Shown: positions 1 to 64,000 of the stretch, piece by piece
Layout of the letters: the number at the start of each line of letters is the position of its first letter
How positions within the stretch are numbered: the stretch's first letter is position 1
Assembly (NCBI RefSeq): GCF_963921235.1
Contig: NC_086108.1
Coordinates: 44,270,001 to 44,334,000, forward strand
Length of the DNA stretch: 64,000 nucleotides
Direction of reading: 5' to 3'
DNA from: Mobula hypostoma
Taxonomy: Eukaryota
Notes under the pieces: generated by a model
Database searches by the model: none
The model's input: the letters and a program-made list of their open reading frames with translations, nothing else
What the model was told of the DNA's origin: nothing
Position numbers and translations under genes: made by a program

Positions 1-893
1 GGTAGTGTTGAGGAAACAGGTAGGATGCAGAAGGACTTAGACAGATTAGGAGAATGGTTAAGAAAGTGGCAAATGAAATACAATGTTGGAAAATGCATGG
101 TCATCCACTTTGGTAGTAGAAATAAATGTGCGGACTATTTTCTAAATGGGGAGAAAATCCAGGAATCTGAGATGCAGAGGGACTTGGGAGTCCTTGTGCA
201 GAACACCCTGAAGGTTAACTTGCAGGTTGAGTCAGTGGTGAGCAAGGCAAATGCCATGTTAGCATTCATTTCAAGAAGTCTAGAATACAAGAGCAAGGAT
301 GTGAAGCTGAGGGCTTTATAAGGCACTGGTGAGGCCTCACCTTGAGTATTGTGAACAGTTTTGGGCCCCTCATTTTAGAAAAGATGTGCTGGCATTGGAG
401 AGGGTCCAGAGGAGGTCCACGAGGATGATTCCAGGAATGAAAGGGTTACCATACCAGGATGGTTCTGGGTCTGTACTCAGAATTCAGAAGGATGGGGGGT
501 GGGGGGGGGATCTCATTGAAACCTTTTGAACGTTGAAAGGCCTAGACAGAGTAGATGTGGAAAGGATGTTTCCCATGGTGAGAGAGCCTAGGACAAAAGG
601 GCACAGCCTCAGGGTAGAGGGGCGCTCTTTCAAAACAGAGATGTGGAAAAATTTCTTTAGCCAAAGGGTGGTGAATTTGTGGAATTTGTTGCCACATGCA
701 GCTGTGGAGGACAGGTTGTTGGGTGTATTTACGGCAGAGATTGATAGGTCCTTGAGTGGACGTGGCATCAAAGATTACAGGGAGAAGGCCGGGAACTGGG
801 GTTGAGGAGGAGAAAAGTATCAGCCATAATTGAATGGTAAAGCAGACTTGACGGGCCAGATGGCCTAATTCTGCTCCTATGTCTTATGGTCTT
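1..893 (+). mobile_element. CR1-type LINE, 3' part of ORF2 (RT C-terminus) plus 3' UTR, degenerate
   Basis: ORFs 25-321, 329-529 and 533-805 give CR1 motifs (KWQMKYNVGKC, RPHLEYCEQFWAP, FFSQRVVNLWN). 3' UTR ends ...ctgctcctatgtcttatggtctt. Confidence 0.9.
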
Positions 894-1334
894 ATAATTT
901 CAAGTGAGTACAGAGGACCACAGCACCTCAGTATACAATTTGGGGGAAAATTAAACGAAGAATCTGTCTTCATGTTATTATAGTGAGGAAGTATGTGGCG
1001 CAGAGAGCAGTGCAATTTCAGTTTCGGGGTGTTATGGAAAGCAACATTTCAGAAGAACAATGATACTATGAAATATACCAGCTATGAATTGCAGATAGTG
1101 GCGGAAATTCTTTTTTGACTTTTGATTACTTAGCTTGTAACCTACGATGAGACTATCATAGGATTTAATATTCTCTATTTGTTGAATCTGTAAATTCACT
1201 CGGTCTTTCCTCACAGCAAGTGATGCAATGTGATTGAACAAGTCAGTGAATTAACAGTGAATTCATGACATGCTTTTTTGCGGGATTTATGAATTTACTA
1301 CATGATACAGGTCAAAATCATTAATGGAGTTAGC

Positions 1335-1357
1335 AACACACATCAAAGTTGCTGGTG
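1335..1357 (-). mobile_element. 23-nt Penelope terminal fragment flanked by a 12-bp TSD
   Basis: aacacacatcaaagttgctggtg is identical to the Penelope end at 17402-17424. It is flanked by aatggagttagc at 1323-1334 and 1358-1369. Confidence 0.75.
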
Positions 1358-1448
1358 AATGGAGTTAGCTCATGGAATTGCTAAATAGGCTTGATGGTCT
1401 AAATGATGTGTCTGTGTCCCAGTTTTTATTTTCCCTTACATTTTCTAC

Positions 1449-1491
1449 CTGTTTTCTATCATCAAGACAGTACTTGCTTCAGTCCCAAATC
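1449..1491 (-). other. candidate 43-nt exon of an unidentified minus-strand gene
   Basis: Minus strand reads ctctctccttgttgtccactgcatttcag|GATTTG...GAAAACAG|gtagaa in unique sequence. Splice signals only. Confidence 0.2.
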
Positions 1492-1689
1492 CTGAAATGC
1501 AGTGGACAACAAGGAGAGAGATTGTTTTAATTTCAAAAGTAGACTGTATACATATATTCAAAAAAATACTAAGGAAAAAATACTAAGGAAGAAATAGTGT
1601 AAAAACAAAACTTATACATTTATGGTCATTGCATTCAGTAGAGTAAATTTTTAAAGAGAAGAACACCAACATTGATACACCAGAGACTG

Positions 1690-2105
1690 TCCATCGTTCT
1701 TGCTGCCTCAGTAAGGCCGCCAGCATAATCAAACACTCCACTTACCATTCTCCATCTGACATTCTCTCTTCGCCACTCTCCCAACAGACAGAAGATACAA
1801 AAGCCTGGAAGCACATACTAACTGGCTTTAGGACAGCTTCAATGCCATTGTTATCAGACTCTTGGAACAGATCATTTGTATGTCAAGATGGGCTCTTGAC
1901 CTTTTAATCTACCTCATTATGATCGCGCATTTTATTGTTTACCTGCACTGCATCTTCTCTGCAGCTTTTACACTTTATTCTGTATTGTTACTGTTTTACC
2001 TCATTTAACCTCAATACAAGGTGTCCAAATTTGATCTGTATGAATAGTATGCAAGACAAGTTTTTCCACTACGTCTTGGTACAAGTGACAATAATAAACC
2101 AATGC
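1690..2105 (+). mobile_element. Rex1/Babar-like LINE 3' end fragment
   Basis: Resembles the 3' ends of the other Rex1-like copies here (e.g. 49480-49790) and ends at aataaacc. Confidence 0.55.
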
Positions 2106-2224
2106 CAGATTCTGAAAATCTGGATCAACACGCAAAAAAATGCTGAAGGAACTCTGCACAACAGACAGCGCCTATGGAGGAAAATAAACAGTTGATGTTC
2201 CAGGACGAGACCTTCATCAGGATC

Positions 2225-5180
2225 ATCTGTCCCAATCGGCTCCAGCCCATTCCGATTAAACATCTCAGTTCCTCTGAACCAGATCCCCAGCACCTTCAGG
2301 TAGTTGGACTGGATGGTGAAGGGTACATTGAATCAGTCGGGCCAGTTACAGAAGAGCATGGCCTCACTCTTCCTGAGACTTTAGCCTCTGATGCCAACTT
2401 GAACTGACTGCAGATGCTGATCAATCTGTGAACTGACTATGAATCCAAGCAGAAGATGGCAACATCGTCCATGTACAGGGAGGATTTTTGACTTGCCTGC
2501 TTTCTCTGCTGACAATGTGGCCTCTTTTACGTCCTTGTCAATCTTAATGAATTTGGCAGAGGGTTCTAAACGGCACACAAACAGAATGGGAGAGTAAGCA
2601 ACTCTGCCTGACTCCAGTCTTGATGAGGAAACTGTTATGTTTTGAAACTTCAAAGCATTAAAATAACTCAAAAGAGAACATGGGAGTCTGAAATGCAAGT
2701 CTAACTTCATGTTTTATTTTAAGCAAGGTATGCACATATCATGTGGTAGCAGCATGACATATGCAATTTACATATTTTTACTTATAACATAATGAATTAT
2801 TTAAACAAAGAATGCTTGATCAACATAATTACAAGATCACACAAATATTTCTGAAATATTAAATACATAACAGAAACTGTCTGTCTCCCACGCAGTAACT
2901 TAGACTTTAATACATACTGCCTATCTGTGCAGAGCTGTTGGATCCATTTCTGGTTCCCTCCCCAAAGACTATGTCTACCATGTATGTGCGTGGGTCTTCT
3001 CCTTGTCGCTTCTGACCAGGCAGACATCCACCTGGGTCAGTTTTTACCATCTCACACCTCTGGGAGGCCGTGTTGTATGTAGCCTTTCTGTCATATAGAC
3101 CAACATAGATCCACCTGCAGATCCTCATTTGACCTGCCTGAGAGGAGGCTACTAAGTCTTCCTTAAAACACGGAGCTCTGGCTGTTAACATGAGCACACT
3201 TCATCCTGCTCCACAAAGAGGATCCTGGATCAGATGTTCGTGGAGGATTCAGAGGCAAAGAGCTCAGCTGGCAACTCTTGGGCTTCCTCTGTCACATCCA
3301 CCACCTTTGACTGCAATAGAAGTTGCTCTAAGTCTGTCTGGAGATGGCGCAATTCCCTGACTTTGTCTTGTTTCCTGAACGCCTTTGAGAATGAAGAACT
3401 CGGTTGCTTCACAGTTCTCAACCTCTGTAACAGCTCTTTTGTTCCTTGATATTATCTGGGGTCAGTAGCTTGACATTCAACGTCTCAGTCCTCCTGCCTG
3501 ACTTCTGGTCCTCTTGTAGGTGACAGGAGGCAATGATCAAAAAAGAACACTTGTGTAATGTCATTGGATTCAAAGTGACTGCTTTTGATGTGAAGAGGAG
3601 GTCTACCTGGCCCGTACTGCAATGTCCATTCCAGCCCAAATGGGTTGCAGCTGTGCACTGCGTGCATGGGTGCTGAAACAGTCATGCAATTTTACAACTT
3701 TAGCTCTTTCCAACCGGAATCCAGAACTGTTATCCAGTCCCTCATCAGCACTGCTGGATTGTCCAGTTGCCTCAGTGATGCATTTGAAGTCACCAGCCAG
3801 AAGGACAATACAGGGACATCACCAGCAACGGAGGTAGTTGTTGGAGGTCAGCTGGCCATTTGCTCAGCATGGGCAAGGCATACACATTAATTCACTGCAG
3901 CGGAGTCTTATAGTACTTTACGTCTGCCACACAAAGCCCCCTACCCACCACCTCTTTTGACTCCAGAGACAGAGAAGTTGCTTCCCCGCAGCAAAATTCC
4001 CAAGCTGAAAGCACAACTATCATTCTCTGCCACTCCTCCTAACCCCAACCATATAGACAAACCCCGGGACAACCATCACAACCTCCTCTGATAGTTATGG
4101 ATGTGTGGCAGCCCACAGTCATGGAGAAAGTTCACATTACCTTAACCTTGGTGTTAACACATCACACAGTTCTCTTCGCACTGTGCACAGACATGTCACA
4201 TTTATCTCCATGGATGTCTGAGTTCAGGATTCACAAACACAGTCAATCAGCTCAAACCCTCATACCCACAACCACGGTGAAATGCCTTACTACTTTTGGA
4301 CTCAGGTATTGGGAATGGTTTTCCCGCAAGGTGCGGCAATGCTGGTTGTGTCTGGACGGAGATCAGAATGTGTTCCTGTTTTGATCCGTCTCTGACTGTT
4401 GTGCACCCATCTGTGGTGTGTCGGCCACAGTGTTGCTCCTGGTCTCTCAGAGCTGTGGTGTGCTTGACACCTTGCTACTCCTTGTCTCCCACAGTTCAGG
4501 GCCATGGACTCCATGCTGCTCCTGGTCTCCCTTGTGTATTTGTCTGAAAGCTGCTGACGGTTTTGTCAACTCCATTTTGGTGCTTTCTCTGCCTGTGACA
4601 TCGGTTTTCTATATTCATCCTCCAATGAGGAACAATTGCTGGCATCTGAATGCTACATGGTCTTCTTCTTCCCATTTACTCTCACAAGCCAATTGTCTCT
4701 TGGCTAATATCTTCTGAGACTTCTTCCTTTTCACCACCTGCCACTCCCTCTTTCTTCCACTCCTTGCCTTGAGGGTCCTGGGAGCTTGTGGCTGGGGTTT
4801 GGATGCTTGAGGGGGTTGGCCTTTCCTCAGTTCTGGCCTCAGTTTCTGCTGAAGCCCCTGTACTGGTAGAGGGTGCACCAGTATTCCTCAAGGTGTTGTT
4901 GGTGTCAGCTCCCCTCTTATTGCCTGACCATAGGCAGGGAGACATTTTGGGCAGGCCTTGCAGAGGTGACCCACCTCCCCACATAGGCTACAACTTTTGC
5001 CTTCTTTGTAGTCTTTGGTCTGGTGGCCTTCCTGCTCGCGGTTCTTGTAGATGACTGCATTGGTCTGGGCCACCACACATCCAAGGTTGTTGCAGTTATG
5101 CCACCATCTGGGTTGTTCTGCATATACCATGTACCGACAGTTCCTTCCAACAGCAAACACAGATGGAGGGTAGATGATGG
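2225..5180 (-). mobile_element. degenerate Tx1/L1-clade LINE (ORF1 zinc knuckle, endonuclease, RT fragment)
   Basis: Minus-strand CSLCGEVGHLCKACP knuckle (~4950-5000), endonuclease-like remnants ~3500-3900, and RT SLYMDDVAIF plus YLKVLGIWF at 2270-2480. Many stops and frameshifts; interrupted at ~2480-2880. Confidence 0.75.
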
Positions 5181-5181
5181 C

Positions 5182-7866
5182 TTCTTCTTCTTCTTCTATT
5201 TCCGGCTGTTTAGATGCATCTAGGCGTATTACAGCCCTCCGCAGGATGTATAATTAATTATAGAACTTCAAGGAACTCAAATTCTCGAATACAACCTAGT
5301 CTCACGTATAAACTGAATAATAGACTCTTCAATCAGATGTTGATTCTCGTGGTGGCCAAACAAAGATTTAATAGAAAACCAAAATAAATTTAAGCCAGAT
5401 AGCCTCTTGAACAACATTCTTCTTTCAATTTTGTATCGATTACAGCTCAGTAGAACATGCTGGACTGTCTCTGGACTACCACGCTCACATAATCCAGTAG
5501 GATGTTTTCCTGTTATCTTTAAATAATAGTTTAGCCCACAATGCCCCAACCTAAGTCTTGTAAATTTCATCATATCTCTACGACTTAATAGGTGACAGTC
5601 TGAGACCTTCTTAACTAGTGGGTGACTAGAAAAATAATGCCTGCCCCTTAATTCATTTTTCCATTCCTCCTGCCACTTCTTCTCTATACCTTTTTAATCC
5701 TACTTCTCAATTCTGCTCTGCCTAGGGGAACTCTAATTTCTACTTGCCTGCTCTGCAAGGAAGACTTGGCAATGCCATCCACAATTTCATTTCCCTCCAT
5801 CCCAGCATGCCCAGGTATCCATGAAAATCTAACTGCACAACCCATCTTCCCTACTCTAAACAACACTAAGAGAATCTCAGTAACTATGTCAGGATAAGCT
5901 TTTGATTTACTCCCTTTTATAGTCTCTAAGGCAGCAGCAGAATCCGAACAGATGATAACCCTACATGGTCCAGAGTCTTCTATCCACCATAAGGTCCAGA
6001 GTATTGCTAATAATTCTGTTGCAAAGACAGAAACACCATCTGAAACCCGGTGACCAATCTTAACTCCAAGTTGAGACACATACATCCCAAATCTCAAAAT
6101 GGGTAACTTTTAATTTTACTTTGGCGTTCTGACTTCTCCTGCAAAAGACACTTCGGTGGACAGCTGTGATTGAATCCATTTAGTTTTGCCCAATACTGCA
6201 GGCCCAACTGAATTCGTCTTAAATGTAGAGGCACTTCTCCCATCTCCACACATAATGCCGGGACTGATGTTGTTCTAAAAGCTCCACAACAGAGTCTAAG
6301 TGCTTTGGACTGCACAGTGTCTAGTTTTCCAAGCACTGCCATAGCAGCGGAACCATAAGCAGTACAACCATAATCTATAACTGATCTAATCATAGCTAGA
6401 TATATTAAGTACATAGTTTCCCGCCCTGCTCCCCAGTCACATCCAGCAATACTTCTCATAACATTTAAAACTTTCTCACACTTTCCAATTGTTTTATCTA
6501 CATGAACCCTCCAAGTAAGTCTTTCATCAAACCAGACACCTAAAAACTTGAATACCTTGACTCTTTCTAGTGGAGAATCATATAGATACAATTCACAATC
6601 AGGAATCTTTCTTCTAAAACCAAAAATCATGTATTTGGACTTAGAAGCAGAAACCCTGAAACCCCATTTATTAGCCCAGTTTTCAACTGATCTTAAAGCC
6701 TTTTGTACCTGCCTTAATATATACTTGACGTTTCTTCCTCTTTTCCAGTTTGCACCATCATCTGCAAACAATGATTTGCCAAATCCTGTCCCTACCTGAT
6801 CAAAGATATCATTTATCATGACATTAAAAGGCACTGGACTAATGACACTTCCTTGAGGGGTACCATTACCTATTTTAACTGACTTGGAGCTTGTTCCGCC
6901 TATTCTTACTTGAATTGTCCTTTCCTTAAGGAAATCTTTGATCCAATTAAACATTCTACCTCTAATTTCTGCATCATAGAGTTTAATTAATAAGCCATCC
7001 TTCCATAGTGAGTCATATGCTCTTTCAATATCTAGAAATACACTTACCATTACGTCTCTATTTTGAAATGCTTTTTTAATATCATATCTAAAAGGGCGAC
7101 AGATTCCATTGTTGATCTTCCATTTCTAAAACCATTCTGATAGGCAGCAAAATGTCCCTTATTTTCCAAAAAATAAACAAGTCTGTTGGTGAGCATTCGT
7201 TCCATAGTTTTACAAAGCACTGACGTTAAAGCTATAGGCCGATACGAACTAGGACTAGACGCGTCCTTACCTGGCTTTAAAACTGGAACTACCACCGCAT
7301 GCTTCCATTCTACTGGTAATTTTCCTTCTTTCCACACTTAATTAAACAATGCTAGAATTTCTATTAATACAGAGTCATCCTGTGTACATACATCTATTGA
7401 TGCTTCCAGACACATCTTCAGTGATGTTCCTGGAATCATCGGGTGTTTTGGGTCTTTCAACGTCATACAACCTCCTCCAGGTGATCCAGCCAGGGCTGAT
7501 CAGACCCCAGCTTGTGTCCAGATGGCTAGCTACTTATGACTCCATGGCTCATCTAAATGCTTAAGCAATTCATAACACAGTCCATCCCTACCAGGAGAAG
7601 TGTTTGAACCTGATTGGACAGCTTCCTGCAATTCCTGAAGGGAGAAAAACAAATTTATGGACCTATTTTCATCCAAACTCCTGTCCAATTTCCAACTTTC
7701 CTTTAACATAATTTCCTTTCTCAAATCACCTAACACTCCAGAACTTTGTAACGCTTGGAACACCTCTACAAACATATCAGCCTTTTCCTTATTGGTTACA
7801 GCTTCAATATCTCCTTCCAGCAAAGCTGGGACAGATGGTTTCCTATATATCCCTGACATTCTGTGA
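5182..7866 (-). mobile_element. 5'-truncated I/Nimb-group LINE with RT, RNase H and C-terminal zinc finger
   Basis: RT motifs YRPIALTS, FLDIERAYD, GTPQGSVISP and LFADD (6094-7337). RNase H-like ORF 5684-6097 (VFATELLAI, ICSDS, WIPGHAGMEGNEIVD). RLRLGH...CxxxxxETVQHVLLSC at 5277-5573. (GAA)n tail at 5182-5197. Confidence 0.85.
7380..7548. mobile_element. 169-bp unclassified insertion inside the RNase H LINE, 5-bp TSD
   Basis: tcatc at 7375-7379 and 7549-7553. Removing the insert restores HLDDSV in the LINE ORF. Confidence 0.6.
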
Positions 7867-8591
7867 AAATTGCATGTACGTAAAAGGTATAGGAGAGGTC
7901 CAAAACTAAAAAAAAAGTGTTGCTTCAAATTTGATGAGTACCAACAATGGCCTTGATCTTGCTTTTTTTTATATTGCCCAATAAGGACTGGTTAAATCCT
8001 GAATTGGCTGATTCTTTCCCTGTTCTCTCCTAGGACTCGACATTGCAGGTCAAGATCCTTCATCGAGCCCAAACAAAAGGTTTCAACCCATAATGTTGAC
8101 TGTCCATTTCCTTCCACAGATGCTGCACTGACCCACTGCCGGCTCCAGTTGTTCCAGATTCCTACAGCTGTAATTCCTTGCATCCTCAACTTGTAAAATG
8201 TTCTGATTGTGCATCAGAATTATCACCTTCTATTCCAGACCTTGATCAAATTCTAACTGGAAAACATGTTTAATTTTGGACACAAAATGTCAGGAAACAT
8301 AACAAAGATCGAAAATGCTGCAAATACTCAGTAGGTCAGTCCATGGCTATGGGATTAGAAACAGTTAACATTTCAGGTCAAAGCCTGACCTGTTGAGTTT
8401 TTTTTAAATATATATTTCTTCTCTTTGTTTTAGATTTCCAGCATTTGCAGTTTCTTTGATGTTCAATTCAGGAGCACGTTGGCTTTGGAATAGACTCTAA
8501 TAAATTCACAAGTATGACACCAAGGCTTAGATGGCAAATGACAAAAGTCTGGTAGGATGAAAATCGACTCCAGGATTTAAAACAAAGCTGT

Positions 8592-8996
8592 CATAGAGAA
8601 GTACAGCACAGAAACAGGCCCTTTGGCCCATCTAATCTAAATGCCTACTCCTAACGACCTGCACCAAGATCATAACCCTTCACATCCCGACTATCCATGT
8701 ATCTATCCAACTTTTCTCTTAAATGTTGAAATCGAGCTTGCATGGACCACTTATGCTGGCAGCTCATTCCACACCCTCATGACCCTCTGAGTGAGGAAGT
8801 TTCCCCTCATGTTCCCCTTAAATTTCTCACCTTTCACCCTTAACCCATGACCTCCTGTTCTGGTCCCTCCCAACTTCAGCGGAAAAAGTCTGTTTACATT
8901 TACCCTGTCCATACCCCTCATAATTTTGTATACCTCAATCAAATCTCCTCACAATCTTTTATGTTTTAAAGAATGCAGTCCTAACCTATTCAATCT
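8592..8996 (-). mobile_element. CR1 3' fragment
   Basis: ORF 8751-8942 IEVYKIMRG...FLTQRVMRVWNELP and CR1-type 3' UTR. Confidence 0.85.
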
Positions 8997-9307
8997 AGAT
9001 AAAGAGAATACATAACCTCTAGCAAAAATCTTAAAGTTGAACCAAAACTAGGTTGGAGTGAAATCAAGAAATATTTTTCAACGAAAGAATTAAGGAATTA
9101 TAGAATTTTCTCTTACAAAAGGATGCCAGGACTAAGAATGATAAATTTGTTAGTAGTTCCACTAATCTAAATGGAAATAAAAATAAAGATTTTGGAAACT
9201 TGAAATGAAAGAAAATGCTGTAAACGTTTAGTATCCGCGAAAGGAAGAAGTCAAGTTTTAATATGCAAGTTTAGATAAATTCAGGAGGAAACTGAGATAG
9301 ATGATTT

Positions 9308-12300
9308 AGAAACATAGAAAACCTACAGCACAATACAAGCCCTTTGGCCCACAGAGTTGTGCCAAACATGTCCCTAACTTAGAAATTACTAGGCTTACCT
9401 ATAGCCCTCTATTTCACTAAGCTCCATGTACCTATCTAAAAGTCTCTTAAAAGGCCCTATCGTATCCACCTCCACCACCATTGGCAGCAGCCCACTCCAT
9501 GCACTCACCACTCTGAGTAAAAAAACCTACCCCTGATATCTCCTCTGTACCTACTCCCCAGCACCTTAAACCCATGTCCTCTTGTGGCAACCATTTCAGC
9601 CCTGGGAAAAAGCCTCTGACTATCCACACAATCAATGCCTCTCTTCATCTTATACACCTCTATCAGGTCACCTCTCATCCTCCATGGAGAAAAGGCCAAG
9701 TTCACTCAACCTGTTCTCATAAGGAATGCTCCCCAATCCGGGCAACATCCTTGTAAATCTCCTCTGCACCCTTTCTATGGCTTCCACGTCCTTCCTGTAG
9801 TGAGGCAACCAGAACTGAGCACAGTACTCCAAGTGTGGTCTGACCAGGGTCCTATATAGCTGCAACATTACCTCTCGGCTCCTAAATTCAATTCCATGAT
9901 TGATGAAGACCAATACACTGTACGCCTTCTTCACCATGCAGTCAACCTACGGAGCTGCTTTGAACGTCCTGTGGACTCGACCCCAAGATCCCTCTGATCC
10001 TCCACACTGCCAAGAGTCTTACCATTAAGACTATATTCTGCCATCATATTTGACCTACCAAAATGAACCACTTCACACTTATCTGGGTTGAACTTCATCT
10101 GCCACTTCTCAGCCCAGTTTTGCATCCTATCAATGTCCCGCTGTAACCCCTGTCAGCCCTTCACACTATCCACAACACCTCCAATCTTTGGGTCATCAGC
10201 AAACTTACTAACCCATCCCTCCACTTCCTCATCCAGATCATTTATAAAAATCATGAAGAGTAAGGGTCCCAGAACATATCCCTGAGACACTCAACTGGTG
10301 ACCGACCTCCATGTAGAATATGATCTGTCTACAACCACTCTTTGCCTTCTGTGGGCAAGTCAGTTTTGGATCCACAAAGCAATGTCCCCTTGCATCCCAT
10401 GCCTCCTTACTTTCTCAATAAGCCTTGCATGGGGTACTTTATCAAATGCCTTGCTGAAATCCATATACACTACATCTACTACTCTTCCTTCATCAATGCG
10501 TTTAGTCACATCCTCAAAAAATTCAATCAGGCTCATAAGGCAAGACCTGCCCTTGACAAAGCCGTGCTGACTACTCCTCATCATATTATAGCTCTCCAAA
10601 TGTTCATAAATCCTGCCTCCCAGGATCTTCTCCATCAACTTACCAATCACTGAGGTAAGACTCACTGGTCTATAATTGCCTGGGCTATCAGTACTCCCTT
10701 TCTTGAATAAAGGAACAACATCCGCAACCCTCCAATCCTCCAGAACCTCTCCCGTCCCCATTGATGATTCAAAGATCATCGCCAGAGGCTCAGCAATCTC
10801 CTCCCTCACCTCCCACAGTAGCCCGGGGTACATCTCATCCGGTCCCGGCGACTTATCCAACTTGATGCTTTCCAAAAGCTCCAGCACATCCTCTTTCTTA
10901 ATATCTACATGCTCAAGCTTGTCAGTCTGCTGCAAGTGATCACTGCAATCACCAAGATCCTTTTCCATAGTGAATACTGAAGTATTCATTAATTACCTCT
11001 GCTATTTCCTCTGGTTCCATACACACTTTCCCACTGTCACACTTGATAGGTCCTATTCTTTCACGTCTTATCTTCTTGCTCTTCACATACTTATAGAATG
11101 CCTTGGAGTTTCCTTAATCCTGCCCACCAAGGCCTTCTCATGGCCCCTTCTGGCTCTCCTAATTTCCTTCTTCAGCTCCTTCCTATTAGCCTTATAATCT
11201 TCTAGATCTCTAACATTACCTAGTTCCCTGAACCTTCTGTAAGCTTTTCTTTTCTTTTTGACTAGATTTATTACAGCCTTTGTACACCATGGTTCCTGTA
11301 CCCTACCATAACTTCGCTGTCTCATTGGAACGCACCTATGCAGAACTCCACACAAATATCCCCTGAATATTTGCCACATTTCTTCCGTACTTTTCCCTGA
11401 GAACATGTTTCCAATTTAAGCCTCCAATTTCCTGCCTGATAGCCTCATATTTCCCCTTACCCCAATTAAACATATTTCTAAGTTGTCTGTTCCTATCTCT
11501 CTCCAATACTATTGTAAAGGAGGTAGAATTATGATCACTATCTCCAAAATGCTCTCCCACTGAGTGATCTGACACCTGACCAGGTTCATTTCCCAATACC
11601 AAATCAAGTACAGCCTCTCCTCTTGAAGGCTTATCTACATATTATCTCAAGAAACCTTCCTGAACACACTTAACAAACTCCACCCCATCTAAACCCCTTG
11701 CTCTAGGGAGATGCCAATCAATATTTGGGAAATTAAAATCTCCCATCACGACAACTCTTATTATTACACCTTTCCAGGATCTGTTTCCTTATCTGCTCCT
11801 CGATATCCCTGTTACTATTGGGCGGTCTATAAAAAAAAAACACCCAGTAAAGTTATTGGGTAGTGGAAGTATAATTTGTCCATTTGTGCTGATCACTCAA
11901 TCCTTGACTAAGGATAACGGTCTGTTATGAGTCAACATTATGCTTTCAGATCAGGTCATACATAGCACGTACCTCCGCCGCACCGCTCAGGTGTGTTTCT
12001 GGGGTACAGGGGCTAGCGACCCTTGTGCTTGTTTGTGTTCTACCGCTGAGCAGCAGTGAACCATCTGACTGGCCTATCAGAGTTCTCTTCGGGAACTAGT
12101 TGACTTGATCAGGATAGTGGCTGTTGCTCACGATTGCGCTTAATTTAAAAGAAACCCTTCCTGTTCCTAACCTCCACCCACAGAGACCCCGTAGACAATC
12201 CCTCCATGGCATCCACCTTTTCTGCAGCCATGACACTACCTCTGATTAACGGTGCCACGCCCCCACCTCTTTTGCCTCCCTCCCTGTCCTTTCTGAAACA

Positions 12301-12615
12301 TCTAAAACCCGGCACTCGAAGTAACCATTCCTGTCCCTGAGCCATCCAAGTCTCTGTAATGGCCACCACATCATATCTCCATGTACTGTACTGATCCACG
12401 CTCTAAGCTCATCCGCTTTGTTTCACAACACTCCTTCCGTTAAAATAGGCGCATCTCAAACCTTCGGTCTGAGCACATCCCTTCTCTATCACCTGCCTGT
12501 CCTCCCTCTTGCACTGGCTACAAGCTTTCTCTATTTGTGAGCCAACCTCCTCTTCCCCAGTCTCTTCAGTTCGGTTCCCACCCCTCAACAACTCTAGTTT
12601 AAACTCTCCCCAGTA
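9308..12615 (-). mobile_element. CR1 LINE, most of ORF2 (endonuclease + RT), frameshifted
   Basis: YDVVAITETW and RKDREGGKRGGGV (12145-12399), GDSDHN, KSPGPD...NYRPVSLTS...YMDFSKAFDKVPH (10360-10989). (tttctatg)-type tail at ~9308-9320. Confidence 0.92.
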
Positions 12616-13439
12616 GTTTACTTGGTATTTCTAACTGTTAAGAGTGATTCAGCATTCACATGTTGGGACCCAACAGTAACAAAAATGGGGAAGTTGTTGG
12701 TGCCAACTCCTTCTTCTCTTGATCGCTGTTACACCTATTCTCAACCGTACAGGCCAAGTTTGTGACGATCTGATCTGCCGGTTATGTTTTAATTTGCGCT
12801 AATTGCAAATTATTTTTATGTTAAGCATACAAACGTACAGCTTCACCTTGTTAGCACCGCATTTTAGGTACCAACCCCGCCTCGACTGTAATGCTAAAGT
12901 GTAGAGAACGCCCCTCTAGAGATTGTAATGTACAAACGCGTTTGTATATTGTCCTGCTGCTGCGGATGGCTCAGTGTTTCAGAAATGCCGTTTTAAGCTA
13001 CTAGATTTGTTTTGTCTGCTTGACGCAGCCTCAGTGACAACCAAGAGTTTTCAGCATTTTCTATTTCTATTAAATGCTTTGATTGGTATGTCCATGGGGG
13101 GGGGGCATCCTCAGTAAAATAACTTCGTCTGTACAGTAACTGTGCAGTAGTTGTTCTACCAATACTAAATCGTGTCAGTTCAGACTTCTGGATTCTTAAT
13201 TGGAGGGATAGAAGATAGGGTGAAGAGGGTGGGGAGGGAGGGGCTGGAAGAGAAGAAGGAAGTGAGGAAAAATAGGAGATAAGCATCTACCGACCTTTCC
13301 CTGAGGTTCCGCTCCAAGGAACAGGCCGATCGAAACCAACAGAAATATATAGCCACATCTCCCGACCAAACCCCGAGGCTGAGGGAGAGGAGAGCTGTGC
13401 AAGCTTTTGGAGCAGCAGCATAAGCACCTGGCAATTTGA

Positions 13440-13610
13440 AAGTTGTATTCACTCACCTCGGGCGCCACTAATCCAGCACCCCGCCGGAACACGCCTCCGA
13501 CTCCAGACTCAGTCAATCAGGCGCGCTGGGTTAATGTACGGTTGCCGCTGAGCCAATCCCTGGTCCGCTATAAAGCTGCTCCACTACGCAGGACACACGC
13601 TGCGTACTCA
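13440..13610. promoter_or_regulatory. CpG-rich promoter-like region, possibly bidirectional
   Basis: Local CpG enrichment, AGCCAATC (~13551-13558), TATAAA (13569-13574, +) and a minus-strand consensus donor CGAG|GTGAGT at 13457/13456. Confidence 0.55.
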
Positions 13611-13743
13611 CTCCTGATACGTTTCTTCGGAATTACCTGGCATGCATGTCAGTTACAATTTAACAGCGCACTTACCTGGGGTACTGACCTTCGAGTTATT
13701 GAAGAATATTATTCTCTACAACGGTCCAAGAACTTACATTTGT

Positions 13744-13798
13744 ATGGAGCCCGCCAGTGTGATAATTTGGAAAACACTTTGCATACTGTTGACAGGAC
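13744..13798 (+). pseudogene. putative signal-peptide exon of an unrecognised disabled gene
   Basis: ATG GAG...: MEPASVIIWKTLCILLTG followed by a phase-1 donor C|gtaatt, ~170 nt after the TATA box. Confidence 0.4.
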
Positions 13799-14309
13799 GT
13801 AATTTAGCAGCACGCTGATTCGCCAAAGGTTGTGTTTAAAGGGAATCGGGAGTCCACACACGGAATTGTTAGGCGCTAAGGACGTGGTAGGCCGGTGCTC
13901 TACGAAAGATGGAGATGCTTTAGAAAATTGTTGTAGGAGTAGTCTAGATCTGTGGAATGGACAGATGGACATTTGAGGTCCCGCAATGTATTTCCAGGTC
14001 AGAACGGCGCATGAATTGGAAAACAACCTGCTCCTATGGGGTGAGAGGAATGGAAGTTTAGATTTGTTGCTGGGGTGCAATTAAGCGGGCAGCTTTGTCC
14101 TGTGTGGGGTCTAGCTTCTCGAGAATTGTTATTTCAGCACTGGTCCAAGCAGGTGGTGAATGTTCTGTCACATTCACGATGACCAGTGGTATTAATTACT
14201 TGGATGAGGACGTGGAAGGGTGAGATAGCATAGTCAGAATCAGGTTTAATATTACTAGCATTTGTCAGGAAATATGTTGTTTTGCAGCAATACATTCAAA
14301 TTGTGTGTA

Positions 14310-14690
14310 AGAAGATGAGGGGCATTGATCATGTGGATAGCCAGAGGCTTTTTCCCAGGGCTGAACTAGCTAATATGAGGGGGCATAGTTTTAAGGTGCC
14401 TGGGTGCTGTAATTGTTATATGGTTATATGGAAATGGGTACCAAGGGGATGTCAGGGGTAAGATTTTCACACAGAGAGTGGTGGGTCCGTGGAATGCACT
14501 GCCAGCAGCGGTGGTGGAAGCGGATACAATAGGGGTTTTAAGAGCCTCTTAGATGGGTACATGGAGGCTAGAAAAACAGAGGGCTGTGCGCTAGGGAAGT
14601 TCTAGGCAGTTTCTAGAGTAGGTTACATGGTCGGCGCGACATTGTGGGCTGAAGAGCCTGTAATGTGCTGTAGATTTCCATGTCCTATAA
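14310..14690 (+). mobile_element. CR1 3' fragment
   Basis: Close match to the reverse complement of the CR1 3' end at 9320-9650. Confidence 0.8.
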
Positions 14691-14769
14691 CTACATAATT
14701 TTTAAAACTATAAATTACTATATATATAATACATATTTGAATATATATATATATATTTATAATAAATAG

Positions 14770-15760
14770 TGCAAAAGAGAGCAAAAAATGAGGTAGTTAT
14801 ACGGGTTCATTGTACATTCAGAAATCTGATGGTGGTGCGGAAGAAGCAGTTCCTAAACTGTTGAGTATGTGTCCACAGGCTCTTGTACCACATCCTTGGT
14901 GTTAACAATGAGGAGAGGGCATGTCTGAGTGATGGGGGTTCTTAATGACAGATGCCACCTGTTTGAGGCATCGCCGTTTGAGGATGCTCTCGATGCTGTG
15001 GTGGTTGGTGCCCATGATGGGGCTGGGTGGGTTTGCAACTTCCTACAGCTTTTTCCAATCCTGTGTAGTGGCCCCTCCACTCCAGATGGCGATGCAACCA
15101 GTTAGGGTTGCTTTCCACAGTACACCTTCAGGAGTTTGTGAGGATCTCTGGTGACATACCAAGTCTACTCAGTCTCCTAATGAAAGATAGCCATTGTCTT
15201 GCCTACTTTGTAACTGCATCAATATGTTGAGTCCAGGATCTTCAGAGATGTTGACACCCAGAAGCTTGAAACTGCTCACCCTTTCCACTGCTGATCCCTC
15301 GATGAGGACTGGTGTGTGTTCCATTGACTTCTCCATCCTGACGTCCACATCAATTCCTTGGTCTTATTGATGTTGAATGCACCACTCAACCAGCTGATCT
15401 ATCTCACTCGTGTATGCCTCCTTGTCATCATCTTAATTGCTGCCAACAATAGTTGTGTTATAGGAAAATTTATAGATGGCATTTGAGCTATGCCTAGCCA
15501 CACAGTTGTAGGTGTAGGGAGAGTAAAGCAGTGGCCCAAGCACACATTATTGTGTGCCAGTGTGATTATCAGCAAGGAGGAAATGTTATTTCTGATCTGC
15601 ACTGACAGTGGTCTCCCAATGAGGAAGTCAAGGATCCAGTACAGAAAGGTACAGAGGCCCAGGTTTTGGAGCTTCTTGATTAGTACAGAGGGAATGATGG
15701 TTTTAAATGCTGAGCTATTAACAATAAGCAGCAGCCTGATGTAGGTATTGCCATCAGTAC
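14770..15760 (-). mobile_element. Rex1/Babar-like LINE RT fragment
   Basis: ORF 15399-15788 YIRLLLIVNSSAFKTIIPSVLIKKLQNLGL...WILDFLIGRP, same family as 48402-48962. Confidence 0.8.
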
Positions 15761-15764
15761 CGAT

Positions 15765-16660
15765 GTAGGTAGTTTGCAGATGACACAAGGTCTTGTGGCC
15801 TTGTGAGTAGTGTAGAAGGTTGCTGTGTTTTACAACAGGACATTGAAAAGATGCAGAGCTGCGCTGAGAAGTGGCGGATGGAGTTCAATCTGGCCAAGTG
15901 TGATGTGGTACACATTGGAAGATTGAACTTGAAGGCAGAGTACAAGGTTAATAGCAGGATTCTTAGCGTTGCAGAGAAACAGAGGGATCTTGTGGTCCGA
16001 GTCCATAGATCCCTTAAAGTTACTGCACAAGTCAGTGGGGTGGTTAAGAAGGCATGTTGTATGTTGGTGTTCATTAATAAAGATGTGAGTTAAAGAGCCA
16101 TGAGGTAATTTTGTGACTCTATAAAACTCTGGCTAGACCACACTTGGAATATTGCATTCAGTTTTGGTCATCTCATTATAGGAATGCTGTGGAAGCTTTA
16201 GAGAGGGTGCTGGAATAGAGAACATATCTTATGAAGAAAGGTTGAGTGAGCCATGTTCTCTTTGGAGTGAAAGACGATGAGAGGCAACTAGGTAGACTTG
16301 TATAAGAAGATTAGGAGGCATAGATAGTGGACAGCTAGTGCCTTTTCTCAGGACAGGAATGGCTAATACCAGAGGACATGGCTTTATGGTGAGTGGAGGA
16401 ATGTTTAGAGGAGATGCAGAGGTAGTCTTTTTGCATAGAGTGATGTGACCTGAATGCACTGCTGGGATGGTGGCAGAAGATGATACATTAGGGACACTTA
16501 AGAGACTCTTAAGTAGACACATGGATTTAAAAAATCATAAATGGAGGGATATGGGCTGTGTAGGAGGGAAGGATTAGATTGATTGTGAAGTAGGTATAAA
16601 GGTTGGCACAGCATCGTGGGCCAAAGGGTCTGTACTGTGCTGTACTGTTCTATGTTCTTT
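15765..16660 (+). mobile_element. CR1 3' fragment, degenerate
   Basis: FADDT at ~15774, ORF 15803-16093 (EKWRMEFNLAKC...RDL) and CR1 3' UTR. Confidence 0.85.
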
Positions 16661-17462
16661 CTCCACTTTTTAACCCGTTGGTTGTGAGATCAATTAGTTA
16701 TGATAATTGCAAGGTTGTTTTGTTTGTGGGTACTTCCAATTTGCATCTTCTCCAAATCTACCTATTGCTCCTAGCTGCATGCTTTTCTGCACCCCTTAGT
16801 GAACCAAGGTTGATTCCATCGCTTCATAATTATGGTAGAGAAAGGAATATGCCAAGGTTTCCCTGCCCGTGTTTGACATGATGCCATGAGACTGTAGTCA
16901 ATGTTGAAGGTTACTGCTTATGTACAATTCTGCCACCCTTCTGAGAAGTCAGTCTTGCCAGAGATACAGGACATACCCAAGGACTGAGGTGGAGATGTCT
17001 GGTACATTTTATGAAAAGTATAATTTTATTAACATGTTAATGTCAATTTGTGGGAATACTGATACAATTGTGATATTGTAGTTAAAAGTGAAGTTTATCA
17101 AAGCTAGAATTTGGGAGGATGCATTGGAAAACACCAGCCTGAAAATGATAGGTGGAAAAATGACAGAAGGTAGATGATATTCTAAGCAGATGTTGTTTAT
17201 GTAGATAACGTATAGAAACAGGGTCTTCCTTTCCTTCTTCTGCCCTTCCCTGCATTTTCCACCCTTTCCACATCTTCACCCTTCTACTTTCCTTCTTTTC
17301 CTTTCTTCTCCTGTATGCTTTCTTCCCCTCCCCCAGAAACAACCTGACCAATTTGCTTAATTACAAACAACAGGAATTCTGCAGATGCTGGAAATTCAAG
17401 CAACACACATCAAAGTTGCTGGTGAATGCAGCAGGCCAGGCAGCATCTCTAGGAAGAGGTAC

Positions 17463-17498
17463 AGTCGACGTTTCAGGCCGAGACCCTTCGTCAGGACT
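17463..17498 (-). ncRNA. minimal hammerhead ribozyme motif (Penelope pLTR)
   Basis: Minus strand agtc-CTGACGA-agggtctcggcct-GAAA-cgtc-gact: catalytic core with stem I agtc/gact. Confidence 0.75.
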
Positions 17499-18764
17499 AA
17501 CTGAAGGAAGAGTGAGTAAGGGATTTGAAAGTCGGAGGGGGAGGGGGAGATCCAAAATGATAGGAGAAGACAGGAGGGGGAGGGATAGAGCCAAGAGCTG
17601 GACAGGTGATAGGCAAAAGGGGATACGAGAGGATCATGGGACAGGAGGTCCGGGAAGAAAGACAAGGGGGAGGGACCCAGAGGATGGGCAAGAGGTATAT
17701 TCAGAGGGACAGAGGGAGAAAAAGGAGAGTGAGAGAAAGAATGTGTGCATAAAAATAAGTAACAGATGGGGTACGAGGGGGAGGCTTCCCTTCCTCCACT
17801 ATCAACTCTGCTCTTAAACGCATCTCCCCCATTTCACGTACACCTGCTCTCACTCCATCCTCCCGCCACCCCACTAGGAATAGGGTTCCACTGGTCCTCA
17901 CCTACCACCCCACCAGCCTCCGGGTCCAACATATTATTCTCCGTAACTTCCGCCACCTCCAACAGGATCCCACCACTAAGCACATCTTTCCCTCCCCACG
18001 CAACTCCCTTGTCCATTCGTCCCCCCCATCCCTCCCCACTGATCTCCCTCCTGGCACTTATCTGTGTAAGCGGAACAAGTGCTACACATGCTCTTACACT
18101 TCCTCCCTTAACACCATTCAGGGCCCCAAACAGTCCTTCCAGGTGAGGCAACACTTCACCTGTGAGTCGACAGGGGTGATATACTGCGTCCGGTGCTCCC
18201 GATGTGGCCTTTTATATATTGGCGAGACCCGACGCAGACTGGGAGACCGCTTTGCTGAACATCTACGCTCTGTCCGCCAGAGAAAGCAGGATCTCCCAGT
18301 GGCCACACATTTTAATTCCACATCCCATTCCCATTCTGACATGTCTATCCACAGCCTCCTCTACTGTAAAGGTGAAGCTACACTCAGGTTGGAGGAACAA
18401 CACCTTATATTCCGTCTGGGTAGCCTCCAACCTGATGGCATGAACATCGACTTCTCTAACTTCCGCTAAGGCCCCACCTCCCCCTCGTACCCCATCTGTT
18501 ACTTATTTTTATGCACACATTCTTTCTCTCACTCTCTTTTTTCTCCCTCTGTCCCTCTGAATATACCTCTTGCCCATCCTCTGGGTCACCCCCCCCCTTG
18601 TCTTTCTTCCCGGACCTCCTGTCCCATGATCCTCTCGTATCCCCTTTTGCCTATCACCCGTCCAGCTATCGGCTCTATCCCTCCCCCTCCTGTCTTCTCC
18701 CATCATTTTGCATCTCCCCCTCCCCCTCCAACTTTCAAATCCCTTACTCACTCTTCCTTCAGTT

Positions 18765-18800
18765 AGTCCTGACGAAGGGTCTCGGCCTGAAACGTCGACT
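18765..18800 (+). ncRNA. minimal hammerhead ribozyme motif (Penelope pLTR)
   Basis: agtc-CTGACGA-agggtctcggcct-GAAA-cgtc-gact. Confidence 0.75.
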
Positions 18801-19570
18801 GCACCTCTTCCTACAGAATTTGTTTAATTACCCAGGTTTAATAGTCTAGGAAATTGGATGCTTTCCATTTATGTGTTATCTCCAGTTCTTTGTTGACCAA
18901 TAACTTGCAATGCTTCTTTCCTCCTCCCTTTCCATTCTCTCCTTTTCTAACTATGTGCCGAGTCTTGCATTGGCCTGTATCTCAGGCATGTCCAGTCTCA
19001 GGCACAGGGAATCATGCTGAGGCTAGAATTCTGGAAATAATTTACTTTGATATTATTTCTAATCCTTTTAATTCCCCTTTTAAAATTATATACCCACTTA
19101 TTGCTGGGTTCTTATGTTGACCAATAACTGCCTTCTCTCTCCTTTCCATCAAGGTCTTATTCAGTCACAAAAATGGAAAATACTGGAAAAGGTTTGGATG
19201 AAACATTAAATCTGCTGCTCTTTCCACAGATGTCAAGTGTTTCTAGCAATCTCTGCTTTGTTTCAGTCTTCCAGCATCCAAATATTTTTTTGTTATTCAG
19301 TCAAAACTGTCCAACATTTTGAAGATGGCACATCAGATCTTGCTCACCAGCTGAATATTTCTAGCCATTTCTATATTTTTTGGAAGATTCCATCAGTGGT
19401 TCTTAATACAGAACTGTCCAAATTGTTTACATTCTTAATTTTATCTATTTCCTTTCCCTTGAGTAACTGCATGCTGCTGTTTGCCTTTACTTTGTTTTGG
19501 CTACCAAACCCACCTTTCAATTCATGTTCATCTCTGAGATTGGGTGGTCAATCTTAAACATGTTTTACAG

Positions 19571-19760
19571 GATGAAGCTAGAAACTTGTACATCACTGTT
19601 TGCTACACAATTAATGTGTCAGTGGTGGCACAGTACATTTGAATGGTCCTCAAGATCTGCAGTTTGTTTCCCAGGAAAATGTGCAGCCAAACATCAGATT
19701 ATTGAAGATTACAGACCCTTTGGAAAACACCATATTGGGATTTCCTATAGACCCGATGGT
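19571..19760 (+). pseudogene. disabled exon, repeat-domain copy 1 of an unrecognised gene
   Basis: Acceptor tgttttacag|. Reads CVSGGTVHLNGPQDLQFVSQENVQPNIRLLKITDPLENTIL/ISYRPDG with upstream stops and a 1-nt frameshift. Donor gtaaga at 19761. Homologous to 20605-20682. Confidence 0.65.
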
Positions 19761-20059
19761 GTAAGACATTCTTTTCAAAAAGTTACACATTATTTCTTAT
19801 TTCTAACTTTTGAAATATTATATTTAATTTATCTCATACTTGATACTTACAATTCTAATCTATCATCTTCAAATTAAGGAGCATGTTTTAGCTTGAAGCT
19901 GTGTAATCAATTCCCTAGATACTCATGAAAAGTGCACATGTAATCCCTTCAATAAATGAGGAAAATCTTCAGGGTGTGACTGATTGTTTTAATGGCTTTA
20001 CCAAACTTTGGCTGTTAGCGACACCAAAGAACTGACAAAATAGCATCATAAAATAGAGG

Positions 20060-20420
20060 AAAGACTTGCATTTACATGGTGCTTTTTACAACTTATAGTC
20101 CTTTGCATGTAACTTTATGGGCCAATGTGTGGTCACTAATGCAATGTAAAATACATAGCAGCTAACTTGCATGGAGCAAGTTCTCACAAAATGTAATAAT
20201 GGTAAGATATCCTTAACAAGACCTTTGCTCTATCTCAAGATAGGATTATGCAATCTTTAATGTAACATCTAATCAAAACGATACAGTCTCAGACAGTTTA
20301 GCTGTCAATTGGTGCAGTAATGAATACAAACAGAAAACTTTGTGCTCATTTTCTGAAATGAGACTTGAACCCAACAAATCTGCCCCCAGTGGAAAGAGTA
20401 TTACCAAATAGTCCATATCT
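20060..20420 (-). mobile_element. highly degenerate ancient Deu-domain-type SINE
   Basis: Patchy similarity by eye to the reverse complement of 24700-25080. Confidence 0.35.
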
Positions 20421-20519
20421 CCTGATGTTTCACAACCACATCCCCCAGATCAGCATTTTTAAGTCACTACTTTAAATGGTGTATTAGACAAAATGATATG
20501 AATCATAGAATTATTTCAG

Positions 20520-20682
20520 TTATGAGCCACAGGTTGATACGTGGATTACATTCACAGAAGAGAGTTGAATTCTATGTATTTGACCAAAGAAGAGACAACT
20601 CTTACAACTGAACATTAGGTTATTAAAAATTGCAGGTCTTTTATAAAATACCTTTATCCAAATTTCCTTCAGACCTGATGGT
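20520..20682 (+). pseudogene. disabled exon, repeat-domain copy 2 of an unrecognised gene
   Basis: Acceptor ttatttcag|. Reads QLNIRLLKIAGLL*NTFIQISFRPDG (TAA at 20644-20646). 17 of 26 residues are identical to copy 1, 8 of them via synonymous codons. Confidence 0.65.
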
Positions 20683-21129
20683 TAAAAGGTATTTACTTCA
20701 GAGAATTTCAAGTTATTTTAAGTTCCCAACTAAGTTTTGAAATGTTTTAAATTTATTTAAGTTAGAAAAGTTGCGTGATATTTATATTTTAATCTATCAT
20801 CTAAAACTGAGAATAGTTTCATCCAGAAGCTCTGACATTGAGATAAAAAGCAGACAGAACCAACTAACACATTCTTCAGTTTAGAAGAATAAGAGATAAT
20901 CTCATTGAAATGTGAGATTCTTGCAAGACTTGAGAGGTAGAATGTCAAGAACCAGAGCTCAGTGCCTCAAAATAAAGGGTTCAGCTGTTCGTTACAAAGA
21001 TGAGAAGAAATGTTTTCACCAGGAATATCATGAACCCTTGGAATATTCTTAACAAAGGAGCTGTGGAAGTTTAGGGCCCAGTATATTAAAGGGATTGATA
21101 GATTTTAGGGAACCCTGGCTGATGAGAGG

Positions 21130-23570
21130 CTATAGTAAAGAAAAAGAAGGAAGCATACATTGCATTTAGATAATAGGATATGACTGAATCCCTCATGAGT
21201 ATAAAGTTTTTAAAACCAGTCTTAAGAGGGAAATCAGGAGGGCAAAGATATGATATGAGATGGGTTTAGCAGGCAGGGTTGAAGATAATCCAAAGAGGTT
21301 CTTCAGTAATATTAATAGTAAAAAGGTGAACAAGGAGAGATTAGGTCCACTTAGAGACCATCAGGGCTGCCTACGTATAGAGCAGCAGGAGATGACTGTG
21401 GTTTTTAATGTCTATTTCTCCTTGGGGTTTACTAAGAAGAATACCATGGATGCCAAAGAAAATAAGGGTAATAAGTTGTGAGGTCTTGGATCATATTCAT
21501 ATAGGTAATGAGGAAGGAGGTATTTGCAGTCTTCAAGTGTATTAAGGTGGCCAAATCACCAGGGCCTGACCAAGTGCACCCCTGAACCAGGGAGGAAATT
21601 GCAGAGACCCATTTAGAGATAGTTTGCCTTATCATTGGCCACTGGTGAAGTTCCTGAAGACTGAAGGGTGACTAATGTTGTTCCATTGTTCAAGAAAGGT
21701 AGCAAGAACTGGCCAGTGAGCATGACTTCAGTTGGAGGGAAGCTACTGGAGGGATTTAGAGGAACTCAACCTATCATCATTTGGATAGTCAAGGCCTGAT
21801 CAGCAAGAGTCAGCATGGCTTTGTACATGGGAGATCATGTCTTATGAATCTTTTTGTGCTTTTTGAAGAGATAACCCAAATGGATTATTGAAGGTAGGGC
21901 AGTGGATGTTGTATATACAGATACAGCAAGGCTTTTGACAAGGTCCAACATGGCAAGCTGATCTGGAAGATTTGTTGTATGGATTCAAGGGGAGTTAGCA
22001 CAGCAGCACCTCCACTTCCTTAAGAGTTTGTGATGATTTGGCATGACATCTAAAACTTCGACAAACTTCCATAGGTGAACAGTGGAGTTATATGGACTGG
22101 CAGCATCACAGCCTGATATGGAGACACCAATGCCCTTCAATGGAAAATTCTACAAAAAGTTGTGGGAATGGCCCAGACCATCACAGTTAAAGCCCTCTCA
22201 ACTATTGAGCCTATCTGCATGAAACACTGTTGCAAGAAAGCAGCATCTGTCATCAGGGACCCCCACCACCCAGGATATGCTCTCTTCGTGTGCTGCCATC
22301 AGGAAGAAGATAAGCCTCAGGACTCATAGCACCAAGTTCAGGAACAGTTATTACCCCGCAACCATCAGGCTCTTGAACCAAAGGGGATAACTTCACTCAA
22401 CCCACTTGCCCCATCATTGAAATGTTCCCACAACCAATGGGTTCAATCATGTTCTTGATAATTTATTGCTTGCTTGCTTATTAATTAATTAATTAATTAA
22501 TTCTGTATTTGCACAGCTTGTTTTCTGCACTCTGGTTGAACGTCCAAGTTGGGCAGTCTTTCATTGATTCTGTAAGAGTTATTATTCTATAGATTTATTG
22601 AGTATACTGCAAGAAAATGAATCTCAGGGTTTTGGATGGTGACGTATATGTACTTTGATAATAAATTCACTTTGAACTTTGAAATTGGTTCAATGATAGG
22701 TAGCAGAGGGTGAAAGTTAATGATTGATTCTATGACTGGAAGCCTGTGAGTAGTGGGATCCCCCATGGGTGAGTGTTGAGACCTCTTGTTACTTGTTATT
22801 AGCAAGTTTGATGATCATTCTAAATTAAGGCATCTTGTTAATTGTGAAATAGATTACATTCAATTGCAAAGAGATCTTGATCAGTTAGGGAGATGGGCTG
22901 AGGAATGTCAAATGGATTTCAACTTAGATAAGCATGAGGTAATGCATTTTGGACAAGTCCTAACCTGAGTAGGACTTAAAAAGCGAATGATAGGGCATTG
23001 ATGAGTGTTATGGAACAGAAGAACCTGTGGGTACAAATACATAGTTTGCTGAAAACTGCCACACAAGTAGACAGGGTGCTGGAATGCTGGCTTTCATCAG
23101 TCAGGACATTAAGTTTAGGAGTAGAGGCATTATGTTGCAGATATATAAGTTGTTGATGAGGCTGTGCTTGGAGTGTTGTGTAATTTCACTCACTCTGTTG
23201 TCGCAAAGATTCAAGCTGGTGCAGAAGAGGTTTACAAGGTTGCTGTCTGGACCAGAGGGCCTGAGTTATGAGGAGGTGAGGAAAATGAGGGGTGACCTTG
23301 TAGAAGGATATGGATAAGGTGGGTTGGGGAGCCAATACTAGAGAACACAGATACAAGAGGGGAGAGATTCAAAAGGAAACCTGAGGGGTAACTTCTTTAC
23401 ATAGAAGGCAGTGAGTAGTTGGACTGAGCTGCTGGAGGAAGTGGTCAAGGTGTGCACAATTGCATTTGGATAGGTACATGTAGGGGAGGGGTCTCAAAAA
23501 GTTATGGGACAACTGTGGACAACTGGGTTGTAGTCAGCATGGACCATTTGGGCTGAAGAGCCTGTTTACT
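21130..23570 (+). mobile_element. old CR1 ORF2 remnant, interrupted by a Rex1-like insertion
   Basis: DNPKRFF (ORF 21260-21481), KSPGPD, AFDKV, SKFDD/LQRDLDQLGRW (22786-22968), MLAFISQ (23084). Confidence 0.8.
22000..22682 (+). mobile_element. Rex1/Babar-like LINE 3' part nested in CR1
   Basis: Remnants of the DPHHPG..LF..LPSGRR..FRNSYYP region. Tail gataataaattcactttgaactttgaa. Confidence 0.7.
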
Positions 23571-23783
23571 GTTTCTCCAATATGAAAGAGTAAGAAAATA
23601 AGGGAATATGAGTTTTGTGTAGGAAAATGGGGCAGGTAAAATATCACTGAAGATTTTAGTGAACAGTTATGCAGACATAGGAGTGAATGGCCTATTATTG
23701 CTTCTATTTCCGTTGTTATAAATATAAAATTTCAAGTATGTTCATGCAAATTAAGGTAACCAATTGTTTTCTTTCAATAACAG

Positions 23784-23919
23784 GAAGGATTGGTTTGATA
23801 AGGTTGTTGATCTTGGATAGAGCCTCAATCCTTAACGTGAACTCAGTGTTACCTAGTCCAAGGATTATTGAAATTCTGTGCCTGGCTATAAGTCCCTCTC
23901 CCTACTGAATTCTAATAAT
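23784..23919 (+). pseudogene. possible further disabled exon of the same gene
   Basis: Good acceptor tgtttttctttcaataacag| in unique sequence. Reading frame ambiguous and stops present. Confidence 0.2.
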
Positions 23920-24014
23920 GTAGCTTTATAAATACAACTTCTGTCAAAGAAAGCAGGAATAGTTGGTGATAACCTATTGTAAAACATTAAGTATCTTTTA
24001 TGAAGAAATCTTTA

Positions 24015-24218
24015 GAATCATAGAAACATAGAAAACCTACAGCACAATACAGGCCCTTCGGCCCACAAAGCTGTGCCGAACATGTCCCTACCTTACAATT
24101 ACCTAGGCTTTACCCATAGCCCTCTATTTTTCTAAGCTCCATGTAGCCATCCAGGAGTCCCTTAAAAGACCCTATTGTTTCTGCCTCCACTGCCACCGCC
24201 GGCAGCCCATTCCACGCG
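24015..24218 (-). mobile_element. CR1 extreme 3' end
   Basis: Close match to 9308-9505 including the agaaacatagaaa tail. Confidence 0.85.
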
Positions 24219-24419
24219 CTTTATTTGGCACATCTGGAAATAGGAATGCTGAACGCCTGATTTGAAACTAGAAACTGGTAGAAACACACAATAGGCCAGC
24301 AGCATTTTTTCAGAATGTTATCATTGAGGTTGATGATCTTTCATGTGTTTGTAGTGACAGCATAAGTGACTGTTCGATAAGATAATCTGAATACTAAATT
24401 TGAAGTTTCTGCTTTTCAG

Positions 24420-24637
24420 AAAAGACAGGTATCATAGTTGGTCCCATTCTTTCTATGACACACCCAGTTTCATTGCTAAGTTATAATAGTCATTTCAATG
24501 ACTTGCTGGTCTCATTGCAGTACACACAAAGGCTATACAACCTTTGGAATAAATTTCACCAGGAGGGTGTATACTAATATATAAAGCTCTTGACAACAGC
24601 CTTCTCTGTTCAGGCAAATTATGAGACTCTTAAAATG
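24420..24637 (+). pseudogene. putative transmembrane exon, frameshifted
   Basis: Acceptor tttctgcttttcag|, phase 1. Reads KTGIIVGPILSMTHPVSLL and, after a 1-nt shift, VIIVISMTCWSHCS. Candidate donor gtaatt. Confidence 0.35.
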
Positions 24638-24699
24638 TAATTTGTGAAAATTGGGTAATTGAGGGGGGTGGCAGCAAAGAAGATACAAATCAGTCCATG

Positions 24700-25080
24700 A
24701 GTATCAGCATTGGTCTAGTAAAATATTTTTAAAATCATGTGAGTTCAATCACCACTTCAAGTAGAGTGCAATATCCAGGCTGACATTTTATCAGAGCATT
24801 GAGGGTGCACCGTGTGGACATCTTTACCAAGCAATGTTAAACTATGCCTTTGTCTGAGGCCTCAGGTGGGAAAAAAGATTCCATAGTACCATTTGAGGAA
24901 TACTTTCAATTCTCCTAATGTCCTGGATAATATTTATCCCGCAGACCAATGACACTCCATTAGATAATGTCTTGTGAAACCTTGTATTGTGCAAATACAT
25001 TGCCACACTTTCTGAACTACAAAATTGACAACGCTTCCAAAGTACTTCATTATGCATGAAGTACTTTGAGGTCGTAAAAA
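24700..25080 (+). mobile_element. ancient Deu-domain SINE (SacSINE1/AmnSINE1-like), degenerate
   Basis: B-box-like gagttcaatc, Deu-like gtcctggataatatttatccc and aagtacttcatt tail region. Recognised from memory of the family. Confidence 0.5.
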
Positions 25081-25212
25081 CTGTTACTATTGGTCAATGT
25101 AATCTATAACCCAGATCAGAGTTTCAGTTGAGGTGGGGCTGAGGTAGGAGCAGAGATGAGGCTTCCACAATTCAGCCAGAAAAACGGCAAGTCTGTTTCA
25201 TGTGGTCCATGA

Positions 25213-25683
25213 TTCAAGATTCAAGATTGTTTAATGTCATTTACAGTGCATAAGTGTAAAGAAGAATGAAATCACTCTATCTCCAGATCTGATGCAGCAT
25301 ACAAAAAACACACTACAATAAATAATACATTTATAAAAAAGAGCACAGTAAATATAAATACATAAGATGACCTATATACATAGATTGATTATACGTAATG
25401 TTAGGTACAGAGTGTCCGTACAGAAGGTGACTCTGGACTCTGCCAGGAGATGATAAAGTAGTGGTGGTGGGGTATGGGGGGTGGTGGGTGGGTTGGTGGG
25501 TGGGTTAGTGGGTGAAGGTGATGACCAGCCTTACTGCTTGGGGGAAGTAATTGTTTTGAGGCTGGTAGTCCTGATGTGAATGCTACGTAGTCTCCTCCCT
25601 GATGGAAGTGGGACACACAGTCCATGCACAGGGTGCGGGGGATCCTTCATGATGTTGCCGGCCATTTTCCACCTCCTTTCTGC
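25213..25683 (-). mobile_element. Rex1-like LINE 3' end
   Basis: KDPPHPVHGLCVPLPSGRRLRSI (25531-25716) and (ttcaaga)n tail. Confidence 0.7.
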
Positions 25684-25703
25684 ATATATGTCTATATACG
25701 TGT

Positions 25704-27087
25704 CTGTAATGTGCAAAAGTCATAGGCACACGTAAAAAATTTCGGTAAAGTGAGGATGCTTTCAAAAATAATGAAATGAAAAGTTTCTAAGTACCAAAAA
25801 ATGCTGTAAAGAGCAATAAGTAGTAAAAAAAACTAATTCCATTCCATATCTGGTGTGACCACCATTTCCCCTAAAACTGCATCAATTCTCTCAGGTACAC
25901 AGCCGTGCAGTTCAATACGAAAATTGGCTGTTAGGTTGTCCCTAGCATCTTGGAGAACATGCCACAGTTCTGCAGACTTTGGCTGCCTCGCTTGCTTCTG
26001 TCTATCCAGGTAATCCCAGACAACCTTGATGATGTTGAGACGCAGCGCGCGCAGCTCTCCAGTGAAATGATATCGTATTTGTAAGTAGGATGCCATGCAC
26101 AATTCTGATTTGATGGAGACAGATGTGAGAAGGCACAGAGGAACATCTCAAGAAATTTCTGAAATGCCCGGTTCGCTGCCGCTGCTACTGTGTGATCGAG
26201 AATCTCCGGAGGGAAGGCCCCAAAATCCCCGGCTTTGCCTGCTGCTGGTGACCAAGGCTGAGGTTGAAGCGTTCAGCAGAGATGGTGCTCAGTACTCAGT
26301 GTCGGAGGGCTGATCGGAGCTCGAAGTTTTTGGATGACTCAGAGTCGGACTGTGGTCGGGTATGGCAGGGGGAGTTTTCTTCCTTCTCCTGTCTGCGTGA
26401 GATGTGGGACTTTCGAGAGACTTTGAACTTTTTACTGTGCCATGGCCTGTTCTTCATCAAGTTATGGTATTGTTGCACTGTTGTAACTGTGTGTCATAAT
26501 TATGTGGTTTTTGTTAGTTTTTCAGTTTTGGTCTGTCCTGTGTTTCTGTGATATCACACCGGAGGAATATTGTATCATTTCTTAATGCATGCATTACTAA
26601 ATGACAATAAAAGAGGACTGCGTGTCCTCATAATCTATAGATAGATAGATAGATAGATATACTTTATTGATCCCGAGGGAAATTGGGTTTCGTTACAGCC
26701 GCACCAACCAAGAATAGAGCATAAATATAGCAATACAAAAACCACAAACAATCAAACAACAAAATGCAAACTATGCCAGATGAAAAAAAGTCCAGGACCA
26801 GTCTATTGGCTCAGGGTGTCTGACCCTCCACGGGAGGAGCTGCAAGTTCAATGGCCACAGGCAGCAACGACCTCCCATGCCGCCCAGTGTTGAATCTCGG
26901 TGGAATGTGGCCGAAGTCCAACAGTAGAGAGTTCAATATCCGGTCTAAAAACATGTTCCTCGATCGTAATATGACCCAGATTGCACCTAATCAAATCTAA
27001 TCTAATCTAATCAGGGCCCTGTCCAGGCCATACCATCTGAAACCGTATAAAAATCTAGGGTGCCCGAGACCTTTGCACAATACTGCA
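25704..27087 (-). mobile_element. deleted Tc1/mariner element with nested insertions
   Basis: Inverted ends ctgtaatgtgcaaaagtcataggcac / gtgcccgagacctttgcacaatactg. Transposase C-terminal remnant LNIIKVVWDYLDR...ELWHVLQDA...PERIDAV (25833-26040). Confidence 0.7.
26041..26636 (+). mobile_element. ~600-bp non-autonomous retroelement (copy 1)
   Basis: Homologous to 40984-41606, with AATAAA. The (aatct)n tail resumes at ~26995-27012 after a nested LINE 3' end (26637-26990). Confidence 0.7.
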
Positions 27088-27349
27088 CATAACACACACA
27101 GAGTTTTTAAATGGTCTCAGATGGTATGGCCACCAGAGAGCCCTGATCTCAATACCATGTTCGCTGCATGTTCAAGTAGAACTGGAACCCTCAGAACTCA
27201 TTAATACCCTCTTACTAACTGCTCACATAGTATATATAGTTCTGAGAATTTCAGTTCTACTTGAAAATGTGTCAAACATTTTATGTCAAATTACTGTACC
27301 TCTGTCAGGAAACAATGGGACTAATTTAGATCCTGGGATTCTCTACTTC

Positions 27350-27435
27350 TAATATTTTCAAAAATAGCAGTGATATCATCCTGCAGCCAACTGAATTAAT
27401 GACCTTGTAGTGAGGAGATGTTCTCAAATTTAAAG
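27350..27435 (+). pseudogene. possible disabled cytoplasmic-domain exon (3' part)
   Basis: Reads NIFKNSSDIILQPTELMTL**GDVLKFK, then G|gttgtg (phase 1), compatible with the acceptor at 28621. Confidence 0.25.
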
Positions 27436-27849
27436 GTTGTGAATTTGTCTGCATAGGAAAAAAAATTAAACAAATATTCAAATTAAGGCTGCTGAGAGAA
27501 ACATTGACCAGAGTGGATAAAAAAAAGAACGGGTGTTATTATTTTTAGTTTATAACTAATATTGTTACAGATTTTACACCTTTGTTCTCCACCCTTCCAC
27601 AGACATCCCTTTTGTTCTCTCCACTTCTTCCCTAGCTTGAAAGCCTACAACTTTGAAGACTGAGTTCTGATGAACGTCAGTGACCTGAAACCTTAACGCT
27701 TTCCTCTCTACACAGATGTTGTTTAACCTGTTGAATATCTCCAGCACTGTTTTAATTCTTATTGACAACTCCGATCACTTTGTTCCACCACAACACTCAC
27801 AACATGCTGGAGGAACTCAGCAGGGTCGGGCAGCATCCATGGAAATGAA

Positions 27850-27887
27850 CAGTCAACGTTTCGGGCCGGAACCCTTCGTCAGGACTG
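27850..27887 (-). ncRNA. minimal hammerhead ribozyme motif
   Basis: Minus strand cagtc-CTGACGA-agggttccggccc-GAAA-cgtt-gactg. Confidence 0.7.
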
Positions 27888-28463
27888 AAGAGGGAAGGGG
27901 CAGAGGCCCTATAAAGAAGGTGGGGGGAGGATGGGAAGGAGAAGGCTGGTAGGTTCCAGGTGAAAAACCAGTAAGGGGAAAGATAAAGGGGTGGGGGAGG
28001 GGAAGAAGGGAGGGATAGGCAGGAAAGGTGAAGAAGGAATAGGGGAAAGCACAATGGGTAGTAGAAGGAGGCGGAACCATGAGGGAGGTGATAGGCAGCT
28101 GGGAGAGGGGGCAGAGTGAAACTGGGATGGGGGAAGGGAATTATCGGAAGTTGGAGAATTCAATGTTCATGCCCAGGGGCTGGAGACTACCGAGACGGTA
28201 CATGAGGTGTTGCTCCTCCCCCATCCCAGTTTCACTCTGCCCCCTCCTCCAGCTGTCTATCACCTCCCTCTTGGTTGTGCCTCCTTCTACTACCCATTGT
28301 GCTTTCCCCTATTCCTTCTTCACCTTTCCTGCCTATCACCTCCCTGCTTGCCCTCCCCCACCCCTTGATCGTTCCCCTTACTGGATTTCATCTGGCACCT
28401 ACCTGCCTTCTCCTTCCCACCCTCCCCCCACCTTCTTTATAGGGCCTCTGCCCCCTCCCTCTT

Positions 28464-28501
28464 CAGTCCTGACGAAGGGTCTCGGCCTGAAACGTTGACT
28501 G
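28464..28501 (+). ncRNA. minimal hammerhead ribozyme motif
   Basis: cagtc-CTGACGA-agggtctcggcct-GAAA-cgtt-gactg. Confidence 0.7.
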
Positions 28502-28621
28502 TTTGTTTGCATGGATGCTGCCCGACCTGCTGAGTTCCTCCAGCGTGTTGCTTTGACCCCAGCATCTGCAGAGTATGTTGTGTTTACTTTGTTCCACTGA
28601 TCACCCCATCATTGTTCTAAG

Positions 28622-28802
28622 GTTTGGTCAATTATATTTACCTCAATCATGACATTAACAGCTACTTATCCAGCTATTTTGAATGTAAATTTAAAATGGA
28701 ATCTACTCTAATATTTCAAAAAGACAAATTACCATAAATCATGATGGAGGGGTTATCCACCAGATTTACTGTATTACCGCATTGTGCTTCAACAGATATT
28801 GG
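28622..28802 (+). pseudogene. possible disabled exon of the same gene
   Basis: Acceptor ttgttctaag|, phase 1. Reads (G)LVNYIYLNHDINSYLSSYFECKFKMESTLIFQKDKLP*IMMEGLSTRFTVLPHCASTDI, one stop in ~60 codons of AT-rich DNA. Confidence 0.3.
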
Positions 28803-29164
28803 ATAAGTAATTTCAATGTTTTCAGGCCAACACTATTTAATCCTGAATATTTATTTTTTTATATAAGTTTTGACAGTCATCCCCAGTTCTGAGTCCCCCT
28901 CCCTCAAGCTGTTCACCTCTGATGCTGCATATGAAGACATTGTGAATTTCTTTGCTTCCAAAATTGAAGCCACTAACTTGATCTGATCCAATCCTATAGT
29001 TTATCTCTTCTCTGCTTCTCCTGACTAAGGCTGTTAGCGAGTTGTATAAATCCTGGCTCTTTGGCACACGAGTTAAGCACCCATTTAAGTACCCATTTAT
29101 ACTTGTCATAAATTAATCAATTTTTTATTTTCCCCATATTATCATTAACTCCCTTCCAGATTCC

Positions 29165-29400
29165 ACCACTATCCTACACACTAGGGCCAATTTGCAGCAG
29201 CCTATTAAGCAACCACCCTGTACATCAAGGATCAATTTTATCAAACTTTATTCCCCATATATATTTACATGCATTAGGAATTTGCTGTGGTGTGTTGGTG
29301 CTCCATGCAACAAAAATCTTTTGGATGTGGAAGGCAACCCAGGTAGGGAGAATGTGCAAACTCCCTTCAGAGAGCACCTAAGATCAGAATTGAACCTGTC
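29165..29400 (-). mobile_element. degenerate shark-type (HE1/V-SINE-like) SINE
   Basis: tttggatgtggaagg...gggagaatgtgcaaactcc motif typical of this SINE group, recognised from memory. Confidence 0.45.
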
Positions 29401-30299
29401 ATTCTGTAAGGTTTTTGGTTTCTGCAACAAAATCCATTCCGTGGCTGAAAATTCCAACCCTGAAAACGATCTGGAGCAGAACCAAATAGATCATTGTCCT
29501 GGCATCAAATCTGACCACAAAACAAGTTTTGACCCATGTATTTACACCATACCCAGGATAACCCATGTATTTGGCACTCTACTAAAACTAATTATTTGCT
29601 GAAGCCATCATCCTACACCTTCACCGTCATGAGGTTTGATGACCCCAGCCCATTCAAAGCTATTCTCCCACATCTACCACCAGTCTTTGACCATCCAAAA
29701 TCCTAATACTGTGTCCTGTCAAACCATCTCTCTGCTCTTCTGACAAACTATAGATTCCTGCCACAGTTGCAATTGTAAAATTCTGTCTCTAGTTTTCAAA
29801 CCATCTCCATTATCTGACTTTTCCTTCATCTATATTCTCCCACAGCCTTGTAAATCCAATAATTCTGGTTGATTGATCATTCTCAAATTTAGTAGCTTTA
29901 CCATTGGTGTCTGTGCATTCAACTAATAAAAATTGGTTGCAGTGCACCTTAAATCATTTTGTTAACATTAGAAGATCTATGTAAAGATAAGCTGAGTTGT
30001 TCTTTTTGTCCTAATATAGAAAAAACGATTCTTTCAGTAATAATGTTTTACAGTTTGTTTTCAGAATCCATAAAAATTTCAAACTGATTTCAATAGTCTG
30101 CTTTTATACACAATTGGATCCGGAAAAAATATGGTGTTAAAATGGTTATGATATTATGATTCAGACTTATGAAGCTGGGGAACTTTAGTGCTAACGTATT
30201 TTATTGCATGAAAGCTTGATTTAAAAATGTAATTTAAAAATCTCAACAAACTAGTTTCTAACTTGAGTTACTAACACGGTAGAGTTTCACATGCTTTCA

Positions 30300-30700
30300 G
30301 TTCCTGGAAGTCCAAATAGCAATTTGCTGACGTGTCATTGTTTAGTTAAAAGTAATCACCTAGTTTAAATGCCCGGCAGCTAATAAAGTAGAAGCCCTTT
30401 GTTCAAGTCTGATGCGTGGCACCCATTCTCTCTTTTCGTACCGTATGACAAAAATAGTTCCTTGATTGATGCCGAGTCATCGTGAGTGCGACGGATGAGT
30501 GACGGCCTCCACCTCCGAAGGCCGTCTCATTCGCCCTCTTCATTGGTTAGCTCACCATGATTGACACGCAATTGCGTCCGCCTCCTACACATCTTCCTGC
30601 CTCTGAGTGGTTGCGACGCCTGTCACTCAGCTTGATTGAGCAGCTGCTTGCTGCTGAATGGTCCTTGGCGCTTTTCTTCGGTGCGCCGCCTTAGTTTGTT
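30300..30700 (+). promoter_or_regulatory. KEAP1: KEAP1 promoter (CpG-rich)
   Basis: Sharp CpG rise from ~30410 to ~31450, inverted CCAAT (cattggtt 30541), TGATTGAC/TGAGTGAC motifs and an ARE at 30470-30480. It is the nearest promoter-like region upstream of the first KEAP1 coding exon. Confidence 0.7.
30470..30480 (-). promoter_or_regulatory. antioxidant response element (NRF2-sMAF site)
   Basis: Minus strand ATGACTCGGCA matches RTGACnnnGCA, one mismatch from ATGACTCAGCA. Confidence 0.6.
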
Positions 30701-30829
30701 TTAGGTGGGATCGGGAATCTGTCATGGAGCTTCAGTTTTGGAGATAAATCAAGCTTGGGGGGAGTTTATGAAGACCCGGGCGTGAGCGTGTAAAAGGCCG
30801 GCTTGCATCCTCAGTTCCCAGGGCCGAGT
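30660..30829 (+). other. KEAP1: probable non-coding exon 1 of KEAP1 (start approximate)
   Basis: Consensus donor |GTAAGT at 30830 within the CpG island. Human KEAP1 also has a non-coding exon 1. Confidence 0.5.
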
Positions 30830-33626
30830 GTAAGTACTCAGAAGGGAGGAACAGTAGAGGCGGCCTTTCTCGTCGTTCTCACATGTCGGGGTGAAAAACT
30901 GGGGGCGGCGGCGGCCGAGAGGTTACAAAGCAGCAGGGGGTCACTGCAAAATGTCCGAGCAGCATTGTTATGGACTGTCGGCTGCACCGGCGGGCTTTGT
31001 AGATCATGGTGTTGCAGTCTGTCCCAAGGTTAGGTGGAGGAATGTGTCCAGGCTTCACCTCCAGATCTTACTCTTGAAGCTTGGCCTGCGTGGAAGGCAA
31101 AGCCGGAGTCAGCGCCGCGGCATCTGCTCTTCTTTCTCCTCCTCCTCCTCTCCAGTACTCTTTCTATTCCCTTTATGGCCAAACTCTATTTTCCTGAGTT
31201 CGGTTCGGTCCAGCCAGACCTTGTACCAAATTAGCGAGAGCAAAACCTGAAAGGGCTCGTCTTTGGAGAAATCCGTGACCTAGACGAAATGTTAGCACAA
31301 GAAAGCTAGATAAAATGTTCTGTCAGTAGAACATTGCCGATAGTGTATTACAAAGCTTGTGGGCGCGCTTTGCAATTGTCTCCGACCGCTGAAATACGAC
31401 TTGCTGCGCAATGTGTGTGGTTATCAACTGGTTCGCCTTCAGTCTTAAATTGTAGCGAAACCTCTCCGAGAAGATATAGAAGTGACCATTTGACACATGT
31501 TGCAGAGTCAGTGGTGTCATTTAAACTGCCTCAACATTATACTTCAATTACGTAGGGGTTGTTTTTATTTTAAACAAGTTGAAAGCGTTTTGCACAAAAT
31601 CAAAGAGAATTAGAAAATTAATCATCATAAAACCGTTTTTAAAAACAATCCAGAAATTCCATGTGATATCAGAATTTGTCCTTTTAATCCAATGGGCCCA
31701 ACTATATATATAGAAACACACATTCAACAAGTCTCTAGAATGGACAGTGACTTTATACAGTAACGTAAATTGTTTAAAAATATATATTTACAGCAGGCAG
31801 GGTCTTAACTGGGTTAACTGAACGTGGGGGTTGGGGGGAGCAATGGTGTTCTATTGTTCCTTTGTTTAATGTCAGTATTTGTTCTTCCTATATCAGTTTC
31901 GGGATCAAGGTCAGTCTAAATAAGTGTTATCCAAAAGAAAGGATAGCTTTCAGTGAAATAGTCAAAGCTCAGTTTTTGAACCATTGGATCTAAATTACCA
32001 GTGCATTTATTGGTTTGCATCCTTTTAACTGTACCTTGTCAAAACGTCTTTGTGTGACTGACTATGCCTTGTCTATGTAACTTGCATCTGTTAAATAACT
32101 TTATACCAATAATAGGTAACCCTAAAATATTGAAGATGCAGACATGCATACAAAGATTTTGTATTTTTCTATTTTCTACTTGCCATCTCTCTTTAAGGTC
32201 ACCCAACCAATTTAAGTTAGTCCCAGCCAGTAAATATGTGCATATTATCAGCTTTTGAAGTTCCATTTCTTTTGCATTTCAGTCACTCGGTTGTATACAA
32301 TTGAAATTCACATGTAAAACTTTTTCCCATCGCGCACTAGTACTTTTCTTTCCATATTTTTCAATAAACTACCATATTACCAGGAGCTTTGTGGCTCAGG
32401 CCAATATTTATCCCACTCACAACACCGCCACATTCAGTTATTTCACCAATCCTTTGTGAAATGTCCTGTTGCACAAATTAACCATGTTTCACAGTATTGT
32501 AAGTAACTAAGCTTTTAAAATTAATTTGTAACAATATTGTGAAGAATCATATGAATTCAGCCTTGCATGTTTTCATTTCAAGACTTTCCAAATTTGAGGT
32601 TTCAACTTAATTTTCCTCTTAATAATGCAACTCCCAGTGTTCTTAGTTCAAAATGAAGTTGGAATGTGAGGTACCTCAGTAAATCCAGTTTACTTATGGA
32701 TACAATATTAACAGCATTGGAGCTAAAGGTGGAAGAAAAGAGCAGCTATGCAGCAAGATCTGTTGGTGAATAAAGAAAAATGTGTGCTATGACAGCTGTT
32801 GGTGAAAAGAACAACATGTGTGATGGGAGCTGTTAGTGAATACAGAGGAATGTGTGGAGAGACCTATTAGTGAATAATGAAAGCTGAGAGTTTTCTTCTT
32901 TTCTGTACATCAGAAAGGATCCATTACTGATGAGTGATGCTGTTAAACTATTCTATTCCATTCCTTTGCGATGATATGTGCGTAGTTACATAAGTGAAGA
33001 TTTTTTTTAAATTCTAAAAATAGCAGAATATTTTGGTGGCATATAGAATAACAAAGGTCCGAGATCATGAGGAACTTAATATAAATGTATTTTTTAAATT
33101 GTATCATTAAAAATGTTGTCATTATTTTTGAGTAGATGCTTATGGTGGTGTAGTTACTGAGTCAATCAGCAAATTGGGTTGCAACATCATTTCCCTGGAT
33201 TTGTGCTTAAGTATCTTGTTCCTGCGTTTAAGTGACCTGAGGTATTACAAAGTAATGGATACAAAACCCCAGATGAGGCTTGATTTTAATGAAGCTTGAC
33301 CTGGAGGGGAAACTTCTTTTTCCCCAATAATATGTAAGTACAGCTAGTTTAATGAACATAAAATATTCTTACCTCAGCTGCAAAAATGCATTTTCTTTAT
33401 GGAAACTACTTTTTTCTGTGTCATAATCTGTGCTTGGGAATGGTTGTCCTTGTTCTACCATTTGAACAGTTTGACTGTGACACAGGAATCAACCATCTAA
33501 AATTTATGCTTAAATATTTTTATATTAGGTACTTTTAATATTAAATGTTTAATTGCCATTTGAAGTTGGTGCTTCTGTTCTGAATTAGTTACTGGAGCCT
33601 TAATGGAACATAAGAATATGGTGTAC

Positions 33627-33915
33627 TTAGAACATAGAAATCTACGGCACATTACAGGCCCATTGGCCCCACAATGTTGTGCCGACCGTGTAACCTACTC
33701 TAGAAACTGCCTAGAATTTCCCTAGAGTATAGCCGCATTTTTTTTAAAGCTCCGTGTACCTATCTAAGAGGCTCTTAAAAGACCCCATTGTATTGTATCC
33801 ACTTTCACCACCATTGCCGGCAGTGCATTCCACGCACCCACCACTCTCGGTGTGGAAAAACTTACTCTTGACATCCCCTCGGTACCTATTTCCAAACACC
33901 TTAAAACTATGCCCC
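33627..33915 (-). mobile_element. CR1 3' end
   Basis: Matches the family at 14310-14690, with agaacatagaaa tail. Confidence 0.85.
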
Positions 33916-34318
33916 CTCTGGAAATGGCTCATCCGTAGGGGGCAAAAGTGTTATCGTATAACTAATTCACCCTCACCTTTCAATTCCCCTGATGGTGATT
34001 TAGTTTAAAAAGTAGACATTTCAGTGAAACAGTCGCTTATTTTGCAAATATTGGTGTTTTGTGATTTTTTTAAAAAGAAAAATTACAAATGACCCCAATG
34101 TACCATGAGGCATGAAGAGATGAAGGCTTCATGATAGAAGCAGCCAGCCAACGGACCCAATAGTCTTATTGATATATTTAACACTGGGCATATTTCAATC
34201 CCTCATCTTTGCTGAATTAGATTTCTTCCATGAGATAAAATTTTGCTCCTGCATAAAGAGGAAAAATAACACGTTTTAGCTTGTGTTTCTTGTAACTTAT
34301 TTAAATATAGAATTGCAG

Positions 34319-34888
34319 CAACACACATAAAAGTTGCTGGTGAACGCAGCAGGCCAGGCAGCATCTCTAGGAAGAGGTACAGTTGACGTTTCGGGCCGAG
34401 ACCCTTCGTCAGGACTAACTGAAGGAAGAGCTAGTAATAGATTTGAAAGTGGGAGAGGGAGGGGGAGATCCGAAATGATAGGAGAAGACAGGAGGGGGAG
34501 GGATGGAGCCAAGAGCTGAACAGTTGATTGGCAAAAGGGATATGAGAGGATCATGGGACAGGAGGCCTAGGGAGAAAGAAAGGGGGTGGGGGGAACCCAG
34601 AGGATGGGCAAGGGGTATAGTGAGAGGGACAGAGGGAGAAAAAGGAGAGAAAGAAAAGTGTGTGTATGTATGTGTGTGTGTATGTGTATATATATAAAAA
34701 TATGTAAGGGCAGCACATTTGAGTGGCCTTTTTATTTATAGATAATGTATAATAATTTATATATAATATAATATATACAATATTTTATATATATGTATAA
34801 TATTATATATATAATTATAATGGATGGGGTACAAGGGGGAGGTGGGGCATTAGCAGAAGTTTGAGAAGTCAATGTTCATGCCAGTACC
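34319..34888 (-). mobile_element. truncated Penelope 3' end with internal AT-rich microsatellite and hammerhead motif (34381-34416)
   Basis: Homologous to 17400-17780. TSD agaattgcag at 34309-34318 and 34889-34898. Confidence 0.88.
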
Positions 34889-37377
34889 AGAATTGCAGTA
34901 CCAGGTTCTGCTACAATATTCTCTTGGCTGAATGATCATATCAGACAGTCTTGGATTATACTTTTAGACTGATTCATTTGTTATGATGTGGACAAAAGTT
35001 TGGGAGACGATTCATTCCCTTCTGCTTTGCTAGTGCTAGAGTAAATGAGCAGGAAGGGGAGGATTCCTGATTGTCCTGTTTTGCCTGCAAGTTACTTTCG
35101 GGTTAAAGTTATATTGTTTTCAAAACACTGTACAAAGTCAAATCCTTTACTATCACTTCCCAGCAAATCTGTCAAGTTTTAGCTGATGCGGGTAACTAGC
35201 TATTACTGCAGTTCATTGACATTGCTGTAGAACTGCCGTAAGCAAATGAAATAGATTATTGGCTCAGTGACACCCCACCGCATTTGCTCTAAATATTTTT
35301 ATAATGTTAATAATCACATTGAGAGAGGTATTTTAGATTTGTATATAATGTGTGTAGATGGATTTATAATTTTTGGACCAGTGTAAAGCATAAAAGTTGA
35401 ACAAAGATGAAGAATTGTAGTTGATTGATAAATACTTCCATTGTTTTCAATTGTAGAAAAGCAAATTTTTGTCAGTCACTCCTCTGATCTCCATGCATGT
35501 TTTATCATTTCATATGTGATTACAAAAAAAGCAGCTTGGCTTGACCCAGAAATGTATAAAGAATATGGTCCTCAAAATGCTGGAGGAACTCAGCAGATCA
35601 GGCAGCATCTGTGGAAAGGAATAAGCATTTGGCATGTTGGGCCAAGATCCAGAAGATTTTTATTCTGAAGATCTAGTGTTGCGAATGGTGCTTTTTACAA
35701 TCCTTTGATTCTGACAGCTTACTACAGTATTATTATCTGATCTACTGGAGTTTTTGAGTGGGAGCAGATATAAAATATGAGTAAGGGCAGCACATTTGAG
35801 TACTGGGCCTTTTAAAATATACCAAATAAAATGCGACTTACTGTTCCTAAGCAAAACTGCAAAAGGGGTGATAGCAGAATGGAAGCTTAGTTATTCTCCA
35901 CATCTGTTTTCTATCCTTTAACTGACTTTTTCTGAACTGAAGGAAACTAGAGTGGAATTACATCAAGTTCAATTACTTCAATTGAGTACAGAAATAGAAT
36001 TTCAACATTTGAGAATATAGCAAACTCTGAAGCTGGGAGGTTGTTAATGGATTTATTGAGGACAGGTATTGTTGGAAAGGTAGCAAAATGCCTAGAAAAG
36101 TGAGTGTCATTCATTTTGGTGGGAAAAGCTAAGGAAAAATAACATGTGCTTCTTGAGCTGTGCAAGCCGTGTCTCTGCTTCTTTCTACAAATGAATATAT
36201 TGTTATGGAAATCTATATGGCCACAAGCAATGTCAGTATATTTGTGGGATAAGTGAAATATACTTTATTTTAGTTTTACTCTTTTCCACTGTTATCCCAT
36301 TTTCTGAGTAAATTGATGATGGTATTTGTGCCCCCCTGTTTTTGCCTTGAATTTCTAATATTTCCATCCTGCTCTCACCTTCCTACATCCATCTCTGATT
36401 TGTCCCTTCCCTGACCTCTATCCATTTCAGGGGATAGATTAACAATCAATATTCGCTATCTTTGGTCTATGTCCTACAAAAATCAAAGCTGAGTTTATTG
36501 TTGTTTGTATAAGCACATGTATAGTGTAATGGAAAAACTTGCATCAGATGCACAACATTCATAAGGAAATATAAATTAAATAAGTTACACAAGCAAGAAC
36601 CCATTTAGAATTGTTTTAAAAACATCCATTGTAGTACAAAATGGTCGTGGTGTTGCTATCAAGGTATTGATTGGGATTGTGCAGGTTGATTCAAAAATCT
36701 TCACCAGGTACTTTGAGCATGTTTTCTCCCACCCTGCTTCCTCAAGAGACTTCATTTTCTCAGTGTGTGTCTCCATCGCATCTGCTGTGATGATACAATC
36801 TTCTATGCTGATATTTCTGCATTTGTTTCCTCTGTTGTGGGGAATTCCAGTCCATCACTGTTTGCTGGACTAGGTCTGTTCTATTTCCCACTCTACTACA
36901 TTCTGCTAAGATTTCCCATATCTTTGCCTTCTACCTTGCCAGCTGGCATATTCAGTAAATGATTATCTGCATCATTGACATGTCCTGGCATGATCACACC
37001 ACCAGGCAGCACTTTCCTGTCCTACCTCATTCAAAATTTGTGATAAACCATTCTTTTTGGGAGTCCATCTTAATCCTCCTGCAGACCATCCTGTGCAATT
37101 TTAGAAGCAATACCTGCCCTTTTAACTCCTTGCTGTTAGCCAGAGTCCCAGAAGTCAAATGGTAATGTTTGCCATTTAATTTGCTGTATATACAGCTCAA
37201 GATGTGGCTGTGTGCATATCGGACCTACTGGATGCAGACTGAGTGACTGGTTTGTGGAACACCTCCATTCAGTCCACAAATTCTTAGTTACCTGTCATCT
37301 CATTAGTTGGACGAAGTCTAATATTACCTTGAACCGGTATCTTCTCCAAAAAAGCAAGTAACAACCTTCTGAGCATA

Positions 37378-38402
37378 CAGTGGCATGCAAAAGTTTGGGC
37401 ACCCTTGGTCAAAATTTCTGTTACTGTGAATAGCTAAGTGAGTAAAAGATGAACTGATTTCCAAAAGGCATAAAGTCAAAGATGACACATTTCTTTAATA
37501 TTTTAAGCAAGAAAACTTCTTTATTTCCATCTTTTACAGTTTCAAAATATCAAAAAAGGTTCTATTCAAAAGGTTCAAAGGAACATCTAAACAAGCCTGA
37601 TGCATTTTGGAAACAAGTCCTGTGGGCTGATGAAGTTAAAATAGAACTTTTTGGCCACAATGAGGAAAGATATGTCTGGAGAAAAAAGGGTGCAGAATCT
37701 CATGAAAAGAACACCTCTCCAACTGTTAAGCACGGGGGTGGATCAATCATGCTTTGGGCTTGTGTTGCAGCCAGTGGCACAGGGAACATTTACTGGTAGA
37801 GCTAAGAATGAATTCAATTAAATACCAGCAAATTCTGGAAGCGAACATCACACCATCTGTAAAAAAAAGCCGAAGATGAAAAGAGGATGGCTTCTACAAC
37901 AGGATAATGATCCTAAACACACCTCAAAATCCATGATCGACTACCTCAAGAGGCGCAAGCTGAAGGTTTTTCCATGGCCCTCACAGTCCCCCGACCTAAA
38001 CATCATCGAGAATCTGTAGATAGACCTCAAAAGAGGGCTTTTGCAAGACGGCCCAAGAATCTCACAGAACTAGAAGCCTTTTGCAAGGAAGAATGGGCGA
38101 AAATCCCCCAAACAAGAATTGAAAGACTCTTAGCTGGCTACAAAAAGCGTTCACAAGCTGTGATACTTGCCAAAGGGGGTGTTACTAAGTACTGACCATG
38201 CAGGGTGCCCAAACTTTCACTTCGGGCCCTTTTCCTTTTTTGTTATTTTGAAATTGTAAAAGATGGAAATTAAAAAAGTTTTCTTGCTTAAAATATTAAA
38301 GAAATGTGTCATCTTTAACTTTATGCCTTTTGGAAATCAGTTCATCTTTTACTCACTTAGCTATTCATAGTAACAGACATTTTGACCGGGGGTGCCCAAA
38401 CT
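37378..38402 (+). mobile_element. internally deleted Tc1-like transposon (IR/DR type)
   Basis: TA|cagtggcatgcaaaagtttgggcacc left end, ~170-bp inverted repeats and an inner gggtgcccaaact repeat at ~38203. Transposase motifs [32 protein letters not shown]. Right end clipped. Confidence 0.9.
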
Positions 38403-38507
38403 CAGCCCAAAACATTGAGTATTTATTTGCATAGAAGCTGCCTGACCTGCTGAGTTCCTCCAGCATTTTGTATGTGTTAATGGATAATTATCCTGGTTCC
38501 CCTATTT

Positions 38508-38591
38508 CAGGGGTTCCCGTTTCTTTTTTTTTATGCCATGGACCCCTACCATTAACCAAGGGCTCTGTGGATCCCAGGTCAGGAACCCCTG
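38508..38591. mobile_element. 84-bp hAT-type MITE
   Basis: TIR caggggttcc/ggaacccctg, 8-bp TSD ccctattt/tcctattt (7 of 8 match). Confidence 0.75.
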
Positions 38592-38959
38592 TCCTATTTA
38601 TACCTCAGCAGGCTGATATTGATACCCTCACTTGATGCTAGAAATCTGAAACAAAACTAAAGTTTCTGGATATGCTTGGCAGGTCAGACAGAGAGAAGTG
38701 GTATTAACATTTTAGGTCAACGTTTTCCTATTCCCTTATACTATTATTACAACTTTTTTGTTACCCATCCATTATTGACGTATTTTCATCTTTTTTTTGT
38801 CAATTCATCTCTCCTGCCTTCCACCCCATTGTAGACACTTCCCTTTTTGTTATTTTTTCCTCCTGTCATTTTTAGTTTCATTGCTGATTTTTCTCAGTTA
38901 ATTCAATCTGAAAAGTTCTGATGAATCTTTGCCCTGAAAGATTAACTGTTTTTCTTTCC

Positions 38960-40932
38960 TCTGAGTCGGTGGTAAGGAAGGCAAATGCAATGTTAGCATT
39001 CGTTTCAAGAGGGCTGGAATGTAAGAACAAGGATGTGATGCAGAGGCTTTATAAGGCATTAGCCAGACCACACGTGGAGTATTGTGAGCAGTTTTTGGAC
39101 CACTTGTCTGAGAAAAGATGTGCTGGTGTTGTAGAGGAGGTATACGAGAATGCTTCTTGGAATGAAAGGATAGAGAGTGTTTGATGGCTCTGAGCCTGTA
39201 CTTGCTGGAGTTCAGATAAATGAGGGACAATCTCATTGAAACATATCAAATATTGAAAGGCCGAGATAGAGAGGATGTTTCTTATTGTATGTGAGTCTAG
39301 GACCAGAGGGGACAGCCTCAGAATAGAGGGACATCCATTTAGAACAGAAAGGAGAAATTTCTTAAGCTGGAAGGTGGTGAATCTGTGGAATTTATTGCCG
39401 TGGACAGCTGTGGAGGCCAAGTCATTGAGTTTATTTGAAGTGGAGCATGCTAGGTTCTTGTTTAGTCAGGTTGTGAGGGGTTACATGGAGAAGGCAGGTG
39501 AACAGGGTTGAGAGCAATGTTCCCTCTAATTTTTAGTAGTCAGTGTGTGCAAAAATCTTACGTTGTGCAAATTTTTTTTTCCTGTGACAGAAGTATGTGC
39601 GCACTGAATGCACACATGGCACAGTTTATGTAGGTTTACAAAATATTTGACATAAAATTGCACAGAATAACATACATATTTAAGTCACTCAGTTATTTTT
39701 TCTCTCTCCTGTCTTTGGCATTTACCCATTCTTTGTAAACTCTATCTAGACTAATAGAACTTCCATCCAATTGATAGCTTTTGATTCTCATTATCATATC
39801 CAAATGACATTCACCTAAACGGTTTCTCAGCTGGTTTTTGAGTCGATTCATTAGGCTAAAACCTCGTTCACAGTCCGCACTAGACGCAAGAAAGGTTCCC
39901 CCAATGTCCATCAACTGTTCAAGGTCACAAAACTGTTCATTTTGAAGTACAAATGCCACCATTTGAGCAAAGTTTGAAATCAGTTTGGATTTAATTTTTT
40001 CTTGCACGGAAAATTTGAAACCATTAAACTGTCTAACTATTTCAGTATTTTCAGCTAGAAAATCATGATATTTTAGACATAAGGCATTAACTTGTTCATT
40101 GCCAAATGTGAAGTCACAATGTACAATTGTGGAGAAATCAAAAGCTGACCATTCTTGTACCTCATCTTCAGGAAACCTTTCTTCTAAATGAACACAAAGA
40201 CTATTTATAAAAGTCAACAGTGAACTTGTATCTACTGTGACGTTTTCTTCACGTTGTTAGCTTAGCAAAACTTTAACTTTGTCACTCCATGAAACATTGT
40301 CTCCCAGATACTGCTTTCTTATCTTGTTAATTTTGCCTCTAGCAAAATGAAGTGAATCAATCAGTGTCAGGCCACTCTTTTGCAGAATCTTGTACAGTGC
40401 AGCCAGTTCATCAAAGATATGATTTAAAACCTGTAAAGCTACTTTGTATGTGATGTTTATCAATTTCTTGTGACAGTATTTAGCCATGGGGTCATTTGAC
40501 TGATCTTTTTCAATAAAAACTTAGTAAGCTATCTACAGGATTTGAAAGAAATCTTTGTAAACTTTACGATATGAACACTGTCCGCCAAAGCTGGCTGCCA
40601 CCGTGATGCAGCTGTACAAACCGGAACAGGAAAGGGGAGGTGACGTAAATTAGTGACGTGCATTGTGGTATTTGAAAAACCGACTAACTAGTTAACAGAA
40701 ACATTTAGCTAAAAGATTACTTTCAATAAGTTTAATTACATTATTTTAGGTAACTAACCTTTTGTGCGCACATTAATTTCCTTTGTGCGCTGGTTGAAAA
40801 ACGTGTGTGCGTTCACACGTGCACAGCTTGGAGGGAACATAGGTTGAGAGGGATAATAAATCAGCCATGATAGAATGGTGGAGAAGACTCAGTAGGCTGA
40901 ATGGTCTGGTTCTCCTATGTGTTGTGGTCTAT
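38960..40932 (+). mobile_element. CR1 3' fragment split by a hAT insertion
   Basis: KANAMLAFVSRG...RPHVEYC and VVNLWNLLP. The 3' UTR resumes at 40851. Confidence 0.85.
39515..40842 (-). mobile_element. internally deleted hAT transposon with C-terminal dimerisation domain
   Basis: TIRs caatgttccctctaa / ttggagggaacatag and exact 8-bp TSD gttgagag (39507-39514, 40843-40850). ORF 39693-40217 has ASSADCERGFSLMNRLKNQLRNRL...LDMIMRI. Confidence 0.92.
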
Positions 40933-40983
40933 TAAGACATTTTCATTTGGAATCAATGTTATGTTGCTTGCATCTAAAAGGAA

Positions 40984-41606
40984 GGAGGAGAAGATGGCAG
41001 CACGACGCAGCACGCACGGCCGTTCCGAATGATATCATATGTGTTAACTAGGGGGCCGTGCACAATCCTGATTTGATGGAGACAGCCGTGAGAAGCACGA
41101 AGGAACACCTGGAGAAACTTCTGAAATGCCCGCTTCGCTGCCGCTGCTACTGTGCAATCGAGAATCTCTGGAGGGGAAGGCCCCAAATCCTCGGCTTTGC
41201 CTATTGCCTGTTGCCGGGGCCAGGGTCAAAGCGCTCGGCAGAGATGCTGCTCAGTGTCGGAGAGCTGGTCGGATGGACTCGGGCTCGGAGTCGGACTGTG
41301 GTCGGGTGCTTCTAGGATGCAGCATCAGCAAGTTTGCGGCGCTGGAGGTTCATTGTCTGCGTAAGATGATGGGACTTTCCAGAGACTTTGAGACTTTTTA
41401 CCGTGCCCATGGTCTGTTCTTTATCAAATTATGGTATTGCTTTGCACTGTTGTAACTATATGTTATAATTATGTGGTTTTTGTCAGTTTTTCAGTCAGTT
41501 TGTCTTGTGTTTCTGTGATAGCATTCTGGAGAAACATTGTATCATTTCTTAATGCATGCATTACTAAATGACAATAAAGGAGGACTGCGTGTCCTCATAA
41601 TCTAAT
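40984..41606 (+). mobile_element. ~620-bp non-autonomous retroelement (copy 2, with 5' end)
   Basis: Starts ggaggagAAGATGGC, CpG-rich body, AATAAA and aatctaatc tail. Homologous to 26041-26636. Confidence 0.7.
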
Positions 41607-41748
41607 CATTAGAAGTGAATCCTTTCAAATACAAAAATGTTTCGGGGCTTGCACTGATTCATTGACAAATATAAGAAATCGTGATTAGAATTAGAAGGGG
41701 TTTAAGATCAGAGGTCCACAGACTCCTTGCTTAATGGTATTGGTTCAT

Positions 41749-43819
41749 AGAAACATAGAAAATAGGTGCAGGAGTAGGCCATTCGGCCCTTCGAGCCTGC
41801 ACCGCCATTTATTATGATCATGGCTGATCATCCAACTCAGAACCCCGCCCCAGCCTTCCCTCCATACCCCCTGACCCCCGTAGCCACAAGGGCCATATCT
41901 AACTCCCTCTTAAACACAGCCAATGAACTGGCCTCAACTGTTTCCTGTGGCAGAGAATTCCACAGATTCACCACTCTCTGTGTGAAGAAGTTTTTCCTAA
42001 TCTCGGTCCTAAAAGGCTTCTCCTCTATCCTCAAACTGTGGCCCCTCGTTCTGGACTTCCCCAACATCGGGAACAATCTTCCTGCCTCTAGCCTGTCCAA
42101 TCCCTTTAGGATTTTATACGTTTCAATCAGATCCCCCCTCAATCTTCTAAATTCCAACGAGTACAAGCCCAGTTCATCGAGTCTTTCTTCATATGAAAGT
42201 CCTGCCATCCCAGGAATCAATCTGGTGAACCTTCTTTGTACTCCCTCTATGGCAAGGATGTCTTTCCTCAGATTAGGGGACCAAAACTGCACACAATACT
42301 CCAGGTGTGGTCTCACCAAGGCCTTGTACAACTGCAGTAGTACCTCCCTGCTCCTGTACTCGAATCCTCTCGCTATAAATGCCAGCATACCATTCGCCTT
42401 TTTCACCGCCTGCTGTACCTGCATGCCCACTTTCAATGACTGGTGTATAATGACACCCAGGTCTCGTTGCACCTCCCCTTTTCCTAATCGGCCACCATTC
42501 AGATAATAATCTGTTTTCCTATTTTTGCCCCCAAAGTGGATAACTTCACATTTATCCACATTAAATTGCATCTGCCATGAATTTGCCCACTCACCCAACC
42601 TATCCAAGTCACCCTGCATCCTCTTAGCATCCTCCTCACAGCTAACACTGCCACCCAGCTTCATGTCATCCGCAAACTTGGAGATGCTGCATTTAATTCC
42701 CTCATCCAAGTCATTAATATATATTGTAAACAACTGGGGTCCCAGCACTGAGCCTTGCGGTACCCCACTAGTCACCGCCTGCCATTCTGAAAAGGTCCCA
42801 TTTATTCCCACTCTTTACTTACTGTCTGCTAACCAATTCTCCACCCACACCAATACCTTACCCCCAATACCGTGTGCTTTAAGTTTGCACACTAATCTCC
42901 TGTGTGGGACCTTGTCAAACGCCTTTTGAAAATCCAAATATACCACATCCACTGGTTCTCCCCTATCCACTCTACTAGTTACATCCTCAAAAAATTCTAT
43001 GAGATTCGTCAGACATGATTTTCCTTTTACAAATCCATGCTGACTTTGTCCGATGATTTCACCGCTTTCCAAATCTGCTGTTATCACATCCTTGATAACT
43101 GACTCCAGCAGTTTCCCCACCACCGACGTTAGGCTAACCGGTCTATAATTCCCCGGTTTCTCTCTCCCTCCTTTTTTAAAAAGTGGAGTTACATTAGCCA
43201 CCCTCCAATCCTCAGGAACTAGTCCAGAATCTAACGAGTTTTGAAAAATTATCACTAATGCATCCACTATTTCTTGGGCTACTTCCTTAAGCACTCTAGG
43301 ATACAGACCATCTGGCCCTGGGGATTTATCTGCCTTCAGTCCCTTCAATTTACCTAACACCACTTCCCTACTAACATGTATTTCGCTCAGTTCCTCCATC
43401 TCACTGGACCCTCTGTCCCCTACTATTTCTGGAAGATTATTTATGTCCTCCTTAGTGAAGACAGAACCAAAGTAATTATTCAATTGGTCTGCCATGTCCT
43501 TGCTCCCCATAATCAATTCACCTGTTTCTGTCTGCAGGGGACCTACATTTGTCTTTACCAGTCTTTTCCTTTTTACATATCTATAAAAGCTTTTACAGTC
43601 CGTTTTTATGTTCCCTGCCAGTTTTCTCTCATAATCTTTTTTCCCCTTCCTAATTAAGCCCTTTGTCCTCCTCTGCTGAACTCTGAATTTCTCCCAGTCC
43701 TCAGGTGAGCCACTTTCTCTGGCTAATTTGTATGCTTCTTCTTTGGAATTGATACTATCCCTAATTTCTCTTGTCAGCCATGGGTGCACTACCTTCCTTG
43801 ATTTATTCTTTTGCCAAAC
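41749..43819 (-). mobile_element. young 5'-truncated CR1 with a near-intact RT ORF (one nonsense codon)
   Basis: ORFs 42815-43789 and 41837-42811 are in the same frame, separated only by TAA (DSK*RVGING). FADD present. TSD ttcat. Inserted into a hAT-MITE remnant (~41696-41748 and 43820-43847). Confidence 0.95.
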
Positions 43820-44248
43820 TTCATGGCATTAAGTTTGGGAACCCCTGGTTTAGGTGGAGCTTGGGCAGTCCCTGGGGTGTTAGTTCTACTCCATTTCTAA
43901 GGCAACTGAGGAGACCAGTCTGGAAACTAAACTTCCCTCATAGAGCTGTTGGAGAGTACCTGATGAGTCAGATTGCTGGGTAGTTTGCTGCTCTATGTGC
44001 ATTCCCGAAGACTAAACGAGGAGTTTCTTTGGCCAGAGGGTGGTGAATCTGTGGAATTCATTATCACAGGCGGCTGTGGAAGCCAAGTCATTCAGTATAG
44101 TTAAGACAGAGGTTGATAAATTCTTGATTAGTCAAGGAGAAGACAGGAGATTGGGGCTGAGAGGGAAAATGGATCAGCCATGATGAAATGGAAGACTCAC
44201 AAGCGCTGGAGGAACTCAGCAGGTCAGTCAGCATCATTTGAAAAGATT

Positions 44249-44284
44249 AGTCGACGTTTCGGGCCGAAACCCTTCGTCAGGACT
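44249..44284 (-). ncRNA. minimal hammerhead ribozyme motif
   Basis: Minus strand agtc-CTGACGA-agggtttcggccc-GAAA-cgtc-gact. Confidence 0.75.
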
Positions 44285-45275
44285 GAAGGAAGAACTTTGG
44301 GGAGGGTTTGAAGAATGCTGGTAGTTGGAAAAAAAACAGTAATTTTAAAGACAAAGGGGTGGGGGAGGGGAAGCAGGGAGGTGATTGGCAGGAGAACAAT
44401 GCAAAGTAGTAGAAGGATGCGGAACTATGAGGGAGGTGATGTGAAATAGGAATGGGGGGGGGGGAGGGAATTACTGGAAGTTGGAGAATTCTATGTTCAT
44501 ACCAGGGGGCTGGAGACTACCTAGACGGTATATGAGGTGTTGCTCCTCCAACCTGAGCTTAGCCTCATCATGGCAGTAGAGGAGGCCATGTATGGACATA
44601 TCCGAATGGGAATGTGAAGCAGAGTTGAAGTGGGTGGCTACTGGGAGATCCTGTCTGTTGTGGCGGACGGTGCGGAGGTGCTTGACGAAGCAGTCCCCCA
44701 ATCTGCGTCGGGTTTCACCGATGTAGAGGAGGCGGCACCGGGAGCACTGGATGCAATAGATGACCCCAACAGACTCACAAGTGAAGTGTTGCTTCACCTG
44801 GAAGGACTGTTTGGGGCCCTGAATGGTGGCAAACCCATTAAACCCGACACAGATTGGGGGACCGCTTCGTCGAGCACCTCCACTCCGTCCGCCACAACAG
44901 ACAGGACCTCCCGGTAGCCACCCACTTCAACTCTGCTTCCCATTCCCGTTCAGATATGTCCATACATGGCCTCCTCTACTGCCATGATGAGGCTAAACTC
45001 AGGTTGGAGGAGCAACACCTCATATACCATCTAGGTAGTCTCCAGCCCCTTGGTATGAACATAGAATTCTCCAACTTCCGGTAATTCCCTCCCCCTCCCT
45101 TCCTCTATCCCTATTTCACATCACCTCCCTCATAGTTTCCGCCTCCTCCTACTACTGCGCATTGTTCTCCTGCCAATCACCTCCCTGCTTCCCCTCCCCC
45201 ACCCCTTTGTCTTTAAAATTACTGTTTTTTTTCAACTACCAGCATTCTTCAAACCCTCCCCAAAGTTCTTCCTTC

Positions 45276-45311
45276 AGTCCTGACGAAGGGTTTCGGCCCG
45301 AAACGTCGACT
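45276..45311 (+). ncRNA. minimal hammerhead ribozyme motif, sense to KEAP1 pre-mRNA
   Basis: agtc-CTGACGA-agggtttcggccc-GAAA-cgtc-gact. Confidence 0.75.
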
Positions 45312-45480
45312 AATCTTTTCAACTGATGCTGACTGACCTGCTGAGTTCCTCCAGTGCATTGTGAGTGTTTCTTTGACAACACCATCTGCAGATTATTTTG
45401 TGTTTATAAAATGGAAGAGCAGACTCGATGGGCCACGTGGCATAATTCTGCTCCTATTTCTTATGGTCTTAATGTAACAA

Positions 45481-45777
45481 GTGTTGGCACGTGGCCAAGT
45501 GCTTAAGGCATTGGTCTAGTGAGCTAGTTCAAGCCTCAGCTGAGGCAGCGTGCTGTGTCCTTGAGCAAGGCAGTTAACCACACATTGCTCTGCGACAACA
45601 CTGGTGCCAAGCTGTATTGGGTCCTAATGCCCTTCCCTTGGACAACATCGGTAGCGTGGAGAGGGGAGACTTACAGCACAGGCAACTGCTGGTCTTCCAT
45701 TCAACTTTGCCCAGGCCTGCGCCCTGGAAACCTTCCAAGGCGAAAATCCATGGTCTCCCAAGATTAATAGATGCCTA
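45481..45777 (+). mobile_element. tRNA-derived SINE with 11-bp TSD
   Basis: A-box-like tggccaagtg, B-box-like gttcaagcc and CORE-like gtgtccttgagcaaggcagttaacc. TSD taatgtaacaa at 45470-45480 and 45778-45788. Confidence 0.8.
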
Positions 45778-46369
45778 TAATGTAACAATAATAAACAAAT
45801 TAGTAAAGGTGTTTGTTGTGAGTTATGTCAGTATTATAACAAGTACAGGCAAGATTAAGGAAAAAGATTGGTGAACAGGTTTTAAAATACCTGATTGATA
45901 GCCATCTTGATGTGAAGCTGAGAGAACCCGTTCCATTAAAGCAGAAGTTGATAGGTTTGTGATTGGTAAGAGCATCTGAGGTTACATGAAGAAGGTGGGA
46001 GAATGGGGTTTAGGGAAATAAATCAGCCACAATGGTGGTGGAACAGAATTGATGGGCTGAATGGCCTAATTGTGCTCCTATGGCTTGTGCTCTTAATAAA
46101 GTATATTACCAGAGATGTTAAATGTAAAGTGATCAATCTCAACAATCTGAAGATCTGCTTCCTACAATTTTGAAAGAGGTGGTTGTGGAGATGGTGAGTT
46201 TGCTCATTATCAATTTCTTAAAAATCTATAGACTCTAAAATGTTTCTTTCATATTGGAGGACATAAAACATTACTATTTAACAGAAGGAGGAAGAGATCT
46301 AACAACATGAATGATAGTGATGCCTCACTCCCAGATGAGCTCAACGCCTTTTACGGGAGAATAAAACTA

Positions 46370-47941
46370 CAAACCCCATTTCCAGAAAAGTTGGGATATT
46401 TTCCAAAATGCAATAAAAACAAAAATCTGTGTGATGTTAATTCACGTGAACCTTTATTTAACTGATAAAAGTACAAAGAAAAGATTTTCAATAGTTTTAC
46501 TGACCAACTTAATTGTATTTTGTAAACATACACAAATTTAGAATTTGATGGCTGCAACACACTCAACAAAAGTTGGGGCAGAGTTAAAATAAGATTGAAA
46601 AGTGCACAGAATATTCAAGTAACACCGGTTTGGAAGACTCCACATTAAGCAGGCTGATTGGTAGCAGGTGAGGTATCAGGACTGGGTATAAAAGTAGCAG
46701 CCAAAGGCTCAGTCTTTGCAAGCAAGGATGGGTCATGGCTCACCCCTTTATGCCAAAATTCGCAAGAGAATTGTTAGTCAGTTCAAAAGGAACACTTTTC
46801 AACGCAAGATTGCAGAGAATTTAGGTCTTTCAACATCTACAGTAGATAATATTGTGAAAAGATTCAGAGAATTCAGAGACATCTCAGTGCGTAAAGGGCA
46901 AGGTCGGAAGCCACTGTTGAATGCGTGTGATCTTCGAGCCCTCAGGCAGCACTGCCTAAGAAACCGTCATGCTACTGTGACAATTATAGCCTTACTTCGG
47001 TAAACCATTGTCACTCAACACAGTCAGTCGCTGCATCCAGAAATGCAACTTGAAACTGTATTACGCAAGGAGGAAGCCATACATCAACTCGATGCAGAAA
47101 CGCCAGCGAATTCTCTGGGCCCGAGCTCATCTCAGATGGACTGAAAGACTGTGGAACCGTGTGCTGTGGTCAGATGAGTCCACATTTCAGCTAGTTTTCG
47201 GAAAAAACGGGTGTCGAGTTCTCCGTGCCAAAGATGAAAACGACTATCCAGATTGTTATCAGCAAAAGGTGCAAAAGCCAGCATCTGTGATGGTATGGGG
47301 GTGCATCAGTGCCCACGGCATGGGTGAGTTGCATGTATGTGAAGGTACCATTGACTCTGAGGCGTATGTTAGGATTTTAGAGAGACATATGTTGCCATCA
47401 AGGCGACGTCTCTTCCCGGGACGTCAATGCTTATTTCAGCAGGACAATGCCAGACCACATTCTGCACAGGCTACAACAGCGTGGCTTTGTAGACACAGAG
47501 TGCGTGTGCTTGACTGGCCTGCTGCCAGTCCAGATCTATCTCCTATTGAAAATGTATGGCGCATCACGAAGAGGAGAATCAGACAACGGAGACCACGGAC
47601 TGTTGAGCAGCTGAAGTCTTATATCAAGCAAGAATGGACAAAATTTCCAATTGCAAATCTACTACAATTAGTATCCTCAGTTTGAAAACAATTAAAAAGT
47701 GTTATTAAAAGGAAAGGTGATGTAACACAATGGTAAACATGCCTCTGTCCCAACTTCTGTTAAGTGTGTTGCAGCCATCAAATTCTAATTTTGTGTATGT
47801 TTACAAAATACAATTAAGTTGGTCAGTAAAACTATTGAAAATCTTTCCTTTGTACTTTCGTCTGTTAAATAAAGGTTCACGTGAATTAACATAGCACTTG
47901 CATTTTGGAAAATATCCCAACTTTTCTGGAAATAAGGTTTG
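46370..47941 (+). mobile_element. full-length Tc1 (DD34E) transposon, transposase disrupted
   Basis: TA on both sides and ~200-bp TIRs (caaaccccatttccagaaaagttggg...). Transposase 46728-~47735 with GRKP, VLWSDES and QQDNARPH-(34)-PIENVW. Frameshift at ~47000 and stop at 47683. Confidence 0.95.
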
Positions 47942-47947
47942 TACATC

Positions 47948-48326
47948 TTTATACTTTATACTTTATTGTCGCCAAAAATTGATACTAGAACGTACAATCA
48001 TCACAGCGCTTCCCACTCCTATTATTACAAATATTAAATATTAAAAATAGTAACAATTAGTAAATATTAAAAATTTAAATTATAAATAATAAATAGAAAA
48101 TAGAAAAATGGAAAGTAAGGTAGTGCAAAAAAAAAAATGAGAGGCAGGTCCGGATATTTGGAGGGTACGGCCCAGATCTGGGTCCGGATCCGTTCAGCAG
48201 TCTTATCACAGTTGGAAAGAAGCTGTTCCCAAATCTGGCTATACGAGTCTGAAAGCTCCTGAGCCTTCTCCCGGAGGGAAGAGGGACGAAAAGTGTGTTG
48301 GCTGGGTGGTTCGTGTCCTTGATTAT
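47948..48326 (-). mobile_element. Rex1-like LINE 3' end
   Basis: IIKDTNHPANTLFVPLPSGRRLRSF...NSFFP and (tataaag)n tail. Confidence 0.75.
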
Positions 48327-48329
48327 CTG

Positions 48330-49795
48330 TGTAAATCCCTGCAACACCTGGTGACCCTGTGATCTCAGTCTCGGAGGCTGACCCAAGACATTTTCAGGAG
48401 GGTGAACACTCATAAGGTGTCAGGTCCTGATGGTGTACCTAGTAGTGCCAACCACCTGGCGGGTATGTTTAGGGACATCTTCAATCTCTCACTGCTGGAG
48501 TCGGAGGTTTCCACCTGCATCAAAAGAGTGACAATCATACCAGTGCCCGAGAAGAGCAGGGTGAGCTGCCTCAATGATTATTGCCCCGTAGCACTCACAT
48601 CTACTGTGATGAAGTGCTTTGAGACGTTGGTCGTGGCTAGAATCAACTCCTGCCTAAGCAAGGATCTGGGCCAGCTGCAGTTTGCCTATTGCCACAATAG
48701 GTCTGTAGTGGGTGCAATCACACTGGCTCTCCACTCAGCCTTGAATCATCTGGACAATAGTAATTCCTGTGTCAGCCTGCTGTTTATTGATTACAGTTCA
48801 GCGTATGGCACAATCATACCTCCAGTTCTAATCAACAAGCTCCAAAACCTGGGCCTCTGTATCTTCTGCAACTGGATTCTTGACTTCCTCATTGGAAGAC
48901 CACGGTCAGTGCAGATCAGAAATAACATCGCCTCACAGACAGTCAACACTGATGCACCTTAAGTATGCTTGCTTAACCCACTGCTCTACTCTCTCTACAC
49001 CCACAACTGTGTGGCTAAGCACAGCTCAAACAGCATCTTTTCATGTGCCGATGACACAACTATTGTTGGCAGAATTTCAGATGGTGACGAGGAGCTGTAC
49101 AGGAGAGAGGTAGATCAGCTGGTTGAGGGGTGTCGAAACAACAACCTTGCACTTAAGTATGCCCAAGGAATTAATTGTGGACTTCAGGAAGGGCATGTTG
49201 AGGGAACACACACCAGTCTGCATCGAGGGAACAGAAGTGGAAAGGGTGAATGGTTTCAAGTTCCTGGATGTAGGCATGACAGTAGCTATATTTTAGGAGT
49301 TACCAAAGACACTTACAAATCTCTACAGATGTACCGTGGAGAGTATGCTAACTGGTTGCATCATCATATGGAGGGGCTTACTGAACACGATTGGAAAAGG
49401 CTGCAGAAAGATGCCAGCTCAGCCAGTTCCATCGTGGACACTACTCGAGGACACCTTGTAAAGGCGATGCCTCAAAAAGGTGACGTCCATCATTAAGGAC
49501 CCCCATGATCCAGGATGTACCCTCTTCTCATTGCTATAATTACAGGAGCCTGAAGACAGACACTCGCTGTTTCAAAAACAGCTTCTTCCCCTCTACCGAC
49601 AGATTTCTGAATGGACAGTGAACCCCTGAACACATCTTTGGTATTCTTTTCCTTCTGTTTTTGCACTACCTATTTAATTTTTTTTATATAAGTTTAATCG
49701 TAACTTGTAGTTCTTGTAACTATATTTTGCGGCAGTGCTACATTGCAATACAACAAACTTCATGGCATATGCTGGTGATATTAAACCTGATTCTG
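48330..49795 (+). mobile_element. Rex1/Babar-like LINE RT (5' piece at ~46295-46367, split by Tc1)
   Basis: ORF 48402-48962 GPDGVP...LNDYCPVALTS...QFAY...LFIDYSSAY, and ADDTTIVG (48969-49496). Confidence 0.85.
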
Positions 49796-49929
49796 AGGAA
49801 CTAGAAGTATATGACAGTATTAGCTGGGGGAAATGCTGAAATCCAGAAGTTGTGACAGCAAGAAATTTATACATATTATACATTTTGTGCATTTATGAAA
49901 GAAATTGTATATAGTTAATTTTTTAGTTC

Positions 49930-51230
49930 TTTAAGCAGGTATCTAGTTGAGTAATGAAGAGAAATTAGTGGATGCATGGCATTTGGATTCTTGTAAGGTT
50001 TTTGTTAAAGTCACCCGAGCAGGGTTAAAACACGTAGAAATTGAATTGAAAATTACTTAACAGATTAAAAATCAAATGCAACTTTCACAAAATGCTGGTG
50101 GAACTCAGCAGGTCAGGCAGCATCTTTGGAAATGAATAATCAGTAGACATTTCAGGCCAAGGCCCTCCTGCAGGACTGGAAAGGATGTGGAAGTCGCCAG
50201 AATGAAAATCAAAGTGGATCCTTTTTGGGATGGTAGGCTTTGACTAGTGGGGTAGCATAGAGATTGGTACTTAGACCCTGACTTTTCACAGTCAGTGTTG
50301 TCTCTTTAGCTGAGGTTTCCACATGCAAATTTAGTGATGTTCCAATGTCATGTAATTAATTAGGAATGCTGAGAATGTAAAGAGCCTTTGCAGTGAGGGG
50401 CCCACATTGGGTCTATAGAGAAGTATATGAGTGGGAGTCAGAGAAGGGATGCTGCTCTGTGGGGTTAAAAGGAGAAACTTAAGCATATCTTAAATGGTGA
50501 GATACTTGCGGAAATTTGTTGACATTCAGAGATACCTGGTTGTCACTACACAAGTCAAAAGAAAATTGCATGAACACCAAATTGGCCTTTGCTTTTGTAC
50601 TCTGATCCATTTACAATAAGAATATCTCATTTCAGTGTACAGGGAGTTATTGACACTACATCTAGAATACTGTGTGCAATATTGGTCTACTTGCTGGAGG
50701 AAAATGTACTTGTTATGGAGAGAATGAAGTGAAGACTTTCTCTGCCACAGGAAACAGTTGAGGCCAGTTCATTGGCTATATTTAAGAGGGAGTTAGATAT
50801 GGCCCTTGTGGCTAAAGGGATCAGGGAGTATGGAGGGAAGGCTGGTACAGGGTTCCGAGTTGGATGATCAGGCATGATCATACTGAATGGCGGTGCAGGC
50901 TCGAAGGGCCAAATGGCCTACTCCTGCACCATTTTCTATGTTTCTATGTTTCAGACAGATCTGCGATCCATGAAAACCATCATATGAGGAGTAATTGGGA
51001 TATACAGAATACCTAGAGCATCCAACAGAGTAGGGAGGGTGGTTTTCTCCCCTTTGCTGAATCATCGAGAACTAGGAGGCACAGTCTCAAAGTAAGGCGT
51101 AGGGCACTGAGCATGAAATGAAGAGAATTTTCTTAACACATTCACCATCGAATGTTTGGATTATCTAACATAGAAGGCTCTGGAGGCTCTGTCTTTAATA
51201 CTGTTCAAAAATTAATTCAACTATTATCTG
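49930..51230 (+). mobile_element. very old CR1 remnant containing a young CR1 3' end (50737-50951)
   Basis: 50737-50951 is nearly the reverse complement of 41749-41953. Flanks show eroded CR1 motifs. Confidence 0.65.
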
Positions 51231-51799
51231 GATTTTGGGGGGAAAGAGGGATATGGCAGGAGAATTGAAATCAAAAGATTTTTTTCAGCATGAGGCATTG
51301 ATCAGATTCTACCTTAACATTCTGAAGTCTTGAAATTATTTTAAATTTTCCACTTTCCAATAATTGCATCATTGTATTTTTTTAGGAAAAGGAAGATTAC
51401 TTTTTAAAAAGCAGGTAATTATACAGCCTAAGTGAAGTTTTAAGAACAAAAGCAATTCACAAAGTTAATGCAAGCAAATTTAAATTATAATAGAGTATTT
51501 AAAGACTAAGGCCAGTATTTTTCAGGAGTTTGGGCCAGGAATTCAGGAGTTCGATGTTCCCTTGGGCCAGGTGTAAGGAGGTGTCAGATAGCTCCTTAGC
51601 ATTCAAAAATCTTAAATAATTTATTTGAGAAAATCATTTGAGTTGAAAGTACAAGTGAATTCAAAGGGTATTTATTTTTCTTCTGGAATGAGAAACAATC
51701 TGTTACCTGAACATGGATGATGCCTATTTCTGTATTAAGGATGAGGTTTATTTGACAATGACTCTTTTTTTTAAACAAAATTACTTTTCTCTTCCAAAG

Positions 51800-51929
51800 G
51801 TACCCAAGAAAATGACGTTCTCCAAGGAAGCTAATGATGGACACAACCTGAATGGATTTCAGATGTATGTCTTCTATGTTTACTGCTTTTCCTGAGAAGC
51901 AATGAACCGTACATAGTGACTTTGGAGAA
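51800..51929 (+). other. KEAP1: probable 5' UTR part of KEAP1 exon 2, rich in upstream ATGs
   Basis: Acceptor ttacttttctcttccaaag| at 51799, with eight ATGs before the main start. Confidence 0.5.
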
Positions 51930-52472
51930 ATGTCGATGACAACAGAGTGCACAGCAGAAGTGATGCCATCACAAAATGCCAGTCGCAACTTTAGCTACAC
52001 ACTGGAAAGCCACACGGTGGAAGCCTTTAAAATAATGAATGAAATACGTTTAAACAAGCAACTTTGTGACGTGACACTCAGGGTGAAGCACAATACTCTG
52101 GAAGAAGAGTTTGTTGCACATAAGATTGTTCTCGCCTCCTGTAGCCCTGTTTTCAAGGCTATGTTTACCAATGGTTTGAAAGAATGTGGAATGGAGGTTA
52201 TACCTATTGAGGGTGTTCACCCTAAAGTAATGCAGCGCTTAATTGAGTTTGCATATACAGCCAGTATTACAGTTGGAGAGAAATGTGTCCTGCACGTTAT
52301 GAATGGCGCAGTAATGTACCAGATAGACAGCGTTGTTAAAGCATGCTGCAAATTCCTGCTGGAGCAATTGGATCCAAGCAATGCCATTGGTATTGCCTCA
52401 TTTGCTGAGCAAATTGGCTGCCATGAGTTGAGTCAAAAGTCCAGAGAGTATATATACCTGCACTTTAGTGAG
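51930..52472 (+). CDS. KEAP1: Kelch-like ECH-associated protein 1, first coding exon (BTB and start of IVR/BACK)
   Basis: TECTAEVMPSQ...QLCDVTL...FKAMFTNGL...GEKCVLHVMNGAVMYQIDSVV...YIYLHFSE, then phase-0 donor |gtaggt. Collinear with human KEAP1 residues 32-213. Confidence 0.98.
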
Positions 52473-53849
52473 GTAGGTACAACTAACAAGTAATTTTAAA
52501 TTTTGAATGGGTCAGCAAAATTAATCTGTTGTGCTTTTGGAAATGAACATAAGGGAAGGCTGTTAAACCTTTGTTTGATTCATTGCTCAGATCTTGGATT
52601 ATTAATACCTCTGTTCCATTTAAACATACTTTTTAAAATCCTTTGATACCCTTGCATCCTGTTCCTGAAAGTTTCAAATTGCCCACGTCTACAATCTTAA
52701 TTCAGCTGTCAAATTTTGTGTTGATAAGGTTGCAACTGTATGTGTTTGGACTTGCTCTGGGATATTTTGTGTGTATATTTAAAACAAACAGGCAAACCTG
52801 CTGCACTCATGAATAATTGAATTAGCCGTTGGGAACTGGTAAAAAAAACAATTTTGTGACTGGGGTTGACTAGATGACACAATATACATGTGAGTATTGA
52901 AGGGAGATTTGTCAGCAAAAGTTGAGAAACTGGAATGTTTGTGTTTTGGCCTGAGAGAAGTGTAAATAATGGACATTTTTAAAAAGTCTGAGTTCTTTAG
53001 AAACCTGAATTATGATATCACATGACCATTCTGCAATATTGACACCTTATTTAGAAATTATATTAGTGTATTTAAATTATTGGGTTAGTAAAGTAGATTA
53101 TAGATTATTTATATTATAGATGATAGATTTATAGATTTTTTTTCAGATTACTGCTGGAGAATTAAAATTTTTGATAAAATAGTCTGTAATCTTCTTGAAA
53201 AATGCCTGTGTCTGTGACCGGGCTTGATCACAACTGGAAGTGGGAATGCTTGCTAATTGCACAATGCTCCATCCTGCTTGCAACTCAATAGAAAATGAAG
53301 CGTCCATACCCCAAGCAAGATCTAAACAACATTTGAATGGCAAGTAAACGTGCCATACTTGAAGCCATGACCATGACAAACCATGACAAGCTGTCTAACA
53401 ACATCTTGGATGTCACCATTAAATCAACCACATAAACACTGCAGCTCCAGAACCAGCTCAGAATAGCTGTACTTTGGTGAATGACTCACTCCCCAACAAG
53501 GCAACTATCTGCTCAGCACAAGTTCAGGAGGGTGCTGTCATACTCTCCACTTACCCGGGTGTGTGGAAGTTGAACACCATCCAGAATGTAGTGGCCTGCT
53601 TGATTGATCCATGATGTGCCAGGTGTAATGTTCAAACCTGGGCACTATTACTGCAGTGTGAATCATCTATGTATTGTGCAGTGCATCTGTGCATTGCCTG
53701 TACTCTAAAAGCACCCTCTAAACTTAGGACTTTTACCACCTAGATGGATAAATATAAGAATAGCAAGCAAGCAGGAATACCAGCAATTGTAAATAATCCT
53801 CTCAGAAACATCGTGTTGTTTCTTTATTGTTATTGGATCTAGCTTCCAA

Positions 53850-55400
53850 GGACGCTTATGTCAGAATGCTGCTTCTGGATTTCAGTTTGGCATTCAATAA
53901 CTATTGTCCCACGGACCTTTGGTGAACAAACTCCTAGTCCTCGGTCTAAATGTTCCACTGTGCAACTGGGTATTGGACTTCCTAACAAACCAACCTCAGA
54001 TAGTCGGGATGTATAACTGCTCCTTCCTCCCCATGCTCCTCAACACGAGTGCCTGCCAGGGCTGTCTGCTGAGCCCATTGCTGTTACACCGCTCACGTGT
54101 GACTGCATAGCCAATCACCAAAGTCATAAAAAAGTACAGGATAGAAAACAAGCCTCTTGGCCCATCTAGTCCATGCTGAATCATTTAACCTGCCTACTCA
54201 CGTCAACCTGCACCAGGACTATAGCCCTCCATATGCCTACCATCCATGTGCCTATCCAAACTTCTCTTAATCGTTGAAATCCAGCTCCTATACACCACTT
54301 GTGCTGACAGCTCATGACACACTCTCACGATCTTCCTGAATGAAGATGTTTCTCCACAGTTCCCCTTAAACTTTTCGCCTTTCACCCTTAACCCATGACC
54401 TCTGGTTGTAGTCTCACCCAACCTCAGTGGAAAAAGCCTGATTGCCTTTCCCCTATCTATAACCCTCATAATTTAGTATACCTCTATCAAATCTCCTCTG
54501 AATCTTCTCAAGTAATCACATTGTCAAGTTCGCCGATGACATGATGGGACCCATCACCAACAACCATGAGACGGCCTACAGAGAGGAGGTGGAAGAACTT
54601 GAAGCCCAGTGCCAGGCAAATAACCTCTTCCTTAACGTTAACAAGGCAAAGGAGGTGGTTATCAACTTAAGAAAAAACTTGCACCACTCACACTCTCTCC
54701 CCTTTAATCGGTGGGACAGCAGTGGAAATGGTGAGCAGTTTCAGACTTCTGGGAGCACATATCTCACATAACCACTCATAGTCCCAGAGCACATCCAGCA
54801 TAATCAGGAAAGCTCACCAACTCCTACTTTCTGAGGAGGCTAAAGAGAGCGGGGCTATGTGCATCTAGACTTGTATCATGCTACGCATTCACAGTAGAGA
54901 GCGTCCTAACAGTTACATCACTGCTTGGTACAGGAACTGCACTGCGGCAGATAGGAAGGTTCTACAACAGTAGTCAAAACTGGCTAATGCACCTCCAGCC
55001 TACCCATCATTAAGGACATGTAGCCGGAAAGATACCAGAAAAGGGCTGGTAACACCACGAAAGATCCCTCCCACCCTGCTTATGGACTCATTGCCGGACT
55101 CCCATCTACACCTGGACCACCAGACTCAAGACATTTACCGTCCCTAAGCAATAAGACTGATCAACACCTCCGCCCATTAACTCACCCCCCCCCCGTGCCC
55201 CCAACCACACTACTATATTATTTCTTTTCAGTCAGCTTATGTACAGTCACTCCTGTGCCTAGTGCCACTTTATGGACATACAATCAATCTATATAAGCTA
55301 TATTTATATTTATTATTTTTTTTACTGTTTTTATTGTTTGTGCTGCATTGGATCCAGAGTAACCGTTATTTTGTTCTCCTTTACATTTGACTTTGAACAA
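53850..55400 (+). mobile_element. Rex1/Babar-like LINE, degenerate, with a nested minus-strand CR1 3' end (~54125-54510)
   Basis: LCNWVLDFLTN (53904-54110) and KFADD at ~54526. CR1 ORF 54203-54469 on the minus strand. Confidence 0.8.
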
Positions 55401-56624
55401 TCTTAAAGCTTCCTACCCAACATTAAAAGTCTGTAATCATTCCAAAAAGCAACTGGCTTTAAATTTCTCTACAGTAATAAATGCTGGTTTTCTTAGCAAC
55501 AACCATCTGTAAATTACTTTTTAAGAAGTAGTGATGAGCTGGAAGCTACAGGGTTATTGTAAAGCCTAGGCTGGAGCATTTGTGTATTTTAGGAAAGGGC
55601 ATTTGAGGTCCACAATTTTATGTGGTCTATGCATGGCTCTACCTACAGTAATGTACTTCTCTGAAATGGTATGTCTTCATCTTCTCAAATTAAGTTTGTT
55701 GATGCTGTCCGAGGTGCCCATGTGCAATCAGATTTAAAGTCAGGGTGCTATTACATTTGTATTTCGATACATCATAGGCAAGACAAAAATATCTCTGTTT
55801 TAACATCTTTCAAATGTCTGGTATGGCAGATCAACTATGTTTCTGATAAGAACAATCATTTTGCTTTGTCCTGATTGGCTTGTACAACAAATAATACAGA
55901 TTTTTTTTTTCCAAAATGCGCCCAGGAAGGAATAGATATAAGTTGCAAATCAATCAAGCACCACTTACTTGAAAGTGATCTGCAAATTCCTTTGATAATG
56001 TTATTTCTTCACTAACTGACAAGAAACAATTTTGTAAAAGCCTACATAACATGAGAAATAATTGAATATTTTTTGTGTTTGGAAACAATCAAATGAGATT
56101 TGACTTGGCAACATGCCTTCAATTTTAATGATTTTTAAACTTGCCACCTCTTGGCACATCTTTGCATGTATTCTTAATGACTTCAGCGCTACCTCCCTAT
56201 GGCCTCCTTTGCATCTCTGAAGTATCAGATGCTGTCTTCCCTCTGTGCCAGCTACGACTCATTCTGTCTTGAAGCAGTGTTTTGAAAATTTCATCCATGA
56301 GCTTGGGAAGAAGAAAAGGGACATCATTGTGCTAGAGCAAGAAATATTCAGTTGTACAAAGCAATTATTTTATTTAAATTATAATCTGGAGATGTGTATG
56401 GATAGTGGGTGTTGATATGGGGAAGCGTTTAGGCACTGAACCAGGAAGGTAATTTGTTGCAGAGTGTCTCTCATGTGACAAGCAGCTGAAGTCTCTTGTA
56501 TAATAGTGCACTGAGGAAGCCTCAGCTTTTAACAACTCTGCTTCAAGCTTTGACAGCTTTGAAGGTCCTGGAGGTCAAATAATAGTTTTCATAGATTCTG
56601 TTGTTCAGGGATACTTTAAAGCTA

Positions 56625-57655
56625 CACACACAATGCTGGAGGAAGTCAGTAGGTCAGACAGCATGTATGGAAATGAAAGAACAATTAACGTTTCGGGCCA
56701 AGACCCTTCTCCAGGTTGAAGGCTACCTATATAGAATATGAGGTGTTGCTCCTCAACCCAGAGTGTGTCCTCATCATGGCAGAAGAGGAGGCCACGGACT
56801 GGCGTGTTGGAACGGGAATGGGGTGGGAATTAAAATGGTTTGGCCACTGGGAAACTCTGCTTTTGGCAGATGGAGTGGAGGTGCTCGTCAGTGCGGTCCC
56901 AAATTTACGTCAGGTCTCACCTTTGTAGAGGAGGCTACATAAGGAACACTGGACACAATAGACAACCCCAACAGATTTGCAGATGAAGTGTTGCCGCACC
57001 TGAAAGGACTGTTTGGGCCCTGATTGGAGCTAAAGGTGGATGTGAATGGGCAGGTGTAGCATTTCTGTCACCTGCAGGGATATGTGCCAGGACCAAGATT
57101 AATGTGGAGAGACAAACGGACAAGGGAGACATGGTGGGAGAGTGGACAGAGGAGTTAAGGTGTTTGGTGGTGGTGTCCTGTTGGAGATGGTGGAAGTTGC
57201 AGTGAATGATATGTTGGATGTGGAGGCTCATGAGATGGTAGGTGAGGACAAGACGAACTCTGTTCCTGTTAAGGCGGTGAGAGGATGGGGTGAGCATGGA
57301 TGTTCCGGAAATGGAGGAGATGTGGGTGAGGGCAGCATCAATGGTCTGCCCTTTGAAGAAAGAGGATATTGCTATTGTCCTGGCAAGAAAAGTCTCATGC
57401 TGGGAACAGATGCGGCAGAGGTGAAGGAACTGAGAATATGGAACAGCATTTTTACAGGCGACAGGATGGGAGGAGGTACAGTTAAGATAGCTGTGGGAAT
57501 TGTAAGTTTATAAAAGACGTTGTTGGTAGATGGTTTATATCCAGAGATGGAAACAGAGATTGAGAAAGGGGAGAGAGGTGTCAAAAATGGACAAAGTGAA
57601 TTTAACTGCAGGAATGAAGCTGCAGGCAAAGTTAAAGCTATTGAAGGTGAAGTAA
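56625..57655 (-). mobile_element. old Penelope-like element
   Basis: LVLTYH...IQHII..NFHHLQQD (56935-57297), a diverged homologue of 58778-60267. Confidence 0.8.
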
Positions 57656-58777
57656 ATTTCTAACTTTTTAAAGCAAATAGTAAAATGAAGTTGAGTTGAA
57701 ATTTGAGTTTCCCCTTTGTAGGGCATCAGGAAAAAAAGCAATCCCCAATGAAGTTGATGCAACTTTTGAGAGCTGATTTTCATTTTCCTCTGCAACGTTA
57801 ATGCGGAGGGTCGTTAGCAAGACAGAGCTCTGCCACTGATGGCTCCTGCAGAGAAGTAAACTGACAAATTTGCATTCCAGACCTATCAATGAGTTCCCGA
57901 CTTGCACAAATTCTGAACATCTGTTTTTTGACAATGTGTTTGAAAAAATCCCAGACTTCCCTTTAATTTAATGTGCCCATATGTTACTGATAAAGAAGTA
58001 AAGGGGGGGGGGGCAACAGAAAAGAAGGCACCAAAGAAAATGTTGAATTTTGCAGTCTGTTTCAATGGACAAGTCTAGACTCATTTGTTGTGAGCAATTT
58101 CATAAGTGTCTAAAAGTTGATGATAAATATCCAATGCTTTTTGTGTCGTGCATGTTGAGTTTGTCTGCTAATAGAACTTTTTTTGTCTAACGTTCTCAGG
58201 GTAATGGAAAACTTATAACAAGCTACATAAACACAGTAACAGGTATCTCAACTTCTAAATGAGCAATCCTATTCTCATTTCATTATGTACTTTTAAAAAA
58301 CGACAAACTAAACGAGAGTGGGTTGTGACCTCCATAACGCTCCTGAGTTTTGTTGGAGTAGAACACACTCCTTTCCTTTACTTCTCTAAGCCACAAGACC
58401 ATGTGAATTTTTTTAACTTGTCCATTCCCCAATTACTTCTATATTGAAGTAATTTATTGTGATGCCTCTTTGGTTTAAACAGGATTTTGAAGAATATCAC
58501 ACAAAATAATCTATAGGAGCTGAGGAATTTTCTAAAATGAGCAGTTGTACAAAGGTTCAATAGTTCTAATAGACAGGAAGATTTACAGACATGCTTTTAA
58601 TGCTTAGAACCAGTCATGGACACTGAAGTATCCAGTTTGTGTCTAGCCTTCAATTTAAAAAATAGTGAAAAGATTTTGAAAGAGTGGGGAGGAGGAACAA
58701 AATATCTCCATTGATAGCCATCTTTCATTGTGATGTGTCATCTTCCATTTTCCATTGCTGAAACTTAGCAGTTAAAG

Positions 58778-60267
58778 AGAAGCAACACACACAAAAAATG
58801 CTGGTGAATGCAGCAGGCCAGGCAGCATCTATAGGAAGAGGCACAGTCGACATTTCGGGCTGGGACCCTTCGTCAGGACTAACTGAAAGAAGAGATAGTA
58901 AGAGATTTGAAAGTGGGAGGGGGACGGGGAGTTCCAAAATGATAGGAGAAGACAGGAGGGGGAGGGATGAATCTAAGAGCTGGAGAAGGAAGAGGATCAT
59001 GGGACGGGAAGCCTGGGGAGAAAGAGAAGAAGGGAGGGGAGCCCGGAGGGTGGAGAGCAGGCAAGGGGTTATAGTGACAGGGACAGAGGGAGAAAAAAGG
59101 GAAAAAAATGTTTAAAAATATATTAAATAAATAAGGGATGGGGTGTGAAGGGGAGGAGAGGTATTAAAGGAAGTTAGAGAAGTCAATATTAATGCCATCA
59201 GGTTGGAGGCTACCCAGATGGAATATAAGGTGTTGTTCCTCCAACCTGAGTGTGACTTCATCTTGACAGTGGAGGAGGCTGTGGATAGACATATCAGAAT
59301 GGGAATGGGATGTGGAATTAAAATGTGTGGCCACTGGGAGATCCTGCTTTCTCTGGCGGACAGAGCGTAGGTGTTCAGCGAAACGGTCTCCCAGCCTGCG
59401 TCAGGTCTTGCCAATACATAGAAGGCCACATCGGGAGCACCGTACGCAGTATATCACCCCAGCCAACTCACAGGTGAGGTGTCGCCTCACCTGGAAGGAC
59501 TGTCTGGGGCCCTAATTGGTGGTGAGGGAGGAAGTGTAAGGGCATGTGTAGCACTTGTTCCGCTTACAAGGATAAGTGCTGGGAGGGAGATTGGTGGGAA
59601 GGGATGGGGGGGAACGAATGGACTAGGGAGTCATGTAGGGAGCGATCCCTGTGGAAAGCAGAAAGGCGGGGGGGGGGAGGGAAAGATGTGTTTGGTGGTG
59701 GGATCCCGTTGGAGGTGGCGGAAGTTACGGAGAATTATATGTTGGACCCGGAGGCTGGTGGGGTGGTAGGTGAGGACAAGGGGAACCCTATTCCTAGTGG
59801 GGTGGCGGGAGGATGGAGTGAGAGCAGATGTGCATGAAATGGGAGAGATGCGTTTGAGAGCAGAGTTGATGGTGGAGGAAGGGAAGCCCCTTTCTTTAAA
59901 AAAGGAAAATATCTCCCTCATCCTGGAATGAAAAGCCTCATCCTGAGAGCAGATGCAGTGGAGATGGAGGAATTGCGAGAAGGGGATGGCAGGTTGCAAG
60001 AGACAAGGTGGGAAGAGGAATAGTCCAGGTAGCTGTGAGAGTCCATAGGCTTATAGTAAACATCAGTAGATAAGCTGTCTCCAGAGATAGAGACAGAGAG
60101 ATCTAGAAAGGGGAGAGAGGTGTCGGAAATGGACCAGGTAAACTTGAGGGTAGGGTGAAAGTTGGAGGCAAAGTTAATGAAGTCAGCGAGCTCAGCATGC
60201 GTGCAGGAAGCATTTTCTGTGTGTGTTGCTTGAATTTCCAGCATCTGCGGATTTCCTCGTGCCTGCA
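58778..60267 (-). mobile_element. Penelope-like element (RT C-terminus + GIY-YIG) with hammerhead motif at 58845-58880
   Basis: FASNFHPTLKFTWS..LPFLDL..TDVYYKP.DSHSYLDY, IPFSQFL, NRVPLVLTYHP. Short inverted terminal copy at 60208-60265. TSD agttaaag at 58770-58777 and 60268-60275. Confidence 0.9.
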
Positions 60268-60547
60268 AGTTAAAGTCTACTCATCATTTAAATCTGTCTT
60301 GTTCAAGATTTCCACGTGCAAATTAAGACTGGAGTTTGAAAGTGTTTTACTGTAGGGAATAATATACATTAAAAATGAATGTAGTTTTTTTCTGTAGTTG
60401 TTAGGATTTTGTTTCTTGGTTTCATAACTTCAATTTGTCTTTATTTTTACAGATAAATATTTGATCAGTTTTTGCATGAAACACAAATTAAATCAAATAG
60501 TAATTTTTTTCTTTTGCAAGAGTAACGTTCCACTATATTATTAATAG

Positions 60548-61233
60548 GTAGCAAAACAAGAGGAGTTCTTCAACCTCACCCAGTGCCAATTGGTCAGCCT
60601 GATCAGCCGAGATGAGCTGAACGTGCGCAGTGAATCTGAAGTCTATCATGCTTGCATAGAGTGGGTGAAATATGATCCAGAGAACAGGCATCCATACGTT
60701 CATGCGCTACTGAACGCAGTGAGGTGCCATTCTTTGACCCCAAACTTCCTGAAAACACAACTGCAGAAGTGTGAAATACTCCAAATGGATTCCAAGTGTA
60801 AAGATTATCTTGTGGAAGTCTTTAAGGAGCTGACATTGCACAAACCAACCAAGGCATGTCCCTGCAGGTCTCCAAATGTTCCTCAATTAATGTACACAGC
60901 AGGAGGCTATTACCGGCAGTCATTGAATTTTCTGGAAGCGTATAATCCTCTGGAGAACTGTTGGATCCGATTGACAGACATGCCAATGCCTCGAAGTGGT
61001 TTAGCTGCTTGTACTGTGCATGGACTTCTGTATGCAGTAGGTGGAAGAAACAATTCGCCAGATGGTAACACTGATTCCGATGCGTTGGATTGCTACAATC
61101 CTATGAACAATCAGTGGTCTCCCTGCACACCAATGAATGTTCCCAGGAACAGAGTTGGAGGAGGGGTGATTGATGGAATGATCTATGCTGTTGGTGGATC
61201 TGAAGGCTGCATCCATCACAATTCTGTGGAAAG
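60548..61233 (+). CDS. KEAP1: KEAP1 coding exon (IVR and Kelch repeats 1-3)
   Basis: ttaatag|GTA GCA AAA CAA gives [10 protein letters not shown]...[31 protein letters not shown], then AG|gtttga. 686 nt, with boundaries at the same residues as human exon 3. Confidence 0.98.
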
Positions 61234-62169
61234 GTTTGATGAACTATGTTTCAATATTTATTTTAAATAGTCTTTTCAGTACCCTTTTTTCATCCTCCCC
61301 TTCTTTACTTTCTCCAAAATTTGCATATTCTGAATCTTATCGTAATGTCTCTCGTCTTTGCTCCTTATCGTGTTGTGACCTGGTGGACCACCATATCATA
61401 CATTATCTGTTCCTGCGCACTCCACTATCATGCAGACTGGAAACCTTGTATATTCAAATGTGTTCTGTTGACAAATTGTCAGTGCTAATTTAGATACCAT
61501 TCTACTGGCTCTTATATTTTCTTTGTTTAAAAATACCCGTTGCGTGTTGCAATTTCAAAGCCAGTTCTATCAAGCGATAAGAGGACCAGGATTTGTTTTT
61601 AGTTCCTCTGAATATACAAAGATCCAGTACTGCCCACTATTTTACACTGTGGATTAGAAATAATTTCTCTGCGTCATAAAATAACACGTATGAAATGTTT
61701 AATTATAGCATAGATAGCATAAAATGTTGAAATGATTCATACAAAATGCTGCAGGAACTCAGCAGTTCAGGCGGCATCTATGGAGGGAAATAAATAGTCT
61801 CTTTTGAGTTGAGACTCTTCATCAGGACCTGAGCTCCCTCAGCACTTTTTGTGTTTGTGTGTTGCTCAAGATTTACAGTCTCTCTTGTGTCTCTAATAAA
61901 ACATCGACCACCTTGAATTATTTCTGTTCTTCTAATCCTATACATTGCTTAATTTGATAATTGTAATGTATTTGACTTTAAATATAGCTAAACAACTTTT
62001 TTTAAAAAAAAACTTGCTATCTTCAACATGGTTTTTGTTTCCTAATTCACCATTCTAAATGTGAGTACTCTTCTGAATTGTGCCATTCTGCAGTGGCGCT
62101 TGTTAGGTGTTAAACTTAGTAATGATGCATTAACTCTTGTGTTTAGAACAATGGTGTATGTGCTTCCAG

Positions 62170-62375
62170 GTATGATCCAGAAAAAGACCAGTGGGAGTTT
62201 GTGGCTCCAATGTCAACCAGTAGAATTGGTGTCGGTGTTGCAATTGTAAATCGCCTTCTATACGCTGTCGGTGGCTTCGATGGAATAAATCGCCTTAGTT
62301 CGGCAGAATGCTATCATCCTGAAGATAATAGGTGGACCACCATTGCATCAATGAACTCTGTTAGGAGTGGAGCAG
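62170..62375 (+). CDS. KEAP1: KEAP1 coding exon (Kelch repeats 3-5); gene continues beyond the window
   Basis: ttccag|G TAT GAT CCA gives [38 protein letters not shown]...RSGA, then G|gtgagc. 206 nt, phase-compatible with the previous exon. Confidence 0.98.
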
Positions 62376-62399
62376 GTGAGCAAGTTGGAGGAAACTTGT

Positions 62400-64000
62400 C
62401 AACACTGGCAGGGACTGAAGGACCTAGGGATGCATGTCCATAGCTGACTGAAACTGGCAGCTCCGATGAATAGGGTAGTGAAGAAGGCATTTGGTATACT
62501 TACCTTCACAGGCAGAGGCTTTCAGTATGGAAGTTGGGACATCATATTGCAATCAAAATATTGGTTAGGCTGTACTTGGACTGTCTCTGGTTGCCAGACT
62601 TGGGGTAGAAGAGGTTAACTGCTATGTTCTGTGGAATGAAGGGTTATGGTTATAAGGAGAGTTTGAATTTATTCTCACTGGGATGTAGGAGGCTGAGAGA
62701 CCCTTAGGAGACTGTAAGAGATTTATAAAATTGAATGGCACAGACAGAATAGATGATCAAAATTTTTTTCTCAAGGCAGTAGAGTTGAAAACTAGAGGGT
62801 TCAGGTTTAAGACTAAAGGGGAGACATTTAAAAGAGATACAGACAAGTGTGAGGTATTGCACGTTGGAAGGACAAACCAAGGTAGAACATACAGGGTTAA
62901 TGGTAAGGCACTGAGGAGTGCAGTAGAACAGAGGGATCTGGGAATACAGATACAAAATTCCCTAAAAGTGGCGTCACAGGTAGCTAGGGTTGTAAAGAGA
63001 GCTTTTGGTACATTGGCCTTTATTAATCAAAGTATTGAGTATAAGAGCTGGAATGTTATGATGAGGTTGTATAAGGCATTGGTGAGGCCAAATCTGGAGT
63101 ATTGTGTTCAGTTTTGGTCACCAAATTACAGGAAGGATATAAATAAGGTTGAAAGAGTGCAGAGAAGGTCTACAAGGATGTTGCTGGGACTTGAGAAACT
63201 CAGTTACAGAGAAAGGTTGAATAGGTTAGGACTTTATTCCCTGGAGCGTAGAAGATTGACAAAAATAAGTGGATATTAATAGGCATAAGCATGTTTACAA
63301 TAAAACAATAAGTGTTTTTTGATTTTACAAAATGCTTTTTTGAAGTTTGATGTCAATGTTTCCTGATCAGATAGTAACTGTAAGTGTTTAGCCCAGGAGC
63401 AGGCATTATACTTAATGACATAATTTTGCTCCCGTGTCTTGTGGTCTCACAGGATATGGTGAGAAGACAGGTGCATGGGGTGAAATGGGATCCAAGATCA
63501 GCCATGATGGAATGGCAGAGCAGACTTGATGGACTGATTAGCCTAATTCTGCTCCTATGTCTTGTGGTCTTAAGAATGAGGGGAGATTTGATAGAGGTAT
63601 ATAAAATTATGATGGGTATAGATAGAGTGAATGCAAGCAGGCTTTTTCCACTGAGGCAAGGGGAGAAAAAAACCAGAGGACATGGGTTAAGGGTGAGGGG
63701 GGAAAAGTTTAAAGGGAACATTAGTGGGGGCTTCTTCACACAGAGAGTGGTGGGAGTATGGAATGAGCTGCCAGACGAGGTGGTAAATGCGGGTTCTTTT
63801 TTAACATTTAAAAATAAATTGGACAGATACATGGATGGGAGGTGTATGGAGGGATATGGTCCGTGTGCAGGTCAGTGGGACTAGGCAGAAAATGGTTCGG
63901 CACAGCCAAGAACGGCCAAAAGGCCTGTTTCTGTGCTGTAGTTTTTCTATGATTTCTATGGTTTCTAGATCTGAGGGATAAGTTCACACACAGTGGTGAG
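62400..64000 (+). mobile_element. nested CR1 fragments (older copy with a younger copy ~62838-63968, itself split at ~63257-63573)
   Basis: ORF 62731-63279 RPNLEYCVQFWSP...LYSLERR resumes as RMRGDLIEVYK at ~63574. Tail tttctatg at ~63945-63968. Confidence 0.85.

What the first reader, a model, noticed from the sequence alone, without database searches (positions are those of the whole stretch)
13744..30190. Hidden multi-exon pseudogene of an unrecognised type-I membrane protein directly upstream of KEAP1
Unique islands between repeats carry plus-strand acceptors and donors, several in phase 1, in a sensible order. These are a signal peptide (13744-13798), two homologous domains (19571-19760, 20520-20682), a possible exon at 23784, a hydrophobic TM-like exon (24420), and 27350-27435 joining in phase to 28622-28802. 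A possible last exon lies at ~30065-30190 (TDFNSLLLYTIGSG...GYDIMIQTYEAGEL*). Every internal piece has stops or frameshifts, so the ORF track misses it. I do not recognise the family. Only the duplicated domain is strongly supported; assembly into one gene is inference. If intact in sharks or bony fishes, this is a lineage-specific loss of an uncharacterised receptor-like gene.
Basis: partly seen in the sequence, partly recalled or inferred. Interest (0 to 1): 0.8.

Follow-up and report, generated by a model that had tools for sequence, protein, structure and literature searches.

The report
Decayed repeat-exon gene beside KEAP1
Just upstream of the KEAP1 gene lie two worn copies of one likely former protein-coding exon, probably the remains of a dead gene of no recognised family; the other five proposed exons and the claimed membrane anchor did not stand out from chance.

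Summary
Partly confirmed. The neighbour is KEAP1. Islands A (19571-19760) and B (20520-20682) are a real tandem duplicate: 13 of 21 differences fall at third codon positions, and about 145 bp of 3' flank is duplicated too. So they were very likely coding exons, now broken by stops and frameshifts. The rest is unproven. C, D, E, F and G show no significant likeness to A/B. The 'TM exon' needs a frameshift, and 15% of random AT-rich segments score as well. 27350 has no acceptor. The 'signal peptide' overlaps a CpG island holding four strong minus-strand donors. No exon-exon joint appeared in the rows shown. No homologue was found in any protein search. One weak lead: the ends of A and B sit in gapless register with WD40 strands d-a. 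Best reading: a dead, intron-containing gene built of phase-1 repeat exons, possibly beta-propeller blades; a type-I receptor is less supported. Shark and skate genomes, not available here, would decide it.

The parts
13501..14000 (.). CpG-rich promoter region; CCAAT at 13553 and TATAAA at 13569 on the + strand
   Evidence: CpG o/e 0.86 against 0.31 for the window; motif positions
13457..13738 (-). Four strong minus-strand splice donors (13738, 13676, 13637, 13457); likely 5' exon(s) of a separate leftward transcript
   Evidence: 4 of the 34 strong minus-strand donors of the window lie within 282 nt; P about 0.014 by random placement
13744..13798 (+). Candidate first exon, 18 codons plus 1 nt, signal-peptide-like; uncertain
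   Evidence: 35 of 2518 ATGs in the window give an equally hydrophobic open 18-mer; donor score -0.3; an in-frame upstream Met exists
19571..19760 (+). Island A: broken former coding exon, copy 1 (about 63 codons)
   Evidence: acceptor top 3.4%
19763..19903 (+). 3' flank duplicated together with A
   Evidence: 101 of 135 aligned bases match 20686-20834; strict score 62 against 20.7+/-4.4, next best 36
20520..20682 (+). Island B: broken former coding exon, copy 2 (about 54 codons, one stop in the core, at least one frameshift)
20686..20834 (+). 3' flank duplicated together with B
23784..23967 (+). Island C: candidate exon; strongest acceptor, 40 open codons in phase 1; 3' end uncertain
   Evidence: WD40-model shuffle p 0.002-0.013 but under 3 bits; no significant likeness to A/B
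24420..24568 (+). Island D: candidate exon, open for 49 codons in phase 1; TM character not shown
27309..27437 (+). Island E: weak candidate (acceptor at 27309, not 27350; poor donor)
27777..28597 (.). Repeat insertion with a 12-bp target-site duplication (27777-27788 and 28586-28597), ending 24 nt before F's acceptor; absent in two relatives
   Evidence: contigs of runs X3 and X5 go from 27776 straight to 28586 (table 8)
28622..28801 (+). Island F: candidate 60-codon phase-1 exon with one stop; no GT donor at its end
   Evidence: phmmer over 1.84 billion proteins gave one spurious hit
30065..30188 (+). Island G: candidate last exon, needs a frameshift; AATAAA follows at 30382
30642..30829 (+). 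Likely KEAP1 non-coding first exon inside a CpG island
   Evidence: a contig of run X2 lies on 30642-30829 and leaves the stretch exactly at a GTAAGT donor; CpG o/e 0.74-0.89
51933..52472 (+). KEAP1 BTB coding exon (BACK-Kelch exon at 60548-61240)
   Evidence: Pfam BTB, BACK, Kelch; KEAP1 chain 6wcq_C, E 6.5e-86

Best explanation
The region likely holds a dead, intron-containing gene whose protein was probably built from repeated modules of 50-63 residues, one per exon, and which is predicted to make no protein today. Shown: A and B are a tandem duplicate of an exon-sized unit plus its 3' flank, with codon-patterned divergence, and both now carry stops or frameshifts; a repeat inserted next to F after the split from two relatives. 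Inferred: a TATA promoter and signal-peptide exon fed a run of phase-1 exons (A, B, probably C, D, F, perhaps E, G) ending near the AATAAA before the KEAP1 promoter, giving a soluble protein of roughly 390 residues; symmetric phase-1 exons would let a module be added by local duplication, as happened for A/B; after selection lapsed the exons decayed at the neutral rate. The fold I favour, weakly (about 1 in 3), is a WD40-like beta-propeller with each exon ending on the strand a-b turn.
For: A/B core, 25 codons: differences by codon position 4/4/13, binomial p 0.007; 8 of 16 changed codons synonymous in this frame against 2-3 in the other plus frames; pS 0.76, pN 0.14. Homology of the coding part ends at a G-GT in both copies. 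B, C, D, F share phase 1 with exon 1. Order TATA 13569, ATG 13744, stop 30188, AATAAA 30382. Island-containing pieces differ from relatives by 2.2-8.9%, like the A-B intron at 4.8%, so no strong present constraint is visible at this resolution. A contig of run X1 (RNA status a guess) runs unspliced across A's donor. Fold: the 21 residues before the final PDG score in gapless register on a WD40 model built from unrelated bacterial loci (A shuffle p 0.0004, top 0.2% of 90,233 window peptides; B p 0.009); 0 of 55 control peptides before a PDG reach A's score; one of 3 metagenome matches to the shared A/B motif is a true WD40 repeat.
Against: With transition bias simulated, 8 or more synonymous codons arise by chance at p 0.025 (this frame) to 0.066 (any of six), so the Fisher p of 9e-6 overstates the case. 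One antisense frame shows the same pattern, 9 of 16. The 3' flank (75% identity with gaps) is more alike than the third positions (48%), which I cannot explain. C-G do not rise above background against A/B. Donors are poor. WD40 scores are negative or under 3 bits, 77% of peptides before a PDG in WD40 loci score at least as high as A, the GH dipeptide is absent, strands b-c are not significant (p 0.17-0.99), B drops to p 0.06 once its last 7 residues are left out, and no island is in the top 8 of 1600 open stretches. The register test was chosen after seeing the metagenome match. Pfam, NCBIfam and PDB give nothing.
Confidence: 0.45

Rival explanations
1. Only A and B are former exons, a fragment of some gene (or of two genes); C-G are AT-rich single-copy DNA picked out by chance splice signals.
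For: No significant similarity of C-G to A/B or to each other: 20 of 21 pairs lie within background. With about 400 plus-strand AGs in the unique DNA of 20.7-30.3 kb (my estimate), a site like D is expected about 0.7 times and one like C about 0.1 times from the rates. F found no homologue in 1.84 billion proteins. E lacks the stated acceptor.
Against: Shared phase 1 in B, C, D, F; C's acceptor in the top 0.3%; a well-placed stop and AATAAA.
Confidence: 0.25
2. One reading: a dead type-I membrane receptor with signal peptide, two or three extracellular modules, a TM exon (D) and a cytoplasmic part (E, F, G).
For: Signal-peptide-like first exon (1.4% of ATGs). With one assumed frameshift D reads as a hydrophobic stretch of KD 1.99-2.16.
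Against: 15% of random segments match that score and 49% pass 1.6. D is fully open in a non-TM frame. No cytoplasmic family (TIR, SEFIR, death or other) was reported by Pfam for E, F or G in any frame. D's 3' end resembles the A/B end about as well (rank 45 of 829; a site 1 nt away ranks 10 of 3084 on the WD40 model).
Confidence: 0.2
3. A and B are an old tandem duplication of non-coding or regulatory DNA, or of a long-dead mobile element, and no host gene ever lay here; the CpG island at 13.5-14 kb serves only a leftward gene.
For: The duplication extends 145 bp past the supposed donor at similar overall identity. Simulated p for the synonymous pattern is only 0.025-0.066. Four strong minus-strand donors overlap 'exon 1'.
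Against: First and second positions 84% identical against 48% at third positions. No third copy in the window (nhmmer). Single long contigs cover A and B in a relative, unlike the flanking repeats.
Confidence: 0.1

Closest known systems
Unprocessed (unitary or duplicated) pseudogenes of vertebrates (class definition recalled; seen as search listing only)
   Same: Intron-exon layout kept, stops and frameshifts, repeat insertions, neutral-level divergence from relatives
   Different: Parent family and intact orthologue not found, so 'unitary' and the time of loss are not shown
WD40 repeat (Pfam PF00400) and related beta-propeller blades (Lactonase PF10282, NHL PF01436)
   Same: The last 24 residues of A and B align without gaps to WD40 strands d and a and the PDG turn; C has a weak strand-a likeness
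   Different: No GH or WD dipeptide, longer units (54-63 residues against a 42-column model), no Pfam hit, bit scores near zero; WD40 proteins are as a rule intracellular (recalled), which sits badly with a signal peptide
S1PR5, the gene that lies 5' of KEAP1 in human 19p13.2 (order recalled; co-listing of KEAP1, S1PR5, ATG4D and PDE4A at 19p13.2 seen in passages of PMC13700139)
   Same: Same position relative to KEAP1
   Different: S1PR5 is a seven-TM receptor (recalled); no GPCR family matched any island

Membership tests
Unprocessed pseudogene | Former coding constraint | tested here: met
   A/B only: third-position excess p 0.007, pS 0.76 against pN 0.14; simulation p 0.025-0.066
Unprocessed pseudogene | Disabling stops or frameshifts | tested here: met
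   A and B each need an indel to stay in register, B has an in-frame stop in the core; D has none
Unprocessed pseudogene | Exons belong to one transcription unit | tested here: inconclusive
   No island-island joint in 15 of 2828 joint rows shown
Unitary pseudogene (lineage-specific loss) | Intact orthologue at the syntenic place in an outgroup, no intact paralogue in this genome | not testable with these tools
   No own genome, no vertebrate genomes; protein searches blank but insensitive
Type-I membrane protein | Cleavable signal peptide | tested here: inconclusive
   Hydrophobicity screen only, 35 of 2518 ATGs equal; SignalP not available
Type-I membrane protein | One TM helix in an open frame | tested here: not met
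   Open frame KD 1.27; mosaic frame not above chance
WD40 repeat PF00400 | Profile match above threshold | tested here: not met
   No Pfam hit; home-built model under 3 bits
WD40 repeat PF00400 | GH and WD dipeptides | tested here: not met
   Column print-out
Beta-propeller (works like) | Four-strand blade register ending in an aromatic-x-PDG turn | tested here: inconclusive
   d-a register p 0.0004-0.009, b-c not significant; AlphaFold model uninformative, pLDDT 59.6
Jacalin-like lectin PF01419 | Profile match | tested here: not met
   Model from 13 bacterial domains: best p 0.08
Fibronectin type III, PKD, FG-GAP | Profile match | tested here: not met
   All island p at or above 0.115

The most novel reading that the evidence does not exclude
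This is the fossil of a cartilaginous-fish gene family with no detectable relative in public protein sets: a secreted seven-bladed beta-propeller in which each phase-1 exon (A-G) encodes one blade, extended by tandem exon duplication, still intact next to keap1 in sharks or skates and lost in this ray lineage.
Probability: 0.15. Interest if true: 0.6.

Novelty: new member of a known kind. Interest (0 to 1): 0.3.

Why it matters
A decayed gene is an ordinary object. Its value here is as a pointer: if the syntenic place in sharks or skates holds an intact gene, that gene would be an uncharacterised exon-modular protein family, and its loss could be dated on the ray tree from shared lesions. Without that orthologue the finding has little reach, and the receptor label should not be carried forward.

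Tried and rejected
Own genome: none held. Word-based homologue searches: A piece, 9 candidates, none at E<=10; A+B alignment, 26 candidates, none; stacked C-G readings, 2338 candidates, none; the tool calls these weak evidence. phmmer of F over 1.84 billion proteins: 1 hit, a tandem-repeat ORF whose score is summed over 4 stretches, rejected. ESM Atlas: no usable hit for the A piece or D; F was not examined there. Pfam and NCBIfam on island frames: nothing below E 0.03. PDB sequence searches: nothing below E 0.14; antibody light chains for F (E 0.6) and SPT5 for C (E 0.56) treated as chance. Rfam: 0 matches. tblastn in plasmids, translated-pattern scans of metagenomes and viruses: none. AlphaFold on a 2-row alignment: pLDDT 59.6, pTM 0.18, not searched further. 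Sequencing runs: no RNA holder listed; of 11 runs 4 were laid; the two RNA-guess runs show no or almost no cover on C, D, F, G, which is no evidence of silence; tables were swamped by repeats (40 of 651 substitutions, 12 of 73 indels, 15 of 2828 joints shown), so sharing of the lesions with relatives could not be read. Ideas dropped: all islands as detectable copies of A/B; D~F and E~G pairs (within background); YVTN likeness of B (5 bits, gone with the refined model); jacalin, fn3, PKD, FG-GAP; TIR, Ig, hemopexin and CUB resemblances (recalled, unsupported). In one search the YVTN and NHL columns may be off register, so those two rows are not fair tests. Literature: seven searches listed no paper describing a gene 5' of keap1 in cartilaginous fish; I saw listings and abstract starts, plus keap1 passages of PMC3280201, PMC6737965 and PMC13700139; supplements were not opened and synteny tables there could bear on this. 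Earlier findings: none near or alike.
Full report
Setting. The window is repeat-rich animal DNA (reverse transcriptase, GIY-YIG and DDE transposase pieces). The BTB-BACK-Kelch gene from 51933 is KEAP1. Its likely non-coding first exon is 30642-30829: a contig of run X2 lies there and leaves the stretch at a GTAAGT donor, inside a CpG island. No whole genome was held.

What is solid. A (19571-19760) and B (20520-20682) are homologous: DNA score 98 against 52+/-7.5, translated score 59 against 28.5+/-3.8. In the 25-codon ungapped core 21 bases differ, 4, 4 and 13 at codon positions 1, 2 and 3 (binomial p 0.007); 8 of 16 changed codons are synonymous; pS is 0.76 and pN 0.14. A simulation that keeps the transition bias gives a milder p of 0.025 for this frame and 0.066 for any frame. 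One antisense frame shares the pattern, but acceptors before and a G-GT after both copies favour the plus strand. The duplicated unit includes about 145 bp of 3' flank (101 of 135 aligned bases) and not the 5' flank; no third copy exists in the window. This is a local tandem duplication of an exon. That the flank is more alike than the third positions is unexplained. A needs at least one indel to align with B, and B has a stop in the core, so both are broken.

What is not solid. C, D, E, F and G show no significant likeness to A, B or one another in pairwise protein, pairwise DNA, profile-scan or splice-anchored tests. Their acceptors range from strong (C, G, D) to ordinary (F); 27350 has none. 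All proposed donors are weak. B, C, D and F have their longest open frame in phase 1, matching exon 1, but each length alone is reached by 8-23% of background acceptors. D is open for 49 codons in a frame with no TM-grade stretch; the TM reading needs a frameshift and 15% of 150 random AT-rich segments score as high. The signal-peptide exon lies 175 nt after a TATA box and is rarer than chance (35 of 2518 ATGs), but it overlaps a CpG island with four strong minus-strand donors, so the island may chiefly serve a leftward gene. G's stop is followed by AATAAA at 30382, before the KEAP1 promoter.

Relatives. Four of 11 listed runs were laid on 19400-30900. Pieces that hold islands differ from two relatives by 2.2-8.9%, the A-B intron by 4.8%; these pieces include intron, so only strong constraint would show. 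Four changes in A shared by two relatives split 2 synonymous, 2 not. The repeat at 27777-28597, with a 12-bp target-site duplication and ending 24 nt before F's acceptor, is absent from both DNA relatives, so it is recent. One contig of X1 crosses A's donor unspliced and its alignment breaks at 19590 inside A; whether X1 is RNA is a guess. No joint between islands was among the 15 of 2828 rows shown.

Family. Every protein search was blank or spurious (Pfam 17, 52, 116; NCBIfam 80; PDB 24, 49-51, 102, 104, 117). These were single-exon or stacked queries of broken sequence, so absence is weak evidence; a joined multi-exon query was not run against the large libraries. I built repeat models from bacterial family members and scored the island readings. 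fn3, PKD, FG-GAP and jacalin gave nothing. Propeller models gave small signals: A on lactonase and NHL p 0.005-0.015, C on WD40 p 0.002-0.013, all under 3.5 bits, on a par with KEAP1's own Kelch on the NHL model. A pattern made from the shared A/B motif matched 3 metagenome stretches, one a true WD40 repeat in frame. Testing that register afterwards, the 21 residues before PDG scored at shuffle p 0.0004 (A) and 0.009 (B), above all or nearly all of 55 control peptides, yet far below real WD40 repeats and without GH. In an unselected six-frame scan no island reached the top 8 of 1600. So it may work like a propeller blade; it is not a WD40 member.

Verdict. A dead exon-modular gene is the most likely reading (0.45 for a soluble repeat protein, 0.2 for the type-I receptor, 0.25 for A/B alone being real, 0.1 for no gene). 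The object is of a known kind; its family is unidentified. Seven literature searches listed nothing on it. The deciding test is a synteny search in shark and skate genomes.

Noticed in passing
window 13457-13738 (-): Cluster of four strong minus-strand donors in a CpG island; suggests a leftward transcript whose further exons I did not find in 880-2900 (Pfam blank).
   Followed up: partly
window 19928-19957: Contigs of two RNA-guess runs from different studies end at 19928 and 19937, shortly before an AATAAA at about 19953, while a DNA contig goes on; a weak hint of a transcript end in the A-B intron.
   Followed up: no
window 19763-19903 and 20686-20834: The duplicated 3' flank is more alike (75% with gaps) than third codon positions of the exon core (48%); could be a constrained intronic element or later conversion.
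   Followed up: partly
window 27309-27407 and 30092-30188: E and G each contain K-N-x-x-D-I-x-x-Q followed by a TAG in the same register; alignment scores stay within background.
   Followed up: partly
window 30829-51900: KEAP1's likely first intron spans about 21 kb of repeats, including a Tc1-type transposase piece at 46993-47682.
   Followed up: no
window 17361-18820: Penelope-like insert: GIY-YIG ORF (17762-18466) between inverted copies of its terminal segment; similar pieces recur at 44200-45400 and 58800-60250.
   Followed up: no
window 27440-27492: 53 bp right after E's proposed end are missing in relative X3 but present in X5.
   Followed up: no
L188:1978-2484: Metagenome ORF of 168 residues holding the same turn motif as A/B, with no Pfam family.
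   Followed up: partly

Follow-up and report, generated by a model that had tools for sequence, protein, structure and literature searches.

A pair of short repeats in the interval between the ACOT11 and KEAP1-like genes of Mobula hypostoma is best explained as the relic of a duplicated small protein-coding exon whose parent gene has probably since disappeared, a reading to which we give about even odds (roughly 0.5). The two copies form a duplication with definable limits in intergenic DNA, within a 64,000-nt stretch of contig NC_086108.1 that was analyzed as a whole (the window). Substitutions between the copies favor third codon positions in the core of the duplicate and nowhere else. A 1-nt gap in that core is common to two related organisms, one of which has lost the core of the second copy.

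The duplicate and its codon pattern

The pair is a real, old and local duplication of about 220 bases (Table 1). The cores align as 77 nt against 78 nt with a single 1-nt gap and 22 mismatches, which comprise 18 transitions and 4 transversions and include 13 at third positions. The repeat similarity is 67% over 194 columns (E 2e-7), and the local alignment score of 179 compares with at most 102.5 in 100 shuffles. To the right, homology continues for about 140 nt beyond the core (score 85, against a maximum of 28.5 over 400 shuffles). This flank retains conserved islands, including an exact match of 12–13 nt between the copies. On the left side homology stops sharply (P 0.69). The core has a single indel in 78 columns, as compared with six gap openings in 152 columns of flank. 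A first-pass annotation of the sequence had taken the cores as the full extent of the duplicate; the cores are real, but the unit is longer. Its alignment counts are reproduced, with 17 of 26 residues identical and 8 of these synonymous under its own gap placement, and 18 and 9 under the best placement (after 19731–19733). The 1-nt gap in copy 1 and the internal TAA in copy 2 that it listed are likewise present; its account of them as a loss from copy 1 and a gain by copy 2 is a supposition about direction.

Table 1. Positions in the window of the duplicate, its candidate exons and the flanking promoters
Feature	Positions	Strand	Basis or remark
Copy 1, core with its right flank	19682..19900		Sequence alignment
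Copy 2, at a distance of 921 nt from copy 1	20603..20831		Sequence alignment
Copy 1 core with third-position bias	19684..19760		77 nt against 78 in copy 2; gap near 19731–19739
Copy 2 core	20605..20682		Plus frame: TAA at 20644–20646 and at 20683–20685
Candidate plus-strand exon, copy 1	19675..19760	+	86 nt between a CAG acceptor rich in pyrimidines and a GTAAGA donor at 19761
Candidate minus-strand exon, copy 2	20606..20674	-	69 nt without a stop, in phase 1-1, between a CAG acceptor and a GTAAGA donor
Minus-strand counterpart, copy 1	19685..19752	-	68 nt, TAG at 19747–19745, acceptor CGG, donor GCACAT
ACOT11 CpG island and inferred untranslated first exon	about 13295..13750	-	CpG island, weak skate transcript ORF match
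CpG island of the KEAP1-like gene with its inferred first exon and GTAAGT at 30830	30501..31250	+	CpG island; coding exons from near 51906

Only two copies are found in 264 kb. Searching the genome by DNA, protein and motif returned no third copy, at a sensitivity that misses copies about 30% diverged; copy 1 used as a query did not find copy 2. The protein search gave one match at E 0.15 that had no DNA match, and 4 of 6 and 1 of 3 outside matches in the motif searches end within the motif region. Tandem Repeats Finder reported nothing at the duplicate locus.

The core differences divide into 13 synonymous and 7 replacement changes, for a pN/pS of 0.16 as compared with a neutral median of 0.60 (single-frame P 0.0007). 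When neutral duplicates were simulated and scanned in all six frames and all windows of 20–30 codons, P was 0.001–0.036 over seven settings, and a cruder test that counts only identical and synonymous codons gave 0.009–0.10; the correction in these values covers frames and windows within one duplicate pair, not the many repeats inspected. All 13 third-position changes in the core are transitions, vs. 29 of 50 elsewhere (P 0.003). The periodicity ends at the core edge, with the 19 mismatches in the adjoining 48 gap-free columns falling 6/7/6 over the three phases. First and second positions of the core (9 of 51 changed) are better kept than this adjoining block (P 0.025), and third positions (13 of 26 changed) are not (P 0.46).

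Other attributes weaken the pattern. Overall divergence is equal, with a K2P of 0.394 in the core and 0.397 in the whole flank, and the flank fits a divergence of 30–40% better than the 50% seen at core third positions. The replacements are not conservative, with a mean BLOSUM score of -1.0 on the plus strand and -1.5 on the minus strand vs. -0.3 +/- 0.44 for neutral change. In addition, two third-position changes are recent. The base of copy 2 is carried at 19748 by related organisms F and K and at 19754 by organisms B, F and K, and two of the three recent core changes among those listed are on third positions. Without 19748 and 19754 the simulated P is 0.014–0.14 and the phase test gives 0.11. 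The ccc/cct pair at 19754 had been offered as a trace of long purifying selection, which it cannot record because the change postdates the common 1-nt gap. Of the broader claim of a purifying-selection signature, the synonymous excess and its confinement to the core are borne out, and the radical replacements speak against it. The coding-type signal in the core is moderate and short of decisive.

Relatives, strand and homology searches

The comparison with relatives draws on 4 of 24 listed sequencing runs, including contigs of organisms B, F and K. In F and K the copy 1 core shows no indel, as all 27 gap letters of F and all 3 of K lie elsewhere. The 1-nt length difference therefore predates the split of F and K from this genome. 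An assembly error as the source of the gap was rejected on this common occurrence and on the presence of 175 of 175 sampled words in four runs of the possible source sample, a set that is not independent of the assembly. As far as tested, the lesions are not assembly errors, with the relatives bearing on the 1-nt gap. In organism B a single contig spans the stretch with 28 substitutions and 1 gap letter. In organism F, positions 20485–20742 are replaced by 16 letters, which deletes the copy 2 core (one contig, depth 8.1).

Raw differences from this genome are 2–9% in organisms C, F and K, vs. a K2P of 0.39 between the copies. If rates are equal, the duplication would be several times (about four to eight times, on raw differences of 5–9%) older than the splits from these organisms. 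Differences are unevenly placed, with lower divergence of the copy 1 region in K (17/338 vs. 44/486, P 0.03) and of the copy 2 region in C (12/539 vs. 58/1132, P 0.006); divergence of the copy 2 region in K is 9%.

In organism K, a 1006-letter contig at 19309–19928 (run X20, whose RNA type is a guess) runs unbroken and unspliced across the boundaries of copy 1, which counts against the exon reading. It stops 23 nt before an AATAAA at 19951, and the plus strand has a TATA-like site near position 13570. The contig may derive from non-coding transcription that diverges from the ACOT11 promoter, or it may be DNA. Almost none of the sampled words occur in four runs that are taken, by guess, for RNA, which is evidence neither way.

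A practical lesson from the locus concerns strand. By a property of the genetic code, one antisense frame has its third positions in common with the plus frame. In the duplicate this frame has 16 of 25 residues identical, 9 of them synonymous, and returns the same 13/7 count of synonymous to replacement changes, so neither the strand nor the peptide can be named from the synonymous signature. The plus-strand peptide NIRLLKI...RPDG cannot be singled out as the protein in the way originally proposed.

Splice-like cassettes are found on both strands, which means that at least one is a product of chance; strict cassettes of this kind occur at a background of 0.46 per kb of unique sequence. On each strand a complete splice-site pair is found in one copy only. 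In the case of the plus strand, copy 1 is open from its acceptor (19674) to a TAA at 19762, and organisms F and K read GTAAAA at its donor. On this strand copy 2 shows a weak in-phase AAG at 20587–20589 and the internal TAA, and it lacks a donor where one would match that of copy 1. In the case of the minus strand, the GTAAGA donor of copy 2 falls on the sharp left edge of homology. The counterpart in copy 1 has a CAG acceptor in organisms B, F and K and a GT donor in organism C only. Disabling lesions number one per copy on the plus strand and affect copy 1 only on the minus strand, where copy 2 provides the sole lesion-free cassette. The earlier description of both copies as disabled applies to the plus strand at most, where copy 1 is open as far as the TAA at 19762; on the minus strand, copy 2 has an open frame from its CAG to its GTAAGA. 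We lean to the plus strand over the minus strand (55:45) because of its larger number of identities, the presence of Y/F where the minus strand has a stop, and an in-phase AG in both copies.

Searches for homologs have been uniformly negative. The plus reading gave two word-search candidates among proteins of 78–2000 aa, with none at E<=10, and the minus reading gave no candidate among proteins of 94–2000 aa. The plus reading had no match among 1.84 billion protein representatives or in the PDB. The protein collection includes shark and ray proteomes. The queries are 33–53 residues long, which limits the power of protein searches, and words common to both copies would flag intact orthologs as candidates at lengths of at least 78 (plus) or at least 94 (minus) residues. 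Pfam assigned no family to any of five readings, including no transposable element domain and no WD40 repeat. An Atlas search of two readings gave no usable match and is uninformative. None of the fetched ACOT11 proteins, with their N-terminal extensions, matches the duplicate. The suggestion of a repeated protein domain thus found no homolog or family in the readings searched. The first-pass annotation could assign the motif to no named domain, and these searches gave none either. For the transposable element origin that it had named as fatal to its reading, the searches turned up no domain and no family.

RNA searches gave little more. Rfam returned no match at gathering score in the window and five weak matches in 18800–21200. 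One of the weak matches is to SNORD61 (RF00270), a box C/D snoRNA, on the right flank of copy 2 at 20772–20839 (20.5 bits vs. a gathering score of 43, E 8.1). The likeness amounts to this weak match over one flank; the locus differs from SNORD61 in scoring below gathering, in lacking a match in copy 1 and in having no host intron. The SNORD61-like match overlaps the part of the flank that holds the exact match between copies as well as overlapping GATA-like words. All eight stretches examined fold like their shuffles (z -0.65 to 1.47), and the two-sequence consensus fold of -8.85 kcal/mol is uninformative. Literature searches listed no work on this locus.

Competing histories

In the favored history, an exon together with one flanking piece of intron would have been copied 921 nt apart, and both copies would have been translated long enough to accumulate synonymous transitions. 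The gene would then have been lost, or the exons dropped from it, with the lesions and deletions coming afterward and the relic left to decay between ACOT11 and KEAP1, where no present function is expected. The general class is that of the pseudo-exon or unitary pseudogene relic. The duplicate is like this class in its coding-type substitutions, intergenic position and loss in one lineage, may be like it in its lesions and splice-like ends, and differs in that neither a parent protein match nor further exons were found. It behaves like a pseudo-exon but has no parent protein among the matches to its short queries, whose power is limited. Tandem exon duplication of the kind that produces repeated domains or mutually exclusive exons also offers a likeness in the two near-equal, exon-sized copies, their 921-nt spacing and their synonymous divergence. 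However, the duplicate lies outside any identified coding gene, and neither strand has more than one intact copy. Unlike the tandem exons of a living gene, the copies do not sit within one gene; the inferred first exon of ACOT11 lies to one side of them and that of KEAP1 to the other. The ISxRPDG ending resembles the xFSPDG turn of WD40-type repeats and the IRYRTDG motif of RTE LINEs. The likeness spans five residues only, with no Pfam, PDB or protein match.

A close second in our ranking, and possible if somewhat less probable, is a neutral non-coding duplication in which transitions clustered in phase by chance and scanning then picked them out. Equal divergence of core and flank, radical replacements, the weak P of 0.014–0.14 on older changes and the lack of a protein or family match on either strand all fit this explanation. 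So do the third-position placement of recent changes, the dispensability of the copy 2 core in organism F and the commonness of splice-like cassettes. It is opposed by the exclusively transitional third-position changes, a bias that ends at the core edge, corrected P values of 0.001–0.04 on the present sequence and the scarcity of core indels relative to flank gap openings. Much less likely is a duplicated regulatory element or small-RNA relic of the divergent promoter region, kept in patches. The duplicate lies 6 kb and 10 kb from the inferred promoters of ACOT11 and KEAP1, and its conserved flank islands, its lower divergence at copy 1 in K and at copy 2 in C, and the SNORD61 match are what such an element could leave. 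Against this, no RNA family reaches gathering score, the snoRNA likeness is found in copy 2 only, no fold improves on shuffles, the lower divergence is inconsistent across lineages (9% at copy 2 in K) and the 3-nt periodicity is left unexplained.

A marginally more doubtful proposal is that the pair is the remnant of an undescribed cartilaginous-fish gene of short repeated exons, lacking any relative across billions of proteins, and that some rays still use copy 2 as a cassette exon of 69 bases on the minus strand. Very improbable is the related case in which only copy 1 is dead and an unannotated transcript toward ACOT11 still includes copy 2 as a minus-strand cassette exon (69 nt, phase 1-1). 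The CAG after 10 of 14 pyrimidines, the stop-free interior, the donor at the homology edge and the agreement of the open phase with the biased phase favor such an exon, but it is deleted in organism F, does not match the fetched ACOT11 proteins and has no homolog or partner exons that could be found. The least likely account of all is that the copies are two old insertions of one transposable element family and took their synonymous pattern from its coding history. Remains of LINEs and DNA transposons abound in the window, and insertions of this type look like dead coding fragments; however, no third copy was found (in searches that miss copies about 30% diverged), no element domain was detected, and the common sharp left edge fits one local duplication. 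As it stands, the dead-exon relic would hold little wider significance, given that dead exons in duplicate are ordinary objects, as are old duplications in intergenic DNA. If an intact ortholog exists in sharks or skates, the pair would be the trace of a lineage-specific gene, once located between ACOT11 and KEAP1 and lost in rays.

The ACOT11–KEAP1 interval

The window is vertebrate DNA, and the duplicate falls inside a 17-kb gap with ACOT11 (minus strand) and the KEAP1-like gene (plus strand) arranged head to head on either side. The inferred first exon of ACOT11 is marked by a weak match of a skate transcript ORF to 13339–13295 (73% of 15 aa, E 0.3) that ends at a GT. The ATG exon sits outside the window, immediately to its left at -144 to -332 on the minus strand, and an exon 73 kb upstream, found by ranking shorter ORFs and reading them by eye, is also ACOT11; the nearest named ACOT11 proteins are from Mobula. 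On the other side, a BTB-BACK-Kelch gene on the plus strand matches KEAP1 (E 3e-146). The head-to-head position of ACOT11 suggests, by synteny, that this may be the fish and amphibian Keap1a paralog. Sharks are reported to have two Keap1 genes (PMC7452054).

Pfam searches of 26 window ORFs and 120 of 641 flank ORFs found KEAP1 and transposable element domains only. No further exon of a lost gene turned up among these ORFs. A strong CpG island about 30 kb to the right of the window end (observed/expected up to 1.0) is probably the promoter of the next gene.

The mobile element remains of the window are diverse. Penelope-like fragments of the GIY-YIG type occur at 17759–18469, 44471–45084, 56935–57507 and 59112–60280, and some of these are local tandem pieces. 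On the minus strand at 2069–7991, two decayed LINEs read by eye are unlike the CR1-like majority; one has a zinc-knuckle ORF1-like piece and the other a reverse transcriptase followed by an RNase H-like piece. Within the inferred first intron of KEAP1, Tc1-like transposase remains and a hAT-like fragment (Pfam hAT dimerisation, E 0.048) are found at 37458–38195, 46698–47685 and 39693–40520.
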